DNA of 64,000 nucleotides, taken from contig CASFIQ010000016.1 of assembly GCA_949294785.1 (NCBI GenBank), forward strand, positions 8,770 through 72,769. Direction: 5' to 3'. The first letter of the stretch is position 1; the number at the start of each line of letters is the position of its first letter. The stretch is from an uncultured Collinsella sp. GTDB taxonomy: Bacteria; Actinomycetota; Coriobacteriia; Coriobacteriales; Coriobacteriaceae. The position numbers and the translations under genes are program-made. Positions 1 to 64,000 of this stretch are shown here, piece after piece. Below the pieces are notes generated by a model. It was not told the DNA's origin. It worked only from the letters and a program-made list of their open reading frames with translations, and did not search any database.

Positions 1-1
1 G

Positions 2-760
2 GCCCCCGACCAGGCTAAGGCCGAGCCCGTCTCGCTCGATGACGGGGAGATCGACCTCGTCATCTCGCTCGGCGGCGACGGGACGCTTCTGCGCGCCGCG
101 CGGATCGTCGGGTACCGCGAGGTTCCCATCCTGGGTCTCTCCTACGGTCATGTCGGTTTTCTCACCGCGGCGAGTCCCGATGATTGCGATGTACTCGCCG
201 TGGTGGCCGACGCGCTCGCCGGCGAGCTCCATGTGAGCCGAAGGGCCACGCTCTCCTGTACCATCGTGAGCGCGGACGAATCGGGGAGGGAGCACGAGTA
301 CTCGGCCTTCGCGCTGAACGATCTGGCGCTCGCACGCGGCCCGCTCTCAGATATGGTCGAGTTCGACATCTCCGTCTCCGGCCATCATATCGACCGTTTG
401 CGCGGAGACGGCGTGGTGGTCTCGACCGCGACCGGCTCGACGGGCTATGCGCTCTCGGCCGGCGGCCCCATCGTCAGCCCCGATTACACCGGGATGGTCG
501 TCGTGCCCATCGCGCCGCACACCATCCAGGCCCGCGCGTTTCTGACCTCGCCCTCCGATGTCGTCGAGATCGCGATGAGCGACCGCAGGCCGTCGGTTCC
601 CGCCATCGCGATCGATGGGCGCTTCCCCGAGCTCGAGGGGGTCGCGCGCCGCGCGGTCGTGAGCCGCGGGCCCGGCGACGTGCTGCTGCTCGACTACGGT
701 CCGGAGAGCTTCTACAACTCGGTTTCCCGTGTGTTCTACGGAGTGCGCCATGATCGATGA
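2..760 (+). CDS. nadK: NAD kinase (5' end truncated by window edge)
   Basis: Frame is open from base 2: ...DLVISLGGDGTLLRAAR (GGDGT motif), ND motif, DGVVVSTATGSTGYALSAGGP; lies upstream of recN as usual. Confidence 0.95.
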   Translation, partial: APDQAKAEPVSLDDGEIDLVISLGGDGTLLRAARIVGYREVPILGLSYGHVGFLTAASPDDCDVLAVVADALAGELHVSRRATLSCTIVSADESGREHEYSAFALNDLALARGPLSDMVEFDISVSGHHIDRLRGDGVVVSTATGSTGYALSAGGPIVSPDYTGMVVVPIAPHTIQARAFLTSPSDVVEIAMSDRRPSVPAIAIDGRFPELEGVARRAVVSRGPGDVLLLDYGPESFYNSVSRVFYGVRHDR

Positions 761-2381
761 GATTCGCGTGCGCGACCTCGCGCTCATCCACGAGGCCGAC
801 CTGTCGCTCTCGACCGGTCTCACGGTGCTCACCGGTGAGACCGGTGCGGGCAAGACGGCGCTGCTCTCCGCTTTGAAGCTTCTGATCGGCGAGCGCGCCG
901 ATGCCGCCATGGTGCGGGAGGGCGAACCGTTCGCGCTCGTCGAGGGCCGATTCTATCGGACCGGTGACGACGCGGAGGGCCTCGTGGTCCAGCGCCGCGT
1001 CGGTGCGGATGGCCGCAGCCGCGTGAAGATCGACGGGGCCCTGGGCAGCGTCCGCGAACTTGCGAACGTAGTCGCCCCCATGGTCGATCTGTGCGGCCAG
1101 CACGAGCACCAGCGCCTTCTGGACCCTCAGACGCACGTGGCCATGGTCGATGCCTGGGCGGGGGCCGCGATCTCCGGCGCGCTCGCGGATTATCGAGCCG
1201 CCCTTGCGGACGCCCGTGCCGCCGCGCGTGAGCTCGCGCGCGTCGAGGATGCCGCCCGCACGGAAGGTGCGCGCCTGGAGGACGCCCGTTTCACCTGCGA
1301 GCGCATCGACGAGGTCGACCCGCAGGCAGGCGAGCTCGAGGACCTGGAGGAGCGGCTCCCGCGCGCCGAGCACGCTGAGGCGCTCGCGCGCTGCGCATAC
1401 GAGGCCATCGAGGCGCTTTCCGGTGAGGAGGGCGCGCTCAACCCTTTGAACGGCGCGATCGTCGAGCTCGAGCGCATGGGCCGCGTGGATGAGAAGCTTA
1501 ACCAATTCGCCGACAGCCTTTCGAGCGCGGCGATCGTGCTCGAGGATGTCTCGAGCGACCTGCGCCGCTATCAGATGGACGTCGAATTCGACCCGGAGGA
1601 GCTCGCCCGCGCACAGGAGCGCCATGCGGCGCTGCGCGGCATCATGCGGCAGTTCGGCCCCACGATGCTGGACGTCTTCCGCCGGCGCGACGAGGCGTGC
1701 GAGCTTCTTGCGCTCGTCTCCGACGGCGAGGCCCGTGTCCGTGCCGCCCGTGAGGCCCTCGATCGGGCGGAGGATCGCCTGGCCCGCTCGGCGCGAGAGC
1801 TCCGCCATCGGCGCAACGAGGCGGCCCCCCGCTTCTGCCGCGAGGTCGGCCGCCAGATGGGACGCCTCGAGATGGGCCGCGCCGAGCTCGTCTGGGAGGC
1901 CCGCGAGCTGCCGCGCGAGCGCTGGACGGAGGAGGGTCCCGATTCCTGTGAGCTGCTCTATCGGGGTGCGCCCGGGCTTACCGCGCGTCCCTTGCGCCGG
2001 ATCGCGTCGGGGGGCGAGCTCTCGCGCGTCATGCTCGCCGCGACCGTCGTCTTGGGTGAGGCAGATGGCGTCGACACCCTCGTTTTCGATGAGGTCGATG
2101 CCGGCGTCGGCGGCGCTACGGCGCGCTCCCTCGCGGCGGTGCTCGCCGATCTGGCGCGCACGCATCAGGTGATCGTGGTCACCCATGTCGCCCAGGTCGC
2201 CGTGGTCGCCCAGGAGCACTACGTGGTGCGCAAGGACGAGGGGGACCGTCCCGAGACCCGGCTTCTGCAGGTGGCGGGCGACGCGCGGGTACGCGAGGTC
2301 GCGCGCATGCTCTCAGGAGACGAGGGCGAGGCCTCGATCGCTCATGCCCGCGAGTTGCTCGCCGAGGCGGGGACGCGGTAG
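750..2381 (+). CDS. recN: DNA repair protein RecN
   Basis: MIDEIRVRDLALI start, Walker A GETGAGKT, long coiled coil, signature ASGGELSR, Walker B LVFDEVDAG. Confidence 0.96.
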   Translation: MIDEIRVRDLALIHEADLSLSTGLTVLTGETGAGKTALLSALKLLIGERADAAMVREGEPFALVEGRFYRTGDDAEGLVVQRRVGADGRSRVKIDGALGSVRELANVVAPMVDLCGQHEHQRLLDPQTHVAMVDAWAGAAISGALADYRAALADARAAARELARVEDAARTEGARLEDARFTCERIDEVDPQAGELEDLEERLPRAEHAEALARCAYEAIEALSGEEGALNPLNGAIVELERMGRVDEKLNQFADSLSSAAIVLEDVSSDLRRYQMDVEFDPEELARAQERHAALRGIMRQFGPTMLDVFRRRDEACELLALVSDGEARVRAAREALDRAEDRLARSARELRHRRNEAAPRFCREVGRQMGRLEMGRAELVWEARELPRERWTEEGPDSCELLYRGAPGLTARPLRRIASGGELSRVMLAATVVLGEADGVDTLVFDEVDAGVGGATARSLAAVLADLARTHQVIVVTHVAQVAVVAQEHYVVRKDEGDRPETRLLQVAGDARVREVARMLSGDEGEASIAHARELLAEAGTR

Positions 2382-2390
2382 GGCTTGCGT

Positions 2391-2458
2391 GGGGACCGGC
2401 CCCATCCCTTTGGGAAGTTCCGCTCAGCGCGCTTCCCAAGGGGATGGGGCCGGTCCCT
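2391..2458. repeat. Long inverted repeat (26-bp arms) between convergent recN and aroQ; likely bidirectional terminator or REP-like element
   Basis: GGGACCGGCCCCATCCCTTTGGGAAG-N14-CTTCCCAAGGGGATGGGGCCGGTCCC, one mismatch (G-U in RNA). Confidence 0.8.
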
Positions 2459-2500
2459 TAGCTGCGATACAGAGGCTGTCTTAGGGGGCAAGGCCCGGTT

Positions 2501-2944
2501 TTAGGCGTCCGTCCGCAAGTGCTTGGCGAGCAGTTTGAGGCCGTGGCGGTAGCCCTCGAGCCCCTCACCGGTGATCGTGGCGAAGCAGGCGAGCCGTGCA
2601 TAGGACACCTGACGGAAGTCCTCGCGCTCCTCGACGGCCGAGATATGCACCTCGACGGCGGGGATCGACACCGCCTTCAGGGCGTCCAGGATCGCGACGC
2701 TCGTGTGCGTGTAGGCGGCCGGGTTGATGACGATGCCGTCGTAGACGCCCATAGCCTCCTGGATCTTGTCGACGATGGCCCCCTCGTGGTTCGACTGGAA
2801 GCATTCGACCTCGTCGAACCCCGCCTCCGTGGCCGCGCGGGCGCAGAGCGCGACGAGCGTCTCGTAGCTCTCGCTCCCGTAGATCCCCGGCTCGCGAATG
2901 CCGAGCATGTTGATATTCGGTCCGTTTATGACCAGTGCCTTCAT
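2501..2944 (-). CDS. aroQ: Type II 3-dehydroquinate dehydratase
   Basis: NGPNINMLGIREPGIYG, QSNHEG, INPAAYTHTS, EVHIS motifs. Confidence 0.97.
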   Translation of the reverse strand: MKALVINGPNINMLGIREPGIYGSESYETLVALCARAATEAGFDEVECFQSNHEGAIVDKIQEAMGVYDGIVINPAAYTHTSVAILDALKAVSIPAVEVHISAVEEREDFRQVSYARLACFATITGEGLEGYRHGLKLLAKHLRTDA

Positions 2945-2958
2945 GGAGGTTCCCTTCG

Positions 2959-4248
2959 TTATCGATCGCCGGCGGCATCCATCGCGTCGGCTCGATCCCG
3001 TGCGGCGCCCTGTATGATGCGGGCGATTTCCTCGGCGGTCGCGGTGGCGCTCTCGCGCGAGTCCACGATCAGGTCCGCCCAGCCGCGATAGCGATCCATG
3101 CGCTGGCGCGCAAGTTCCTCCACGCCATGGCGGGCGGTCATGGGGCGCCCCTTGCGCGAGAGCTCCTCAAGCGGGCGGTTGAGCATGACGATCAGGCTGT
3201 TCTGGTGCAAGAGCGGATAGTTCTCGTCACGGGTCACCACACCGCCGCCGCAGGAGATGACCAGCGAGCTGCGCTTCGCCACGTCGCGCACGCACGTGGT
3301 CTCGGCCGCGCGAAAGGCATCCTCGCCGCTGCTCACGATGAACGATTCGCAGCTCGTGCCCAGCATGCGCTCGAGTTCCTGGTCGATGTCTGCCTGCTCG
3401 CGACCGAGGATATCGGCGAGCACGGCGCCGACCGACGTCTTACCGCAGCCCGGCATGCCGATGAGCGCGATGTTCTGAACGCGTCGCGAGAGGCCCTCGG
3501 TCACCTCGACCACGCGCTCGCGGGAGATCTCCCGGCCCGTGTAGCGCCGTACCGCGGCGGCCGCCTGGGCGACGAGCATGATGAGGCCGCCGAACGCGGG
3601 GATTCCGCGGCGCTCCGCCTCCATCATGATACCGGTGCGCGCCGGGTTGTAGACCAGGTCCAGCACGGCCTCCAGGCGAGGGAGCGCCTCGAGCGCGGCG
3701 GGTGCGTCCGGACATGCGGGGAACATGCCGCGCGGCGTCGCGTTCACCGCCACCGCGGCGTCCGCGAAGCGCGGCAGGTCCTCGTAGGTGACCTCGCCGG
3801 TGCGCCCCACGGAGACGACCTCGGCCCCCAGGTCCTCGAGGACGAGCCGGCTCGTGGTTCCCGCGCCGCCGCTCCCGCCGAACACGAGGACGCGCTTGCC
3901 GGCCACATCGACTCCGGAGTGCTCGACGAGCGTCTTGAACCCGTAGTAATCGGTGTTATCGCCCAGGAGCTTTCCCTCGGGGGTGCGGCAGACGGTGTTC
4001 ACGTTGCCCAGCCGCCGCGCGACATCCGTGAGCTCGTCCACCAGATCGAACACGACCCGCTTGTAGGGTATGGTGACGTTCACGCCCTCCCATTCGTTAC
4101 CGCGGATGAAGTCCTCGACGTCCTCAGGTTCGCGCTCGAAGCGCACGTAGAACATATCGGCGAGCTCGCGGTAGATATCGGGCGTGTAGCTGTGGGCGAG
4201 CTTTCTGCCCAGCACGCCGTAGGGGCGCGCGGTCATATCGATGGCCAT
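2959..4248 (-). CDS. aroE: Bifunctional shikimate dehydrogenase / shikimate kinase fusion (AroE-AroK)
   Basis: Start MAIDMTARPYGVLG (ATG 4248, 1 nt after the pheA stop). AroE motifs HSYTP, NVTIPYK, NVNT, NTDYYG, DLVYNP. AroK motifs GMPGCGKT, GEDAFR, CGGGVV. Confidence 0.93.
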   Translation of the reverse strand: MAIDMTARPYGVLGRKLAHSYTPDIYRELADMFYVRFEREPEDVEDFIRGNEWEGVNVTIPYKRVVFDLVDELTDVARRLGNVNTVCRTPEGKLLGDNTDYYGFKTLVEHSGVDVAGKRVLVFGGSGGAGTTSRLVLEDLGAEVVSVGRTGEVTYEDLPRFADAAVAVNATPRGMFPACPDAPAALEALPRLEAVLDLVYNPARTGIMMEAERRGIPAFGGLIMLVAQAAAAVRRYTGREISRERVVEVTEGLSRRVQNIALIGMPGCGKTSVGAVLADILGREQADIDQELERMLGTSCESFIVSSGEDAFRAAETTCVRDVAKRSSLVISCGGGVVTRDENYPLLHQNSLIVMLNRPLEELSRKGRPMTARHGVEELARQRMDRYRGWADLIVDSRESATATAEEIARIIQGAARDRADAMDAAGDR

Positions 4249-4249
4249 A

Positions 4250-5395
<1,146 letters not shown>

Positions 5396-5404
5396 GGTCG
5401 GTCC

Positions 5405-6559
5405 CTAGTTCTCGTCAGCGGTCGGTCGGGTGGTTCCGATATCCCCGGTTCGCGGGGGAACGGGCGGATAGCACCCGTCTTCAAGGAGCGCATCGAGCAG
5501 CGCGAGCGCGCAGGCGGCCTCCGCGACGGGTACGGCGCGCGGAACGATCGCCGGGTCGTGCCGTCCGCCTACGGTGAGCTCGGTATCGCTCCCGGTATCG
5601 AGATCGACCGATTCCTGGGCGCGCCCGATCGAAGGCGTGGGCTTCACGGAGAGGCGGCAGACGATGGGCATGCCCGTGGTGAGACCGCCGAGGATCCCGC
5701 CGGCGTTGTTGGTCGCGCACCTCACGCGGCCGTCCTCCATGCGGAAGGGGTCGTTGTTCTCGCTTCCGGCCTTGCGCGCGGCCTCGAACCCAGCGCCGAA
5801 CTCCACGCCTTTCACCGCGGGGATCCCGAAGGCGATGCGCGCGATGCGGTTCTCGATTCCGTCGAACATGGGGTCGCCGATCCCGGCGGGCATGCCGTAG
5901 GCGATGCATTCGATGATGCCGCCCACGCTGTCCCGGTCCCCTTTGGCCCGGAGGATGCGCTCGCGCATGGCGGCTCCGGCTTGCTCGTCGATGGTGGGGA
6001 ATCCGTGCGATGCAAGCGCCGCGAGCTGCGCCGAGTTCATATCGAGCGCGTCAAGCGGTTCGTCCGAGATGCGCTCGGGGCCGAGCTCCGCGATGTGCGC
6101 CGCGATGGTCACGCCCGCGCGCTCGAGTTCCTGGAGCGCGATGCCGCCGGCGATGCACAAAGGCGCGGTGAGCCGCCCGGAGAAGTGCCCACCTCCCGCG
6201 ACGTCGTGCCAGTTCCCAAAGCGAACGCGTGCGGGGTAGTCGGCGTGGCCGGGACGCGGGACGCGCCTGAGGCCGGCGTAGTCGGCGCTTCTCGTGTTGC
6301 TGTTCCGGATGATCGCGGCGATGGGGGCTCCGGTCGTATGGCCGTTGAGGAGACCGCAGAGAAACTCCGGCGCGTCCGCTTCGCGACGGGTCGTCGCGGT
6401 CGCGGAGCGTCCCGGGGCGCGGCGGTCCAGGAACCGTTGCAGCCGGTCGAGGTCGATCGGGAGCCCGGCGGGCAGGCCGTCGATGGAGCATCCGATCGCC
6501 GAGGCATGCGATTCCCCGAAGATCTGGACCTTCACGGCCCCTCCGATGAACGATGACAT
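5405..6559 (-). CDS. aroC: Chorismate synthase
   Basis: GESH, RPGHAD, SGRLTA, NNAGGILGG, GRHDP motifs; alternative GTG start at 6568. Confidence 0.97.
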   Translation of the reverse strand: MSSFIGGAVKVQIFGESHASAIGCSIDGLPAGLPIDLDRLQRFLDRRAPGRSATATTRREADAPEFLCGLLNGHTTGAPIAAIIRNSNTRSADYAGLRRVPRPGHADYPARVRFGNWHDVAGGGHFSGRLTAPLCIAGGIALQELERAGVTIAAHIAELGPERISDEPLDALDMNSAQLAALASHGFPTIDEQAGAAMRERILRAKGDRDSVGGIIECIAYGMPAGIGDPMFDGIENRIARIAFGIPAVKGVEFGAGFEAARKAGSENNDPFRMEDGRVRCATNNAGGILGGLTTGMPIVCRLSVKPTPSIGRAQESVDLDTGSDTELTVGGRHDPAIVPRAVPVAEAACALALLDALLEDGCYPPVPPRTGDIGTTRPTADEN

Positions 6560-6564
6560 CGCAA

Positions 6565-7884
6565 TCACCCTTCCAAGAGCTCGACCTTGCCACCGAGGGC
6601 CCGATAGTGGTCGAAGAACGCGGGATAGGACTTCTGCACCGCCTCGGCACCGTGGATCTCGACGGTATCGGCGGCACGTGTTGCGGCGATGGCGGCCATC
6701 ATGACGATGCGGTGGTCGTTATGCGCCTGCACCGCTCCGCCCGATAGCTGCTCCTTGCCGGCGATCCGCAGGCTGTCCCCGTCGATGCGCACGGGCGCCC
6801 CGAGGGCGCGAAGCTCGCGGGTGACCGTCTCCAGGCGATCCGACTCCTTGATGCGCAGGCGCGCGCAGTCCCGTATGACCGTGGTCCCTTGGGCGCACGA
6901 GGCGACCGCGGCCATGATGGGGACGAGGTCGGGGACGTCGCGCGCGGAGAGCTCGAATCCCTGAAGCCGATCGGGTCTCACGGTTGCGGCATCCTTTCCG
7001 CGCAGCACCTTGGCACCGAACCTCGAGAGCGCCGCGAGTATGCTGCGGTCGCCCTGGGCCGATCTGAGGGAGAGCCCCGTCACGGTGATGGGCTCGGTGC
7101 CGAGCGCCCCGGCGGAGAGCCAGAAGGCGGCGTTCGACCAATCTCCCTCGACCGCCACGGCGCTCGGGGTCCGGTACCCGTCGGAATCGACGGTGAAGAG
7201 CGTGCGGGGCTCTTCGGCGGTGGCGCCCACCAGGCGCTCGGTGCGAACCTCGACGCCGAATGCGGCGAGTGCGCGGCAGGTGAGCTCGACATAGGGACGG
7301 CTCTCGATCCTGCCGGTGACGAGCACCTCGACGCGGCCGGGCAGCAGGGGGGCGGCGAGCAGCAGCCCCGAAATGAACTGCGAGCTCACGTCCCCGGGGA
7401 GCACGAAACGGCCCGGGCGCAGGCGCCCCGTCTCGGCGAGGGGAAAGCCGTCCGCGCCATCAAGGCTGCAGCCGCCGGCGACGAGCTCGTCAGCCAGCGG
7501 GCCGAGCGGGCGCTCGCCGAGCCGCTGCGCGCCGGTGAGCGTGGCGTCCGCACCCAGCGCGCAGGCGACGGGCAGCATGAAGCGAAGCGTGGACCCCGAC
7601 TCGCCGCAATCGAGCACCGCGCCCTTGCACGCGGCGAGGATCCCGTGCTCGCGGCTCTTCGGGACGGGGGAGACGCGGAACCCCTCGCCGGTCCGCTCGA
7701 TGCGCGCACCCAGCGCCTCGAGGCAGCGGACGGTCGCATCGATATCGGCGCACGTGGTCGAGCAGGCGATATCGGTGGATCCGTTCGCGAGCGCCGCGGC
7801 GATGATCAGGCGGTGCGCCATGGACTTCGATGATATCGCCGGTACCGTGCCGGAAAGCGGTGACGGGGTAATGCGGGCGATCAC
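6565..7884 (-). CDS. aroA: 3-phosphoshikimate 1-carboxyvinyltransferase (EPSP synthase)
   Basis: SKSMAHR, CGESGSTLRF, SSQFISGLL, LRIKESDR, DHRIVM, KSYP motifs. Confidence 0.97.
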   Translation of the reverse strand: MIARITPSPLSGTVPAISSKSMAHRLIIAAALANGSTDIACSTTCADIDATVRCLEALGARIERTGEGFRVSPVPKSREHGILAACKGAVLDCGESGSTLRFMLPVACALGADATLTGAQRLGERPLGPLADELVAGGCSLDGADGFPLAETGRLRPGRFVLPGDVSSQFISGLLLAAPLLPGRVEVLVTGRIESRPYVELTCRALAAFGVEVRTERLVGATAEEPRTLFTVDSDGYRTPSAVAVEGDWSNAAFWLSAGALGTEPITVTGLSLRSAQGDRSILAALSRFGAKVLRGKDAATVRPDRLQGFELSARDVPDLVPIMAAVASCAQGTTVIRDCARLRIKESDRLETVTRELRALGAPVRIDGDSLRIAGKEQLSGGAVQAHNDHRIVMMAAIAATRAADTVEIHGAEAVQKSYPAFFDHYRALGGKVELLEG

Positions 7885-8981
7885 GGGCGCACCTCCAAGA
7901 TATCGTCGACACCGTCGCGGATGATCTCACGGAAGGTCTCGAGGTCGGTTTGCGCAAGCGAGCAGGCGCCGATGCGCCGAGGGATCACCAGGTCTATGGA
8001 ATTCCCGCGGCGTTTCTTGTCGTGCAGCGCCACGGCGAAGAGCTCGTCGGGGTCGCGATGCGTGCGCGTCTTGAGCCCATGACGCCGGAGCAGGTCCTCG
8101 ATGCGTGCGGGAACATCTTTGCCGCACAGATCGCGCGTCGCCGCGGCGCGCGCGATGGCGGTGAGGCCCATGGCGACACACGTGCCGTGCCCCAGGCGGT
8201 AGCCCTCTGCCGCCTCGATGGCGTGCCCGATGCTGTGGCCCAGGTTCAAGAGCTTGCGGACGCCCCCTTCGCGCTCATCCTGGCTCACGACATCGCGCTT
8301 GATCTCGATGTTGCGCGCCACAAGGGTCTCGACGTAGGTGAGGTCGCGCAGGAGCACCTCGTAGGTGAGCGGCTGGTGCTCGAGGATCTCGAACAGGTTC
8401 TCGTCGGCGAGGACCGCATGCTTCACCACCTCGCCGCAGCCGTCGGCGAACTGCTCCGGGGAAAGCGTGCCCAGGCATCCCACGTCGGCGAGGACCAGGC
8501 GCGGCTGCCAGAAGGCGCCGACGAGGTTCTTGCCGCGCGCCAGATCAATCGCGGTCTTTCCCCCGACGGAGGAGTCCACCATGGAAAGCAGGCTCGTCGG
8601 CATCTGCACCAGGTCGATTCCGCGCATGTAGGTCGCCGCGGCGAACCCCGCGACGTCGCCGGTCACCCCGCCGCCGAGGGCGACGACCACCGACGACCGG
8701 TCGAGCTCAGCCTCCGCCATCGCATCGAGGATGGCGAGGTAGGTCTCCGCGCGCTTATGCTCCTCGCCGGCGGGGAACTCGATCGCGCGCACGCGATAGC
8801 CCGATCCGGCAAGGCTCTCCTCGACGATGCGGGCGTACAGCGGCCCCACGTTGGAATCGGTCACGATGACGGCGGCGTCCCCGCCGCACACGGCGCGGAT
8901 GCGCGCGCCCGCCTGCTCGAGCAGGCGCGTCCCCACGACGACGTCATAGGGCCTCCCGGTGGTGACGCGGATGGTCTGCAT
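7881..8981 (-). CDS. aroB: 3-dehydroquinate synthase
   Basis: GGGVTGD, DSSVGGKT, KNLVGAF, LNLGHSIGHAIE, HG motifs; alternative start 9002. Confidence 0.96.
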   Translation of the reverse strand: MQTIRVTTGRPYDVVVGTRLLEQAGARIRAVCGGDAAVIVTDSNVGPLYARIVEESLAGSGYRVRAIEFPAGEEHKRAETYLAILDAMAEAELDRSSVVVALGGGVTGDVAGFAAATYMRGIDLVQMPTSLLSMVDSSVGGKTAIDLARGKNLVGAFWQPRLVLADVGCLGTLSPEQFADGCGEVVKHAVLADENLFEILEHQPLTYEVLLRDLTYVETLVARNIEIKRDVVSQDEREGGVRKLLNLGHSIGHAIEAAEGYRLGHGTCVAMGLTAIARAAATRDLCGKDVPARIEDLLRRHGLKTRTHRDPDELFAVALHDKKRRGNSIDLVIPRRIGACSLAQTDLETFREIIRDGVDDILEVRP

Positions 8982-9044
8982 TGGGTATCCCGGTCCTTTC
9001 ATCTTGGATGCTGCAGGGGTGCTTGCGGGCGCGGTGGCGCCGTC

Positions 9045-9926
9045 TCAATCGGAGGCGCGGTCGTCGAGCGCGCGCTTGATGCGGTCCCCCTCGGCGAGGA
9101 GCCGGCGCAGCCGCTCGCAATCGCCCGCTTCGAGCGCGTCGCGGTAGCGCTCGAGCTCCCTGATGAGCAGATCGATCTCGTGCGAGAGAAACCCCGCGTC
9201 CTCGATCATGAGCTCCGCCCACATCGAGGGGTTGAGGTGCGCCACGCGGGTGAGGTCGCGGTAGCTCCCCGCGGAGAAGCCATGGTGCGCCTGCGCGGTG
9301 GGGCTTTTCACGTACGCGTTCGAGACCACGTGCGCAAGCTGGCTCGTGAACGCGATCATGCGGTCGTGCTCCTCGGGCGAGGTGACGCTGAAAGTCCCGA
9401 ACCCGCAGGGGGCGAGCAGCATGTGAGCGCGGTCGAGGAGCTCGAGGCGCGCGATGTCGTCCAGCGCGGGCGGGACGAGCACGATCGGTGCGCCCTGAAA
9501 GAGGTCCGACCGTGCGTGCGCGAAGCCGGAATGATGGGTTCCCGCCATGGGGTGCGTTCCCAGGAAGGCGAACCCCGAACGGCGGGCAAGGGGGAAGGCG
9601 CGCTCGCAGATCTTCTGCTTGACGCCCGCGACGTCGATGACGAGCGGTCCGGCCGCGCCGATGGCGCCGAGTGCATCCGCATGGTCTTCGAGCCAGCGGG
9701 TGCACGCCTCGGGATACGCCGCGAGGACGATAAGGTCGCAGGAGGGGAGGTCGTCGTCTGACAAACGATTCTCGACCACCTCGATTATGGCCGCGCCGAG
9801 CGCATCCTCGTCCACATCGTCTGCCAGGACGCGCCAACCCGCCTGCCGGTACGCGCGGGCGAAACTGCCCCCGATGAGGCCCAGGCCGATGATCCCCACC
9901 GTTTGCGCGGCGGATGCGGCCGCCAT
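9045..9926 (-). CDS. tyrA: Prephenate dehydrogenase
   Basis: GLGLIGGS Rossmann motif, DVAGVK, HPMAG, HD...TSQLAH, GSYRDLTRVA. Confidence 0.94.
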   Translation of the reverse strand: MAAASAAQTVGIIGLGLIGGSFARAYRQAGWRVLADDVDEDALGAAIIEVVENRLSDDDLPSCDLIVLAAYPEACTRWLEDHADALGAIGAAGPLVIDVAGVKQKICERAFPLARRSGFAFLGTHPMAGTHHSGFAHARSDLFQGAPIVLVPPALDDIARLELLDRAHMLLAPCGFGTFSVTSPEEHDRMIAFTSQLAHVVSNAYVKSPTAQAHHGFSAGSYRDLTRVAHLNPSMWAELMIEDAGFLSHEIDLLIRELERYRDALEAGDCERLRRLLAEGDRIKRALDDRASD

Positions 9927-10948
9927 CACCGCACCGCCTCGGGCGCGATGGCGCCGCGGATGATGCGGATGCGCTCCATGAGCTCGTCGAACTGGTCGGG
10001 CGTGAGCGCCTGCGCCCCGTCGGACCACGCATGGGTGGGGTCGTCGTGGACCTCGATCTCGAGGCCGTCGGCTCCGCCGGCGCAGGCGGCAAGCGCCATG
10101 GGTGCAACGTAGCGCGTGTAGCCGGTCGCATGGCTGGGGTCGGCCACGACCGGCAGATGCGACAGGTAGTGGATGACCGGCACGGCGTTCAGATCGAAGG
10201 TGTTTCTCGTGCGGGTCTCGAAGGTGCGGATGCCGCGTTCGCACAGGATGACCCGGTCGTTGCCCTCGCTCATGATGTACTCCGCCGCCATGAGGAGCTC
10301 GTCGACCGTGCCGGAGAGACCGCGCTTCAAAAGCACCGGAACGTTCGTCTTGCCGACCTCTTTGAGCAGCGGGAAGTTCTGCGCGTTGCGGGCGCCGATC
10401 TGCATGACGTCGACTCGCTTCTCGACGAAGAGCGCCACGTCGCGCGGGTCCATGACCTCGGTGACGATCGGCATATCCAGCTCCGCGCGCGCCTCGAGCA
10501 GAAGCTCGAGCCCCGCCTCGCCCATGCCCTGGCAGGCGTACGGGGAGGTGCGCGGCTTGTAGGCCCCGCCGCGAAGCATGGTCGCACCGGCCTGCTTCAC
10601 GCGCCGGGCGATTCGGATGAGGTTCTCTCCCTCGACCGCGCAGGGGCCGGCGATCACCTGGAAGTTGCCGCCGCCGATCTTGGTCCCGAATCCGCAGTCG
10701 ATCACGCTGTCCTCGGGATGGAACTTACGGTTCGCCTTCTTGAAGGGCTCGGAGACGCGTTGCACCCGCTCCACGATATCCATTGATTCCAAGAGGAAGG
10801 GGTCGATAAGCGTGGTGTCGCCCACGAGGCCGATCACGATCTCGTTCGCTCCGCGGCTCACGTGGGCCTCAAGGCCCTTCTTCTCGATCCAGGAGACGAG
10901 GTGCCTGACGGAGCCTTCGTCCGCGGTCTTCTTGAGAATGGCGATCAT
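9926..10948 (-). CDS. aroF: DAHP synthase, type I-beta, with N-terminal regulatory (ferredoxin-like/ACT) domain
   Basis: IAGPCAVE, RGGAYKPRTSPY, QIGARN, LLKRG, LCERGIR, DPSHATG; ATG 10948 preceded by GGGAG. Confidence 0.95.
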   Translation of the reverse strand: MIAILKKTADEGSVRHLVSWIEKKGLEAHVSRGANEIVIGLVGDTTLIDPFLLESMDIVERVQRVSEPFKKANRKFHPEDSVIDCGFGTKIGGGNFQVIAGPCAVEGENLIRIARRVKQAGATMLRGGAYKPRTSPYACQGMGEAGLELLLEARAELDMPIVTEVMDPRDVALFVEKRVDVMQIGARNAQNFPLLKEVGKTNVPVLLKRGLSGTVDELLMAAEYIMSEGNDRVILCERGIRTFETRTRNTFDLNAVPVIHYLSHLPVVADPSHATGYTRYVAPMALAACAGGADGLEIEVHDDPTHAWSDGAQALTPDQFDELMERIRIIRGAIAPEAVR

Positions 10949-11181
10949 ATGCGTCTCCCGTTCGTCGTTTTCCGCCCGATGCGCGGCCACCTGCGGGCGC
11001 GTACCCTGCGGCCCTGTGCAAGTTGGACCATGGTAGCTCACCGGGAGACGCGCGATGCATGCGACATCGGGTGCAACATCTAATTAACGTTGCCGCGTCG
11101 TGAAGAAGGCGATGGGGCGGAGATGGCCGCCCTGATGCTCGACGAGGCGCGACACGGCGAAAAGGGGGCTGGAGGTCGAAG

Positions 11182-11210
11182 AAAAAAGCGGCGACCCAGG
11201 TGGCCGCCGC
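11182..11210 (-). terminator. Intrinsic terminator of tRNA-Arg
   Basis: Minus strand GCGGCGGCC-ACCTG-GGTCGCCGC-TTTTTT, 14 nt downstream of the tRNA CCA. Confidence 0.85.
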
Positions 11211-11223
11211 CCTGATGCTCGCG

Positions 11224-11300
11224 TGGTGTCCCGTGCAGGATTCGAACCTGTGACCTTCTGCTCCGGAGGCAGACGCTCTATCCAGCTGAGCTAACGGGAC
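11224..11300 (-). tRNA. tRNA-Arg (anticodon CCG)
   Basis: Cloverleaf GTCCCGT/ACGGGAC acceptor, GCTC/GAGC D stem, TCTGC-CT-CCG-GA-GCAGA anticodon arm, GGTTCGAATCC T loop, encoded CCA. Confidence 0.98.
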
Positions 11301-11314
11301 ATGGTGCAAGGGTC

Positions 11315-11342
11315 ATTATACTCGTATCGCTGGGCGCCGCAA
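11315..11342 (-). promoter_or_regulatory. Housekeeping-sigma promoter of tRNA-Arg
   Basis: TTGCGG-N16-TATAAT on minus strand, 14 nt upstream of the mature tRNA. Confidence 0.7.
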
Positions 11343-11354
11343 TGGATCTGTTGG

Positions 11355-11394
11355 CCGGCGGTCCCGCTGCCCGATACCGGCGGTCCCGCTGCCC
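11355..11394. repeat. Perfect 18-bp tandem direct repeat (22-bp period)
   Basis: CCGGCGGTCCCGCTGCCC at 11355-11372 and 11377-11394, separated by GATA. Confidence 0.9.
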
Positions 11395-11484
11395 TTGCTC
11401 TTTTGCTGAGGGTTGGCCCCGATGCTCGCCGACGGGGTTTTCTTGGGGCATACTTGAAAACGTTGTCGACACGATGGAGGCCTC

Positions 11485-14286
11485 ATGGACCAGCGATCCG
11501 ATGCGTCGGGTGATCCCCGAGGCGCGGGGGAGCCGCCGCTTTCCGGACTCACTTCCGCCGAGGTGGCGGAGCGCGTCGCCCAGGGCAAGGTCAACCTCAA
11601 CATGGAGCTCAAGACCAAGACGGTTCGCGAGCTCGTCCTCGAGAACCTGCTCACTCTGTTCAACCTGATCAACGTGGTGCTCGCCGTGCTCGTCGTCATC
11701 ACGGGCTCATTCAAGAACCTCACCTTCCTGCTTATCGTCTTGCTCAACACCCTGATCGGAGTCGTTCAGAGCCTGCGATCCAAGCGTCTGGTGGACAAGC
11801 TCACCCTCCTCGCCACCAAAAAGGCCACCTGCATCCGCGACGGCTCCGAAGTCGAGCTCGATCTGGACCAGATCGTCCTCGACGATGTGGTGAAGCTGGG
11901 GCGCGGGGATCAGATCCCGGCTGACGCCGTCGTGGTCTTAGGCAGCGCCCAGGTGAACGAGAGCCTGCTCACGGGCGAGAGCAACCTGATCAAAAAAGAC
12001 CCCGGATCGGAGCTCATGAGCGGAAGCTTCCTGGATTCCGGCCTGGTCTACGCGCGCGTGGTGCATGTGGGCGCCGACAACTACGTGGCGAAGATCAATA
12101 ACGAGGCCAAATATGTGAAGAAGGTCAACTCCGAGATCATGAACGCGCTGAACGCGATCGTGCGCTTCGCGAGCGTGATCATGCTCCCGTTGGGCATCGC
12201 GCTGTTCTGGTCGAGCATCCAGGAGCCGTACGGTGCGTGGGCGAGCCTGGCGGAGTCCTCTTCGGGCGCATCTGGCGGCATCATCAGCTGGATGTTCTCG
12301 GGGCCCGATGCCCGCGCCGCCGTCTCGGCGGCGATTCTTTCGACCGTGGGCGCGCTGCTGGGCATGATCCCGCAGGGCCTCGTGCTGCTCACCTCATCGG
12401 TCCTCGCGATCGCGACCGCGCGCCTGGCGCGCCGCCAGGTGCTTGCGCAACAGCTCTACTGCATCGAGACGCTCGCACGGGTTGACGTGCTCTGCCTTGA
12501 TAAGACGGGCACGATCACCTCGGGCCGCATGGAGGTCGAGGGCATCTACCCGGTCGGGATCGACCGAGGGCGGGGGAGCGCCGCTCCGGATGCGGATGAG
12601 CGGGTGGCACCGATCGACTTCGCGCTCGCCAACATCGCCCAGGCGACCGCCGCCGATGCCAACGAAACCTGCAAGGCGCTCATCGACTACTACGCCTCGC
12701 GCGACGTCCCCCGTGAGCAGCCGGTGCGCGTGGTGCCCTTCTCGTCCGCCAAGAAGTGGAGCGGCGCCTCGTTCGCGCATGCGAGTTATGTGATGGGTGC
12801 GGCGCAGTTCGTGCTCTCTCCCGATGCGTTCGCCGAGGTCGAGCAGGATGTCGCGCGCCTTGCCGATACCTGCCGCGTGCTCGTCGCGGCCCAGGTTGAC
12901 GGCTTCACGGACGATGGCGACATGGTGGGGGAGCCGCGCGTGCTCGGCTTCGTCACGATCCGCGATGAGATCCGCGCCTCCGCCGCCGAGACCATCGGGT
13001 ACTTCTGCGACCAGGGGGTCGAGCTCAACGTCATCTCCGGGGACGACCCGCGGACCGTATCCTCGATCGCGCGCGTGGTGGGCGTTCCGGGCGCCGATGC
13101 CTATGTGGACGCGACGACGCTGGATAGCCCCCAGAAGATCGATGCGGCCGTCGAGCGCTACCATGTTTTCGGCCGCGTCACCCCGCAGCAGAAGCGCGAG
13201 CTCGTGGTCGCGCTCAAGCGGCGCGGGCACACGGTCGCGATGACCGGCGACGGCGTGAACGATGTTCTCGCCCTCAAGGAGGCGGATTGCTCGGTCGCCA
13301 TGGCGGCGGGATCGGACGCCGCGCGCAACGTGGCGGAGATCGTGCTCGTCAACAACGACTTCGCCAGCATGCCGGCCGTCGTCGCCGAGGGGCGCCGCTC
13401 GATCAACAACCTCCAGCGGTCCGCCGCGCTCTTCCTCACTAAGACGCTCTTCTCCATGGGCCTCGCGGCGATCTGCATCGCCTTCCCGCCCTATCCCTTC
13501 CAACCGATCCAGATGACGCTCATCAACTTCTTCTGCATCGGCTATCCCGGCTTCGTGCTGGGTCTCGAGGCCAACCGGGCCCGCGTCGAGGGGTCGTTTC
13601 TCGCCAACGTCGTCAAGCGCGCGCTGCCGGCGTCGATCTCGGTCATCTGCGCGAGCTGCCTGTGCATGGCGGCGGCGGCTCTTATGGGATACGACCACGC
13701 GGTGCTCTCCACCATGTGCCTCGTGACGTCGAGCTCCGTGGGGATCTGCCTCATCTGGCGCATCTCGCAGCCGTTCACGCCCGTGCGCGCGGCGCTCCTC
13801 GCCTCGATCGTGGTCGGCCTCTGCGTGGGCATCATCGGGTTCCCCGACCTGTTCTCGATCGCCGCGATGCGGACCTCTATGGTCGTCTTCCTCATCTTGA
13901 TCGTGGCGGGTTGCTGTGCGCTCTTCTTTCGGCTCGCTGCCTGGATGGACTCCGCATCGGCTGCGGGCAGGCGCTCGGCCACCGGGTTCGGGCGCGGGGT
14001 GCGCGTTCGCCTTCGCCACGGCGCCTCGCGCGAGGTCACCTCGACCGGCTCCGCCCCGCGCCGCATGGTGATGCGCTTACGGTCGCGCTTCAACCGGTCC
14101 GCGGACACGCACCCCGCGCGTGCCGCAGAGTCCGAGGCCTCCGCCGCGCGCTCGGTCGGCGAGACCGAGCCTGCGCGCTCCGATGCCATCGCGCGCCCGC
14201 CGGCTGCACGCCGGCGCCGTGTTACCAAATCGGCAGACGGCATCAAGGTCACGATGCCGGGACGGAAAAAAGATAGGATGGGGTGA
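11485..14286 (+). CDS. Cation-transporting P-type ATPase (CtpE-like)
   Basis: TGES, DKTGT, SGD, MTGDGVND motifs, about 10 TM segments; TM4 motif reads PQGL. Confidence 0.93.
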   Translation: MDQRSDASGDPRGAGEPPLSGLTSAEVAERVAQGKVNLNMELKTKTVRELVLENLLTLFNLINVVLAVLVVITGSFKNLTFLLIVLLNTLIGVVQSLRSKRLVDKLTLLATKKATCIRDGSEVELDLDQIVLDDVVKLGRGDQIPADAVVVLGSAQVNESLLTGESNLIKKDPGSELMSGSFLDSGLVYARVVHVGADNYVAKINNEAKYVKKVNSEIMNALNAIVRFASVIMLPLGIALFWSSIQEPYGAWASLAESSSGASGGIISWMFSGPDARAAVSAAILSTVGALLGMIPQGLVLLTSSVLAIATARLARRQVLAQQLYCIETLARVDVLCLDKTGTITSGRMEVEGIYPVGIDRGRGSAAPDADERVAPIDFALANIAQATAADANETCKALIDYYASRDVPREQPVRVVPFSSAKKWSGASFAHASYVMGAAQFVLSPDAFAEVEQDVARLADTCRVLVAAQVDGFTDDGDMVGEPRVLGFVTIRDEIRASAAETIGYFCDQGVELNVISGDDPRTVSSIARVVGVPGADAYVDATTLDSPQKIDAAVERYHVFGRVTPQQKRELVVALKRRGHTVAMTGDGVNDVLALKEADCSVAMAAGSDAARNVAEIVLVNNDFASMPAVVAEGRRSINNLQRSAALFLTKTLFSMGLAAICIAFPPYPFQPIQMTLINFFCIGYPGFVLGLEANRARVEGSFLANVVKRALPASISVICASCLCMAAAALMGYDHAVLSTMCLVTSSSVGICLIWRISQPFTPVRAALLASIVVGLCVGIIGFPDLFSIAAMRTSMVVFLILIVAGCCALFFRLAAWMDSASAAGRRSATGFGRGVRVRLRHGASREVTSTGSAPRRMVMRLRSRFNRSADTHPARAAESEASAARSVGETEPARSDAIARPPAARRRRVTKSADGIKVTMPGRKKDRMG

Positions 14287-14345
14287 GCCGTCCGCACCTT
14301 GCGGCATCGGTTGCACCGAACGGTCGCCCGATCGAGGGGAGAACC

Positions 14346-17012
14346 ATGAACAGCTTGAACACCTCATCCGCGTATGTGGGTACGCTCGAGGCGGCGGGAT
14401 GCCGCTATCGCTACATCGACCTCTCCGCGTTCCCCGATGCCGCGCACCTTCCGGTGGCGCTGCGCGTGCTGCTGGAGAACGTCGTGCGCAACGCTCCGGA
14501 TGAGGAGGCGGCCGCCCGGGCGGCGGCGTCGGTGATCGACGCCGGGCTCGGCCGCGGCGCGGCGCGCGAGATCGGGTTCATGCCCGCGCGCGTGCTCTTC
14601 CAGGATTTCACCGGCGTTCCGGTCTTCTGCGATTTTGCCGCGATGCGCGACGGCGCCCTGGCGGCAGGTGCCGACCCCGCGCTCGTCAACCCCGAGATCC
14701 CCTGCGCGCTCATCATCGACCACTCGGTTTGCGCCGATGTCGTCTCGTGTCCGGCGGCGGCGAGCGAGAACGCGCGCATCGAGGCCGCTCGCAACGCCGA
14801 GCGTTTCGCCTTCCTGAAATGGAGCGCCGAGAGCTTCGATAACGTCGAGATCGTACCGCCCGGTCGGGGTATCTGCCACCAGCTGAACGTCGAATGCCTG
14901 TGCAAGATCGCCTGGACGGGCGAGGGCGCGGGGGAGCCCTGGGTCTACTTCGATTCGCTGGTGGGGACGGACTCGCATACCACCACCGCCAACGGGCTCG
15001 GTGTGCTCGGGTGGGGTGTCGGCGGCATCGAGGCCGAGGCCGCGGCGCTGGGACAGCCCATCTCGATGCTCGTTCCGCCCGTGGTGGGCGTTCGCCTCAC
15101 GGGCTCGCTCGCCGAGGGCGTGAGCGCGATGGACGCCGCCCTCGTCTTCGCCGAGCGGCTGCGGGCCGAGGGCGTCGTGGGCCAGATCGTCGAGTGCTTC
15201 GGTGCGGGGGCGGCCACGTTGACCGGCACGCAGCGCGCGACGATCGCGAACATGACGCCCGAATACGGCGCCACCGCGACCTTCTTCCCTCCCGACGAGC
15301 GCTCGCTTGAGCTGCTCGCGTCGTTCGGCCGGCCCGAGGGGGAGCGCGAGCTGGCGCGCGCCTATCTCGATGCCCAGGGGCTGCTTCGCGTGGATGGCGA
15401 GGCGCTCGCGTACAGCCGCATCGTCGAGATCGACCTTTCCGCGATCGAGCCCTCGCTTGCCGGGCCCTCGCGCCCGCATGATCGCGTGGGCGTCTCGGGC
15501 CTGAGGCGCCGTTTCCGCGATGCACTCGCCGCGCACGGGAGGGAGCCCGGCATCGCCGCCGCGTGCCGGCTTGGCGGCGAGACGGTCGAGCTCCGTCACG
15601 GTGCGATCGGCCTTGCGGCGATCACGAGCTGCACCACTGCGACCGATCCCGCCATGATGGTCGCGGCGGGCCTCGTCGCGCGGCGCGCGGTCGAGCTCGG
15701 ATGCCGGGTGCCGGTCTGGGTGAAGCGCGTCCTCGCCCCCGGCTCGCATGCCACCGCCGCGCTCCTCGCTGCCGGCGGGCTCGGCGACGCCCTCGACAAG
15801 CTCGGTTTCGCCGTCTGCGGATTCGGATGCATGAGCTGCATCGGCAACTCCGGGCCTCTCGACGCCGCGATCGAGGAGGTCTCCGATGAGGTCGAGCTCA
15901 CGAGCGTGCTGTCGGGCAACCGCAACTTCGAGGGGCGCATCAGCCCGTCCGTCGTCCAGAACTACCTGTGCGCGCCGGCGCTCGTCGTGTGCTACGCCCT
16001 CGCCGGCACCGTCGATATCGACCTCACCCGCGAGCCGGTATGCCAGGGGGCGAACGGCCCGGTGACGCTATCCGACCTCCTTCCCTCCGATGCCGAGGTG
16101 GCAGCCTATCTTGCGGAGCACCTCGATCCGGAGCTCTTCGTGCACGCCCGTGCGGACCTGTTCCATGGCGGGGAGGCGTGGGACCGGATCGCAAGCGCGC
16201 GCAGTGCCACGTACGCGTGGGATCCGACGAGCACCTATGTGCGCCGGCCGACGTTTCTGGAGGATGTGCCCGACAACGAGCGGCTTCGCATCGCCGGCGC
16301 GCGGGCGCTCGTGCACCTGGGTGATTTCGTCACCACCGACCACATCTCCCCGGCGGGGACGATCGCGCCGGACTCTCCCGCCGCGCGCTATCTGCGCGAG
16401 CACGGGGTCGCCGACGCCGACTTCAACTCATACGGCTCCCGGCGCGGCAACCATGAGGTCATGATGCGCGGGACGTTCGCGAACATCCGCCTGGAGAACG
16501 CGCTTGCCGGCGGCAAGCGGGGCGGTTGGACCCTCGATCCGGTCCAGGGCAGCATCACCTCGGTGTTCGATGCGGCCCAGTCGGCGCGTGCGGCGGGCAT
16601 CCCGCTCGTCGTCATCGCCGGGCGCATGTACGGCTCGGGATCCTCGCGCGACTGGGCCGCGAAGGGCCCCGCGCTTCTGGGCGTGCGCGCTGTTCTCGCC
16701 GAGAGCTTCGAGCGCATCCACCGGTCCAACCTCGTGGGTATGGGGATCTTGCCGCTCGAGTTCGAGGAGGGTGCGAACGCGGCCGGCTTGGGATTGGACG
16801 GAACGGAGTGGATCGATATCGACCTCGAGGCTTCGGCGTCAACGTTTCCGCGCCGTGCCCGGGTGACCGCGCGCCGCGACGGCGCCGAGCCTCTTGTTTT
16901 TCCCATGCGGGTTCGCGTCGACACGCCGGAAGAGGCCGCGTTCTTCCGCCGGGGTGGTATTCTGCCCTATGTGCTTGAGCGCCTTATCGCGCGCCCGAAG
17001 GACCAGGAGTAG
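14346..17012 (+). CDS. acnA: Aconitate hydratase A
   Basis: QDFTGVP, IDHS, DSHTT, Fe-S ligands ITSCT and GCMSCIGNSG, TTDHISPAG, RRGN, GSSRDWAAKG, ERIHRSNL; SD GAGGGGAG before ATG 14346. Confidence 0.95.
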   Translation: MNSLNTSSAYVGTLEAAGCRYRYIDLSAFPDAAHLPVALRVLLENVVRNAPDEEAAARAAASVIDAGLGRGAAREIGFMPARVLFQDFTGVPVFCDFAAMRDGALAAGADPALVNPEIPCALIIDHSVCADVVSCPAAASENARIEAARNAERFAFLKWSAESFDNVEIVPPGRGICHQLNVECLCKIAWTGEGAGEPWVYFDSLVGTDSHTTTANGLGVLGWGVGGIEAEAAALGQPISMLVPPVVGVRLTGSLAEGVSAMDAALVFAERLRAEGVVGQIVECFGAGAATLTGTQRATIANMTPEYGATATFFPPDERSLELLASFGRPEGERELARAYLDAQGLLRVDGEALAYSRIVEIDLSAIEPSLAGPSRPHDRVGVSGLRRRFRDALAAHGREPGIAAACRLGGETVELRHGAIGLAAITSCTTATDPAMMVAAGLVARRAVELGCRVPVWVKRVLAPGSHATAALLAAGGLGDALDKLGFAVCGFGCMSCIGNSGPLDAAIEEVSDEVELTSVLSGNRNFEGRISPSVVQNYLCAPALVVCYALAGTVDIDLTREPVCQGANGPVTLSDLLPSDAEVAAYLAEHLDPELFVHARADLFHGGEAWDRIASARSATYAWDPTSTYVRRPTFLEDVPDNERLRIAGARALVHLGDFVTTDHISPAGTIAPDSPAARYLREHGVADADFNSYGSRRGNHEVMMRGTFANIRLENALAGGKRGGWTLDPVQGSITSVFDAAQSARAAGIPLVVIAGRMYGSGSSRDWAAKGPALLGVRAVLAESFERIHRSNLVGMGILPLEFEEGANAAGLGLDGTEWIDIDLEASASTFPRRARVTARRDGAEPLVFPMRVRVDTPEEAAFFRRGGILPYVLERLIARPKDQE

Positions 17013-17024
17013 AAAGGCCAAGCC

Positions 17025-18188
17025 GTGATCTGTCCGCATTGCCTGAAGAAGATCGAGGACACATCGACCGTCTGCCCGCACTGCGGTGGATACGTTGACG
17101 CCGAGCCCGCGCGGCACGCCGACTTCGTGTACTGTGAGGGCTGCGGCGCCCGCCTCTCCTCCCATGACCGCACCTGCCCCAAATGCGGCAGGCCCGCCCC
17201 GGGGATCCTGTCGGTCGATGCGGCGGCGAGCGACCTCGCCGCCGGCAAGACGGCGAGTTTCCCCAAGCTGCAGGACGGTGCCGTCGATGCGCCCGTGCCC
17301 CCGCGCACCTCGGCGGCTCAGGTGCTGACCGAGAGCCTCGACGCGGACCACACCACCGAGCTCCGGATCGATCCCGGCGCCTTTGCTGACGGTCGCGCGA
17401 AATCCGCCTCGGCAAAGGCCGCGTCGGGTGCGGAGCGGGATGCGGCGGCAGACCCCTATCACGCAAATGGTTCGGGCAAGGGCAAGCTGGTGCTACGGTG
17501 CCTCGCCGCCGCGTTCATCGGCATCGGCATCTACTTCCTCGCCGCCGACCCCGCCGGGGTCATGCCCGGCGTCTATCAGTCGATCGACGACGCCGCGTCG
17601 GACATGTTCCCGTCGCGTCAGGGTGCCGCGGCGACCTCGCCCTCCGAGGAGGATGCCGACGATGCTGGGCAGGGGAGCGCGGACGATGCCGCCGAGGACG
17701 AGGGCCCGGCCCAGGTGGCTGATGACAGCGTTCTCGCCGATGACCGCGCGCAGGAGACCCTCGCGGCGCTCTGGGAGCAGATCGGTGCGTTTCAAGATCC
17801 CCTGGGCGATGTGGTGACGGTCTACAACGGCTCGTACCTGCTGAGGGACCGCTCGGCTCGCGAGGAGGCCTCCAAGAGCGCCTACGACCTGCGCGATCAG
17901 GTACAGGCCACCATCGACGAGCTCGACGCCATAGAACTCGCCCATGACTCGGTCTACGCCGAGGACCTCGACCATCTGAAGACCCTTGCCGGCTGGATGT
18001 ATAACCGCGTGGATGTGCTCTGCCGGTCATGGGACATCTCGCTCGCCGTGCCCGAGGGGGAGTCGATGTCCGCCCACGAGAGCGAGATCCTGCAGCCGCT
18101 GCGCGACGAGCTCGATGCGACCGGGCAGAACGAGAACCTTGTGCTGTTCGAGCAGAATTACAGCTCCTGGTACCCGGCGGCAAAGTAG
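17025..18188 (+). CDS. Double zinc-ribbon bitopic membrane protein, function unknown
   Basis: Four CxxC (CPHC, CPHC, CEGC, CPKC), one TM (LVLRCLAAAFIGIGIYFLAA), acidic C-terminal domain. Confidence 0.8.
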   Translation: MICPHCLKKIEDTSTVCPHCGGYVDAEPARHADFVYCEGCGARLSSHDRTCPKCGRPAPGILSVDAAASDLAAGKTASFPKLQDGAVDAPVPPRTSAAQVLTESLDADHTTELRIDPGAFADGRAKSASAKAASGAERDAAADPYHANGSGKGKLVLRCLAAAFIGIGIYFLAADPAGVMPGVYQSIDDAASDMFPSRQGAAATSPSEEDADDAGQGSADDAAEDEGPAQVADDSVLADDRAQETLAALWEQIGAFQDPLGDVVTVYNGSYLLRDRSAREEASKSAYDLRDQVQATIDELDAIELAHDSVYAEDLDHLKTLAGWMYNRVDVLCRSWDISLAVPEGESMSAHESEILQPLRDELDATGQNENLVLFEQNYSSWYPAAK

Positions 18189-18274
18189 CGGCTCCGCGTG
18201 CCGAATTCATGAATCGCCCGGTGTTGCTGCTAGAATGAATCCGATATGTCTCGATGCCCAAGGGAGGACTCGGC

Positions 18275-18829
18275 ATGTTCGGATTCGGAAGAGAGCTCTA
18301 CCAACCGGAGTTCCCGGTCACGGGCGATGAGGTCGCCGTCATGGAGACCTCGCGCGGCACCATCCGCGTGAAGCTCGACGGCCAGGGCGCTCCTATCCAC
18401 GTGGCGAACTTCTGCGAGCTCGCCACCATGGGTTTCTACGATGGGTTGAAGTTCCATCGCTATGTCCCCGGCTTCGTGATCCAGGGCGGGGACCCCAATA
18501 CGCGCGATATGGCACCCGAGGACGTCGCCGCCGGACGCCCCGGTCCCAAGGGCATGCCCGGAACGGGCGGTCCGGGTTACTGCATCAAGGCGGAGTTCGC
18601 GACCAATCCGCGCAACAGCCACGAGGACGGCGCGCTCGCCATGGCGCGCTCCCAGCACCCCGATTCCGCGGGCTCGCAGTTCTACTTCTGCTTGGGCGCC
18701 CAGCATGCGCTCGACAGCGGGTACACCGTCTTCGGGAGCACCATCGAGGGCAAGGACGTCATCTCCCAGCTGCGCGCCGGAGACGAGATCGTGCACGTCG
18801 AGATCGTGCACGCCGATGATAAGGAGTAA
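18275..18829 (+). CDS. Cyclophilin-type peptidyl-prolyl cis-trans isomerase
   Basis: FYDGLKFHRYVPGFVIQGGDP, AMARSQHPDSAGSQFYF, YTVFG; SD GGAGG. Confidence 0.95.
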   Translation: MFGFGRELYQPEFPVTGDEVAVMETSRGTIRVKLDGQGAPIHVANFCELATMGFYDGLKFHRYVPGFVIQGGDPNTRDMAPEDVAAGRPGPKGMPGTGGPGYCIKAEFATNPRNSHEDGALAMARSQHPDSAGSQFYFCLGAQHALDSGYTVFGSTIEGKDVISQLRAGDEIVHVEIVHADDKE

Positions 18830-18831
18830 CC

Positions 18832-20283
18832 GTGAACGCACAGTACCTCGAGCACGCACGCGCCGCCTACCGCGCGGGTGATTACTCCGCTGCCGTCCAG
18901 ATGTTCAACGCCGCCAAGGACCCGTCCGAGGTCTCGGGCGAGGTCGATCACCTGCGCGGCAACGCCCTCATGAAGCTCGGTCTCTATCGCGATGCCGCGG
19001 TGGCCTACGCTCAGGCGCTGAACGACGCCTCCTACGGGAAGCGCGGTGCGCTGCTCACCAACCAGGGCAAGGCCTACGCCGCCTCCGGCGATCTGGAGGA
19101 CGCCGTCCAGAGCTTCAGCGACGCGACCCGCGACGCCTCCTATGCCACGCCGTACAAGGCCTATCTCGGCCTCGGTCAGGCGCTGCTCGCCCGCGGCAGC
19201 TACGCCGAGGCGGGAACGGCGTTTCGCCAGGCGGCCATCGATACCGCGAACCCCGCTCCCTCGAGCGCGCTCGCGCAGCTCGGCGCGTGCTTCGTCAAGC
19301 TCGGCCGCCCCGGTGACGCGGTCGAGTCCTACCGCACCGCACTCGATTTCGCCACGCCCCGCGACGACACCCGTTCCATCAATGCCGGCCTCGGCCAGGC
19401 GCTCGCCGCGGCAGGGCGTCCCGCAGATGCCGTGGACGCCTTCATGACCGCCACCGCCGACGGCATCTACCAGCTCACCCCCGAGCAGGCGGACGATCTC
19501 GCGCGCGCTCAGGACCAGCTTGCTGCCGCTTCCGCCCAGAACGCCATGGCCGTCTCCTCGACCCAGGGCGTCCCCGGGGGCGTCGATCCGCTCGACCCGC
19601 TGGGTAAGTCCGGCGCCTTCATGCCCGATCCGTCCGACACGGGTTTCTTCACGCTTTCCGAGAGCGAGCTCGTGGAGCAGGATCGCAAAGACATGAAGGT
19701 CCGCCGCAAGCGCCGCCACACGGGCCTCAAGGTGTTCATCGTCTTGATCGTGCTTCTGCTTCTCGCCGCCGGCGGGCTCGTCTTCGCCTACACCCGCGGT
19801 CTGGGATTCCCTTCGCAGCAGGATGCCCTGAACGGTGTCTTCGCGGCGAACGGCGACGTCGATGCCGCAGCCGACTACCTCGATCCGAACCTCTCCGAGA
19901 GCGCCAAGTCGCTCGTGGTCTCCACGGTGCCCGACGGCGCCAGCGCGCAGATCGACAACATGGACCAGTCCATGACCGAGTCCGCGGCGCTCGTCACCGC
20001 GAGGCTCTCGTCGGGCGGCGAGGTCCGCTACGACGTGACGTTCGTGCGCAGCTCCAACCACATCGGTTGGGCGGTCTCCTCGATCGAGCTCCACAGCAAC
20101 GCCTCGGTTGCGGATGGTGACTCCGCGGGCGATTCGGCCCCGCTCGACGATGCCACGGTCGACGAGGGCGCCGCGGATTCGGACGCCGCGTCCGACGAGG
20201 GTGCCTCTGACGCGTCGGACGGTGCCTCTGCCGACGACGCCTCCGCTGCAGACGATGCTGCCGCCGAGTCCAACGCTGCCTAA
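18832..20283 (+). CDS. TPR-repeat bitopic membrane protein with acidic extracellular tail
   Basis: Multiple TPR-like helices, basic KVRRKRRH patch, TM segment, D/A/S-rich C-terminus. Confidence 0.8.
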   Translation: MNAQYLEHARAAYRAGDYSAAVQMFNAAKDPSEVSGEVDHLRGNALMKLGLYRDAAVAYAQALNDASYGKRGALLTNQGKAYAASGDLEDAVQSFSDATRDASYATPYKAYLGLGQALLARGSYAEAGTAFRQAAIDTANPAPSSALAQLGACFVKLGRPGDAVESYRTALDFATPRDDTRSINAGLGQALAAAGRPADAVDAFMTATADGIYQLTPEQADDLARAQDQLAAASAQNAMAVSSTQGVPGGVDPLDPLGKSGAFMPDPSDTGFFTLSESELVEQDRKDMKVRRKRRHTGLKVFIVLIVLLLLAAGGLVFAYTRGLGFPSQQDALNGVFAANGDVDAAADYLDPNLSESAKSLVVSTVPDGASAQIDNMDQSMTESAALVTARLSSGGEVRYDVTFVRSSNHIGWAVSSIELHSNASVADGDSAGDSAPLDDATVDEGAADSDAASDEGASDASDGASADDASAADDAAAESNAA

Positions 20284-20382
20284 CGCTTATGTAATTTGCT
20301 CCATGGCGCCCCGTGCCGCTCGCGGTCGGGGCGCGGTGCCCTACACTTAAGGGCGCACGAAGCGCGTTTTCGTAGGAGTCGC

Positions 20383-21426
20383 ATGTTTTCTTTGATGGAT
20401 ATGCTGTTCGGCCAGTACGATGGCGATCTCGCCATCGACCTCGGCACCGCGAACACCCTGGTGTCGGTGCGCGGCAAGGGTATCGTCATACGCGAGCCCT
20501 CCGTCGTCGCCATCGACAAGAACGATGAGCGCATCCTCGCCGTGGGCATCGAGGCCAAGCGCATGCTCGGTCGCACGCCCGGCAACATCGTCGCGGTCCG
20601 ACCGCTCAAGGACGGCGTCATCGCCGACTTCGACGTGACCGAGGCGATGCTTCGCTACTTCATCGATAAGGCGAGCGAGAAGCGCTATCCCTGGACGCCG
20701 CGCCCGCGCGTGGTGGTGTGCGTGCCCTCGGGCGTCACCTCGGTCGAGAAGCGCGCCGTCTTCGAGGCCACCATCTCGGCCGGAGCACGGCAGGCGTACC
20801 TCATCGAGGAGCCCATGGCCGCGGCCATCGGCGCCGACCTCCCCGTGGAGGAGCCCACCGGGTCCATGGTCATCGATATCGGTGGCGGCACCACCGAGGT
20901 CGCCGTCATCGCCATGGGCGGTATCGTCGTCTCGCGTTCCATCCGCGTTGCGGGTGACGAGTTCGACTCGGCGATCCTCTCGCACGTCCGCGACGCCTAC
21001 AACCTCGCGATCGGCGAGCGCACGGCAGAGGACATCAAGATCAAGGTCGGCTCGGCCGTACCGCTCAAAGACGAGCTCGATGTCGAGGTCAACGGCCGCG
21101 ACGTCATCTCCGGCCTGCCCAAGACCGTGCGCATCGAGAGCGAGGAGATCCGCCGCGCGCTGCAGAAGCCGCTCGACGAGATGACCAAGGCCGTCAAGGA
21201 CGCTCTCGACGCCACGCCGCCCGACCTCGCCTCCGACCTCATGTACTACGGCATCCTGCTGACCGGCGGCGGTGCGCTGCTGCGCGGGCTCGATGTCCGC
21301 CTGCGCGATGAGACCGGTGTCTCGGTCAACGTGAGCCCCACGGCGCTCGATAACGTCGTGAACGGTTGCGCCCGCGTGCTCGAGGCCAATGCGTTCGACG
21401 GCGGTTTCGTCCAGAGCAGCGCCTAA
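20383..21426 (+). CDS. mreB: Rod shape-determining protein MreB
   Basis: IDLGTANT, EPSVVA, RPLKDGVIADF, DIGGGTTE, GERTAE, TGGGALL. Confidence 0.98.
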   Translation: MFSLMDMLFGQYDGDLAIDLGTANTLVSVRGKGIVIREPSVVAIDKNDERILAVGIEAKRMLGRTPGNIVAVRPLKDGVIADFDVTEAMLRYFIDKASEKRYPWTPRPRVVVCVPSGVTSVEKRAVFEATISAGARQAYLIEEPMAAAIGADLPVEEPTGSMVIDIGGGTTEVAVIAMGGIVVSRSIRVAGDEFDSAILSHVRDAYNLAIGERTAEDIKIKVGSAVPLKDELDVEVNGRDVISGLPKTVRIESEEIRRALQKPLDEMTKAVKDALDATPPDLASDLMYYGILLTGGGALLRGLDVRLRDETGVSVNVSPTALDNVVNGCARVLEANAFDGGFVQSSA

Positions 21427-21440
21427 AGGAGGCATCGCTC

Positions 21441-22412
21441 TTGCCACGCAAACAGGGCAGCTCGTATAACTTCGGTGCGCGCCGTCAGGCAAGTGGCGTG
21501 CGGCCGCTCATCATCTTCAGCATCATCTCGGTCGTGCTCCTCACGTTCTATATCCGCGAGGGGGACGCGGGGATGCTGCATGGGGTGCGCTCGGTCGTGT
21601 CGACCGTGTCGACGCCGGTGCGCATCGTAGGTTCGGCGGTCGCCACGCCCTTCCAGGGCATGGGTAACGTGCTGGGCAATCTTACCGCCTCCCGCGAGAC
21701 CCTGGACCAGCTGGAGCGAGAGAACGCCGAGCTGAAGAGCCGCGTCGCCGAGCTGTCGGAGGCGGATGCCGCCGCCGAGCGCCTCGAGGGCCTTCTCGAG
21801 CTTCGCTCCACCTACAACCTGCAATCGACGGCTGCGCGCATCATCGGCGAGTCGACCGATGCCTGGTCGCAGACGGTCACGATCGACAAGGGCACCGCCG
21901 ACGGCATCGACGTCAACATGCCGGTCACCAACTCGGCGGGCGTCATCGGGCAGGTCGTCGAGGTATCTGCCACCACCGCGACCGTTCGCCTCGCCACGGA
22001 TGAGAATTCCGGTATCTCCGCCATGGTGCAGGCGTCGCGCGCTCAGGGCATGCTGCGCGGGCAGGCGGACGGGACCCTCAGGCTCGATTACGTCTCCGCC
22101 GACGCCGATGTGGAGGAGGGCGACCTCATCATCACCTCCGGTATCGGCGGCGTGTATCCGAAGGGGCTTCTTCTGGGTACCGTGTCCTCGGTCACGGTCG
22201 AGGCGAACGCCACCTACGCCACGATCACGGTGAGTCCGGCCTCACGTGCGGAGAACAACGAGGAGGTCCTGGTCATCACCTCGCTCACCGAGGAGCAGGC
22301 GGCATCTGACGAGGATATCGCCGCTGCCAACGACGCTCCCCAGGGCTCGTCGCGCGAGCAGGTTGCGGAAGAGGAAGCCGAGGCCGCCGAATCCGAGCAG
22401 GAATCGCAGTAG
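21441..22412 (+). CDS. mreC: Rod shape-determining protein MreC
   Basis: TTG start after AAGGAGG, TM, coiled coil (ENAELK), IDKGTADG, TSGIGGVYPKG. Confidence 0.93.
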   Translation: MPRKQGSSYNFGARRQASGVRPLIIFSIISVVLLTFYIREGDAGMLHGVRSVVSTVSTPVRIVGSAVATPFQGMGNVLGNLTASRETLDQLERENAELKSRVAELSEADAAAERLEGLLELRSTYNLQSTAARIIGESTDAWSQTVTIDKGTADGIDVNMPVTNSAGVIGQVVEVSATTATVRLATDENSGISAMVQASRAQGMLRGQADGTLRLDYVSADADVEEGDLIITSGIGGVYPKGLLLGTVSSVTVEANATYATITVSPASRAENNEEVLVITSLTEEQAASDEDIAAANDAPQGSSREQVAEEEAEAAESEQESQ

Positions 22413-22422
22413 GGGAGGCGCC

Positions 22423-22971
22423 ATGGAACTTCGCGATCCGGCGCGTGGGCGCCAATCCGTCATCATCTTCGCTATCGTCGCGCTCGTGCTGCAGGTCGCG
22501 CTCGGGCCGCAGATCTCCATCTTCGGTGGCCGGGTGAACTTCCTGCTCGCCTTCGCCGGGGCCCAGGCCCTGTCGGGCGATACGAACCGCTCCGCCTACG
22601 TCGGCTTCTTCTGCGGGCTCTTCTACGACCTCACCGCTCCGGTCCCCATCGGCCTCATGGCGCTCATCATGACCGTGTCCACCTTCCTGCTCTCCTCGAT
22701 CGTCGGCATGGCGGGGTCGGGCCTTACCGGGCGCTCGGTGCAGTATCTCGCCATCTACGGGCTGTCGGTCTCGCTCGTCTACGGGCTCATCCTCTTCCTC
22801 ATGGGCGTCGAGGGCGATTTCGTGGCCGCGCTCTTCGGCAGGGGCCTTCTGACCGCGGTGCTCTCGGTCGCCGTCTCGCTGGTGTTCGTCGTCCTCATGG
22901 GTTCGTTCGAGGGCGGCGGCCGCGCCGGGTTCTCGCACCGACGCGGCTCGCGCTTCAAGCAGGTACGCTAG
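22423..22971 (+). CDS. mreD: Rod shape-determining protein MreD
   Basis: Small polytopic membrane protein with GFFCGLFYD, between mreC and pbp2. Confidence 0.85.
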   Translation: MELRDPARGRQSVIIFAIVALVLQVALGPQISIFGGRVNFLLAFAGAQALSGDTNRSAYVGFFCGLFYDLTAPVPIGLMALIMTVSTFLLSSIVGMAGSGLTGRSVQYLAIYGLSVSLVYGLILFLMGVEGDFVAALFGRGLLTAVLSVAVSLVFVVLMGSFEGGGRAGFSHRRGSRFKQVR

Positions 22972-22984
22972 GTGGTGGGCTGAT

Positions 22985-25042
22985 ATGGACGCTCAGCTCA
23001 TCGTCGTCTTAGCGGGTATCGTCCTTATGGTCGTGATCGTGGGGTCGGTCCTGTTCATGCGCGGCTATTCCGGCAAGTTCACCTTCGATACGGCCGACGG
23101 CACGCGCCCGCGCGCCTCCGAGGGCGACGGCAACACCACGGGCGTCGCCTTCAAGGGCCGCTTCACCATGCTCACCGCGGGCGTCGTCGCGATGTTCGGC
23201 GCGCTCGTCGCAAAGCTCTGGAGCATGCAGATGGTGAGCTCGGATTACTACGACACGCTGTCCGAGCAGAACCAGACCAGGACCGTCACCACGCCCGCGC
23301 CGCGCGGGCGCATCCTCGACCGCAACGGCGTGGCGCTCGTCACCAATCGCGCCTCGCTCGCCGTCACCGCCTACCGCGACGTCGCGGACGATCCCGTCCT
23401 CGTGCGCCACGTGGCGAACGTGCTGGGCATGCCCTATGTCGCGGCGCTGCGCAACATCCAGGACAACACCGAGGGGGCCCAGGCCCGTCACACCATCGCC
23501 ACCGATGTGCGCCGCTCCACGATCGCCTACATCCAGGAGCACGCGGGCGTCTTCGCCGGGCTCTATGTCGACGAGCGAACCGAGCGCCAGTACCCCTACG
23601 GTACGCTCGCGGCGCACGTGCTCGGCTATACCGGCACCGTGACCCAGGGGCAGCTCGCCGCGCAGGAGGAGGCGGCGAGCTCCTTGGATGAGGGGGCCAT
23701 CACCTACACCTCGGGTGACACCGTGGGGCAGGCGGGCGTCGAGTACGAGTACGAGAGCGTCCTGCAGGGGATCAAGGGCGAGCAGACGGTCACCGTCGAC
23801 GCGTTCGGCAACGTGATGAGCGAGGCCGGGGCCGTCCCCGCGAGCGCCGGCTCCGATATCCGTCTCACGTTGGACCTCGCGATCCAGCAGGCTTGCGAGT
23901 CGGGCCTCAACCACGCGATCGAGTCCGCCAAGCAGCAGGGTATGGTCAACGCCGGAGCCGGCGCCTGCATCTGCCTCGATTGCACCACCGGCGAGGTGCT
24001 GGGCATGGCGAGCGCGCCGACCTTCGACCCGTCGGTGTTCATCGGCGGCATCTCGAATGACGATTGGGAGGCGCTGAACGGCGAGGACTCCGGCAACCCC
24101 ATGCTCAACCGCGCCATCTCGGGCCAGTACATGTCCGCCTCGACGATCAAGAGCCTGACCTCGCTGGCGGCGCTCGAATACGGCATCTACTCCTCGACGC
24201 GCACCACGGTGTGCACCGGTTGGTGGACGGGCAACGGCGAGGAGAACGGCCAGGCCTGCTGGCTGGAGACCGGGCACGGGACCCAGAACCTGCAGGGCGG
24301 CATCGCCCATTCCTGCGACCCGGTTTTCTACGATATCGGGCACGATTTCTACTACAACCCCGATAACCCCGAGGGCATGCAGGAGATGTTCCGGCGTTGG
24401 GGCCTGGGTTCGCCCACGGGGATCGACCTGCCGAGCGAGGGCGAGGGCCGCGTGCCCGACGCCGCGTGGAAGGAGCGCTACTTCTCCGATTGGTCCTCCG
24501 AAGACCGCTCGTGGAACCCCGGCGACATGACGAACCTCGCTATCGGCCAGGGCGATATCCTGGTCACGCCGATTCAGATGGCGACCGTCTACGCGGGCAT
24601 CGCCATGGGGGGCAAGGAGCTCACCCCGCATGTGTTCTACTCCGCGGTCTCGCGCACCGGCGAGGGCGACGCGTACCGCTACAACGAGACCGGCACCAAG
24701 GAGCGTCTCACGGCGAAGATCAACTCCGATGCCGATCTCGCCCTCGTGAAGGCCGGTCTGCACGATGTGATCTACGTGACGAGCACGGATACCGCGCGGC
24801 ATTTCAGCTCGCTGCCCGTCGAGGTCGCGGGGAAGTCGGGTACGGGCGAGAAGACGGGCGAGGACAACTATGCGTGGTTCTGCGCCTACGCGCCGGCCGA
24901 CGACCCAAAGTACGTCGTTACCGCCGTGCTGGAGCAGGGCGGCGGCGGCTCGGATACCGCGCTCATCGCCGTGCGAGACGTTCTGGGCCATATCTACAAC
25001 TCACCGGATACCTATACGTCCTATGAATCGGGCGTTCGCTGA
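22985..25042 (+). CDS. mrdA: Penicillin-binding protein 2 (class B transpeptidase)
   Basis: APRGRILDRNG, RQYPYG, SxxK (STIK), SxD (SCD), KSG motifs. Confidence 0.95.
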   Translation: MDAQLIVVLAGIVLMVVIVGSVLFMRGYSGKFTFDTADGTRPRASEGDGNTTGVAFKGRFTMLTAGVVAMFGALVAKLWSMQMVSSDYYDTLSEQNQTRTVTTPAPRGRILDRNGVALVTNRASLAVTAYRDVADDPVLVRHVANVLGMPYVAALRNIQDNTEGAQARHTIATDVRRSTIAYIQEHAGVFAGLYVDERTERQYPYGTLAAHVLGYTGTVTQGQLAAQEEAASSLDEGAITYTSGDTVGQAGVEYEYESVLQGIKGEQTVTVDAFGNVMSEAGAVPASAGSDIRLTLDLAIQQACESGLNHAIESAKQQGMVNAGAGACICLDCTTGEVLGMASAPTFDPSVFIGGISNDDWEALNGEDSGNPMLNRAISGQYMSASTIKSLTSLAALEYGIYSSTRTTVCTGWWTGNGEENGQACWLETGHGTQNLQGGIAHSCDPVFYDIGHDFYYNPDNPEGMQEMFRRWGLGSPTGIDLPSEGEGRVPDAAWKERYFSDWSSEDRSWNPGDMTNLAIGQGDILVTPIQMATVYAGIAMGGKELTPHVFYSAVSRTGEGDAYRYNETGTKERLTAKINSDADLALVKAGLHDVIYVTSTDTARHFSSLPVEVAGKSGTGEKTGEDNYAWFCAYAPADDPKYVVTAVLEQGGGGSDTALIAVRDVLGHIYNSPDTYTSYESGVR

Positions 25043-25055
25043 GAGGAGGGATTTG

Positions 25056-26267
25056 ATGGCGACGGCATCGCGCGCAGCCCGCTCGAACGCGAGCAGCTTG
25101 AAGCGCGTCAACAAGACGATGAACATGTCGCGCGGGGGCTTCCGTCAGTCCGTGCACCTGGGGGTGCTCGCGGCGTGGCTGGGGCTCGTGGCCTACGGCT
25201 GCGTGGTCATGTGGTCGGCCTCGCTTTCCATTCCCGAGGTCTCCTTCTCGCGCCATCTGCTGGGAATCGGCCTCGGTTTCGCGGCGGCGCTCGTGATCTG
25301 GAACACCGACCTCAGGAACCTGCAGAACATCTCGACCGCGCTGCTCGTGATCGATATCGTGCTGGTCTTTTTGCCCAACGTCCCCGGTCTCTCACACAAC
25401 GCCAACGGCATGACCGGCTGGATCAGAATCCCCATCATCGGACTCACCTATCAGCCGGTCGAGCTCGTGAAGCTCGTCACCATCTTCTTCATCTCCTCGC
25501 TCGCCGCGCAGTACAACGGCAGGATCGATACGGTTCGCGACTATATCAAGCTCTGCGGGATGCTCTTCATCCCCTTTGCCTGCGTCATCATCCAAGGCGA
25601 CCTGGGATCGGGCCTTGTGGTCTTCTTCTCGGGCGCCGTGGTGATCATGATGAGCGGCGCGAAGAAGGAGTGGGTGCTCTCCACGCTCGCGATCATGATC
25701 GGCCTCGTCTCGCTCATCCTCGCGACCGACTCGATAATCGACGGCGTGCTGGGTGATTCGAACTCCCTCATCAAGGATTACCAGATGAACCGCCTGCTTG
25801 TGTTCATCGACCCCGAATCCTCGACTTCCGAAGAGGGGTACAACCTCCAGCAGGCGCTCATCGCGGTTGGCTCCGGCGGCTTTCTGGGCAAGGGCATCGG
25901 CAATGCCACGCAGTCCTCGTCCGGTTTTCTGCCCGAGGCCCAGACCGACTTCGTCTTCGCGCTCACCAGCGAGACCTTCGGGTTTCTGGGCGCGGTCGTG
26001 CTCCTGGCGCTGTTCGCGCTGCTGATGCTCTCCTCGGTGCGCGTCGCCGTGAAGAACGAGAACCTGTTCATGCGCCTCGCATGCGTGGGTATCGTAGGCA
26101 TGTGGATGTTCCAGATCTTCGAGAACATCGGTATGTGCATCGGCCTCATGCCCATCACGGGCATCCCGCTGCCCTTCATCAGCTTCGGTTCGTCTTCCAT
26201 GATCACGCAATGCTGCGCCGTGGGCATCGTCCAGTCCATCTGGCGCTTCCGACAGAAATCCGCGTAA
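25056..26267 (+). CDS. rodA: SEDS peptidoglycan glycosyltransferase RodA
   Basis: QPVELVK, DLGS, GSGGFLGKG, PEAQTDF, PITGIPLPFISFGSSS. Confidence 0.93.
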   Translation: MATASRAARSNASSLKRVNKTMNMSRGGFRQSVHLGVLAAWLGLVAYGCVVMWSASLSIPEVSFSRHLLGIGLGFAAALVIWNTDLRNLQNISTALLVIDIVLVFLPNVPGLSHNANGMTGWIRIPIIGLTYQPVELVKLVTIFFISSLAAQYNGRIDTVRDYIKLCGMLFIPFACVIIQGDLGSGLVVFFSGAVVIMMSGAKKEWVLSTLAIMIGLVSLILATDSIIDGVLGDSNSLIKDYQMNRLLVFIDPESSTSEEGYNLQQALIAVGSGGFLGKGIGNATQSSSGFLPEAQTDFVFALTSETFGFLGAVVLLALFALLMLSSVRVAVKNENLFMRLACVGIVGMWMFQIFENIGMCIGLMPITGIPLPFISFGSSSMITQCCAVGIVQSIWRFRQKSA

Positions 26268-26276
26268 AGGAGGAAC

Positions 26277-27224
26277 ATGCGCTTCCCGTTCTCATCCATG
26301 GCCGACGCCGCGAAGGTCGGGCTCGGCACCGCGTTCGATACCGAGTCTCCTGTTCGCGTCGCTGTCTACCTCGATGACTCCGCCGCGCCGCAGCTCGTCC
26401 AGACGATCCGCGATGCGTTCGTACCCCGAACCACCTCGGCGATTCTGCGCGTCGACCGGTTGCGCGACACCACGCCGCCGCCCAAGACCGACACCGATGT
26501 GGTATTGGTGCTCACCTCGGGGTCTGAGCATCTCGAGCGCTGCGTGCAGCGGCTCGTCATCGCCGGTGCCCCCGTGTGCGTGGTGTGCGAGTCGAGCGTC
26601 GAGGCCCCCTTCATCGAGAGCGACTCGCCGATGCTCGGCATGGTCGCCGCCACGGACAAGACGCATCTGCTCGATGAGCTGGCGCGCTGGATCTTGGACC
26701 GTACCGACAAGGACACCGCCTTCGCCTCGAACTTTCCGTTCATGCGCATCGCCGCCTGCATGCGCATCATCACCTCCACGGCGGTCGCCAACGCGATCAC
26801 CGGCGCCATCCCCTTCATCGCGGGGTCCAACTTCCCCGTGATGGCGCTCGCCGAGGTGGGCATGCAGCTCAAACTCGCCGGCGTCTTCGGCAACCGCCTG
26901 CGCCCCGAGCGCGCGATCGAGGGTGCCGCCGCCGTGACCGCGGGCTTCTGTCTGAGGCAGCTCGCGCGCGCCGGCGTCCGTCAGGCACCGGGTGCCTCCT
27001 TCGCCATCAAACCGCTTGTCGCCGGCATCGGCACCTACACCATCGGGCGCACGCTCATGGCGTTCTACGAGCATGGGGTTGACTACCAGCGGCTGCGTTC
27101 CGCCGGCCGCGGTGCCGTGGCCCAGGCGCGCGCCCTGTGGGACACCGTGCGCACCGATCTCACCCGCGCCCGTGCAGCTTCGGCGGACGCTTCGGTGGAC
27201 GACCTCGCCGGGGAGGTGCGCTGA
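26277..27224 (+). CDS. Hypothetical protein, C-terminal half resembles DUF697/YcjF-like domain
   Basis: SD AAGGAGG, typical codon use; ANAITGAIPFIAGSNFPVMALAEVGMQLKLAGVFG pattern. Confidence 0.6.
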   Translation: MRFPFSSMADAAKVGLGTAFDTESPVRVAVYLDDSAAPQLVQTIRDAFVPRTTSAILRVDRLRDTTPPPKTDTDVVLVLTSGSEHLERCVQRLVIAGAPVCVVCESSVEAPFIESDSPMLGMVAATDKTHLLDELARWILDRTDKDTAFASNFPFMRIAACMRIITSTAVANAITGAIPFIAGSNFPVMALAEVGMQLKLAGVFGNRLRPERAIEGAAAVTAGFCLRQLARAGVRQAPGASFAIKPLVAGIGTYTIGRTLMAFYEHGVDYQRLRSAGRGAVAQARALWDTVRTDLTRARAASADASVDDLAGEVR

Positions 27225-27227
27225 ACC

Positions 27228-29105
27228 GTGGGCGCCGTCTACGAGGACCGTTTCGCCGATATCGAGCCCCTGCTCTCCCGTGTGGAGAAGCCCACGCGCT
27301 ACCTCGACCATGAATGGGGCGCGCTCGCAAGCGCCGAGGCGCGCTACCGCGTGTGCCTTATCTACCCCGATGTCTACGAGGTCGGTCTGCCCAACCAGGG
27401 TCTCCAGATCCTGTACCGCGTGCTCAACCGCGAGGGGGGCATCTCGTGCGAGCGGGGGTACGTTCCCTGGGTCGACATGGCCGATGCGATGCGCGGCGCC
27501 GGTGTGCCCCTGCTCTCGCTCGAGGGGGCGGCACCCGTGGCATCGTTCGACCTCGTGGGTTTCCATATCCCGCACGAGATGGCCGCCACGAACTACCTCG
27601 AGGCGCTCGACCTCGCCGGTATCCCGCTTCTGGCGAGCGAGCGCGGAGAGGACGACCCGATCGTGGTCGCGGGCGGTCCGTCGGTCTACAACCCCGAGCC
27701 CATCGCCCCCTTCTTCGATGCGTTTCTGATCGGCGAGGGGGAGGAGTCCATCGTCGAGGTCGCGCGGACCCACGAGCGGCTGCGTGACGCGGGCGCTTCG
27801 CGCGACGAGGTGCTGCGGGGCCTCGCGCAGGTGCCCGGCACCTATGTGCCCTCCCTCTACGAGGTCGAGTACGGCCCGGACACGACGCGTTGGGGTGCGA
27901 CCGTCCCGCGTGCGGGGGAGGACGTGCCGGAGGTCGTCTTGAAGCGCGTGGTCGATGACTTCGGCGCCACCGACCCCGTCCCGCAGACGGTCGTGCCCTT
28001 CGCCCAGCTCGTGCACGACCGCCTCTCCGTGGAGGTGCTTCGCGGCTGCGCCCGAGGATGCCGCTTCTGCCAGGCGGGCATCACCTACCGGCCCGTGCGC
28101 GAGCGCTCGGCGGACCAGGTGGTGTCGGCTGTGTGCCGCGGCCTCGAGCGCACCGGATACGATGAGGTCTCGCTCACCTCGCTTTCCACCACCGACCACT
28201 CCGCCTGCGCGGAGATCCTGGGCCGGCTCAACCGTCGGCTCGCCGACACGGGAGTTCAGGTGTCGATCCCCTCGCAGCGGCTCGACTCCTTCGGCGTCCG
28301 CATGGCCGAGGCGGTCGCAGGCGAGAAGAAGGGCGGTCTCACCTTCGCCCCGGAGGCCGGCAGCCAGCGCATGCGTGACATCATCAACAAGAACGTCACC
28401 GAGGAAGACCTCGACCGTGCCGTTACCGCGGCCATCGAGGCGGGCTGGCGCCGCTGCAAGCTGTACTTCATGATGGGCCTGCCCGGCGAGACGGACGAGG
28501 ACATCGTCGCTATCGCCCGCCTTGCGGACCATGTTCTCGAGCTTGCGCGCAGCGTCGCCGGCAAGGGCCAGCGCGGTGCCATCTCGGTGTCCATTTCGGT
28601 CGCCGTGTTCATTCCCAAGGCATGGACGCCGTTCCAATGGTGCGCCCAGCTGGACGATGCCGAGGTCAAGCGGCGTCAGCAGCTTCTTCTGCACAGCGTG
28701 CGCAACCGCGCGGTGCGCGTCCATTACCATGACGCCGATACTTCGCTTATCGAGGCGGTGCTGTCGCGCGGCGGACGCGACCTCGCCCCGGTCATCCTGG
28801 GGGCGTGGCGTCGCGGCCAGCGCTTCGATGCTTGGACCGAGCAATTCGATCTCGCTCGGTGGGAGGCGGCTGCGAAGGAGGCCGCCATCGATCTGCGCGC
28901 GGTCGCGCATGAGGAGTTCGACCATGCGGCTCGGCTCCCGTGGGACCACGTCACGCCGGGTGTCTTGAAGGGTTTTCTGGAACGGGAGTGGAAGCGCGCC
29001 CTTTCCGGTGTCACCACCGCCGATTGCACGCGCGAGAGCTGCACGGGCTGCGGGATCTGCCCCGCGCTCGGCACGGGAAACCATCTGGCAGGTGAGCGCT
29101 CATGA
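27228..29105 (+). CDS. Radical SAM protein, TIGR03960-type
   Basis: YPDVYEVGLPNQG, CxxxCxxC (GCARGCRFCQAG), TFAPEAGSQR, YFMMGLP, C-terminal CxxxxCxxCGxC. Confidence 0.9.
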   Translation: MGAVYEDRFADIEPLLSRVEKPTRYLDHEWGALASAEARYRVCLIYPDVYEVGLPNQGLQILYRVLNREGGISCERGYVPWVDMADAMRGAGVPLLSLEGAAPVASFDLVGFHIPHEMAATNYLEALDLAGIPLLASERGEDDPIVVAGGPSVYNPEPIAPFFDAFLIGEGEESIVEVARTHERLRDAGASRDEVLRGLAQVPGTYVPSLYEVEYGPDTTRWGATVPRAGEDVPEVVLKRVVDDFGATDPVPQTVVPFAQLVHDRLSVEVLRGCARGCRFCQAGITYRPVRERSADQVVSAVCRGLERTGYDEVSLTSLSTTDHSACAEILGRLNRRLADTGVQVSIPSQRLDSFGVRMAEAVAGEKKGGLTFAPEAGSQRMRDIINKNVTEEDLDRAVTAAIEAGWRRCKLYFMMGLPGETDEDIVAIARLADHVLELARSVAGKGQRGAISVSISVAVFIPKAWTPFQWCAQLDDAEVKRRQQLLLHSVRNRAVRVHYHDADTSLIEAVLSRGGRDLAPVILGAWRRGQRFDAWTEQFDLARWEAAAKEAAIDLRAVAHEEFDHAARLPWDHVTPGVLKGFLEREWKRALSGVTTADCTRESCTGCGICPALGTGNHLAGERS

Positions 29106-29875
29106 GCGAGGAGACCCTCTACAAGCTCCGCGTCCGCTATCGCAAACAGGGGCGCCTGCGCTATCTCGGACATCTCGAGGTCGCACATACCTGGGACCGC
29201 GCGGTGCGGCGCGCCGGGCTTCCGTTCGCCGTCACCCAGGGGTTCTCGCCGCATATGCGCATCGCGTTCTCCTCGGCGCTTCCGGTGGGGACGGCATCGG
29301 ATTCGGAATGGGTCGACGTGGTGCTGCGCGACTACGTGCCCGCACCCGCGGCGCTCGATGCGCTCGCGCGCTCGATGCCCGAGGACCTCGGTCCCCTCGA
29401 GGCGCGCTACGTCGATGTGCGCGCGAGCGCGCTCACGGCGTTCATCACGCGTGCGGACTATCGCGTGCGGCTTGAGCCGGCATCCGGAGCACTGGATGCG
29501 GCCGCCGTGTCCCGCGCGCTCGAGGCGGTGGTTTCCGCAGGGGGCATCATCTATCTGCGCGGGCGCAAGGAGCGTTCGATGGACGTCCGCCGCACGCTCA
29601 CGGGGTTCCGTGCGACGGATGCGAGCTCGGGCGGGGTGGAGGTGCTGCTTGAGACGCATCTCGATAACGACGGCGCGCTCAGGCCCGAGATCCTCATCGC
29701 CGCACTCGACCGCGCGCTCGCCCCGCGTGCCGACGATGAGCCCATCGTCTCGTCCGGCATCCAAAGCTGGCGCAACTTCGGCCGCGTGGCCATCGAGCGT
29801 ATCGGGCAGTACGGGGAGGGCCCCGAAGGCGATATGACCGACCCCGCGGGGCACGCAAGTATCGACATATTGTGA
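29102..29875 (+). CDS. Radical SAM-linked protein, TIGR03936/DUF2344-type
   Basis: RLRYLGHLE, RAGLPFAVTQGFSPH, SALPVG; ATGA overlap with upstream gene. Confidence 0.88.
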   Translation: MSEETLYKLRVRYRKQGRLRYLGHLEVAHTWDRAVRRAGLPFAVTQGFSPHMRIAFSSALPVGTASDSEWVDVVLRDYVPAPAALDALARSMPEDLGPLEARYVDVRASALTAFITRADYRVRLEPASGALDAAAVSRALEAVVSAGGIIYLRGRKERSMDVRRTLTGFRATDASSGGVEVLLETHLDNDGALRPEILIAALDRALAPRADDEPIVSSGIQSWRNFGRVAIERIGQYGEGPEGDMTDPAGHASIDIL

Positions 29876-29904
29876 GCGTGCCTTCCAAGTTTTCTCGCAC
29901 GTCG

Positions 29905-29936
29905 TTGACGGGGGAGTTTCGTGCTGCTACCATAAT
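29905..29936 (+). promoter_or_regulatory. Promoter of rplU-rpmA
   Basis: TTGACG-N17-TACCAT (overlapping CATAAT). Confidence 0.6.
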
Positions 29937-29974
29937 CGGCTGTTGCACTACCAGATGCATGAAGGGTAAAGAGA

Positions 29975-30346
29975 ATGTACGCAATCGTTTCCACGGGCGG
30001 CAAGCAGTACAAGGTCGCCACCGATGACGTCATCACGGTCGAGAAGATCGAGGGCAACATCGGCGACAAGGTCCAGCTCCCGGTCCTCTTCCTGAACGAC
30101 GGCAAGAAGATCGTCACGGATGCTGCCAAGCTCGCCAAGGCCAAGGTCACCGCCGAGATCGTCGATCAGTTCAAGGGTGAGAAGCAGCTCGTCTTCAAGT
30201 TCAAGAAGCGCAAGCGCTATCATCGTCTCAAGGGCCATCGCCAGCAGCTCACCAAGGTCAAGATCACCAAGATCCAGGCCACGTCGCGCGCTGCCGCCAA
30301 GAAGGCCGCCACGGAGCCCGAGGCTGCCGCCCCGGCTGCCGAGTAG
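29975..30346 (+). CDS. rplU: 50S ribosomal protein L21
   Basis: [22 protein letters not shown]. Confidence 0.98.
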
Positions 30347-30381
30347 GCAAGCATCGTCATTCGAAAGAGCAGGTAGAAACC

Positions 30382-30639
30382 ATGGCACACAAAAAAGGAC
30401 TCGGTTCCTCCCGTAATGGTCGCGATTCCCGCGGCCAGCGCCTCGGCTGCAAGCGCTTCGGCGGCCAGACCGTCACCGCGGGCAGCATCCTCGTTCGCCA
30501 GCACGGCACCCACATCCACCCGGGCGAGAACGTCGGCCGCGGCAAGGATGACACGCTGTTCGCGCTCATCGACGGCACCGTCGAGTACAAGCGCGGCCAG
30601 AAGCATCGCGTGAGCGTTCGTCCCCTGGTGAACGCGTAG
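30382..30639 (+). CDS. rpmA: 50S ribosomal protein L27
   Basis: [27 protein letters not shown]. Confidence 0.99.
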
Positions 30640-32181
<1,542 letters not shown>

Positions 32182-32256
32182 GCGGCGCACGTGCGCGCCG
32201 GTGCGAGCTCGCATGGTATGCTGATGGCAGGGCGAGACGCGCGAGGGGAGGATGCG

Positions 32257-32967
32257 ATGGGAGAGGCGAGGCACCAGCTGCTGCCGCGACTGGGGGACGA
32301 CCCCGCGCGCGAGTACCGGCTCGGTATCATGGGAGGCACCTTCGACCCCATCCACTACGGGCACCTCGTGACCGCCGAGCAGGCGCGCGAGGCGCTCGAC
32401 CTCGACCTGGTGCTGTTCATGCCCGCCGGATCGCCCGCCTTCAAACAGGGTCAGAAGGTCACGAGCGCGGAGGAGCGCTATGCGATGACCGTGCTCGCCA
32501 CCGCCGCTAATCCGGCCTTCTACGCGAGCCGCTTCGAGATCGACCGGCCCGGGGTCACCTATACCGTGGACACCCTGCGCGAGCTGCGTGCCCATTACCC
32601 TGAGAACGTCCATCTGTACTTCATCACCGGTGCCGACGCGATCATCGATATCGTGAGCTGGCACGATGCCGCGGATATCGCCCGCCTGGCGACGCTGATC
32701 GCCGCCACGCGGCCGGGATACGATATCGGCCAGGCGCAGACGCGCATCCATGAGTCGGGGATCGATTTCGATGTCCGCTACATCCAGATCCCCGCGCTCG
32801 CCATCAGCTCGACCAACATCCGCGAGCGCGTCGCGGTGGGCAAGAGCGTCCGCTACCTCACGAGTGAATCGGTGATCGGCTACATCGGGAAGAACGGTCT
32901 GTATGCAGGCGGATCCGATACAGGCGATCGTGAGATCGATGACAGCGACGGTAAGGGAGGTGCCTGA
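32257..32967 (+). CDS. nadD: Nicotinate-nucleotide adenylyltransferase
   Basis: GGTFDPIHYGH, TYTVDTL, ITGAD, ISSTNIR; extended -10 TGGTATGCT at 32214-32222. Confidence 0.96.
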   Translation: MGEARHQLLPRLGDDPAREYRLGIMGGTFDPIHYGHLVTAEQAREALDLDLVLFMPAGSPAFKQGQKVTSAEERYAMTVLATAANPAFYASRFEIDRPGVTYTVDTLRELRAHYPENVHLYFITGADAIIDIVSWHDAADIARLATLIAATRPGYDIGQAQTRIHESGIDFDVRYIQIPALAISSTNIRERVAVGKSVRYLTSESVIGYIGKNGLYAGGSDTGDREIDDSDGKGGA

Positions 32968-33608
32968 TGGGCGCCACATGGATGTGCGAGGGCGAGCTTT
33001 CCTTCACGCCCGAGCAGGAGAAGATCGTTCGCCGCGTACGGGGGCTTCTCGATGTGCGCATGAGCGATGCGCCCAAGCGGCACCGTCATTCCATCGGCGT
33101 CGCCCAGACCGCCGCCTCCCTTGCGATCGCCTACGACGTGGACGTCTTCTCCGCATTCGTCGCGGGCCTCATTCACGATTGGGACAAGGTGGTCGCCGAC
33201 GACGAGCTCGTCGCGCGGGCCATCCGCTACCAGATTCCCATCGAGGGCTCGCCCGCGCTCGCGGTGCCGCTGCTCCATGGCCCTGTGGCGGCGCGCGAGC
33301 TCCCCGAGCTCTTCCCTGAGCTCGACGCCTCGATATTCCAGGCGGTCGCGCGTCATACCACCGCCGCCAGCGACATGACGCCGCTCGACATGGTCGTCTT
33401 CACCGCCGACGCGATCGAACCCGGTCGCCGCGGCGACTACGCCGACCGCCTGCGCGGCATGGTGGGGGACGTCGCGCTCGATGATCTTTACTTCACCTGT
33501 TTCACCGGCGGGCTCGTCTACGTTATGGAGACGGGGCGCTATCTGTACCCCACGGCGATCGATATCTACAACGATTTCGTTTTGAACCACAGGAAAGGGA
33601 AAGCATGA
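32967..33608 (+). CDS. yqeK: YqeK-family HD hydrolase (Ap4A hydrolase)
   Basis: RHRHSIGVA, LIHDWDK, LHGPVAA, HTT, ADAIEPGR; canonical nadD-yqeK-rsfS context. Confidence 0.88.
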   Translation: MGATWMCEGELSFTPEQEKIVRRVRGLLDVRMSDAPKRHRHSIGVAQTAASLAIAYDVDVFSAFVAGLIHDWDKVVADDELVARAIRYQIPIEGSPALAVPLLHGPVAARELPELFPELDASIFQAVARHTTAASDMTPLDMVVFTADAIEPGRRGDYADRLRGMVGDVALDDLYFTCFTGGLVYVMETGRYLYPTAIDIYNDFVLNHRKGKA

Positions 33609-34099
33609 CCGACACCACGAATCAGACCGAGAATCTCCAGGATACCGAGGCCGTTATCGCCATCGATGGCGACGAGGCCCCCATCGAGCGCGAGGACAGC
33701 TTCGCCGCGAGCGCCGATCGCAGCGCCGCATCGCTTTCGAGCCGCGGCGTCTCCGCCGAGGAGCTCGCCCGCGCGGCCGCGCAGGCTGCCTTCGACAAGA
33801 AGGCCGAGGACGTCCAGGTGCTCGATCTGACCGCGCTCTCCGACGTCTGCGATTTCTTCGTGATCGCCTCGGGTCTCAACGCCCGCCAGGTCGATACCAT
33901 CATCGACGAGATCGAGGAGAAGGTCGCTGAGACGACGGGGGAGAAGCCCTTCTCGATCGAGGGGCGCGACCAGCGCACCTGGATCCTCATGGATTACGGC
34001 TCGGTGGTGGTCCATGTGTTCACGCCGGAGGCGCGCGAGTACTACCGTCTCGAGAAGCTCTGGGGCGATGCGCCCCAGCTCGCGCTCGAGCTGGTCTAG
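33605..34099 (+). CDS. rsfS: Ribosome silencing factor RsfS
   Basis: DKKAEDV, DFFVIASG, WILMDYGSVVVHVF, YYRLEKLWGD. Confidence 0.96.
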   Translation: MTDTTNQTENLQDTEAVIAIDGDEAPIEREDSFAASADRSAASLSSRGVSAEELARAAAQAAFDKKAEDVQVLDLTALSDVCDFFVIASGLNARQVDTIIDEIEEKVAETTGEKPFSIEGRDQRTWILMDYGSVVVHVFTPEAREYYRLEKLWGDAPQLALELV

Positions 34100-34101
34100 C
34101 G

Positions 34102-35373
34102 CTACCGGTCGCGGCGGCGCGCCACGGGTTTCTCGAATCGCGCCGCCCGACCGAATCCCACTGCGCCGTCCCCGAATCGCTGGCGGATATCATCGATCGC
34201 AACGGATAGGCCTCGCCGCTCGCTCGACATCGCACCGCGCTCGTCCACGGGGCAGAAGAGGTCCTCCTGTATTCCGCCCTCGTGATCGAATTCGCTCATG
34301 CCGATCCCGAGCAGGCGCACGTGCATGCCGCGCTCCCAGACCTGATCCAGCAGCTCGCGCGCGGCCGGTACGAACACGTTCTCGTCGTCGGTCGGGTGCG
34401 GCAGCTTCCGCTGGATCGTGCGGCCTTGGCCGTACGAGAACTTCAGCTTGACGGTGACGGTGCGTCCGATGAGGCCCTTCTTGCGCAGCCGGGTCCCCAC
34501 GCTCTCTCCCAGAAGCGCCAGCGCGGCGTCCACATCGGCGCGGTCGGTGAGGTCGCGGGCGAAGGTGCGCTCGTTGCTCACCGATTTCACCTCGCGCGGC
34601 TCGGCGGCCTCGCGCACGCGGCTCGTCTCCACGCCTAAGGCGCGCAGGCGCATCGTCTCGGCATTCGCGCCGAAGACCGCGCGCAACCGCGTCTCGGGCG
34701 CTGAGGCGAGCTGACCCAAGGTTCTGATTTGCATCTTGGCCAGGGCGCTCTCCGCGCTCGTTCCGATCCCGCTCATCGCGCGAACGGGGAGGGGCGCCAG
34801 GAAGGCGCGCTCCGTACCCGGCCATACCACCGTCAGCCCCCGGGGCTTGTCGCGCTCGCTCGCGATCTTGGCGACCGATTTGCTCGTCCCCAGCCCGATC
34901 GAGCACGTGATACCAAGGTCCGCCACGCGCCGCTGGATGCGGCGGGCGACTTCGACCGGCCCCTCGGTAGCGAACCTGCCGGGCGTGATATCGAAGAACG
35001 CCTCGTCGATCGACACCTGCTCGAGATAGGGCGTCTCATCCGAGATGAACGCCATCACCTGGGAGCTGAGCTCCCGGTAGCGGTCGAAGTGCCCATGGGT
35101 CCAGATCGCATCGGGGCAGAGGCGCCTGGCCTGCGCAGACGGCATGGCCGAGTGCACCCCGTAGCGGCGCGCCTCATAGGACGCGGTGGATACCACGCCC
35201 CGCTCGTCGGCATCGCCGCCCACGATCACGGGCTTGCCGCGCCAATCAGGATGATCGAGCTGCTCGACGCTCGCGAAGAACGCGTCAAGGTCCAACAGCC
35301 CGATCGCCGGGCCGTGCCAAGCGCCTGTCAGCTCTCGGGCGGCACGGGGATCTATGTCGCGTGTCATATCCAT
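34102..35373 (-). CDS. dinB: DNA polymerase IV (Y family)
   Basis: DLDAFFASVE, STASYEAR, SIDEAF, KIASERDKPRG, little-finger KSVSNERTF. Confidence 0.95.
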   Translation of the reverse strand: MDMTRDIDPRAARELTGAWHGPAIGLLDLDAFFASVEQLDHPDWRGKPVIVGGDADERGVVSTASYEARRYGVHSAMPSAQARRLCPDAIWTHGHFDRYRELSSQVMAFISDETPYLEQVSIDEAFFDITPGRFATEGPVEVARRIQRRVADLGITCSIGLGTSKSVAKIASERDKPRGLTVVWPGTERAFLAPLPVRAMSGIGTSAESALAKMQIRTLGQLASAPETRLRAVFGANAETMRLRALGVETSRVREAAEPREVKSVSNERTFARDLTDRADVDAALALLGESVGTRLRKKGLIGRTVTVKLKFSYGQGRTIQRKLPHPTDDENVFVPAARELLDQVWERGMHVRLLGIGMSEFDHEGGIQEDLFCPVDERGAMSSERRGLSVAIDDIRQRFGDGAVGFGRAARFEKPVARRRDR

Positions 35374-35544
35374 AGATGCAGTATAGGGCTTGCAAAACCG
35401 CCCGGAGTGTGTAGGATATGGAAAGGCCTGCGGAATTTCCGAAGACATGGGGCGTTGCCATGTCAAGAGCCCGTCCGTTGGCGTATCATACAACCGTTTG
35501 TCTGTAGTCGCAGCTCGGATGCTGCATGGTAGGAGGAGTTTTCA

Positions 35545-35889
35545 TTGGCAGTCAAGATTCGCCTCGCCCGTCACGGCTCTAAGAAGCGCCCGTACTATCG
35601 CGTGGTCGTCACCGATTCCCGCAACCGTCGCGAGGGTCGTCCGATCGAGGAGGTCGGCCGTTACAACCCGCTGACCAACCCGAAGACCATCAGCCTCGAT
35701 CTTGAGAAGATCGCCGACTGGCAGTCCAAGGGCGCTCAGCTCTCCGATGCCGTCGCCGCGCTTGTGCGCGCTGCCGAGGCTGGCGAGAAGGCCGCTGCCG
35801 AGCCCAAGAAGTCCAAGAAGCAGCTCGCCAAGGAGGCCGAGGCCGCCAAGGCCGCCGCAGCCGCCGAGGCCGAGGGCGCTGAGGAGTAA
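35545..35889 (+). CDS. rpsP: 30S ribosomal protein S16
   Basis: [27 protein letters not shown]; TTG start after AGGAGG. Confidence 0.98.
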
Positions 35890-35892
35890 CCC

Positions 35893-36177
35893 GTGTCCGA
35901 GGAGCTGACCGAAACGCTCGAGGACGAGGAGCTCTTGAGCGACCGCATCGCCGACCTCGTCGAGTACCTGGTCGTGAACATCGTCGACGATGCCGATGCG
36001 GTGAGCCTCGAGGTCATCGATCGCCCGGATGCCTCCACGATCGAGGTGTCCGTGGCAGAGCCCGACGTCGCCAAGGTCATCGGGCGTCACGGGCGCACCA
36101 TCAAGGCGATTCGGACCCTTGCCCGCGCGCTCGCGGCGCGGCTGGGCACCTCCGTCGAGGTCGAGGTCCTGGGTTAG
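35893..36177 (+). CDS. khpA: KH-domain RNA-binding protein (KhpA)
   Basis: KVIGRHGRTIKAIR GxxG loop, between rpsP and rimM. Confidence 0.9.
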   Translation: MSEELTETLEDEELLSDRIADLVEYLVVNIVDDADAVSLEVIDRPDASTIEVSVAEPDVAKVIGRHGRTIKAIRTLARALAARLGTSVEVEVLG

Positions 36178-36183
36178 GGACCC

Positions 36184-36735
36184 GTGTCCGTCGCGTACAT
36201 GAACATAGCCCGTGTCCTCAAGGCGCACGGGAGATTCGGGGAGGTCTCCGTAGCTGCGCTGCGGGGCCTCCCGCTTTTGCTCGAGCGGGGGCTCACGGTC
36301 GCCCTCACGCCCCCGGCGCTCGACCGCGACCGCTTCTGCCGTGTCGAGGAGGTATCGCGCGGCGGCGACGTCGCCTACGTCAAGTTCTCCGGGATCGATT
36401 CGATCGCCGATGCCCAGGCGGTCGAGGGCTGCCATGTACTCGCGCGTCGCGACGACGTCGATCTGGGTCCGCTCGATATCGCCTATGACGAGCTCGTCGG
36501 CCGCACCGTCATCGATGCGCGCTACGGGGAGCTCGGTTCGGTGCGCGAGGTCATGGAGACCCCGGCAAACGACGTCTGGGTCATCGACGGGGGAGCCTAC
36601 GGCGAGGTCCTCGTTCCTGTCATCGAGAGCGTCGTCTCCTCGATCCCGCCTGCGGGCGCGATCCGCGTTACCGTCATGGACGGCCTCATCGATGCCGCAG
36701 CGCCGGATGCTCCCGGATCGGGTGGTGCCGCGTGA
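36184..36735 (+). CDS. rimM: Ribosome maturation factor RimM
   Basis: AHGRFGEV, TPANDVW, EVLVP; context. Confidence 0.92.
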   Translation: MSVAYMNIARVLKAHGRFGEVSVAALRGLPLLLERGLTVALTPPALDRDRFCRVEEVSRGGDVAYVKFSGIDSIADAQAVEGCHVLARRDDVDLGPLDIAYDELVGRTVIDARYGELGSVREVMETPANDVWVIDGGAYGEVLVPVIESVVSSIPPAGAIRVTVMDGLIDAAAPDAPGSGGAA

Positions 36736-37484
36736 TCATCGAGGCGCTCACCGTGTTTCCCGAGATGTTCGAACCGGTCATGTCCACTTCGATCCTGGGG
36801 CGTGCCCGACGAGCCGGGATCTTCGATTTCACGGCATACGACCTGCGCGATTGGACGCACGACCGGCATCGCACCGTGGACGATGCGCCCTATGGCGGCG
36901 GCGCGGGCATGCTCATGAAGGTCGAGCCCATCGCCGAGGCCCTCGATTGTCTGCGCTCCCGCGGTCCCCGGCCCCATATCGTGTTCTTCACCCCATGCGG
37001 CGACCGCTTCGATGAGCGCGTCGCCGAGCGCTTGGCCACCAAGGAGCGGCTCCTGTTCGTCTGCGGCCGCTACGAGGGCATGGACGAACGCGCCTACGCT
37101 TACGCCGACGAGCGCCTTTCGATCGGCGATTACGTGCTCACGGGTGGAGAGCTCGCCGCGATGGTCGTCTCGGATGCCGTCATCCGGCTGCTGCCGGGCG
37201 CTCTGGGCGATGCCGAGAGCTCCGTTGACGAGTCCTTCGCAGGCGGCGAGGGCGGCGGCCTCCTTGAGTACGAGCAGTACACCCGTCCCGCGAGCTTCCG
37301 CGGCTCCGATGTCCCGGAGATCCTGCTCTCAGGCGACCATGCGCGCGTCGCCCGGTGGCGGCGCCTCAACGCGATCGAGCGCACCTGTCGCTGGAGGCCC
37401 GACCTCATCGCCGACGCCGACCTCACACCCGAGGAGCGCGCCCATGCCGAGCGGTTTATGGCGGGTCTCGGCGGGGTACAGTGA
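36732..37484 (+). CDS. trmD: tRNA (guanine37-N1)-methyltransferase
   Basis: VDDAPYGGGAGM, CGRYEGMDER, SIGDYVLTGGE, YTRP. Confidence 0.98.
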   Translation: MIIEALTVFPEMFEPVMSTSILGRARRAGIFDFTAYDLRDWTHDRHRTVDDAPYGGGAGMLMKVEPIAEALDCLRSRGPRPHIVFFTPCGDRFDERVAERLATKERLLFVCGRYEGMDERAYAYADERLSIGDYVLTGGELAAMVVSDAVIRLLPGALGDAESSVDESFAGGEGGGLLEYEQYTRPASFRGSDVPEILLSGDHARVARWRRLNAIERTCRWRPDLIADADLTPEERAHAERFMAGLGGVQ

Positions 37485-37517
37485 GAGGGTCCGTCAATGT
37501 CGAGGGAGGGGGCGCAT

Positions 37518-38081
37518 ATGGCGCCGTCCGATAAGCCGTCGTTCCTGCGCAGCCTCATCGAATGGATCGTCATCTTCGCGATCGCCTGCGCCGCCATGCT
37601 GGCGCTGCGCGCTTTCGTGGTCGAGCCCTACCGGGTGCCCACCGCCTCGATGGATCCCACCATCCAGGTGGACGACCAGATCATCGGCGAGAAGGTGTCG
37701 CTTGCGATGGGCGACCCCGTCGATCAGGGCGACATCGTCGTCTTCCAGAATCCGGAATCCGATTCGGAGCATGTGGTCCTCGTGAAGCGCGTCATCGCCG
37801 TGGGCGGCCAGACGGTCGACCTGCGCTACGGTCGCGTCTATGTGGACGGGGAGCAGCTCGATGAGCCCTATGCGCAAGGCAGCACCTATCCGCTGCCCCT
37901 TCAGCTGGGCGGCATGGACCTCGCCTTCCCCTACACCGTGCCCGAGGGGTGTATCTGGGTGATGGGGGACAACCGCGAGAACTCGAAGGACTCGCGCTAC
38001 TTCGGCGCCGTGAGCGAGGACGGCGTCATTGCGGTCGCGATCGCACGGTACTGGCCCCTCGACCGGGTCGGTCTGCTCTGA
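37518..38081 (+). CDS. lepB: Signal peptidase I
   Basis: TM, catalytic Ser (TASMDPT), Lys (VKRVIA), GDNRENSKDSR; alternative start 37497. Confidence 0.95.
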   Translation: MAPSDKPSFLRSLIEWIVIFAIACAAMLALRAFVVEPYRVPTASMDPTIQVDDQIIGEKVSLAMGDPVDQGDIVVFQNPESDSEHVVLVKRVIAVGGQTVDLRYGRVYVDGEQLDEPYAQGSTYPLPLQLGGMDLAFPYTVPEGCIWVMGDNRENSKDSRYFGAVSEDGVIAVAIARYWPLDRVGLL

Positions 38082-38262
38082 CGCGATGCGGGCCCCGCTC
38101 TTCAACAGCAACGGTACCTCCCGCCGTGCACGGCTCTCTCGTGCCCTTCACGGCTTCGTTTGCAGAGAGTTCGCGCACGGTCGCGTCGTGGATGCGAAGG
38201 CGCCGTGGTTGGGATACCATTGAGCACGTTGTGCACATTCTAGTGAAGGGGATAACGAGGGC

Positions 38263-39174
38263 ATGAATGCTGAAGCTCTGACCTTCCAGGACATCATCTT
38301 GCGTCTCCAGCAGTATTGGGGCGCCCAGGGTTGCGTCATCATGCAGCCGTACGACTCCGAGGTGGGCGCGGGCACCTTCCACACCGCGACGACGCTGCGC
38401 TCTCTCGGGCCCGCCGCCTGGCGCACCTGCTATTGCCAGCCCTGCCGCCGTCCCGCCGACGGCCGCTACGGCGAGAACCCCAACCGCATGCAGCACTACT
38501 ACCAGTTCCAGGTGCTGATCAAGCCGAGCCCGGAGAACTCCCAGGAGCTCTACCTCGACTCACTCAAGGCCATCGGCATCGACCCGGCCGATCACGACAT
38601 CCGCTTCGTCGAGGACGACTGGGAGAGCCCCACGCTCGGCGCCTGGGGTCTTGGCTGGGAGGTCTGGCTGAACGGCATGGAGGTCACCCAGTTCACGTAC
38701 TTCCAGCAGGTGGGCGGTATCGAGGTCGACCCGGTCCCCGTCGAGATCACCTACGGCCTGGAGCGTCTGGCCATGTACGTCCAGGGCGTCGACTCCGTCT
38801 ACGACCTCGTGTGGAGCTACCTGCCCGACGGCACCGCGATGACCTACGGCGACGTGTTCCTGGAGAACGAGCGCGAGTTCTCGGCGTACAACTTCGAGGT
38901 CGCCGATGTGGAGATGATGCGCCAGAAGTTCGATGATTACGAGCGGGAATGCCATTCCTGCCTCGCTGCCAAGCTTCCGCTTCCCGCCTACGATTGCGTC
39001 ATGAAGTGCAGCCACGCCTTCAACATCCTGGATGCGCGCGGAGCGCTCTCAGCGGTCGAGCGCGCCAACTACATCCTGCGCGTCCGCACCGTCGCCAAGG
39101 CCTGCTGCGAGGCGTATCTCGCCGAGGTGGCGGGGAAGACCGACGCCGCGACCACGGAAGGTGAGGTGGCCTAA
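38263..39174 (+). CDS. glyQ: Glycine-tRNA ligase alpha subunit
   Basis: [44 protein letters not shown]. Confidence 0.98.
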
Positions 39175-39175
39175 C

Positions 39176-41272
39176 ATGGCTGAGACCCGTGACTTCTTGT
39201 TCGAGATCGGCACCGAGGAGATGCCCTCGGCGCCGCTCATGAACGCCGTCAAGCAGCTTGCACCCATGATGGAGAAGGGGCTCGACGATGCCGGCCTCGC
39301 CCATGGCGCGGTCCGTGTCGTTTCCAGCCCGCGGCGTCTTGCGGTGCTGGTTTCCGACGTGGCCGTTGCGACCGACGAGGTCCATGAGGTGAAGCGCGGC
39401 CCCGCGGCGCAGATCGCCTTCGATGCGCAGGGCGCGCCCACCAAGGCCGCTGAGGGCTTCGCGCGCAAGTGCGGCGTCGCCGCCTCCGACCTCATCCGCC
39501 GTGAGGATACCGACGGGCGCGAGTACGTCTTCGTGGAGAAGACCATCCCCTCGGCTCCCGCGGCACCGATCCTCTCGACGCTCTGCGAGTCCATCATCGC
39601 CGGGCTCGAATGGCCCAACTACCGCAGCCAGCGCTGGGGTTCCACGCACCAGACCTTCGTGCGCCCGGTGCGCTGGATCTGCGCGCTTCTGGGTTCCGAC
39701 GTGGTTCCGGTCCGCTATGCGGACGTCGAGTCGGGCAACATGACGCGCGGTCACCGCGTGCTCGCCCCGGGCGATCACGTGGTCGCCGAGCCCTCCGTCT
39801 ACGAGCAGGTGCTCGAGTCCGCCGGCGTACTCTCCGAGGAGCGTCGCCGCGCGGTCATCGCTGAGGGCATCGCACAGGTGGAGGCCGAGCGCGGCGGTGC
39901 CCATGTGGACACACCCAAGAAGGTCCTGGACGAGGTCGTGAACCTTTGCGAGTGGCCGACGGTCCTCGTGGGCCGCTTCGACGAGGAGTTCCTCGCCGTC
40001 CCGCATGAGATCATCTGCGAGTCCATGCTCTCCAACCAACGCTATTTCCCCATCTACGATGCCCAGGGCAACCTCACGCGCGAGTTCGTCGTCGTTGCAA
40101 ACGGGCGTCCGGATTGCGCCGAGACCATCGTCGACGGCAACGAGCGCGTGGTGCGCGCGCGCCTGTACGATGCGAAGTTCTTCTACGACGAGGACCTCAA
40201 GGTCCCGCTTGAGGAGTTCCGTTCGCGCCTTGCCTCCGTCGCCTTCCAGGAGAAGCTCGGCACCGTGCTCCAGAAGTCCGAGCGCATCGAGGACCTCGCC
40301 CTCGCCATCGCATCCGAGGCCCGCGTGGGTGCTCACGCCGCATCCGACGCGCAGCGCGCCGCGCATTTCGCCAAGGCGGACCTGGTCTCCGCGGCCGTCG
40401 TGGAGTTCACGAGCCAGCAGGGCGTCATGGGCGGATACTACGCGCTCGCACAGGGCGAGTCCGAAGAGGTCGCTTCCGCGATCCGCGACCAGTACCGCCC
40501 GCGCTTCGCGGGGGACGACCTGCCGCAGGGTATCGCGGGGTGCATCGTCGCCGTCGCGGACAAGCTCGATACCATCGCCGGTATGTTCGCGATCGGCGAG
40601 CCGCCCACCGGTTCCAAGGATCCGTTCGCGCTGCGCCGCTCCGCTATCGGCATCATCAACATCCTGCGCGAGCGGCTGGGTTGCGCCTTCGAGCCCCTGG
40701 TCGCGTCCGCGCTCGATGCCTATGCGGATCAGGGCATCTCCTTCGATAAGGCAGAGGTCAGCGCGGCCGTGTGCGCGTTTCTGAAGGGACGTATGGAGCA
40801 GATGGCGCGCGACGCCCGCATTCCCGTGGATGTCGTCGCCGCGGTCTCGGCCGGTTCCGTCACCGCTCCGGTCCAGTTCTTCGCGCTCGCCGAGGCACTT
40901 GCCGCCGCGCGCGAGGAGGACCCCGACACGTTCGAGAACCTCGCGACCGCCTATGCCCGTGCCAGCCATCTGGCGGACCCCGCGCTGGGATGCGAGGTCG
41001 ATGAGGGGCTTCTGGGGGACGCCGAGCGCGAACTGCTCTCTGCCACCGATGCGGCTTCCACCGAGGTCGAGCGCACGCTCGGCGCCAAGGATTTCGACGC
41101 CCTCATCGCCGCGCTCGCGGGCCTGCGCGCGCCGATCGACCGCTTCTTCGACGACGTGCTCGTCATGGATGAGGACGCAGCGCTTCGCGAGAACCGCCTG
41201 CGGCTCCTGAACCGCTTCGAGTCGGTGTTCGCCGGAGTCGCCGATATCGGCGAGCTCGCCCGCAAGAAATAG
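39176..41272 (+). CDS. glyS: Glycine-tRNA ligase beta subunit
   Basis: FEIGTEEMP, SPRRLAV, FVRPVRW, GNERVVRARL, TGSKDPFALRR, ENRLRLL. Confidence 0.97.
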   Translation: MAETRDFLFEIGTEEMPSAPLMNAVKQLAPMMEKGLDDAGLAHGAVRVVSSPRRLAVLVSDVAVATDEVHEVKRGPAAQIAFDAQGAPTKAAEGFARKCGVAASDLIRREDTDGREYVFVEKTIPSAPAAPILSTLCESIIAGLEWPNYRSQRWGSTHQTFVRPVRWICALLGSDVVPVRYADVESGNMTRGHRVLAPGDHVVAEPSVYEQVLESAGVLSEERRRAVIAEGIAQVEAERGGAHVDTPKKVLDEVVNLCEWPTVLVGRFDEEFLAVPHEIICESMLSNQRYFPIYDAQGNLTREFVVVANGRPDCAETIVDGNERVVRARLYDAKFFYDEDLKVPLEEFRSRLASVAFQEKLGTVLQKSERIEDLALAIASEARVGAHAASDAQRAAHFAKADLVSAAVVEFTSQQGVMGGYYALAQGESEEVASAIRDQYRPRFAGDDLPQGIAGCIVAVADKLDTIAGMFAIGEPPTGSKDPFALRRSAIGIINILRERLGCAFEPLVASALDAYADQGISFDKAEVSAAVCAFLKGRMEQMARDARIPVDVVAAVSAGSVTAPVQFFALAEALAAAREEDPDTFENLATAYARASHLADPALGCEVDEGLLGDAERELLSATDAASTEVERTLGAKDFDALIAALAGLRAPIDRFFDDVLVMDEDAALRENRLRLLNRFESVFAGVADIGELARKK

Positions 41273-41308
41273 CTCTGTGCGTTATCGCAACCCGCTTGTC
41301 TAGACGCT

Positions 41309-41342
41309 ACCGCCCCGGTGCCTTACGGTTCCGGGGCGGTTC
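41309..41342. terminator. Hairpin between convergent glyS and Hpt gene
   Basis: ACCGCCCCGG-N12-CCGGGGCGGT perfect 10-bp stem. Confidence 0.7.
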
Positions 41343-41366
41343 GCTCATATCGGCCCGTTATGATGC

Positions 41367-41711
41367 TCAGTGTGATTCGCATGCACTGCGGATTGCGCGG
41401 TAGGCATCGCCAAGCTCGCCTCTGAGCGCCTGTGCGGCGGCGAGGTCACCGTCACGGAGATCGCCGAGCATGCGGGTCGCGACATCCTGGAGGCGCGTCA
41501 TGGAAAGGTTCGCGGCGACCCCCTTGAGGGTGTGCGCGGCCGCCGCAGCACCTTCGACATCGCCCCCATCGAGGGCGCGTTCCAGCTTCTCGAACGACTG
41601 GTCCGACATGAAGACGTCAAGCAGCTGATTGAGCAGGCTCTCGTTGCCCAGAAGCCGCTCGAGCGCGCCATCGACATCCATTCCCGCTGCCATAAGGGAT
41701 GCTCGGTCCAT
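41367..41711 (-). CDS. Stand-alone Hpt (histidine phosphotransfer) protein
   Basis: GMDVDGALERL, AAHTLKGVAANLS; ATG 41711 after GAGGTG. Confidence 0.92.
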   Translation of the reverse strand: MDRASLMAAGMDVDGALERLLGNESLLNQLLDVFMSDQSFEKLERALDGGDVEGAAAAAHTLKGVAANLSMTRLQDVATRMLGDLRDGDLAAAQALRGELGDAYRAIRSACESH

Positions 41712-41719
41712 AAGCCACC

Positions 41720-42910
41720 TCACCAATCCGTCGGGGTATCCGCAGCCGTCAAGGAGTTCTGCTCGTAGAAGGTCGAGAGCTGGGGCTCGATCTGATGGAA
41801 GGCGTCGAGGAGCCGCGGTCCGAAGGTCCCGCATGCGCCCTCGTCGATCATACGGCAGGCCTCCTCGCGCGGGATGGCGCTTTTGTAGACCCGCTTGCAG
41901 CGCAGCGCGTCGTAGACGTCGGCGATCGATACCACCTGGGCCCATCTCGTCTGCTCGTCGCCGATGAGGCCGTCGGGATAGCCGCGTCCATCCCAGCGCT
42001 CGTGATGATGGCGCGCGATATCGACGGCGAAATCGAAGGCGCGGTTCTTATGCATCTGGGGAATGTTCTCAAGCATCTCGGCGCCGATGACCGTATGGCT
42101 CTTCATGATCTGGAACTCCTCGTCGGTGAGGCGCCCGGGCTTGCCGAGGATCGCGTCCGGGATGCCGATCTTGCCCACATCGTGCATGATCGATGCAAGG
42201 GCGATGCTCGTGACCTCCTCGTCGCTCAGGCCGTCTCCCATCTCGGTCTGGGTGAGAAAAGCTCGGGTGATGTCGTGTATGCGCCGCACGTGCCCGCCGG
42301 ATTCGGAGTCGCGGAATTCGATCGCGGCGGCGAGGGTCTCGATCATGCCGCGGTTGAGCTCGAGGATTTCTCCCGCACGCCGAACGAGCTCGGCCTGCTG
42401 CTCCATCACGACGGAGCTCAGGCGACGGCGCGCCGCGAAGAGCTCGATCACCGAGCGGACGCGTCGCGTGACGACGAAGGGGACCACCGGTTTCTCGATC
42501 ACGTCCATGACACCGAGCTCGTAGGCGCGCCTCATGACCTCGGGCGAGGCCTCGGCGCTGATGAGGAAGACGGGGATGCGGCGCGGTAGACCCTTCGCAT
42601 CCAGGCGTTCCAGCAGGGCGAGCCCGTCCATCGGTTCCATGCGATAGTCCAGAAGCACGGCGCAGAAGCGCCCCGGATCGGCGCGGATGAGATCGAGCGC
42701 CGCCGAGCCGTCGGAGGCCTCCTGTATCGTGTATTCGTCTCGGAAAAGGTTCCCCAGCACGGCTCGGTTGATCAGGTCGTCATCCACGATGAGGAGCGTG
42801 GTGGGGTCCCCGTATTTCAGGGCGAGCGGCAAAAACGGGTCGGTTTCGGCCGGGGCGTCCGCACGCGAACCGACGAGGTCGAGGAGGTACTCATCGATGG
42901 TCCTATCCAC
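41720..42910 (-). CDS. Response regulator with HD-GYP cyclic-di-GMP phosphodiesterase domain (RpfG-like)
   Basis: REC: LIVDDD, LLDYRMEPMDG, EKP. HD-GYP: ESGGHVRR, HDVGKIGIPD, HHERWDGRGYPDGL, IADVYDAL. Confidence 0.94.
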   Translation of the reverse strand: MDRTIDEYLLDLVGSRADAPAETDPFLPLALKYGDPTTLLIVDDDLINRAVLGNLFRDEYTIQEASDGSAALDLIRADPGRFCAVLLDYRMEPMDGLALLERLDAKGLPRRIPVFLISAEASPEVMRRAYELGVMDVIEKPVVPFVVTRRVRSVIELFAARRRLSSVVMEQQAELVRRAGEILELNRGMIETLAAAIEFRDSESGGHVRRIHDITRAFLTQTEMGDGLSDEEVTSIALASIMHDVGKIGIPDAILGKPGRLTDEEFQIMKSHTVIGAEMLENIPQMHKNRAFDFAVDIARHHHERWDGRGYPDGLIGDEQTRWAQVVSIADVYDALRCKRVYKSAIPREEACRMIDEGACGTFGPRLLDAFHQIEPQLSTFYEQNSLTAADTPTDW

Positions 42911-44099
42911 GGCGGTCCTCCTTCGAAGCCGATGCGAGCTCTGCGTCGTTCGGCGTCAGGCGCGGGTTGAACGGGGTCCCCTGCGCGAGCTGCGCCGCGC
43001 ACTGGTCGTAGCGATGGATCACACATCGCGCCTTGCCGGAGCGCTTTGCCTGGTAAAGCGCCTCATCTGCCTGGCGCGTCATCTCGTTGAAGTCGACGCG
43101 CTCCCGTTGCGCGTACACGATGCCGCAGCTCACCGTCAGCGCGATGCCCGTGAGCGAATACGTCTGCGCCGTGAAGCGCGATCTGATCGAGGCGAAGCGG
43201 TCCTCGAGGATCGCCGTATCCGCAAGCTTGTCGATGACGATGAGGAACTCATCTCCGCCGAAACGGCATACGATGTCGTTCGAACGGAAGAAGCCGCTCA
43301 GAATGGAGCCCATGGCGGCGAGCACCTCATCGCCCGCCGCATGGCCGCGCGTGTCGTTCAGCGTCTTGAAGTCATCGATATCGATGAAGGCGAGCGAGCA
43401 GGTGACCTTGGGGTTCACATCGGCGAAATAGCGGTTCGCCAGCTCGAGGAACCCGCGCTTGTTGTAGAGGTTGGAGAGCGTGTCGCGCATGCTTAAGAGC
43501 TCGAACTTGGTTTTGAGGTCGTGCGTGGCGAGACGCGAGCGCGAGATGAGCTGCGATACGCAGATGGAGAAGCACAGCCCCGTCACCATCTCGAATATGT
43601 CGTACTGCGCGATGAAGGGCCCCTTCGTCATGAGAACCAGGACGACGTAGGCCGTTTCGGTTATGAGGAGCAGCCCGTAGGAGATAAGACCGGGCAAGAT
43701 GAAGAGCGCCGGCAGCGCAACGCAGATGAGCTGCGTGAAGCTCGATGGCGCGCCGGGGTCTCCCAGGGTGTCGAGCGAGACGCCCATCGTGTACAGCAGG
43801 ATCTCGAACGCGATGCAGACCGCGGGAACCTGCTCGAGCGGGATGTGGTCCAATTTGAACCAGGAGAACAGGAAGAAGGCGCCCAGGAGCGGAACGAATG
43901 CGAGGTGGATGGGGCTCGGCATCCAATCGCGGATCAGCACGCGCGCCACGATCATAAGGGCGGCGAGCAGGACGATCGAAGCGGTCGAGGCGAGTTTCAG
44001 AAACTGGATGTTCGAGAGCGCGATTTCGTGACCGCTGTCGGCATGGTAGCTCTTCAGGCGTTGCATGTGGGTGCGAAACCGTCCGACCAGGTTTCTCAA
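42903..44099 (-). CDS. Membrane-bound diguanylate cyclase
   Basis: About 6 N-terminal TM segments, DTLSNLYNKR, DIDDFK, GHAAGD, I-site RSND, intact GGDEF; TTG 44099 after GAGGTG (alternatives 44141, 44066). Confidence 0.92.
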   Translation of the reverse strand: MRNLVGRFRTHMQRLKSYHADSGHEIALSNIQFLKLASTASIVLLAALMIVARVLIRDWMPSPIHLAFVPLLGAFFLFSWFKLDHIPLEQVPAVCIAFEILLYTMGVSLDTLGDPGAPSSFTQLICVALPALFILPGLISYGLLLITETAYVVLVLMTKGPFIAQYDIFEMVTGLCFSICVSQLISRSRLATHDLKTKFELLSMRDTLSNLYNKRGFLELANRYFADVNPKVTCSLAFIDIDDFKTLNDTRGHAAGDEVLAAMGSILSGFFRSNDIVCRFGGDEFLIVIDKLADTAILEDRFASIRSRFTAQTYSLTGIALTVSCGIVYAQRERVDFNEMTRQADEALYQAKRSGKARCVIHRYDQCAAQLAQGTPFNPRLTPNDAELASASKEDRRG

Positions 44100-44213
44100 G
44101 CGCGTCTCACCTCGATTCCGGAAACAGTACCCGCCCCTCAAGAATATCTTGAATGGGCGACGGTTTCAAAGCCCATCGCCCCTATCCGTTGTCAATCTCG
44201 ACGCATATGCCCA

Positions 44214-46904
44214 TCAATTCGAACGGTCGGCCCGCATGGCGGCGCCAAGTGCCCGGGAGAGCGCCGCGACATCGATGGGCTTGGTCACCAGACCGTCCAT
44301 CCCCGCTCGTCGCGCGCGGTCCTGATCGTCCTCGAACGCGCTCGCGGTGAGGGCGATGATCGGGATGAGCGATGCGTCGGCGCGTTCAAGGGCCCGGATG
44401 CGGCGCGTTGCCTCGCAACCGTCCATGACAGGCATCTGCATGTCCATGAGGATCGCGTCGAAGGTGCCGGGTTCGGTCGCGCTGAAGCACTCGAGCGCCT
44501 CCTTGCCGTCCGGTACCACCTCGACCTCGATGCCCAGGGAGCCGAGCAGCGCCCGGTCAATGATCGCGTTCGTCTCGTTGTCCTCGGCGACGAGGACGCG
44601 GCGTCCTGCAAGATCGGCCGACGGCTGGGCTTGGGGAGCGTCCGCACCACCGGGTTCTCGCCGGCTCCCGTTCGGCTCGATCGCCTGCCCCGTTTCGAGA
44701 GGAGAACCGCTCCCGTTCCGTGATGCGGAAGCGGGGTCTTCCGTGCCGCCGCGCGCGGTGTCCGTCGCGTCCGCGCCATCTTCCGAGGCCATCTTGAAGG
44801 GGATGTCCAAGGTGAAGACCGTGCCCTCGCCCAGTTTGCTCTCCACCGAGATCTCACCGTCCATCTGCTGCACCAGGCTTCTCACGATGGGCATGCCCAG
44901 TCCCGATCCCGTGACGCCGCGGGGGGCGAAGACCTTCTCGCGCTCGAACGGGTCGAAGATGCGGGGGAGGAACTCCTCCGACATGCCGATGCCGTCGTCG
45001 GCGACCACAAGGCGGCACAGGATGCTGCCGTCCCGCTCGCGCCGGTCCTCGATCAGCTCGAGCTTCACGTCGACATGGGTTCCGGGATGGCTGTACTTGA
45101 GCGCGTTCGACACCAGGTTGTTCAGGACCTGGCGGATGCGGCGCTTGTCCGCCATGACCTTGCCGGGCAGCTCGTCGACGTGCACCTCCAGCTGCTTATC
45201 CTGTCGCTCGGCGCTCTCGGTGAAGGCGACGCTCGCGCGTGCCACGCAACGGGCAAGATCGAGCGGCGCCGGCTTGATCACGCCCTTGTTCAGCTGTTCC
45301 GCCTGCGCGAGCTCCAAGATATCCTCGACGAGCGCCTGAAGCTGCTCGCCGGCGTCTTCCACCAGATCGAGATAGTGTGCTACCTGTCGGGAATCGTCGC
45401 TTTCCTTGGCGAGGCGGGTCATGCCGACCACGGCGTTCAGCGGCGTGCGCATGTCGTGGCTGATGTTTCCCAGAAGCTCCGTGCGCCGGCGCGCCGCCTT
45501 CTCGGCGGTCTCAAGCGACGTGCGCAACAGGTCGATGCGCTGGCGCGACTCGCGGGTCTCGTCGTCGACGAGTCTGAAGGACAGGACCACCTCGTTATCG
45601 ACAAGCACGGGGCTCGTGATCACGCGGACGCTCACCCAGCGCGTCTCGGTGCCGAAGCGCCGTTTGAACTCGCCACCGAACTCCTCGACATGGTCGTCGA
45701 TCAGCCGGCGGATGTGCTCGGGCGAGAAGCTCTCGCGGAACCGCTCCCAGGTATCGGGCTCCACCACGGCCTTCATCACATCGAGGAAGTGCTCGTAGGT
45801 GCCCGATCTCCCCACATCGTCCGCGACGTCGGCGAGCGCCTTGATGGTGGTGTAGCGACCCGTGTCGACGTTGATACGGTAGATCGCGAAGAACGTATCG
45901 CCCAAGATCATGAGCGTGTCGTTGACCTCCTTGATGCGGCGCGTTCGGATGTAGTTGACGATGGCCCCCAGAAGCAGGATGGCGAAGACGGTGATGGAGA
46001 CGCCGAAGAACGTGACGAGCTCGCCGTCGGTCACGTTCGTGAGCACGCTCTTCACGGGCACGGTCACCACCGAGAGCCAGCCGTTGTCGAACTCCAGATG
46101 GTAGGCGAAGCGTTTGCCGCCCGAGGCGTCGGCGATGACGGTCTGGTCCTGGCTGGTGTCGGCGAGGACTTCGGCGCGGAGCTCGGTTAGGTAGCCCTGC
46201 GCATCCGATGTGGTGACATCGAGGCGCGTGGAGGCGCTGAGCAGGTTTCCGGCGCTGTCGAAGAGGTAGTAGGAAAAGTCGTACTCGTTATCCGGGTCCA
46301 TCGCGGTCCCGAGCCGTGCGAGATCGACGTCGACGTCGAAGACGTCATCGGTGTTTCCGATCGTCTGCGCGAAGGTGATGACGGGTCGCTGGGTCGTGGC
46401 GTCCAGGTAGGCGTCTGTCGCGATGAGCGTCCCCGGGGAAGCGACCGCCTCTTGGTACCAGGACGTGCTCGCAAAATCGTAAGAATCGCGGACGCCCACC
46501 CTTCCCGATCGGTAGACCGCGCCGTCGATGAGGGCGTACGGGGCGATCTCGGTCCCCTCGAGTGTCTCGCTTGCGTTCGAACCGAAGTTCTGGATCCAGT
46601 TGGCGATGCGCTGAGGATCGGTGCGGGTCACGATGAGATTTTCCACCGACGACGCACCGTAGCTGCAATAGAGCTCGTAGCCGGAAAGACGCGACTGCTC
46701 CTCAGCGGCATAGCTGCGCGCGAGCTGCGTGGCGAACGAGGCCGCGTTGCGCGAGATCGTCGTTCTGACCAGCACGATCGCCGCGGTCGCGCCGAGCACG
46801 AAGACGATGGCGGCGGCGAGCACGATCGTGCGCGTCCTGAGGGGCCGGCGCACCCGGGACGGCGCCGGCGCGGGTCGGTTGATGCGGAATCCCTTCATGT
46901 CCAC
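44214..46904 (-). CDS. Hybrid sensor histidine kinase (TM-dCache-TM-PAS-HisKA-HATPase-REC)
   Basis: H-box NISHDMRTPLN, N-box NNLVSNALKYS, DDGIGM, GSGLG, REC AEDN...ILMDMQMPVMDG...TKP. Confidence 0.94.
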   Translation of the reverse strand: MDMKGFRINRPAPAPSRVRRPLRTRTIVLAAAIVFVLGATAAIVLVRTTISRNAASFATQLARSYAAEEQSRLSGYELYCSYGASSVENLIVTRTDPQRIANWIQNFGSNASETLEGTEIAPYALIDGAVYRSGRVGVRDSYDFASTSWYQEAVASPGTLIATDAYLDATTQRPVITFAQTIGNTDDVFDVDVDLARLGTAMDPDNEYDFSYYLFDSAGNLLSASTRLDVTTSDAQGYLTELRAEVLADTSQDQTVIADASGGKRFAYHLEFDNGWLSVVTVPVKSVLTNVTDGELVTFFGVSITVFAILLLGAIVNYIRTRRIKEVNDTLMILGDTFFAIYRINVDTGRYTTIKALADVADDVGRSGTYEHFLDVMKAVVEPDTWERFRESFSPEHIRRLIDDHVEEFGGEFKRRFGTETRWVSVRVITSPVLVDNEVVLSFRLVDDETRESRQRIDLLRTSLETAEKAARRRTELLGNISHDMRTPLNAVVGMTRLAKESDDSRQVAHYLDLVEDAGEQLQALVEDILELAQAEQLNKGVIKPAPLDLARCVARASVAFTESAERQDKQLEVHVDELPGKVMADKRRIRQVLNNLVSNALKYSHPGTHVDVKLELIEDRRERDGSILCRLVVADDGIGMSEEFLPRIFDPFEREKVFAPRGVTGSGLGMPIVRSLVQQMDGEISVESKLGEGTVFTLDIPFKMASEDGADATDTARGGTEDPASASRNGSGSPLETGQAIEPNGSRREPGGADAPQAQPSADLAGRRVLVAEDNETNAIIDRALLGSLGIEVEVVPDGKEALECFSATEPGTFDAILMDMQMPVMDGCEATRRIRALERADASLIPIIALTASAFEDDQDRARRAGMDGLVTKPIDVAALSRALGAAMRADRSN

Positions 46905-47060
46905 CTCATCTCGATGGAAAGAGCGACTCCATTAGGTTAGCAAAAGTGAGGGGGGACCCACGTTGCAGGGAGCCGTCCGCACGTTCGCGAATACCGTTTG
47001 CGGAACAGCTCGCCCTGCATGATCCGCGAGGGCAAAAAGGAGGAGGGGAGGGTATAGAAT

Positions 47061-49610
47061 ATGGAACTTAAGGAGGTATCTCTCATGACCAAGATTTCGC
47101 ATCATACGGCAGACCGCCCGGCGCGTTTTGTGGTGGGCGTGGGCGCTTCGGCAGGCGGCGTGGAGGCCCTTCAGGAGCTCTTCCAGTATCTGCCGTCGAA
47201 TACAGGCATGGGATTCGTGGTGATCCAGCACCTGAGCCCCGATCATCGCAGCCTTATGGCGGACCTCCTGGGTAAGCAGACCGAGATGCGCGTGATGCAG
47301 GTCGACCAGGATGTCGAGATCGAGCCCAACACGGTCTATCTCATCCCGCCCAAGAAGAACCTCTCGATCGCGGGCGGTCGGCTCCGCCTCTCAGATTACG
47401 ACCACGCGGTCCTCAACCACCCGATCGACATCTTCTTCACCTCGCTCGCCGACGAGTACGGTGAGCGCTCCGTCGCGGTGGTCCTTTCGGGCACCGGCAC
47501 GGATGGTACTGCGGGCATTCGCGCGGTGAAGGAGGCGGGCGGCCTCGCGATCGTGCAGAAGCCCGAGAGCGCCAAGTTCGACGGCATGCCCCGCAGCGCC
47601 ATCTCCACCGGGCTCGTGGATTGGGTGCTCGACCCGCACCATATCGCCGACGAGATCGTGAACTTCGGTCGCTACCATATGGACCTCATGCCCGAGGACG
47701 GTGGCGACATGTTCCGCGACGATGAGAGCCTCTCGCGCATCTACAGCATCCTGAAGCAGCAGAACGGCATCGATTTCACCTATTACAAGCGCTCGACCAT
47801 CCTGAGGCGCATCGAGCGCAGGATCATGGTCACCCACTCGAGCTCCCTTGCCGAGTATGCGCAGAAGCTCGACGGCAACGCCGAGGAGGTGGGCACCCTC
47901 ACCAAGGAGATCTTGATCGGCGTGACGAGCTTCTTCCGCGATGCGCCGTTCTTCGAGACCCTGAAATCGAAGGTCATCACCGCACTCGTGCGCAACGCGA
48001 GCGAGAACGAGCCGATCCGCGTCTGGAGCGCGGGATGCTCCACCGGCGAGGAGGCCTACTCGGTCGCGATCCTCTTCAAGGAGGTCATGGCTGAGCTCAA
48101 CGTCAAGCGCGATGTGAAGATCTTCGCCACCGATATCGACGTGCGCGCCATCGAGAAGGCGGGCAAGGGGATCTTTCCGGAGAGCATCTCGGAGGACGTC
48201 TCGACCGAGCGGCTCGCCCGCTACTTCATCAAGCGCGACGACACGTACCATATCTCGAAAGACGTTCGCCAGATGGTGATCTTCGCGCCGCACAACATGC
48301 TCTCGGACCCGCCGTTCGGCAAACTCGACCTCATCTGCTGCCGCAACGTCATGATCTACTTCCAGCCGGTCCTGCAGCGGAGCCTGTTCGCGATCTTCCA
48401 TTCGGCGCTCAAGAACGGCGGGTACCTGTTCTTGGGCAAGAGCGAGACGGCCAACGAGTTTCCCAACGTCTTCCAGCCGGCATGCCCCACGGAGAAGATC
48501 TACCTGCACAACGGTACCGGCAAGATGGACTCGCCCGCGCCCACCTCATTCAACATCCCAACGGTCCAGGGCGTGCCCGCCAAGCGCGTGCAGCGCGAGC
48601 TCAAGCGCAACGACGAGTACGGCATCGAGAACATCTACACGCGCTTTCTGGAGCGTTTCCTTCCCGCTTCGGTGGTGGTCAACGCCAACAACGACGTGGT
48701 CCACTTCTTCGGTGATTACCTGGATTACGTCTCGATTGCTCCGGGCAAGGCGTCGTTCAACCTGTTCACCATCATCACCCGCGACCTCTCGCTCGCCGCG
48801 TCCACGGCGCTCTCGAGGGCGCGCGCCGAGGGCAGGGCGGTCACCTACACCGATATCGTGGTGGACACGCCGTCCGGGCGCAAGGTGATCGACCTGGTGG
48901 CGCAACCCATTCCCATGCCCGCGAACCTTGAGGCGGACCTGGTGGCGATACTCTTCGTCGAGAACCGCAAGGACGACTACGACGGTACGGTCGAGAAGTT
49001 CAACATCGATGACACCACGGCGCGACGCATCTCCGACCTGGAGGGCGAGCTCCGCGACTCGCAGAGCGACCTGCAATCGACCATCGGCGAGCTGGAGACG
49101 GTGAACGAGGAACTGCAGGCCGCGAACGAGGAGCTCCTGACCGCCAACGAGGAGCTTCAGAGCTCGAACGAGGAGCTGCAATCCGTCAACGAGGAGCTCT
49201 ACACGGTCAACACCGAGTACCAGCAGAAGGTCGACGAGCTCACGATGACCACGAACGACCTGTCGAACTTCCTGTCCTCCACGATGATCGGAATCCTGTT
49301 CATCGATGAGAACTTCAACAGCCGCAAGTTCACCGAGTACGTGGGCCGCGAGTTCAACCTTATGGAGCACGACGTGGGCCGTCCTATCCAGATCTTCGCG
49401 CACAGCTTCCCCGACGAGGACATCGTCGCGGACGCCCAGCGCGTGCTGAAGACGCTCGCGCCCATCGACCGCGAGATCCGCTCGCTCTCCGGCAGCTGCT
49501 ACACGCTGCGCATCGCGCCCTACCGCACGACGGAGAACAGCATCAAGGGTCTTGTCATCACCATCATCGACAGCCTGGGGCTGCCGCCGCGCCAGCATGA
49601 GGCGGAATAG
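47061..49610 (+). CDS. CheB methylesterase-CheR methyltransferase fusion with PAS domains and NEEL coiled coil
   Basis: CheB: GASAGG, QHL, SGTGTDG. CheR: TSFFRD, WSAGCSTGEEAYS, TDID, CRNVMIYF. Heptad NEEL repeats; C-terminal PAS-like domain. Confidence 0.93.
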   Translation: MELKEVSLMTKISHHTADRPARFVVGVGASAGGVEALQELFQYLPSNTGMGFVVIQHLSPDHRSLMADLLGKQTEMRVMQVDQDVEIEPNTVYLIPPKKNLSIAGGRLRLSDYDHAVLNHPIDIFFTSLADEYGERSVAVVLSGTGTDGTAGIRAVKEAGGLAIVQKPESAKFDGMPRSAISTGLVDWVLDPHHIADEIVNFGRYHMDLMPEDGGDMFRDDESLSRIYSILKQQNGIDFTYYKRSTILRRIERRIMVTHSSSLAEYAQKLDGNAEEVGTLTKEILIGVTSFFRDAPFFETLKSKVITALVRNASENEPIRVWSAGCSTGEEAYSVAILFKEVMAELNVKRDVKIFATDIDVRAIEKAGKGIFPESISEDVSTERLARYFIKRDDTYHISKDVRQMVIFAPHNMLSDPPFGKLDLICCRNVMIYFQPVLQRSLFAIFHSALKNGGYLFLGKSETANEFPNVFQPACPTEKIYLHNGTGKMDSPAPTSFNIPTVQGVPAKRVQRELKRNDEYGIENIYTRFLERFLPASVVVNANNDVVHFFGDYLDYVSIAPGKASFNLFTIITRDLSLAASTALSRARAEGRAVTYTDIVVDTPSGRKVIDLVAQPIPMPANLEADLVAILFVENRKDDYDGTVEKFNIDDTTARRISDLEGELRDSQSDLQSTIGELETVNEELQAANEELLTANEELQSSNEELQSVNEELYTVNTEYQQKVDELTMTTNDLSNFLSSTMIGILFIDENFNSRKFTEYVGREFNLMEHDVGRPIQIFAHSFPDEDIVADAQRVLKTLAPIDREIRSLSGSCYTLRIAPYRTTENSIKGLVITIIDSLGLPPRQHEAE

Positions 49611-49680
49611 GGTGCGCCCGCCGGCTCCGGTTCCCGTGGATATCGGGGATTGAGGTAAGAAGGGCAAGCGAGATACTCGG

Positions 49681-49721
49681 AAGAAGACGGCGCCGCACCG
49701 CGAACATGATGCGGCGCCGTC
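49681..49721 (-). terminator. Terminator between convergent cheBR and EAL genes
   Basis: GACGGCGCCGCA-N12-TGCGGCGCCGTC perfect 12-bp stem followed by TTCTT on minus strand. Confidence 0.75.
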
Positions 49722-49726
49722 GCCGG

Positions 49727-52700
49727 TTACGATTGCGTGCCTCGAGCACCTATGCGACCGCGATCAGCGGTGGGGGAGCGCTGCAACCGGGGGGGGTCCA
49801 ATCTCAGGTACTTCTGCTCGAAGATCTCGGGCGGAAGGGGCTTGTCGTAATAGAAACCCTGGCAGATTGGGCAGCCCTCGTTTGCGATCGCGATCGCCTG
49901 GTCGCGGGATTCGACTCCCCCTGCCACGCAGGTCATGCCCTGCGCGGCGCAGATCTCGGCGATGTTGTGCACGAGCGAACGGCTTACATCGTTCTCGGGA
50001 AGGCCCCGCGTGACGCTGCCGTCGAGCTTGATCGTGTCGAAGCGCACGTTTGCGAGAACCGCCACGTTCGAGTACCGGGAACCGAAATCGTCGAGCGCGA
50101 CGCGCAGGCCGAGCGACCGGTATCGCTCCACGAGCTCGCTCAGCGTGGTCTTTCCCAGGTCGATGGCGGTCTCGGTGATCTCCATCTCCATAAGGTCGCT
50201 CGGGACGTCGGGGAACCTGCTCATGATCGCGAGCACCGACGCGAGCGCGGTCGAGCCCATCAGCGTGAAGCGCGAGAAGTTGCTCGAGATCGGCTTCACG
50301 TCGAGCCCCTTGGCACGCCAGGTCGATAATAGCTCGAGCGTCTGCTCCAGGATGAAGTAATCGAGCTCGTTGATGCGGCCCGCCTGCTCCAACCGCTCGA
50401 TCTCGCGGACGGGGGAGACGGGCTTGCCGTCGGGTGCCAGCGCGCGGGCGAGCGCCTCGGCACCGATCATCTCGCCAGTGCGCACGTCGATCTTGGGCTG
50501 CAGGAACACGGTGAAGCGATCGCGGATGGAAGTCGTCCCGGCAAGCGCATCGAGGTCGATGGGGATGGGAGTCTTGCCCGGCTCTATACCGATCTGGCGC
50601 AGGAGGTCCGCGTCGGCAGGACGGTCGGAGAGAGCCGTCGCGCGGGCCTCGTTCAGCGTGCGCCAGACCTTATCCTTGCTGTCGGTCCACGCGGCTCCGA
50701 TCAAGATGTCCTCGGGGTTGCTCGTATAGAGGGCGCTTCGTGTGCTCGCGCAGCGCTGGATGAAGGCGTGATACAAGCTATCGGGATAAAGCGTGACGAA
50801 GTCGGTGTCCGAGACGCGATAGAGGTGCTCGCGGCCGAAGATCCGATTCAGGGTCGAGGTGACCTTGAGGAAGACGCGGATGGCTCCGCTGAAGCCCGAC
50901 CGGATGACGATTCCTGCGGGGTCCTGCACGCTCACGTAGAGCACACCCACGGTGAGCCATGACGATGACTCAGCGGCGGCGAGCTCGCGGTCGAGCTCGG
51001 GCTCGCCGGGCATCGCCTCGAGCTCGTCCAGAAGCGGCTCCTCTGCCCTCAGCGTACCCGTCGAGAGGCGGGACCATTGGCCCAGGAGGCGCTCCGCGAC
51101 GAGGCGGTCGAGGCCCCAGTGCTCGCAGCGCTCCTGAGGCTGGTCGATGCAGAGCACCATGGTGCGCGTGTCGTTGCGTGAGACCGGAACGAGCGCGAAG
51201 CTCCACATCTCGCCGTCATCGGGCATGACCGGGGCGTTCGCGGTGCGCTCGCGCTCGAAGTACACCGGATCGGACTGCGCCAGGTTCCGCTCGATGAAGG
51301 GGAAGCGCGAGACGGGGCTGTTCGAGAACGCGGTGCGGATGGGCGTGATCCCGGCGGCGTCCCATTCGAACATGATCTCGAGCTGCATGTCGGTGTGGGT
51401 GACCATGGCCACGTATACGCGTCGTGCCATATGGAAGATACCCAAGCCATGTATGGCGGTGTCGATGGCATGGGTCGCGGTCGGGGCGGAGAGCATGCGC
51501 GTGCAGATCTTCGCGTACGCCGTCGCCTCGCCGGGATTCAGCGCCTCGATGGCATCTGCCGTCTCGGGTCCGATGTCGTTGTCGCGCAGGTGTGCGCGGT
51601 GCCCGGCGACGGGTACCGGGCGCACGAACGTGTCCCTCGTCAGATCCATGCGTTGCTCACAGATCGATTGGGCGCGCACGAGTGCGGGCTCGAGCGCGAA
51701 CGCCGCAGTAGTGCCGTAGACGATGCCCACCGTGAACGCGAAACGCTCCGGTGACCCCTTGCCTTCGGAAGGGAGCTCGTCGCTTACGCTCTCGCGTACG
51801 GACTCGCAAGCTGCGCGCACCCGGCGCGAGACGGCACCGGGCGTGCTCATTCCGGCGATGAAGGCCGCAATCGTTTCTTCATCAAGCGAGAACGTCACGC
51901 ACTCGGTCCCCAGGAACACGGCGAGGCCGCATGCGATGTCGGCGCTGAGCGCGTCGCTGCGCTGCGCGCTTCCGGGCACCTTGATGATTGCGAGCGCGCA
52001 CGGGTCGTCGGACTCGGAGCCGGAGCCGGAGAGGATGGTCTCCACCACGAGGCTCGCGTATTCGTAGCGGTACAGCATGGTCCTGGGGTCGCGCATCACG
52101 GAGGGGGCGGTCGATGCCTCCCAACTGGTGCGCTCGGCGCAACCGTTGGTGATGGCGGTCAGCCACAGGTGTCCGTCGCTGCGACGGCGCGCGCATGCGG
52201 CGATACGCGCGGGGACCACCGAGCCGGAGGGCTGCACCACACGAAGGAAGTCGATCGCCCATCTCCTGCCGGCGTCGTAACGCTCGCGCACCGCGACGGG
52301 GTCTAAAAGCTTCCGGTAGGTTCGACGGTCGGCGTCGGTGAACATGATCTGCGAGCCTGCTTCGAGGGCGTGCCCGTAGTCCATGGTCACCGGGGCGTAG
52401 CCCAAGTCGTTGTCGGGTTTCATCAGGTACTCGAGCCGTCCCTCGTCGAGGTCCGAATACGAGGCGCGTATCAGATGGGGGTAGAGGGAGTCGGGAAAGG
52501 GGGAGCGGTCGGGACCCGGCCGGTTGGGTGTTTCCAGGTCGCGGCAGATGCCGATCGCGCGCGGGGAGGGATCTGAGTCCGAGCCGACCAAACGAAATGA
52601 GAGCGCGCACCATTCATAGCCGGGGTGGCCGTGGTGGCGCACGCGCGCAGTTGCCCCGCCGTGAGGCGCGCCGGAGCGGATGCCGTCGAACAGGCGGCGC

Positions 52701-53050
52701 ACCGAGGATGCAGATTCGGGATGGACCATGCCCGCCTGGATCGCGGAATCGGGCATGTCCTCGAAGACGCGCTTCTGCAGCACGCCCTCATCATCGATGA
52801 AGTAGATCTTAAGCACGTTAGCCTGCGGTTCGAAGATCCAGAACTCGATGTCGTAGGAGCGGGTGGCAAGCTGCAGCCAGGTGAGCTGGGTCTCGATGCC
52901 CCGCTGTTGCCGCTCGATGGTGTCGACGAGGTCCTCGGGTGAGAACGGGGCGCGGTCGAAGAGGCTCAGTTCGATTGCGGCTTTCATCGGGTCGTCTTCG
53001 CCTGGTGCGCCTGCATCGTCCGCGGCGATGCGCTTCGTGTCAATGGTCAC
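49727..53050 (-). CDS. Multidomain EAL protein (PAS-like, degenerate GGDEF, GAF, degenerate GGDEF, EAL)
   Basis: FLQPK, AEALAR, SSNFS, EITE, LDDFGSRYS, KLD, QGFYY; GAF signature FEWDAAGI; GGDEF remnants SLDEET and RVSDTDF. Confidence 0.88.
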   Translation of the reverse strand: MTIDTKRIAADDAGAPGEDDPMKAAIELSLFDRAPFSPEDLVDTIERQQRGIETQLTWLQLATRSYDIEFWIFEPQANVLKIYFIDDEGVLQKRVFEDMPDSAIQAGMVHPESASSVRRLFDGIRSGAPHGGATARVRHHGHPGYEWCALSFRLVGSDSDPSPRAIGICRDLETPNRPGPDRSPFPDSLYPHLIRASYSDLDEGRLEYLMKPDNDLGYAPVTMDYGHALEAGSQIMFTDADRRTYRKLLDPVAVRERYDAGRRWAIDFLRVVQPSGSVVPARIAACARRRSDGHLWLTAITNGCAERTSWEASTAPSVMRDPRTMLYRYEYASLVVETILSGSGSESDDPCALAIIKVPGSAQRSDALSADIACGLAVFLGTECVTFSLDEETIAAFIAGMSTPGAVSRRVRAACESVRESVSDELPSEGKGSPERFAFTVGIVYGTTAAFALEPALVRAQSICEQRMDLTRDTFVRPVPVAGHRAHLRDNDIGPETADAIEALNPGEATAYAKICTRMLSAPTATHAIDTAIHGLGIFHMARRVYVAMVTHTDMQLEIMFEWDAAGITPIRTAFSNSPVSRFPFIERNLAQSDPVYFERERTANAPVMPDDGEMWSFALVPVSRNDTRTMVLCIDQPQERCEHWGLDRLVAERLLGQWSRLSTGTLRAEEPLLDELEAMPGEPELDRELAAAESSSWLTVGVLYVSVQDPAGIVIRSGFSGAIRVFLKVTSTLNRIFGREHLYRVSDTDFVTLYPDSLYHAFIQRCASTRSALYTSNPEDILIGAAWTDSKDKVWRTLNEARATALSDRPADADLLRQIGIEPGKTPIPIDLDALAGTTSIRDRFTVFLQPKIDVRTGEMIGAEALARALAPDGKPVSPVREIERLEQAGRINELDYFILEQTLELLSTWRAKGLDVKPISSNFSRFTLMGSTALASVLAIMSRFPDVPSDLMEMEITETAIDLGKTTLSELVERYRSLGLRVALDDFGSRYSNVAVLANVRFDTIKLDGSVTRGLPENDVSRSLVHNIAEICAAQGMTCVAGGVESRDQAIAIANEGCPICQGFYYDKPLPPEIFEQKYLRLDPPRLQRSPTADRGRIGARGTQS

Positions 53051-53405
53051 GTCAGAACCTCTCCCTATGGGCGCAGCTCCCCGTCCGCGTCGCAGCTAAC
53101 TTAATATTATTACCCACATTCAACCATCTATAAACCTACCCCGGGGTACAAAATATGTAAACGGTAAATACCGGGTGCGGGAACGGTGAAATTTGCGTGA
53201 CGAGGGGGCTGTATTTGACCTCTCCGTCACATCACGTGGTCGAGGGCGTATTCTGATGCCAGGGAGAAGGAAACCAGCGCCTTCCGGCTCCGGAGCCCTC
53301 TCTCCGACATGTACGGGGGATCGGATCCGAACGGTCCCCTGTTTTCATGTGGGGGAGAGTCGGCCCCGGTGCCTCACGGCTTCTTCAAACCTTGTCAAGC
53401 GCCCC

Positions 53406-53434
53406 TTGCAAATCGTCGTCCGAGCGGGTACTAT
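53406..53434 (+). promoter_or_regulatory. Promoter of rplS
   Basis: TTGCAA-N17-TACTAT. Confidence 0.65.
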
Positions 53435-53504
53435 GCTTTCGTTTGTCAAACCCATGTGCCGGCCTACGGGCGCTGCACCTCTGGATGAGAGTTAGGAACG
53501 AGAA

Positions 53505-53846
53505 ATGGACTACATCCGCGCAATCGAGCGCCAGCAGATCCGCGAGGACATCCCGCAGGTCCGCGTCGGCGACAACGTCAAGGTGCACTACCGCATCAAG
53601 GAGGGTGACCGCGAGCGCATCCAGGTCTTCCAGGGCGACGTCATCCGCATGAGCGGCGCCGGCTCCCGTGAGACCTTCACCGTTCGCAAGATCTCCTTCG
53701 GCGTGGGCGTCGAGCGCACCTTCCCGCTGCACAGCCCCAAGATCGGCAAGCTCGAGGTCGTGCGTCACGGCCGCGTTCGTCGCGCTAAGCTCTACTATCT
53801 GCGCGATCGCGTGGGTAAGGCTGCCCGCATCCCCGAGAAGCGCTAA
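53505..53846 (+). CDS. rplS: 50S ribosomal protein L19
   Basis: [37 protein letters not shown]. Confidence 0.99.
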
Positions 53847-53871
53847 GCAGCGATACAGCAATGCGATTTCT

Positions 53872-53897
53872 GGCCGCTCTTCGGAGCGGCCTTTCTT
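53872..53897 (+). terminator. Intrinsic terminator after rplS
   Basis: GGCCGCTC-TTCG-GAGCGGCC-TTTCTT. Confidence 0.85.
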
Positions 53898-53916
53898 GTA
53901 CGGGAAGGCTTCTCAC

Positions 53917-54705
53917 ATGGCGAACCTCCACTCCTCGGTGCCCGCGGCCCGCGTCGCCGCGGAGCTCGCCGCCGCCTCGCTCGACGAGGTCGATGCCCTC
54001 ATCGCCCGATACGAGGACGACCCGCGCTCACAGGTGAGAAAGGCGGTCGAACGCGCGTGCCGGCGCCGCGACCGGGAGCGCGCCGAGCGCGAGCGTGTGA
54101 TCGCGATGTACGAACGCATGCGCGAGCTGGGCGGCGACGGCGTGGTGGTCGGGGTCGACGAGGTCGGTCGCGGATCGGTCGCCGGACCCCTCACGGTCTG
54201 CGCCGTATGCCTTCCGGCCGATCCCCTGGTGTGGGGCATAAACGATTCCAAGAAACTCGCCCCCGAACGCCGCGAGGTCCTGGCCGCTCGTATCGCCGAG
54301 GTCGCGCGCGCCATCGGCATCTGCCATATCCCGCCTGCCGATATCGATCGCTTGGGTATGGCGACCGCGCTGAGGCGCGCTGTCGCCGGTGCGGTGGCCG
54401 ATACGGGCATCGCGCCCGATTGCGTCCTTATGGACGGCAACCCGCTCGGCGCCGTCCCGAACGAGCGCGATGTGGTCCATGGCGATGCGACTGTCGCCTG
54501 CATCGCGGCGGCATCCATCGTCGCGAAGGTGACGCGCGACGAGCTCATGGTCGAGCTCGACGCCGAATATCCCGGCTACCATTTCGCTGAATCTAAAGGA
54601 TATGCTTCCGCCGACCATATCGCCGCCATCCGAGCCCGCGGACTCACTGATCAGCATCGCGTCAGCTTTTGTGGAAACTTCCTTGAGACCGAGCGCCTTT
54701 TCTGA
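53917..54705 (+). CDS. rnhB: Ribonuclease HII
   Basis: GVDEVGRG, NDSKKL, MDG, IAAASIVAKVTRD, KGY. Confidence 0.96.
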   Translation: MANLHSSVPAARVAAELAAASLDEVDALIARYEDDPRSQVRKAVERACRRRDRERAERERVIAMYERMRELGGDGVVVGVDEVGRGSVAGPLTVCAVCLPADPLVWGINDSKKLAPERREVLAARIAEVARAIGICHIPPADIDRLGMATALRRAVAGAVADTGIAPDCVLMDGNPLGAVPNERDVVHGDATVACIAAASIVAKVTRDELMVELDAEYPGYHFAESKGYASADHIAAIRARGLTDQHRVSFCGNFLETERLF

Positions 54706-54874
54706 TTCCGCACCACACCGCGTCGAATGATTCGTCCCCCTGCATCCTGCCGTTTTCCCAGCGGGTCGGATGGCATTCGAATGATTGTCGGATTCCGGTC
54801 AGATTCTTTCCGATCCATCTCAGGCGCGCCTTCCATCATGGGTCCGTGACAAGGACCTCGATGGAGGGAGGCAT

Positions 54875-55357
54875 ATGCTGGACAATCTCGGCCGCTACGG
54901 GTCCATCGGCGAGGACCTGCTGCTCAGGGACGTTCCGATCGAGGAGGTGCCCACAGAGGTTCCTCCGGGCCAGATGAGCACGCGCGAGCTTGGGATCTAC
55001 GGGGAGCGCATCGCCGCGATCTATCTCGAGAAGCGCGGTTACGAGCTGCTTGAGCGGAACTACCGGTGTCCGGAGGGTGAGGCCGACCTCGTGGCGTTCG
55101 ACCCGGTCCTGGCCGAAGTGGTCCTCGTCGAGGTCAAGACGCGCCGTGGGCGCCGCGGAGCGATCGACGATTTCCCCGAGGAAGCGGTCACACCAGCCAA
55201 GATGCGCCGGTATCGGCGTATAACCGCATGCTACGTCATGGACAACTACCCCACATCGCGCTCGCGCTTCGATGTGGTCGCCATCACCGTTCGCGGGCCG
55301 CAATCGTGCGATATCGATCATCGTTACGACCTGTTTTGCTGGGAGGCGGAACGGTGA
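54875..55357 (+). CDS. YraN family nuclease-fold protein
   Basis: GIYGERIAA, ERNYRCPEGEADLV, VEVKTR, EAVT, RFDV. Confidence 0.9.
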   Translation: MLDNLGRYGSIGEDLLLRDVPIEEVPTEVPPGQMSTRELGIYGERIAAIYLEKRGYELLERNYRCPEGEADLVAFDPVLAEVVLVEVKTRRGRRGAIDDFPEEAVTPAKMRRYRRITACYVMDNYPTSRSRFDVVAITVRGPQSCDIDHRYDLFCWEAER

Positions 55358-56847
55358 GCGCGCGAACCGTCGCCGTTCACGGCGCGACGATCCACGGGGT
55401 TGAGGCGCTTCCCGTGACCGTCGAGGTTGCCATGGGCGGGGGCATTCCCACCATCCGGATCGTGGGCATGCCCGACGCGAGCGTGCTGGAGGCGCGCGGC
55501 CGTATCCGCTGCGCCCTGAGGAACGCCGGGTTCGAGCTCCCGCGTCGCGCGATCACGGTGAACCTGCGTCCGGCGGACCTCAGGAAGAGCGGCTCGGCGC
55601 TCGATCTTCCGATCACCGTGGCGATCCTCGCCGCCTCGGGGCAGATCGCGGTCGATGCGCTGCCCGGCATGCTATTTGTAGGCGAGCTCGGGCTCGAGGG
55701 TGAGGTCCTGCCGGTCAAGGGCGAGGTGGCCTACCAGATACTCTCAAGGGAGACGGGCCTCATCCTCGTCGGGGGCTGGGGTGAGCCGCTGGGTTGCATC
55801 GACGGTGTCCGCACCGGGCACCTTGCTCATATCGCACGGTTGCGCGACGTGCTTCCGCCGTCCCCGCGTGCTCCCCGTTCCGTCTCCGCCAAACGGGTCG
55901 TCGCGCTCGATTACGAGGACGTGGTGGGGCAGGAGGTTGCCAAGCGCGCCCTCGCGATCGCCGCGACCGGCGGGCAGGGGGCGATTATGATCGGCCCCCC
56001 GGGGTCGGGAAAGACCATGCTCGCTGAGCGCCTGCCCACGATCCTGCCGCCGATCGAGGGGGCGCTCAGACAGGAGGCGCTCTGCATCCACTCGGTCGCG
56101 GGCGAATCGCTGGAGGGGCTCCTGGCGGGTGTGCGCCCGTTTCGCGCTCCTCATCACTCGATCACACCGGTGGGGCTCGTCGGAGGCGGTCGCCCCGTTC
56201 GTCCCGGCGAGGTGAGCCTCGCGCACGGGGGATGCCTCTATCTCGATGAGGTGGGGGAGTTCGGCCCCGCCACGCTTCAGATGCTCAGGCAACCCCTCGA
56301 GTCGGGTTTCATCTCCATCATCCGTAACGCGGGCGCTTACCGGTTTCCCGCGCGCTTCCAGCTAGTCGCGGCCTCGAATCCCTGTCCGTGCGGATACCTG
56401 GGGGACCCTGAGGTCAGCTGTTCATGCACGAGCGCGCAGGTCGCCCGTTACCGGTCGCGGCTCGCGGGACCGCTCATGGATCGCATCGACATGGCGCTCG
56501 ATGTCGCACGCCCCGATCCCTCCCAAGTGATCGAAGGGGAGAGCGGCCTCTCCTCAGCGGACCTCGCCGCGCTCGTTATACGCGGTCGGGCGTTTCGCGA
56601 TTGGCGCTTGCGGCGGAATGCCTCCGAACCACGGGAGAGAACGGGTGCCCTTGGCGCGATATCGCTGGCGGGTGCGGCCCGCGATGCGCTCGAGCGCATC
56701 GCCCGCACCGAGCACCTCACGGCGCGCGGTATCAGCCGATTGGCCGGAATCGCGCGGACGATCGCCGATATAGATGAATCCCCCGAGGTCGAGCGCCCTC
56801 ATGTGCTCGAGGCGGCCCTTCTTCGAGGACGGGGGGATGCGGTATGA
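55354..56847 (+). CDS. comM: ComM/YifB Mg-chelatase-like AAA+ ATPase
   Basis: VGMPD, DLRKSGSALDLP, GPPGSGKT, PFRAPHHS, PGEVSLAH, NPCPCG, GPLMDRID; GTG overlaps yraN stop. Confidence 0.92.
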   Translation: MSARTVAVHGATIHGVEALPVTVEVAMGGGIPTIRIVGMPDASVLEARGRIRCALRNAGFELPRRAITVNLRPADLRKSGSALDLPITVAILAASGQIAVDALPGMLFVGELGLEGEVLPVKGEVAYQILSRETGLILVGGWGEPLGCIDGVRTGHLAHIARLRDVLPPSPRAPRSVSAKRVVALDYEDVVGQEVAKRALAIAATGGQGAIMIGPPGSGKTMLAERLPTILPPIEGALRQEALCIHSVAGESLEGLLAGVRPFRAPHHSITPVGLVGGGRPVRPGEVSLAHGGCLYLDEVGEFGPATLQMLRQPLESGFISIIRNAGAYRFPARFQLVAASNPCPCGYLGDPEVSCSCTSAQVARYRSRLAGPLMDRIDMALDVARPDPSQVIEGESGLSSADLAALVIRGRAFRDWRLRRNASEPRERTGALGAISLAGAARDALERIARTEHLTARGISRLAGIARTIADIDESPEVERPHVLEAALLRGRGDAV

Positions 56848-57776
56848 GCGCGGTTGTCGGAACCGCTGCGCCGCGCATCGTTATCGAGCGCGGTTCCGCG
56901 TGGTACCCGCCCCAGGTGGAGGAGCTTCCGCGCCCCCCTCAACGCATCTATCTGAGGGGCGACCCCGGCATCCTGGCAACCGAGTCGCTCTCGATCGTGG
57001 GCAGCAGGCTCGCGACACCCTATGGTCGCGCCGCGACGGAGCTCGCCGCGCGCCTGGCGGTCGAATGCGGGATCACCGTCGTATCAGGGGGCGCCATGGG
57101 GTGCGACGCGATCGCGGGTGAGGAGACGCTGCGTCGGGGAGGCCGCCACGTGATCGTGCTCGGCTGCGGCGCGGATGTCGTTTACCCGCGTTCGAGCGAG
57201 GAGCTGGTCAAGCGCACACTCGACTCAGGCGGAGCCGTGATATCGCTGGAACCCTGGGGTGCGCCTCCGCGGCGCTATACCTTCCCGAAGCGCAACCGCG
57301 TGATCGCGGCGCTCTCGCGGGCGACCTTCATCGCCGAGGCATCACTGCCTTCGGGCACGTTCTCCACGGCGGAGGCCGCGGTTGAGCTCGGTCGCGAGGT
57401 TCTCGCGGTACCCGGCTCCATATTCTCAGGGCTATCCCACGGGACCAACCATCTGATTGCCTCGGGTGCGACCTGCATTGCTGACGAGGAGGGCCTCGAG
57501 GTCGCCATCTCGCGAATCTTCGAGCGACTCCGATTCTGCCATGGTCCGGCGGGGGACGTTCCGGGGGAGAGCGAGCTCGAGCGCGAACTCGTCAGGATCC
57601 TCACTGCATCGCCCCTGCGCGTCGACGACATCGCCTCTCATGCGGGACTGCCCGTGCGCGATGCGCTCGAGGTCCTGGGCGACCTCACGGTCGCGGGATT
57701 GGTGGAGCGCCTCTTAGATGGCACCTACGCCGCCACGTCGCGGGCACTGCATGCGCAGACCTCGTATCGAACCTGA
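56844..57776 (+). CDS. dprA: DNA-processing protein DprA/Smf
   Basis: IVGSR, VSGGAMGCD, FPKRNRVIA, GREVLAVPG, C-terminal winged helix. Confidence 0.94.
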   Translation: MSAVVGTAAPRIVIERGSAWYPPQVEELPRPPQRIYLRGDPGILATESLSIVGSRLATPYGRAATELAARLAVECGITVVSGGAMGCDAIAGEETLRRGGRHVIVLGCGADVVYPRSSEELVKRTLDSGGAVISLEPWGAPPRRYTFPKRNRVIAALSRATFIAEASLPSGTFSTAEAAVELGREVLAVPGSIFSGLSHGTNHLIASGATCIADEEGLEVAISRIFERLRFCHGPAGDVPGESELERELVRILTASPLRVDDIASHAGLPVRDALEVLGDLTVAGLVERLLDGTYAATSRALHAQTSYRT

Positions 57777-57909
57777 TGGCCCTGCGCGGCGACCCGGCCG
57801 GTCCGTGGGGTATTCTTGTCATGGATCGTTCGTGCTGCTAGCATCCTTTCGAGCTGAAGGGTGGTCTATCGGGATGCTCGGTCCGATGGGTTCGGGCGTA
57901 GGAGGTCAT

Positions 57910-59241
57910 ATGGGCGAGGAACGCGTCACGGTCGTGGGCGGCGGTTTGGCGGGAACGGAATGCGCGCTGCAGCTTGCGGCACACGGCGTCCCGGTCGATC
58001 TCTTCGAGATGCGGCCCCACACTACCTCGCCCGCTCATCATACCGCCGGATTGGCCGAGCTCGTCTGCTCCAACTCGCTCAAGTCCAAGCGGCTCGATTC
58101 CGCCGCCGGCCTCCTTAAGGAGGAGCTCCGTCGCATGGGCTCGCGCCTCATCCGCGCGGCGGAGCAAAGCGCCGTCGAGGCCGGGGGCGCCCTCGCCGTC
58201 GACCGTGAGGAGTTCTCAAGGCGCGTAGGCGAGCTCGTCGAGGCAGAGCCCCTCATCCGCGTGATCCGCGAGGAGGTGCGCGATATCCCTTCGGGCCGCG
58301 TCGTCATCGCAGCCGGGCCCCTGTGCTCGCCGGCGCTCGCGGAGCGCGTGCTCGACCTCGTGGGGGGCGAGGCGCTCTCGTTTTTCGACGCTGCCGCCCC
58401 AATCGTCGACGCCGACTCGCTCGACTACTCGGTCCTGTTCTCCCAGTCGCGGTACGAGGCGGATGCTCCGGGCGATTATCTGAACGCACCTATGTCGAAG
58501 GATGAATACGAGCGCTTCGTCGACGAGCTCCTCGCGGCGAAACGGGTCATCACCAAGGATTTCGAGCGACGCGAGCTCTTCCAGGCGTGCCAGCCGGTCG
58601 AAGAGGTCGCGCGCACCGGTCGCGATGCGATCCGTTTCGGCGCCCTGAAACCGGTCGGGCTCATTGACCCTCGGACCGGCAGGAGGCCTTGGGCCGCGGT
58701 GCAGCTGCGTGCCGAGAACCGCGAGCGCACGGCGTACAACCTGGTAGGCTTTCAGACCAATCTCACCTTCGGCGAGCAGAAGCGGGTGTTCCGCCTGATC
58801 CCCGGTTTGGAGAACGCCGAGTTCTTCCGCTACGGCGTCATGCACCGCAACACCTTCGTCGACGCGCCGCACGTGCTCGACCGCACCTTCCTGATCCCCG
58901 GAACGAGCGTGCGCCTCGCCGGCCAGATCTGCGGGACCGAGGGGTATGTGGAGGCGATGGCCTCGGGTCTTGTCGCCGCGATCAACACCTGGGCCGATAT
59001 CACGGGCGCGCCCGCGCTCGAGCTTCCCGCGACGGGTGCCTTGGGGTCGCTTCTGGCGTATGCGACGAATCCCGACACGCAGCAGTATCAGCCCATGCAC
59101 GTGAACTTCGGGTTGGTTCCGCCGCTTTCCGACGGGCGTCGCCGCTCGAAGCGCGACCGCTACGCCGCCTATGCGACCCGTGCGCTCGACGACCTGGATG
59201 CCTATCTCGCCAGCCGACCGGATCTTTTTGAGGAACGGTGA
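57910..59241 (+). CDS. trmFO: Folate-dependent tRNA m5U54 methyltransferase TrmFO
   Basis: GGGLAGTE, AELVCSNS, ALAVDR, LKPVGL, VGFQTNL, YGVMHRNT, GTEGY. Confidence 0.96.
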   Translation: MGEERVTVVGGGLAGTECALQLAAHGVPVDLFEMRPHTTSPAHHTAGLAELVCSNSLKSKRLDSAAGLLKEELRRMGSRLIRAAEQSAVEAGGALAVDREEFSRRVGELVEAEPLIRVIREEVRDIPSGRVVIAAGPLCSPALAERVLDLVGGEALSFFDAAAPIVDADSLDYSVLFSQSRYEADAPGDYLNAPMSKDEYERFVDELLAAKRVITKDFERRELFQACQPVEEVARTGRDAIRFGALKPVGLIDPRTGRRPWAAVQLRAENRERTAYNLVGFQTNLTFGEQKRVFRLIPGLENAEFFRYGVMHRNTFVDAPHVLDRTFLIPGTSVRLAGQICGTEGYVEAMASGLVAAINTWADITGAPALELPATGALGSLLAYATNPDTQQYQPMHVNFGLVPPLSDGRRRSKRDRYAAYATRALDDLDAYLASRPDLFEER

Positions 59242-60197
59242 CGATGGGGGAGCGACCGGGTCGGAATCCCGCGCCGGAGGTGGATGAGACCTATCTCGAC
59301 GCGCTCGACGACTTCATCCGCTTCGTGCTCTCGGTCGAGGGGCTCTCGCCCGAGACTGCCCGTGCCTACCAGTCGCATCTGGAGGCATACGGCTTCTGGG
59401 CCGCCCGTCGGGGCGTCGATGCGCTGCATCCCGGCGTACGCGGCCTCAGGTCGTATCTCGGCGAGCTGAAGCGCGCGGGATACGCCCTCCGCACCGTTGC
59501 CGCCCACCTCTCCGCGATCCGCTCGCTCTTCCATTGGTGCGCGGTCGAGGGCATCTCCGTCGACGAGTCGGCGACGGCGATCCAGACGCCCAAGATCGGG
59601 CGGAGCCTTCCCAAGACGCTCTCGCCGGGTCAGGTCGAGGCGCTCTTCTCGGCCCCCGACCCCGATACGCCCGAAGGCCTGCGTGACCGCTGCATGCTCG
59701 AGCTCTTCTACGCGACCGGTGCGCGCATATCGGAGCTCGCCCGGCTCCGGGTCGCCGACCTCGACCTCTCCGCGCGGACGGTCCGCCTGTTCGGTAAGGG
59801 ATCAAAGGAGCGTATCGTGCCCATCCACCGCCGCGCCGCCCAGGCGGTTCGGATCTATCTTGCGACTGGCAGGCCGGTGCTGCTTGCCGGACGCACGGAC
59901 GACGCGTCGTCTTCGGCGGAGACGCGCCTGTTCATCTCCGGCCGCGGGAACCCCATGGACTCCTCCGCCTTGCGCTACCGGTTCGGGCGGCTCGCGCGCG
60001 CGGCCGGTCTTCCCGGTGACATCACGCCCCATGCGATGCGCCACACCTTCGCGACCGACCTGCTGTCCGGAGGAGCCGATCTTCGCAGCGTCCAGGAGCT
60101 CCTGGGCCACGCGAGCCTCTCGACCACCCAGATCTACACCCATCTCACGCCGGAGCGGCTGAGAAGCGCCGTGCGCCGGGCGCATCCGCGCGGCTAG
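59238..60197 (+). CDS. xerC: Tyrosine recombinase XerC/XerD family
   Basis: ATGARISE, GKGSKERIVP, TPHAMRHTFAT, LGHASLSTTQIY; trmFO-xer synteny. Confidence 0.88.
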   Translation: MTMGERPGRNPAPEVDETYLDALDDFIRFVLSVEGLSPETARAYQSHLEAYGFWAARRGVDALHPGVRGLRSYLGELKRAGYALRTVAAHLSAIRSLFHWCAVEGISVDESATAIQTPKIGRSLPKTLSPGQVEALFSAPDPDTPEGLRDRCMLELFYATGARISELARLRVADLDLSARTVRLFGKGSKERIVPIHRRAAQAVRIYLATGRPVLLAGRTDDASSSAETRLFISGRGNPMDSSALRYRFGRLARAAGLPGDITPHAMRHTFATDLLSGGADLRSVQELLGHASLSTTQIYTHLTPERLRSAVRRAHPRG

Positions 60198-60227
60198 GCT
60201 CCCTGCGCAAAGTCTTCACAACAGGGG

Positions 60228-60256
60228 TTGGAGTCGGGCTGACGTCCTGCTATCAT
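60228..60256 (+). promoter_or_regulatory. Promoter of rpsB-tsf
   Basis: TTGGAG-N17-TATCAT with extended -10 TG. Confidence 0.65.
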
Positions 60257-60288
60257 CTTTCGAGTTGCCGTATGGCGACGCGTCATAT

Positions 60289-60390
60289 CACACACGCGCG
60301 ACTACTCCCTCGCCGTGGTGCCCGGGGCAAGGTAGCCCGAAGATCCCGGGTGGTCGGGGGAGGTTGACCTCGCGCGGAGGAGAACCACAG
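60289..60390 (+). ncRNA. rpsB (S2) 5' leader, t44-like autoregulatory RNA
   Basis: CACACACGCGCGA...TCGCGCGGAGGAGAACC closing stem with internal GGTGC, directly upstream of rpsB. Confidence 0.7.
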
Positions 60391-60401
60391 GAGGTTTCAC
60401 C

Positions 60402-61184
60402 ATGGCTACCAAGATCAACATCCGCACCCTGCTCGAGGCCGGTTGCCACTTCGGCCACCAGACCCGCCGCTGGAACCCGAAGATGAAGCCCTACATCTTC
60501 GGCGAGCGCAACGGCATCTACATCCTCGATCTCAAGCAGACCATCATCAACGCCGACCAGGCCTACACCTTCCTCAAGAACGCTGCCAAGGGCGGCAAGG
60601 TCCTCTTCGTCGGCACTAAGAAGCAGGCCCAGGAGCCCGTGCGCGCCGCCGCCGAGCGCGCCGGCATGCCTTACATCAACCAGCGCTGGCTGGGCGGCAT
60701 GCTCACCAACTTCGTGACCATCCGCTCCCGCATCAACCGCATGGAGGAGCTCGAGGCCATGGTCGCCGACGGCCGCATGGCCATGCTGCCCAAGAAGGAG
60801 CAGGCGGTCCTGGGCAAGCAGCTCGCCAAGCTGCAGACCAACCTGGGTGGCGCCCGCGACCTCAAGGGCAAGCCCTCCGCGCTGTTCGTCATCGACACCA
60901 AGCGCGAGGAGAACGCCATCAAGGAGGCCAACCGCCTGGGTATCCCCGTCGTCGCCCTCATCGACACCAACTCCGATCCGGACGAGGTCGCCTACGGCAT
61001 CCCCTGCAACGACGACGCCATCTCCGCGGTGACCCTCATGTGCGAGCTCATGGCCGATGCGTGCCTGGCCGGTGCCGGCAAGGAGCAGATCTCCGAGGCC
61101 GAGATGGCCGCCGCTCCCGCCGAGGCTGCCACCGAGGCCGTCGAGGCAACCGCTGCCGAGCCCGAGGCGGCTCCCGCCGAGTAG
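60402..61184 (+). CDS. rpsB: 30S ribosomal protein S2
   Basis: LLEAGCHFGHQTRRWNPKM, RWLGGMLTN, IDTNSDP. Confidence 0.99.
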   Translation: MATKINIRTLLEAGCHFGHQTRRWNPKMKPYIFGERNGIYILDLKQTIINADQAYTFLKNAAKGGKVLFVGTKKQAQEPVRAAAERAGMPYINQRWLGGMLTNFVTIRSRINRMEELEAMVADGRMAMLPKKEQAVLGKQLAKLQTNLGGARDLKGKPSALFVIDTKREENAIKEANRLGIPVVALIDTNSDPDEVAYGIPCNDDAISAVTLMCELMADACLAGAGKEQISEAEMAAAPAEAATEAVEATAAEPEAAPAE

Positions 61185-61247
61185 CAAGTCCGGGCGCCTG
61201 GCGCCCGTATCGCGATTCGATCGATTCGGTTCTAGAAAGGAACGAAG

Positions 61248-62117
61248 ATGGCCAATATCACCGCCGCTATGGTCAAAGAGCTCCGCGAGATGACCGACTC
61301 CCCGATGATGGAGTGCAAGAAGGCGCTCGTCGAGGCTGACGGCGACATGGATGCCGCTGTCGACATCCTGCGCAAGAACGGCCTCGCCGCCGCCGCCAAG
61401 AAGGCCGGCCGCGCCACGAACGAGGGCGCCGTGGGCGCCTGGGTCTCCGAGGACGGCCGGATGGGCGCTCTCGCCGACGTCGCCTGCGAGACCGACTTCG
61501 TCGGCTCCAACCCCAAGTTCACCGGCTTCGCCACCAAGCTGGCCGAGGTCGTCGCCGTGAACGACCCCGCCGATGTCGACGCCCTCATGGCGCTCGACAT
61601 GGATGGCGAGACCGTCGAGGCCGCGCTCACCGAGCTCATCCACATCATGGGTGAGAACATGAAGATCAACGGCTTCGCCGCGCTCAAGCCCGAGAAGGGC
61701 GGTGTCGCCAGCTACGTGCACATGGGCGGCAAGATCGGCGTGCTCGTCGAGTGCGCCTTCGACAAGCCCGAGACCGCTACCGCCGACGCTTACAAGGCCT
61801 TCGCGCACGACGTCGCCATGCAGGTCGCCGCGCTCGCGCCCATCTGCGCACGCCGCGAGGACGTGCCCGCTGAGACCGTCGAGCACGAGGTCGCGATCTA
61901 CAAGGCGCAGGCCGCCGAGTCCGGCAAGCCCGAGGCCATCCAGGAGAAGATGGCCCTCGGCCGCCTGGAGAAGTTCTACAAGGGCTCCGTCCTGAACGAG
62001 CAGGAGTTCATCAAGGATTCCAGCCTCACCATCTCCAAGTACGCGCAGCAGGTCTCCAAGGAGCTCGGTGACACCATCGAGGTCATGGGCTTCAAGCGCA
62101 TCGCCCGCGGCGAGTAG
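61248..62117 (+). CDS. tsf: Elongation factor Ts
   Basis: VKELREMT, ECKKAL, CETDFV, GKPEAI. Confidence 0.98.
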   Translation: MANITAAMVKELREMTDSPMMECKKALVEADGDMDAAVDILRKNGLAAAAKKAGRATNEGAVGAWVSEDGRMGALADVACETDFVGSNPKFTGFATKLAEVVAVNDPADVDALMALDMDGETVEAALTELIHIMGENMKINGFAALKPEKGGVASYVHMGGKIGVLVECAFDKPETATADAYKAFAHDVAMQVAALAPICARREDVPAETVEHEVAIYKAQAAESGKPEAIQEKMALGRLEKFYKGSVLNEQEFIKDSSLTISKYAQQVSKELGDTIEVMGFKRIARGE

Positions 62118-62146
62118 CTTCGCGTCCCCGCATCCATCGATGTGCC

Positions 62147-62183
62147 AGCAGGCTGTTGGTTTCGACCGGCAGCCTGCTTTTCT
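62147..62183 (+). terminator. Intrinsic terminator after tsf
   Basis: AGCAGGCTGTTGGT-TTCG-ACCGGCAGCCTGCT-TTTCT. Confidence 0.85.
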
Positions 62184-62242
62184 ATGGGTCGCGGGACAAT
62201 CTTTGCTAAGATGTGGTGAAATCACGACGTAAGGAGGAAGAG

Positions 62243-62965
62243 GTGTCCGATTACCTGTACAAGCGCGTGCTCTTGAAGCTCTCGGGCGAGGCGCTCATGG
62301 GGGACGGGGGATATGGGATCGATCCCGCGGTCACCGACCGGCTCGCCAGCCAGATCAAGGACCTGCGCAACGACGGTGTCGAGATCGGCGTGGTCGTGGG
62401 CGGTGGCAACATCTTCCGTGGTATGGCCGGAGCCGCCAAGGGTATGGACCGCGCGCAGGCCGATTACATGGGCATGCTCGCCACCATCATGAACGCGCTC
62501 GCCCTGCAGGATGCGATCGAGCGCGCCGACATTCCGTGCCGCGTGATGAGCGCCATCCAGATGAACGAGGTCTGCGAGCCCTATATCCGCCGCCGGGCCA
62601 TCCGCCATCTGGAGAAGGGCGAGGTCGTCATCTTCGCGGCTGGCTCGGGCAACCCCTACTTCACCACCGACACCGCGGCATCCCTGCGCGCGTGCGAGAT
62701 CGGGGCCGACTGCCTGCTCAAGGCGACCAAGGTCGATGGCGTCTACGACAAGGACCCCGTCAAGCATGCGGATGCGGTGCGCTTCGACCGCATCACGTAC
62801 CACGAGGTGCTCGTGCGCGGCCTGCAGGTCATGGACACCACCGCCACCGCGCTTTGCCAGGACAACCACATGCCGATCATCGTCCTCAACATCGAGGGCG
62901 ATAACAACATCAAGCGCGCCCTTACCGGCGAGCCCGTGGGCACCGTCGTCGTCGAGGAGGACTAA
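62243..62965 (+). CDS. pyrH: Uridylate kinase
   Basis: [31 protein letters not shown]. Confidence 0.98.
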
Positions 62966-62967
62966 CC

Positions 62968-63501
62968 ATGGCAGACATCACCCAGAACATGGACAAGACG
63001 CTCGAGAGCCTGAAGCATAACTTCGCGAAGGTCCGCACCGGCCGCGCGAACGCCAACATCCTCTCGGACATCACCGTTGATTACTACGGCGTCGCGACTC
63101 CCATCACGCAGGTCGCGGCCGTGAAGGTCCCCGAGGCCCACATGCTCATGATCGAGCCCTGGGATAAGGCCCTCCTGAATGCGATCGTGAAGGCGGTCTC
63201 CGCCTCCGATCTGGGCATCACGCCGTCCTCCGACGGCAACGTGGTGCGCCTGCCGTTCCCGGCTCCCACCGAGGAGCGCCGCCGTGAGCTGGTGAAGGAG
63301 TGCCGCGAGCTCGCCGAGCAGGCGCGCGTCTCCATCCGCAACATCCGTCGCGACTTCAACAACAAGCTCGAGCGCGATGAGGAGCTCACCGAGGATGATG
63401 TCCGTCGCGAGCAGGCCAAGGTTCAGAAGCATACCGATGAGTACATCAAGAAGATCGAGACGATGCTGAAGGCCAAAGAGGCCGAGGTCATGGAGATCTG
63501 A
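62968..63501 (+). CDS. frr: Ribosome recycling factor
   Basis: RTGRAN, VDYYG, TEERRRELVK, IRNIRRD, KEAEVMEI. Confidence 0.98.
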   Translation: MADITQNMDKTLESLKHNFAKVRTGRANANILSDITVDYYGVATPITQVAAVKVPEAHMLMIEPWDKALLNAIVKAVSASDLGITPSSDGNVVRLPFPAPTEERRRELVKECRELAEQARVSIRNIRRDFNNKLERDEELTEDDVRREQAKVQKHTDEYIKKIETMLKAKEAEVMEI

Positions 63502-63502
63502 C

Positions 63503-64000
63503 GTGGAGACGGACGATTCGACGTTTGAGAGCTACTTCGCGAATCCTCCCGAAGGGCTCGACATGAGCCTGCTCGACCGCTCCCGCGTGCCGCGCCACAT
63601 CTCCTGCATCATGGACGGCAACGGCCGTTGGGCAGTCGCACGTGGCATGTCGCGCGGCGAGGGACACAAGGCGGGCATCGTCTCGTTGCGCGAGATCATC
63701 ACCGCCTGCGTCCGGCTGGACGTGGAGGTGCTCTCGGCCTACGCCTTCTCCACGGAGAACTGGAAGCGCCCGCAAGCCGAGGTCAACCTGCTCATGCATC
63801 TGTTCGCGCAGACGTTCATCGAGGAGCTGCCCCTGCTCAAGCGCGAGAACGTCCGCGTGGTGTTCCTCGGCGACATCTCCGCGCTGCCGGATCAGACCCG
63901 CGAGGTCTTCGAGTACGGCCTGAACGCCTGCGCCGATCACACGGGCATGGTGCTCGCGCTCGCGGTGAACTACGGTGCCCGCGCCGAGCTCGCGCGCGCG
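63503..64000 (+). CDS. uppS: Undecaprenyl diphosphate synthase (3' end truncated by window edge)
   Basis: Manual translation from GTG 63503: PRHISCIMDGNGRWA, GHKAG, YAFSTENWKRP, AVNYG. Confidence 0.95.
   Translation, partial: METDDSTFESYFANPPEGLDMSLLDRSRVPRHISCIMDGNGRWAVARGMSRGEGHKAGIVSLREIITACVRLDVEVLSAYAFSTENWKRPQAEVNLLMHLFAQTFIEELPLLKRENVRVVFLGDISALPDQTREVFEYGLNACADHTGMVLALAVNYGARAELARA

Follow-up and report, generated by a model that had tools for sequence, protein, structure and literature searches.

An apparently acquired c-di-GMP signaling island with an orphan CheB-CheR protein in a nonmotile Coriobacteriales genome

What does a nonmotile gut actinobacterium do with a CheB-CheR protein, and do the cyclic di-GMP (c-di-GMP) enzymes encoded beside it form one circuit with it? 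Both questions are raised by six signaling genes in the window, i.e., the whole 64,000-nucleotide stretch analyzed here, which belongs to a Coriobacteriales genome (G000, a metagenome-assembled genome that is 86% complete). A preliminary description had presented these genes as a self-contained, complete circuit with possible methylation memory and as a candidate undescribed system. The island consists of two recurrent modules and is not one indivisible new system. The explanation that we consider fairly probable is that a reduced copy of an acquired island combines an RpfC/RpfG-like module A with a self-methylating module B made up of the CheB-CheR protein (CheBR) and an EAL enzyme.

RESULTS

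A six-gene insertion between glyS and rplS

The gap between glyS (left flank, glyQ-glyS) and rplS (right flank, rplS, RNase HII, yraN, and comM) is filled by six signaling genes, whose reading frames are intact and whose Pfam domains match those first reported. Two congeners (G006 and G002) and a genome of another genus (G016) have glyS directly followed by rplS, and the gap measures ~200 to 330 bp in three related genomes. Similarity to congeners stops at 41273 and returns at 53437, in the rplS leader. The insert is bracketed by a 17-nt direct repeat, the copies of which are identical at 16 of 17 positions and have their outer ends at 41312 and 53379, precisely the limits given in the preliminary description; two matches were found in 64 kb versus 0.01 expected by chance.

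41312..41328, plus strand: left 17-nt direct repeat GCCCCGGTGCCTTACGG, inside a hairpin downstream of glyS
53363..53379, plus strand: right 17-nt direct repeat GCCCCGGTGCCTCACGG, ~60 nt ahead of 53437

An island occupies the same site, with rearranged genes, in a genome of another genus (G018). CheBR was found in 2 of 60 relatives, and an EAL domain was found in none of the 11 congeners searched and in 4 of 36 genomes of the family. Proteins that are 59 to 69% identical to CheBR are encoded in metagenome-assembled genomes of Lachnospiraceae, Oscillospiraceae, Spirochaetales, Succinivibrionaceae, and Desulfovibrio, and the Coriobacteriia copies constituted a single clade nested within a Bacillota-dominated clade of the phylogenetic tree. 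These sequence data point to a horizontally acquired segment of ~12.1 kb that would have brought c-di-GMP signaling into a nonmotile Coriobacteriales genome.

Module A, a predicted phosphorelay to a c-di-GMP phosphodiesterase

Four of the genes form a minus-strand operon (module A).

41367..41711, minus strand: Hpt phosphotransfer protein, 114 amino acids (Pfam Hpt, E value 8e-12; phosphorylatable His in HTLKG)
41720..42910, minus strand: REC-HD-GYP response regulator, c-di-GMP phosphodiesterase type (Pfam Response_reg, 7e-19; HD_5, 4e-25)
42903..44141, minus strand: membrane GGDEF diguanylate cyclase (Pfam GGDEF, 1.6e-36; likely start, Met at ~44066)
44214..46904, minus strand: hybrid histidine kinase (transmembrane segment [TM], double-PDC [dCache-type] sensor, TM, PAS-like, HisKA, HATPase_c, REC)

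All phospho-acceptor and catalytic motifs of module A are intact. The kinase has phospho-acceptors at HisKA His483 and REC Asp821, and its sensor matched MCP-like_PDC_1 above the cutoff (28.4 bits); dCache_1 fell below the cutoff here, yet it was called in homologues. The N-terminal half of the cyclase is hydrophobic, its GGDEF motif has an RSND I-site five residues upstream, and its gene overlaps the next one by 8 nt. REC-HD-GYP (REC plus HD_5/HD in Pfam) retains Asp88, HD, and HHERWDGRGYPDG, as read from the translation, and shares 61 to 66% identity with its G018, G004, and G009 homologues. The longest Hpt reading frame reaches 41945; a ribosome-binding site, GAGGTGG, precedes the Met taken as the start, which is also where the alignment with the G018 homologue begins. 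The translations bear out two parts of the preliminary description, namely, a phosphorelay from hybrid kinase through Hpt to REC-HD-GYP and intact enzymes for both synthesis and degradation of c-di-GMP.

In Xanthomonas, the hybrid kinase RpfC, which contains an Hpt domain, feeds RpfG, a REC-HD-GYP c-di-GMP phosphodiesterase. Module A may work similarly. An extracellular ligand on the double-PDC sensor would set kinase autophosphorylation, and phosphate would travel from His483 to Asp821, to the Hpt His, and to Asp88 of REC-HD-GYP, switching c-di-GMP hydrolysis. The messenger would be supplied by the cotranscribed, I-site-bearing cyclase.

Module B and the orphan CheB-CheR protein

Module B comprises CheBR and a large EAL phosphodiesterase.

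47061..49610, plus strand: CheBR, a kinase-less MAC1-type protein (Pfam, AF2 model, alignments A1 and A3, homologues)
49102..49206, plus strand: five N-E-E-L-x-x-x heptads (residues ~682 to 716), with 21-nt periodic DNA (direct-repeat family D1)
49727..53050, minus strand: large cytoplasmic EAL phosphodiesterase (Pfam EAL, 1e-49; AF2; Foldseek; likely start, Met22 at 52987)

Pfam identified CheB_methylest, CheR_N, CheR, and PAS_10 in CheBR, the database copy of which begins at Met9 (47085). Its layout (CheB, residues 23 to 209; CheR, 220 to 483; PAS-like, 520 to 646; a single helix of 91 residues, 649 to 739; and PAS_10, 743 to 837) was confirmed by the AF2 model (pLDDT, 79), in which residues 208 to 218 and 492 to 520 are disordered linkers. 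CheB has GASAGG, His57, and Asp148, and CheR has the S-adenosylmethionine (SAM) motif VWSAGCSTGEE. The catalytic residues of both domains are invariant in the alignments, as is the basic CheR_N helix YKRxTxxRRIERR. CheBR has no receiver domain.

MCPsignal, CheW, flagellin, and PilZ were not found in G000 or in two other genomes that carry the same CheB-CheR gene (G012 and G018, both 99% complete), and the island CheB domain is the sole CheB in each of the three. The orphan status proposed earlier therefore withstood a search for a chemotaxis system elsewhere in these genomes. Domain names alone would suggest ordinary chemotactic adaptation, with CheBR serving methyl-accepting chemotaxis proteins (MCPs) encoded elsewhere, and an MCP could lie in the missing 14% of G000. 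This explanation is nevertheless close to refuted, given the two nearly complete carriers and a CheB without the receiver domain that CheA phosphorylates. Because CheB lacks a receiver domain, classical phospho-feedback is missing and no feedback is evident, so the proposed methylation memory does not amount to true adaptation.

CheBR fits the "methyl-accepting coiled-coil" class MAC1, named by Wuichet and Zhulin in 2010 according to bioRxiv 10.1101/2022.05.07.491037 and MiST3 (PMC6943060). As far as these two sources treat them, MAC-type proteins are catalogued and experimentally uncharacterized. The database label of MAC1 is [quoted passage not shown] (K13924 type); the term "undescribed system" thus goes too far for an architecture that is already catalogued.

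A candidate methyl-accepting helix

The heptad segment is invariant in 15 proteins and near-invariant across 80 loci, even where overall identity falls to 42%. Heptads 2 to 5 are invariant across all clades, the solvent-exposed positions of the helix are likewise invariant, and one relative (L027) has an exact one-heptad insertion in the helix. The segment is a candidate methyl-accepting segment. The classical MCP methylation consensus is Glu-Glu-x-x-Ala-Ser/Thr, which the heptads fit loosely; their register, with Glu-Glu at f/g and Leu at a, is unlike that of MCP methylation sites.

In the most likely mechanism, the CheR and CheB domains, on their disordered linkers, would methylate and demethylate the Glu-Glu heptad helix of the same protein. 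Through PAS_10, the methylation state of the helix would be communicated to a partner (mainly the EAL enzyme, perhaps also the hybrid kinase), and c-di-GMP breakdown would be tuned by SAM-dependent modification with no chemoreceptor, CheA, or CheW. We infer helix methylation, its target, the partner, and every biochemical step from sequence.

Partners of CheBR

Pfam yielded no match in the N-terminal 840 residues of the EAL protein. The AF2 model (mean pLDDT, 79) gave the order helix, PAS, PAS, GGDEF-like, GAF-like, GGDEF-like, and EAL, in which PAS, GAF, and the first GGDEF-like domain are putative, being assigned by topology. The PAS/xGGDEF/GAF/xGGDEF/EAL architecture proposed earlier was essentially right, apart from one further PAS domain. 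Both GGDEF-like domains are degenerate (in the second, SDTDF replaces GGDEF, and RxxD is missing); the EAL domain is catalytically complete (EAL, N, ExxE, DDFG, KLD, E, and QG), with invariant residues in family alignment A2. The best PDB matches in Foldseek, to the C-terminal part only, were DosP and GGDEF-EAL tandems (MorA, RbdA, and LapD).

Of the 36 close-clade loci with upstream sequence, which represent several phyla, 35 have a same-strand gene for an EAL homologue whose end lies just upstream of CheBR, although many of these loci are not independent observations because CheBR remains 59 to 80% identical across phyla. The pairing persists even though the EAL proteins are 22 to 39% identical, versus 59 to 81% for CheBR. 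The usual substrate of CheR and CheB is a different protein, modified in trans, and the EAL protein or another island protein might accordingly be the methyl-accepting one, with the CheBR helix serving only dimerization or signaling. We consider such a substrate unlikely. The near-universal adjacency of the two genes and the conserved noncatalytic PAS and GAF surfaces of the EAL protein favor it, but the EAL family has neither a conserved Glu-Glu heptad array nor a distinctive conserved N-terminal helix, and its N-terminal domains differ between phyla, whereas the CheBR helix is invariant even where exposed.

Under self-methylation, which we prefer, the partner is made ambiguous by one relative, in which the kinase adjoins CheBR and no EAL gene lies closer than 10 kb. 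CheBR could be a split version of fused MAC1 kinases that acts on the dCache hybrid kinase and Hpt relay instead of the EAL enzyme. Consistent with this, a sister clade (47 to 50% identity) has HisKA-HATPase-REC appended to the CheBR core and an Hpt gene after it, and HisKA/HATPase/REC is also found in most of the best 120 longer homologues (GGDEF is present in two, one of which has EAL as well). Moreover, a dCache hybrid kinase lies within one or two genes of CheBR in 8 of 10 Coriobacteriia contexts examined, including L067 (the exceptions are L011, with no kinase in the 10 kb downstream of CheBR, and L099, which ends at the CheBR gene), and the two genes are divergent in the window, with 156 bp between them. 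However, a kinase occurs within 10 kb in only ~7 of 36 close-clade loci from Bacillota and other taxa, far fewer than the loci with EAL, and the module A kinase works without CheBR in congeners. A kinase partner is doubtful, and the EAL enzyme is our preferred candidate.

One circuit or two modules

The four module A genes, in the same order and without CheBR or EAL, occupy another locus in the congeners G004 and G009, and CheBR plus EAL stands alone in most Bacillota loci. The modules therefore need not form one circuit, and the claim of a self-contained one is overstated. They might even be independent cassettes at a recombination-prone site, having only the c-di-GMP pool in common, as their separate occurrence, their opposite strands, and gene orders that vary among the window, G018, G012, and L096 to L099 would allow. 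Yet the genes do co-occur in other genomes: at least 11 loci of Coriobacteriia, Lachnospiraceae, Oscillospiraceae, and Scatomorpha have both modules no more than 10 kb apart despite rearrangement, which exceeds the chance placement of a four-gene operon, although these loci are not independent. Full independence thus seems to us somewhat unlikely.

Completeness is not supported on the output side either. In the nearest relatives, the same island genes are adjoined by a VTC-DUF4956-CotH-unknown 750-amino-acid protein-HEAT-GT2 cluster or by PelF/PelG. This exopolysaccharide-type cluster is the probable output in close relatives, the link of GT2, HEAT, the 750-amino-acid protein, CotH, VTC, and DUF4956 to c-di-GMP being only positional. 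No homologue of the GT2/HEAT/CotH/VTC or Pel cluster was found in the G000 assembly, in which no PelD-type receptor was identified, and the search for PilZ receptors was negative in all three genomes. A c-di-GMP-I riboswitch search gave no match, with its control also silent. The island copy would therefore be a signaling-only, reduced version, although an output cluster could be missing from the incomplete assembly. A second candidate cyclase, PAS-GGDEY, is encoded on contig C172, outside the island, which is thus not the sole source of c-di-GMP.

Loss of the output cluster might alternatively mark a decaying remnant whose signaling genes are functionless and heading for loss. The patchy distribution across the family and a frame break near residue 765 of the G018 CheBR copy could be read in the same way, but with all six reading frames and catalytic motifs intact in the window and an incomplete assembly, we find decay distinctly improbable. 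If the reduced-island explanation is true, c-di-GMP breakdown is under SAM-dependent control, with no chemoreceptor, in a nonmotile gut actinobacterium.

DISCUSSION

Comparison with known systems

The island genes of the nearest relatives resemble c-di-GMP-controlled exopolysaccharide loci (Pel, Bcs, Pga, and Gram-positive equivalents) in flanking a processive-type GT2 with accessory genes, or PelF/PelG; unlike those loci, G000 has no such genes that we could find. Module A is predicted to share with RpfC/RpfG the path from hybrid sensor kinase through Hpt to REC-HD-GYP, by which a signal governs c-di-GMP hydrolysis. Unlike RpfC/RpfG, it has Hpt as a small protein of its own, uses a double-PDC (dCache-type) sensor in place of the RpfC membrane domain, includes a cotranscribed membrane GGDEF cyclase, and lacks genes for synthesis of the signal DSF.

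The EAL protein, like Escherichia coli DosP and Pseudomonas aeruginosa RbdA and MorA, has a degenerate GGDEF domain before a complete EAL domain and putative N-terminal PAS sensors. In contrast to them, it contains a GAF-like domain and a second degenerate GGDEF-like one, its sensor-domain family is not recognizable by sequence, and its gene consistently accompanies one for CheB-CheR.

CheBR resembles MAC1 proteins in that it joins the catalytic domains CheB and CheR to PAS domains and to a coiled coil of conserved Glu-Glu heptads, and in that it is present without MCP or CheA. Whereas descriptions of MAC1 have a single protein act as both receptor and kinase, CheBR ends after PAS_10, lacks HisKA, HATPase, and REC, and is accompanied by a separate EAL phosphodiesterase on an apparently acquired island in nonmotile gut Coriobacteriia. 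The Wsp system of Pseudomonas is a chemosensory pathway that includes CheR and CheB homologues and controls a c-di-GMP cyclase. The island has no counterpart of the Wsp MCP (WspA), CheW proteins, or CheA (WspE); what the two would have in common is the use of CheR/CheB-type methylation enzymes for c-di-GMP rather than for motility.

A composite signaling island between glyS and rplS

The island exists as described, was probably acquired, and is made up of separable parts. On contig C16 of the source metagenome-assembled genome (MAG; 1.97 Mb in 223 contigs, 86% complete, G+C content of about 67%), glyS (ending at 41272) and rplS (53505-53846) enclose the six genes listed below, along with a direct repeat.

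41367-41711, minus strand, small Hpt protein
41720-42910, minus strand, REC-HD-GYP protein
42903-44141, minus strand, membrane GGDEF protein
44214-46904, minus strand, hybrid histidine kinase
47061-49610, divergent from the kinase gene (156 bp between them), CheB-CheR-PAS-helix-PAS_10 protein (CheBR)
49727-53050, convergent with the CheBR gene, EAL protein (1,107 aa, EAL domain C-terminal)
41312-41328 and 53363-53379, 17-nt direct repeat (16/17 identical; 0.01 expected)

In two congeners and one genome of another genus, glyS is followed by rplS at a distance of about 200 to 330 bp, and nucleotide similarity to the congeners ends at 41273 and restarts at 53437. The empty site and the similarity break bear out the six-gene insertion proposed in a preliminary description, whose island limits are the outer ends of the repeat. 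The left repeat copy forms part of the hairpin that terminates glyS. Within the island segment, the G+C content of which is slightly lower (0.63 to 0.66 versus 0.66 to 0.68), neither an integrase nor a transposase was found. EAL domains were detected in none of 11 congeners and in 4 of 36 genomes of the family, and CheBR was detected in 2 of 60 relatives, both from other genera. In one of these (G018), the island occupies the same glyS/rplS site, with the kinase gene relocated to the opposite end and VTC and CotH genes inserted. The CheBR gene of that genome (L006, contig C1, about 12181-12187) is broken near residue 765 by a frame change and one TAG, reflecting pseudogenization or a misassembly.

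Domain matches, AF2 models, and motifs read from the translations (every phospho-acceptor and catalytic motif is intact) confirm the gene and domain anatomy that had been described for the island.

Two separable modules

The four minus-strand genes form a run in the order kinase, GGDEF, REC-HD-GYP, and Hpt (module A), with a 72-nt gap, an 8-nt overlap, and an 8-nt gap between successive genes. This operon is kept in two congeners (G004 and G009), in G018, and at loci L096/L097. A single GGDEF gene occurs in 6 of 11 congeners; in G004 and G009, the two that were examined, it is part of an operon with the island's gene order at a different locus (L102, contig C2 of G004, 6477-11959; L101, contig C2 of G009, 7908-13396). 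Neither CheBR nor an EAL gene is present at that locus, and module A is therefore autonomous. The congener proteins are 61% (HD-GYP), 41 to 44% (Hpt), 35% (kinase), and 30 to 31% (GGDEF) identical to those of the window. Because no EAL gene was found anywhere in these congeners, the HD-GYP protein would be their sole c-di-GMP phosphodiesterase.

The remaining two genes, which encode CheBR and the EAL protein (module B), form a pair of their own. Upstream sequence could be read at 36 loci encoding a CheBR of 59% identity or more, and at 35 of them a homologue of the EAL protein ends just upstream of CheBR on the same strand. These loci belong to Lachnospiraceae, Oscillospiraceae, Christensenellaceae, Spirochaetales, and Succinivibrionaceae, and module A lies within 10 kb in just about seven of them. 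All six genes occur together in G018 and on two metagenomic contigs, each encoding a CheBR with 80% identity. The six genes had been interpreted as a self-contained circuit; their co-occurrence elsewhere supports that view, whereas their separability into two modules does not, so that the observation itself is confirmed and its interpretation holds in part.

The CheBR identity of 59 to 69% across phyla, together with a FastTree phylogeny that places the Coriobacteriia copies in a single clade within a Bacillota-dominated group, points to transfer of CheBR among gut bacteria, with the tree root and the direction of transfer being tentative. Close homologues of the CheBR/EAL pair (loci L016 to L050) come mostly from chicken-gut MAGs of five phyla (59 to 69% protein identity), which suggests that the cassette may be circulating within that habitat. 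Among the public sequencing runs with a match, the DNA runs were metagenomes, the only labeled ones (gut and chicken gut) making up small shares, and no RNA run was listed.

A predicted Rpf-like relay and other c-di-GMP genes

Module A contains an Rpf-type set, as judged from Pfam matches and motif reading: a hybrid kinase (HisKA-HATPase-REC), an Hpt protein, and a REC-HD-GYP protein, with His/Asp and HD/GYP motifs intact. The membrane GGDEF protein has the RFGGDEF active site and the RSND I-site of a diguanylate cyclase. By analogy, module A most likely works like RpfC/RpfG, with a ligand-controlled phosphorelay switching the HD-GYP phosphodiesterase against the coexpressed cyclase.

An apparent HD-GYP relic in the out-of-frame 5' extension of the Hpt open reading frame (DGCGYPDGL, 41724-41750, minus strand; signature DGRGYPDGL) was judged to be a coincidence because its DNA agrees with the real motif at just 14/16 nt. 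The island is not the genome's only source of a cyclase: contig C172 (64-1686, minus strand; L100) encodes a PAS-GGDEF protein with the motif GGDEY, a second candidate cyclase, whose counterpart in G018 is separated from the island by about 28 kb. PilZ domains were not found, and a search of three genomes for the c-di-GMP-I riboswitch gave no match, the control genomes being silent as well.

CheBR and its EAL partner

The first 840 residues of the EAL protein, divided into five fragments and searched against Pfam with E values of up to 5, gave nothing meaningful, and the domains of this region were therefore taken from the AF2 model (pLDDT of 79). The model contains two PAS-like domains, a GGDEF-like domain, a GAF-like domain, a second GGDEF-like domain, and the EAL domain. 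Both GGDEF-like domains are degenerate (the second reads SDTDF). Foldseek groups the protein with DosP, MorA, RbdA, and LapD, and its EAL domain aligns with solved EAL domains at a TM-score of about 0.85 to 0.9. The catalytic set (EAL, N, ExxE, DDFG, K, E, and Q) is complete and invariant in 28 homologues, as in active c-di-GMP phosphodiesterases, among which the protein is predicted to belong.

CheBR carries both enzymes in one polypeptide (Pfam E values of 5e-58 for CheB_methylest, 4e-59 for CheR, and 3e-11 for CheR_N), and its catalytic and SAM motifs are invariant in alignments of homologues. The CheB catalytic domain begins at residue 25, and Pfam gave no REC match in the CheB part. In the AF2 model (pLDDT of 79), disordered linkers follow CheB and CheR, and an unbroken helix of 91 residues lies between the two PAS folds. 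Its five NEELxxx heptads are near-invariant across 80 loci, and heptads 2 to 5 are unchanged even where overall identity is 42%; the helix is a conserved coiled coil whose Glu-Glu sites resemble those of receptors and contains a putative methyl-accepting segment. The CheBR of a Candidatus Merdiplasma MAG (L027) has an exact one-heptad insertion (ANEELLT) in this helix, indicating that the Glu-Glu array can change by whole heptads. The protein stops after PAS_10, and neither HisKA nor HATPase was found in it by Pfam or in the model.

More than 8,000 CheBR homologues of similar length are annotated as "chemotaxis protein CheB," "CheR family methyltransferase," or "PAS domain-containing protein." Most of the best 120 longer homologues carry HisKA/HATPase/REC domains, and two carry GGDEF, one of these with EAL as well. 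In a sister clade (47 to 50% identical), the CheBR core is fused to HisKA-HATPase-REC, and an Hpt gene comes after the fusion. A rival reading is that CheBR partners the hybrid kinase; the two genes are neighbors in the window, and module A is near a minority of the CheBR/EAL loci.

Two papers describe a class, MAC1, that reportedly originated with Wuichet and Zhulin in 2010. The name denotes "methyl-accepting coiled-coil" proteins incorporating CheB and CheR (bioRxiv 10.1101/2022.05.07.491037; MiST3, PMC6943060). Catalogues have included MAC-type CheB-CheR proteins since 2010, with thousands known, and these proteins were, to the knowledge of the authors of a 2022 preprint, experimentally uncharacterized in any respect (bioRxiv 10.1101/2022.05.07.491037). 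No later experimental test was found in the open literature. CheBR appears to be a kinase-less, EAL-paired variant, in Coriobacteriia without MCP matches, of this catalogued but unstudied kind.

Association with polysaccharide genes

In the nearest relatives, the island's signaling genes flank genes for VTC, DUF4956, CotH, a 750-aa protein, a HEAT-repeat protein, and a processive-type GT2; on one relative contig, PelF/PelG-type genes adjoin the signaling genes instead. One such contig has the right flank of the window (rplS, rnhB, yraN, and comM). The VTC-to-GT2 set of six genes recurs beside CheBR in Coriobacteriia (L096, 1-7097; L098, 1590-9404; L099, 2052-9937; L011, 2110-9889; L005, 12105-16935). 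Its GT2 has chitin-synthase-like matches, CotH is a CotH kinase, and VTC has a VTC domain; the 750-aa protein matched no Pfam family. The set may encode a polysaccharide or polyphosphate system under c-di-GMP control. Neither its proteins nor the PelF/PelG-type proteins were found in the source MAG by tblastn, so the window appears to hold a reduced, signaling-only version of the island, in an assembly that is 86% complete.

Proposed receptor-free methylation and comparison with known systems

MCPsignal, CheW, and flagellin gave no matches in the source MAG (86% complete) or in the two other CheBR carriers, G012 and G018 (both 99%), in searches whose positive controls matched, and the island CheB domain is the sole CheB domain in each genome. 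The view of CheB-CheR as an orphan module thus stands, no MCPsignal or CheW match having been found elsewhere in these genomes. Canonical chemotaxis adaptation was rejected as the role of CheBR because MCPsignal and CheW were not found in the three genomes and the CheB receiver is missing from the protein. The methylation memory that had been proposed fares less well: because CheB has no receiver, feedback is not evident, and "tuning" is a safer word than "adaptation."

We favor a reading of module B in which CheR and CheB would act by reversible methylation on CheBR's own helix, and the methylation state would be read via PAS_10 by the EAL enzyme. Complex prediction for residues 17 to 650 of the EAL protein and 640 to 849 of CheBR gave a score of 0.14 (mark, 0.32), which counts neither for nor against this reading. 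Alternatively, CheBR may methylate its constant gene neighbor, the EAL protein, in trans; a conserved N-terminal helix was sought in the EAL protein family, and none was evident. Self-helix methylation, the favored reading, can be extended to a bolder proposal that we regard as rather unlikely: the kinase-less MAC1-type CheBR would be a self-methylating coiled-coil switch in which PAS-gated, SAM-dependent glutamate methylation directly controls the EAL partner. The two genes would form a cassette exchanged among at least five phyla of gut bacteria, which in Coriobacteriia would be connected with both an Rpf-like relay and an exopolysaccharide cluster.

If true, this would constitute a receptor-free "methylation to c-di-GMP" pathway. 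The predicted enzymatic readout of the two-gene form is c-di-GMP hydrolysis, which, in hosts without MCP or CheW matches to confound the outcome, would provide a simple test of whether methylated glutamates can regulate proteins other than chemoreceptors. With the island, c-di-GMP signaling appears to enter nonmotile Coriobacteriia of the gut in mobile form, in many cases together with polysaccharide genes, which is relevant to how gut commensals control biofilm or capsule.

Module A shares with RpfC/RpfG the route from hybrid kinase through Hpt to REC-HD-GYP, as predicted from motifs. Canonical chemosensory adaptation uses MCP, CheW, and CheA as substrate and scaffold, whereas neither MCPsignal nor CheW was found in the three genomes carrying the island CheB domain; the canonical CheB has an N-terminal receiver for phospho-feedback, unlike the CheB of CheBR. 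CheBR resembles MAC1 proteins in combining CheB and CheR in one chain with a Glu-Glu coiled coil (the MiST3 MAC1 profile is absent from Pfam) but differs from them in missing the histidine-kinase function of MAC1.
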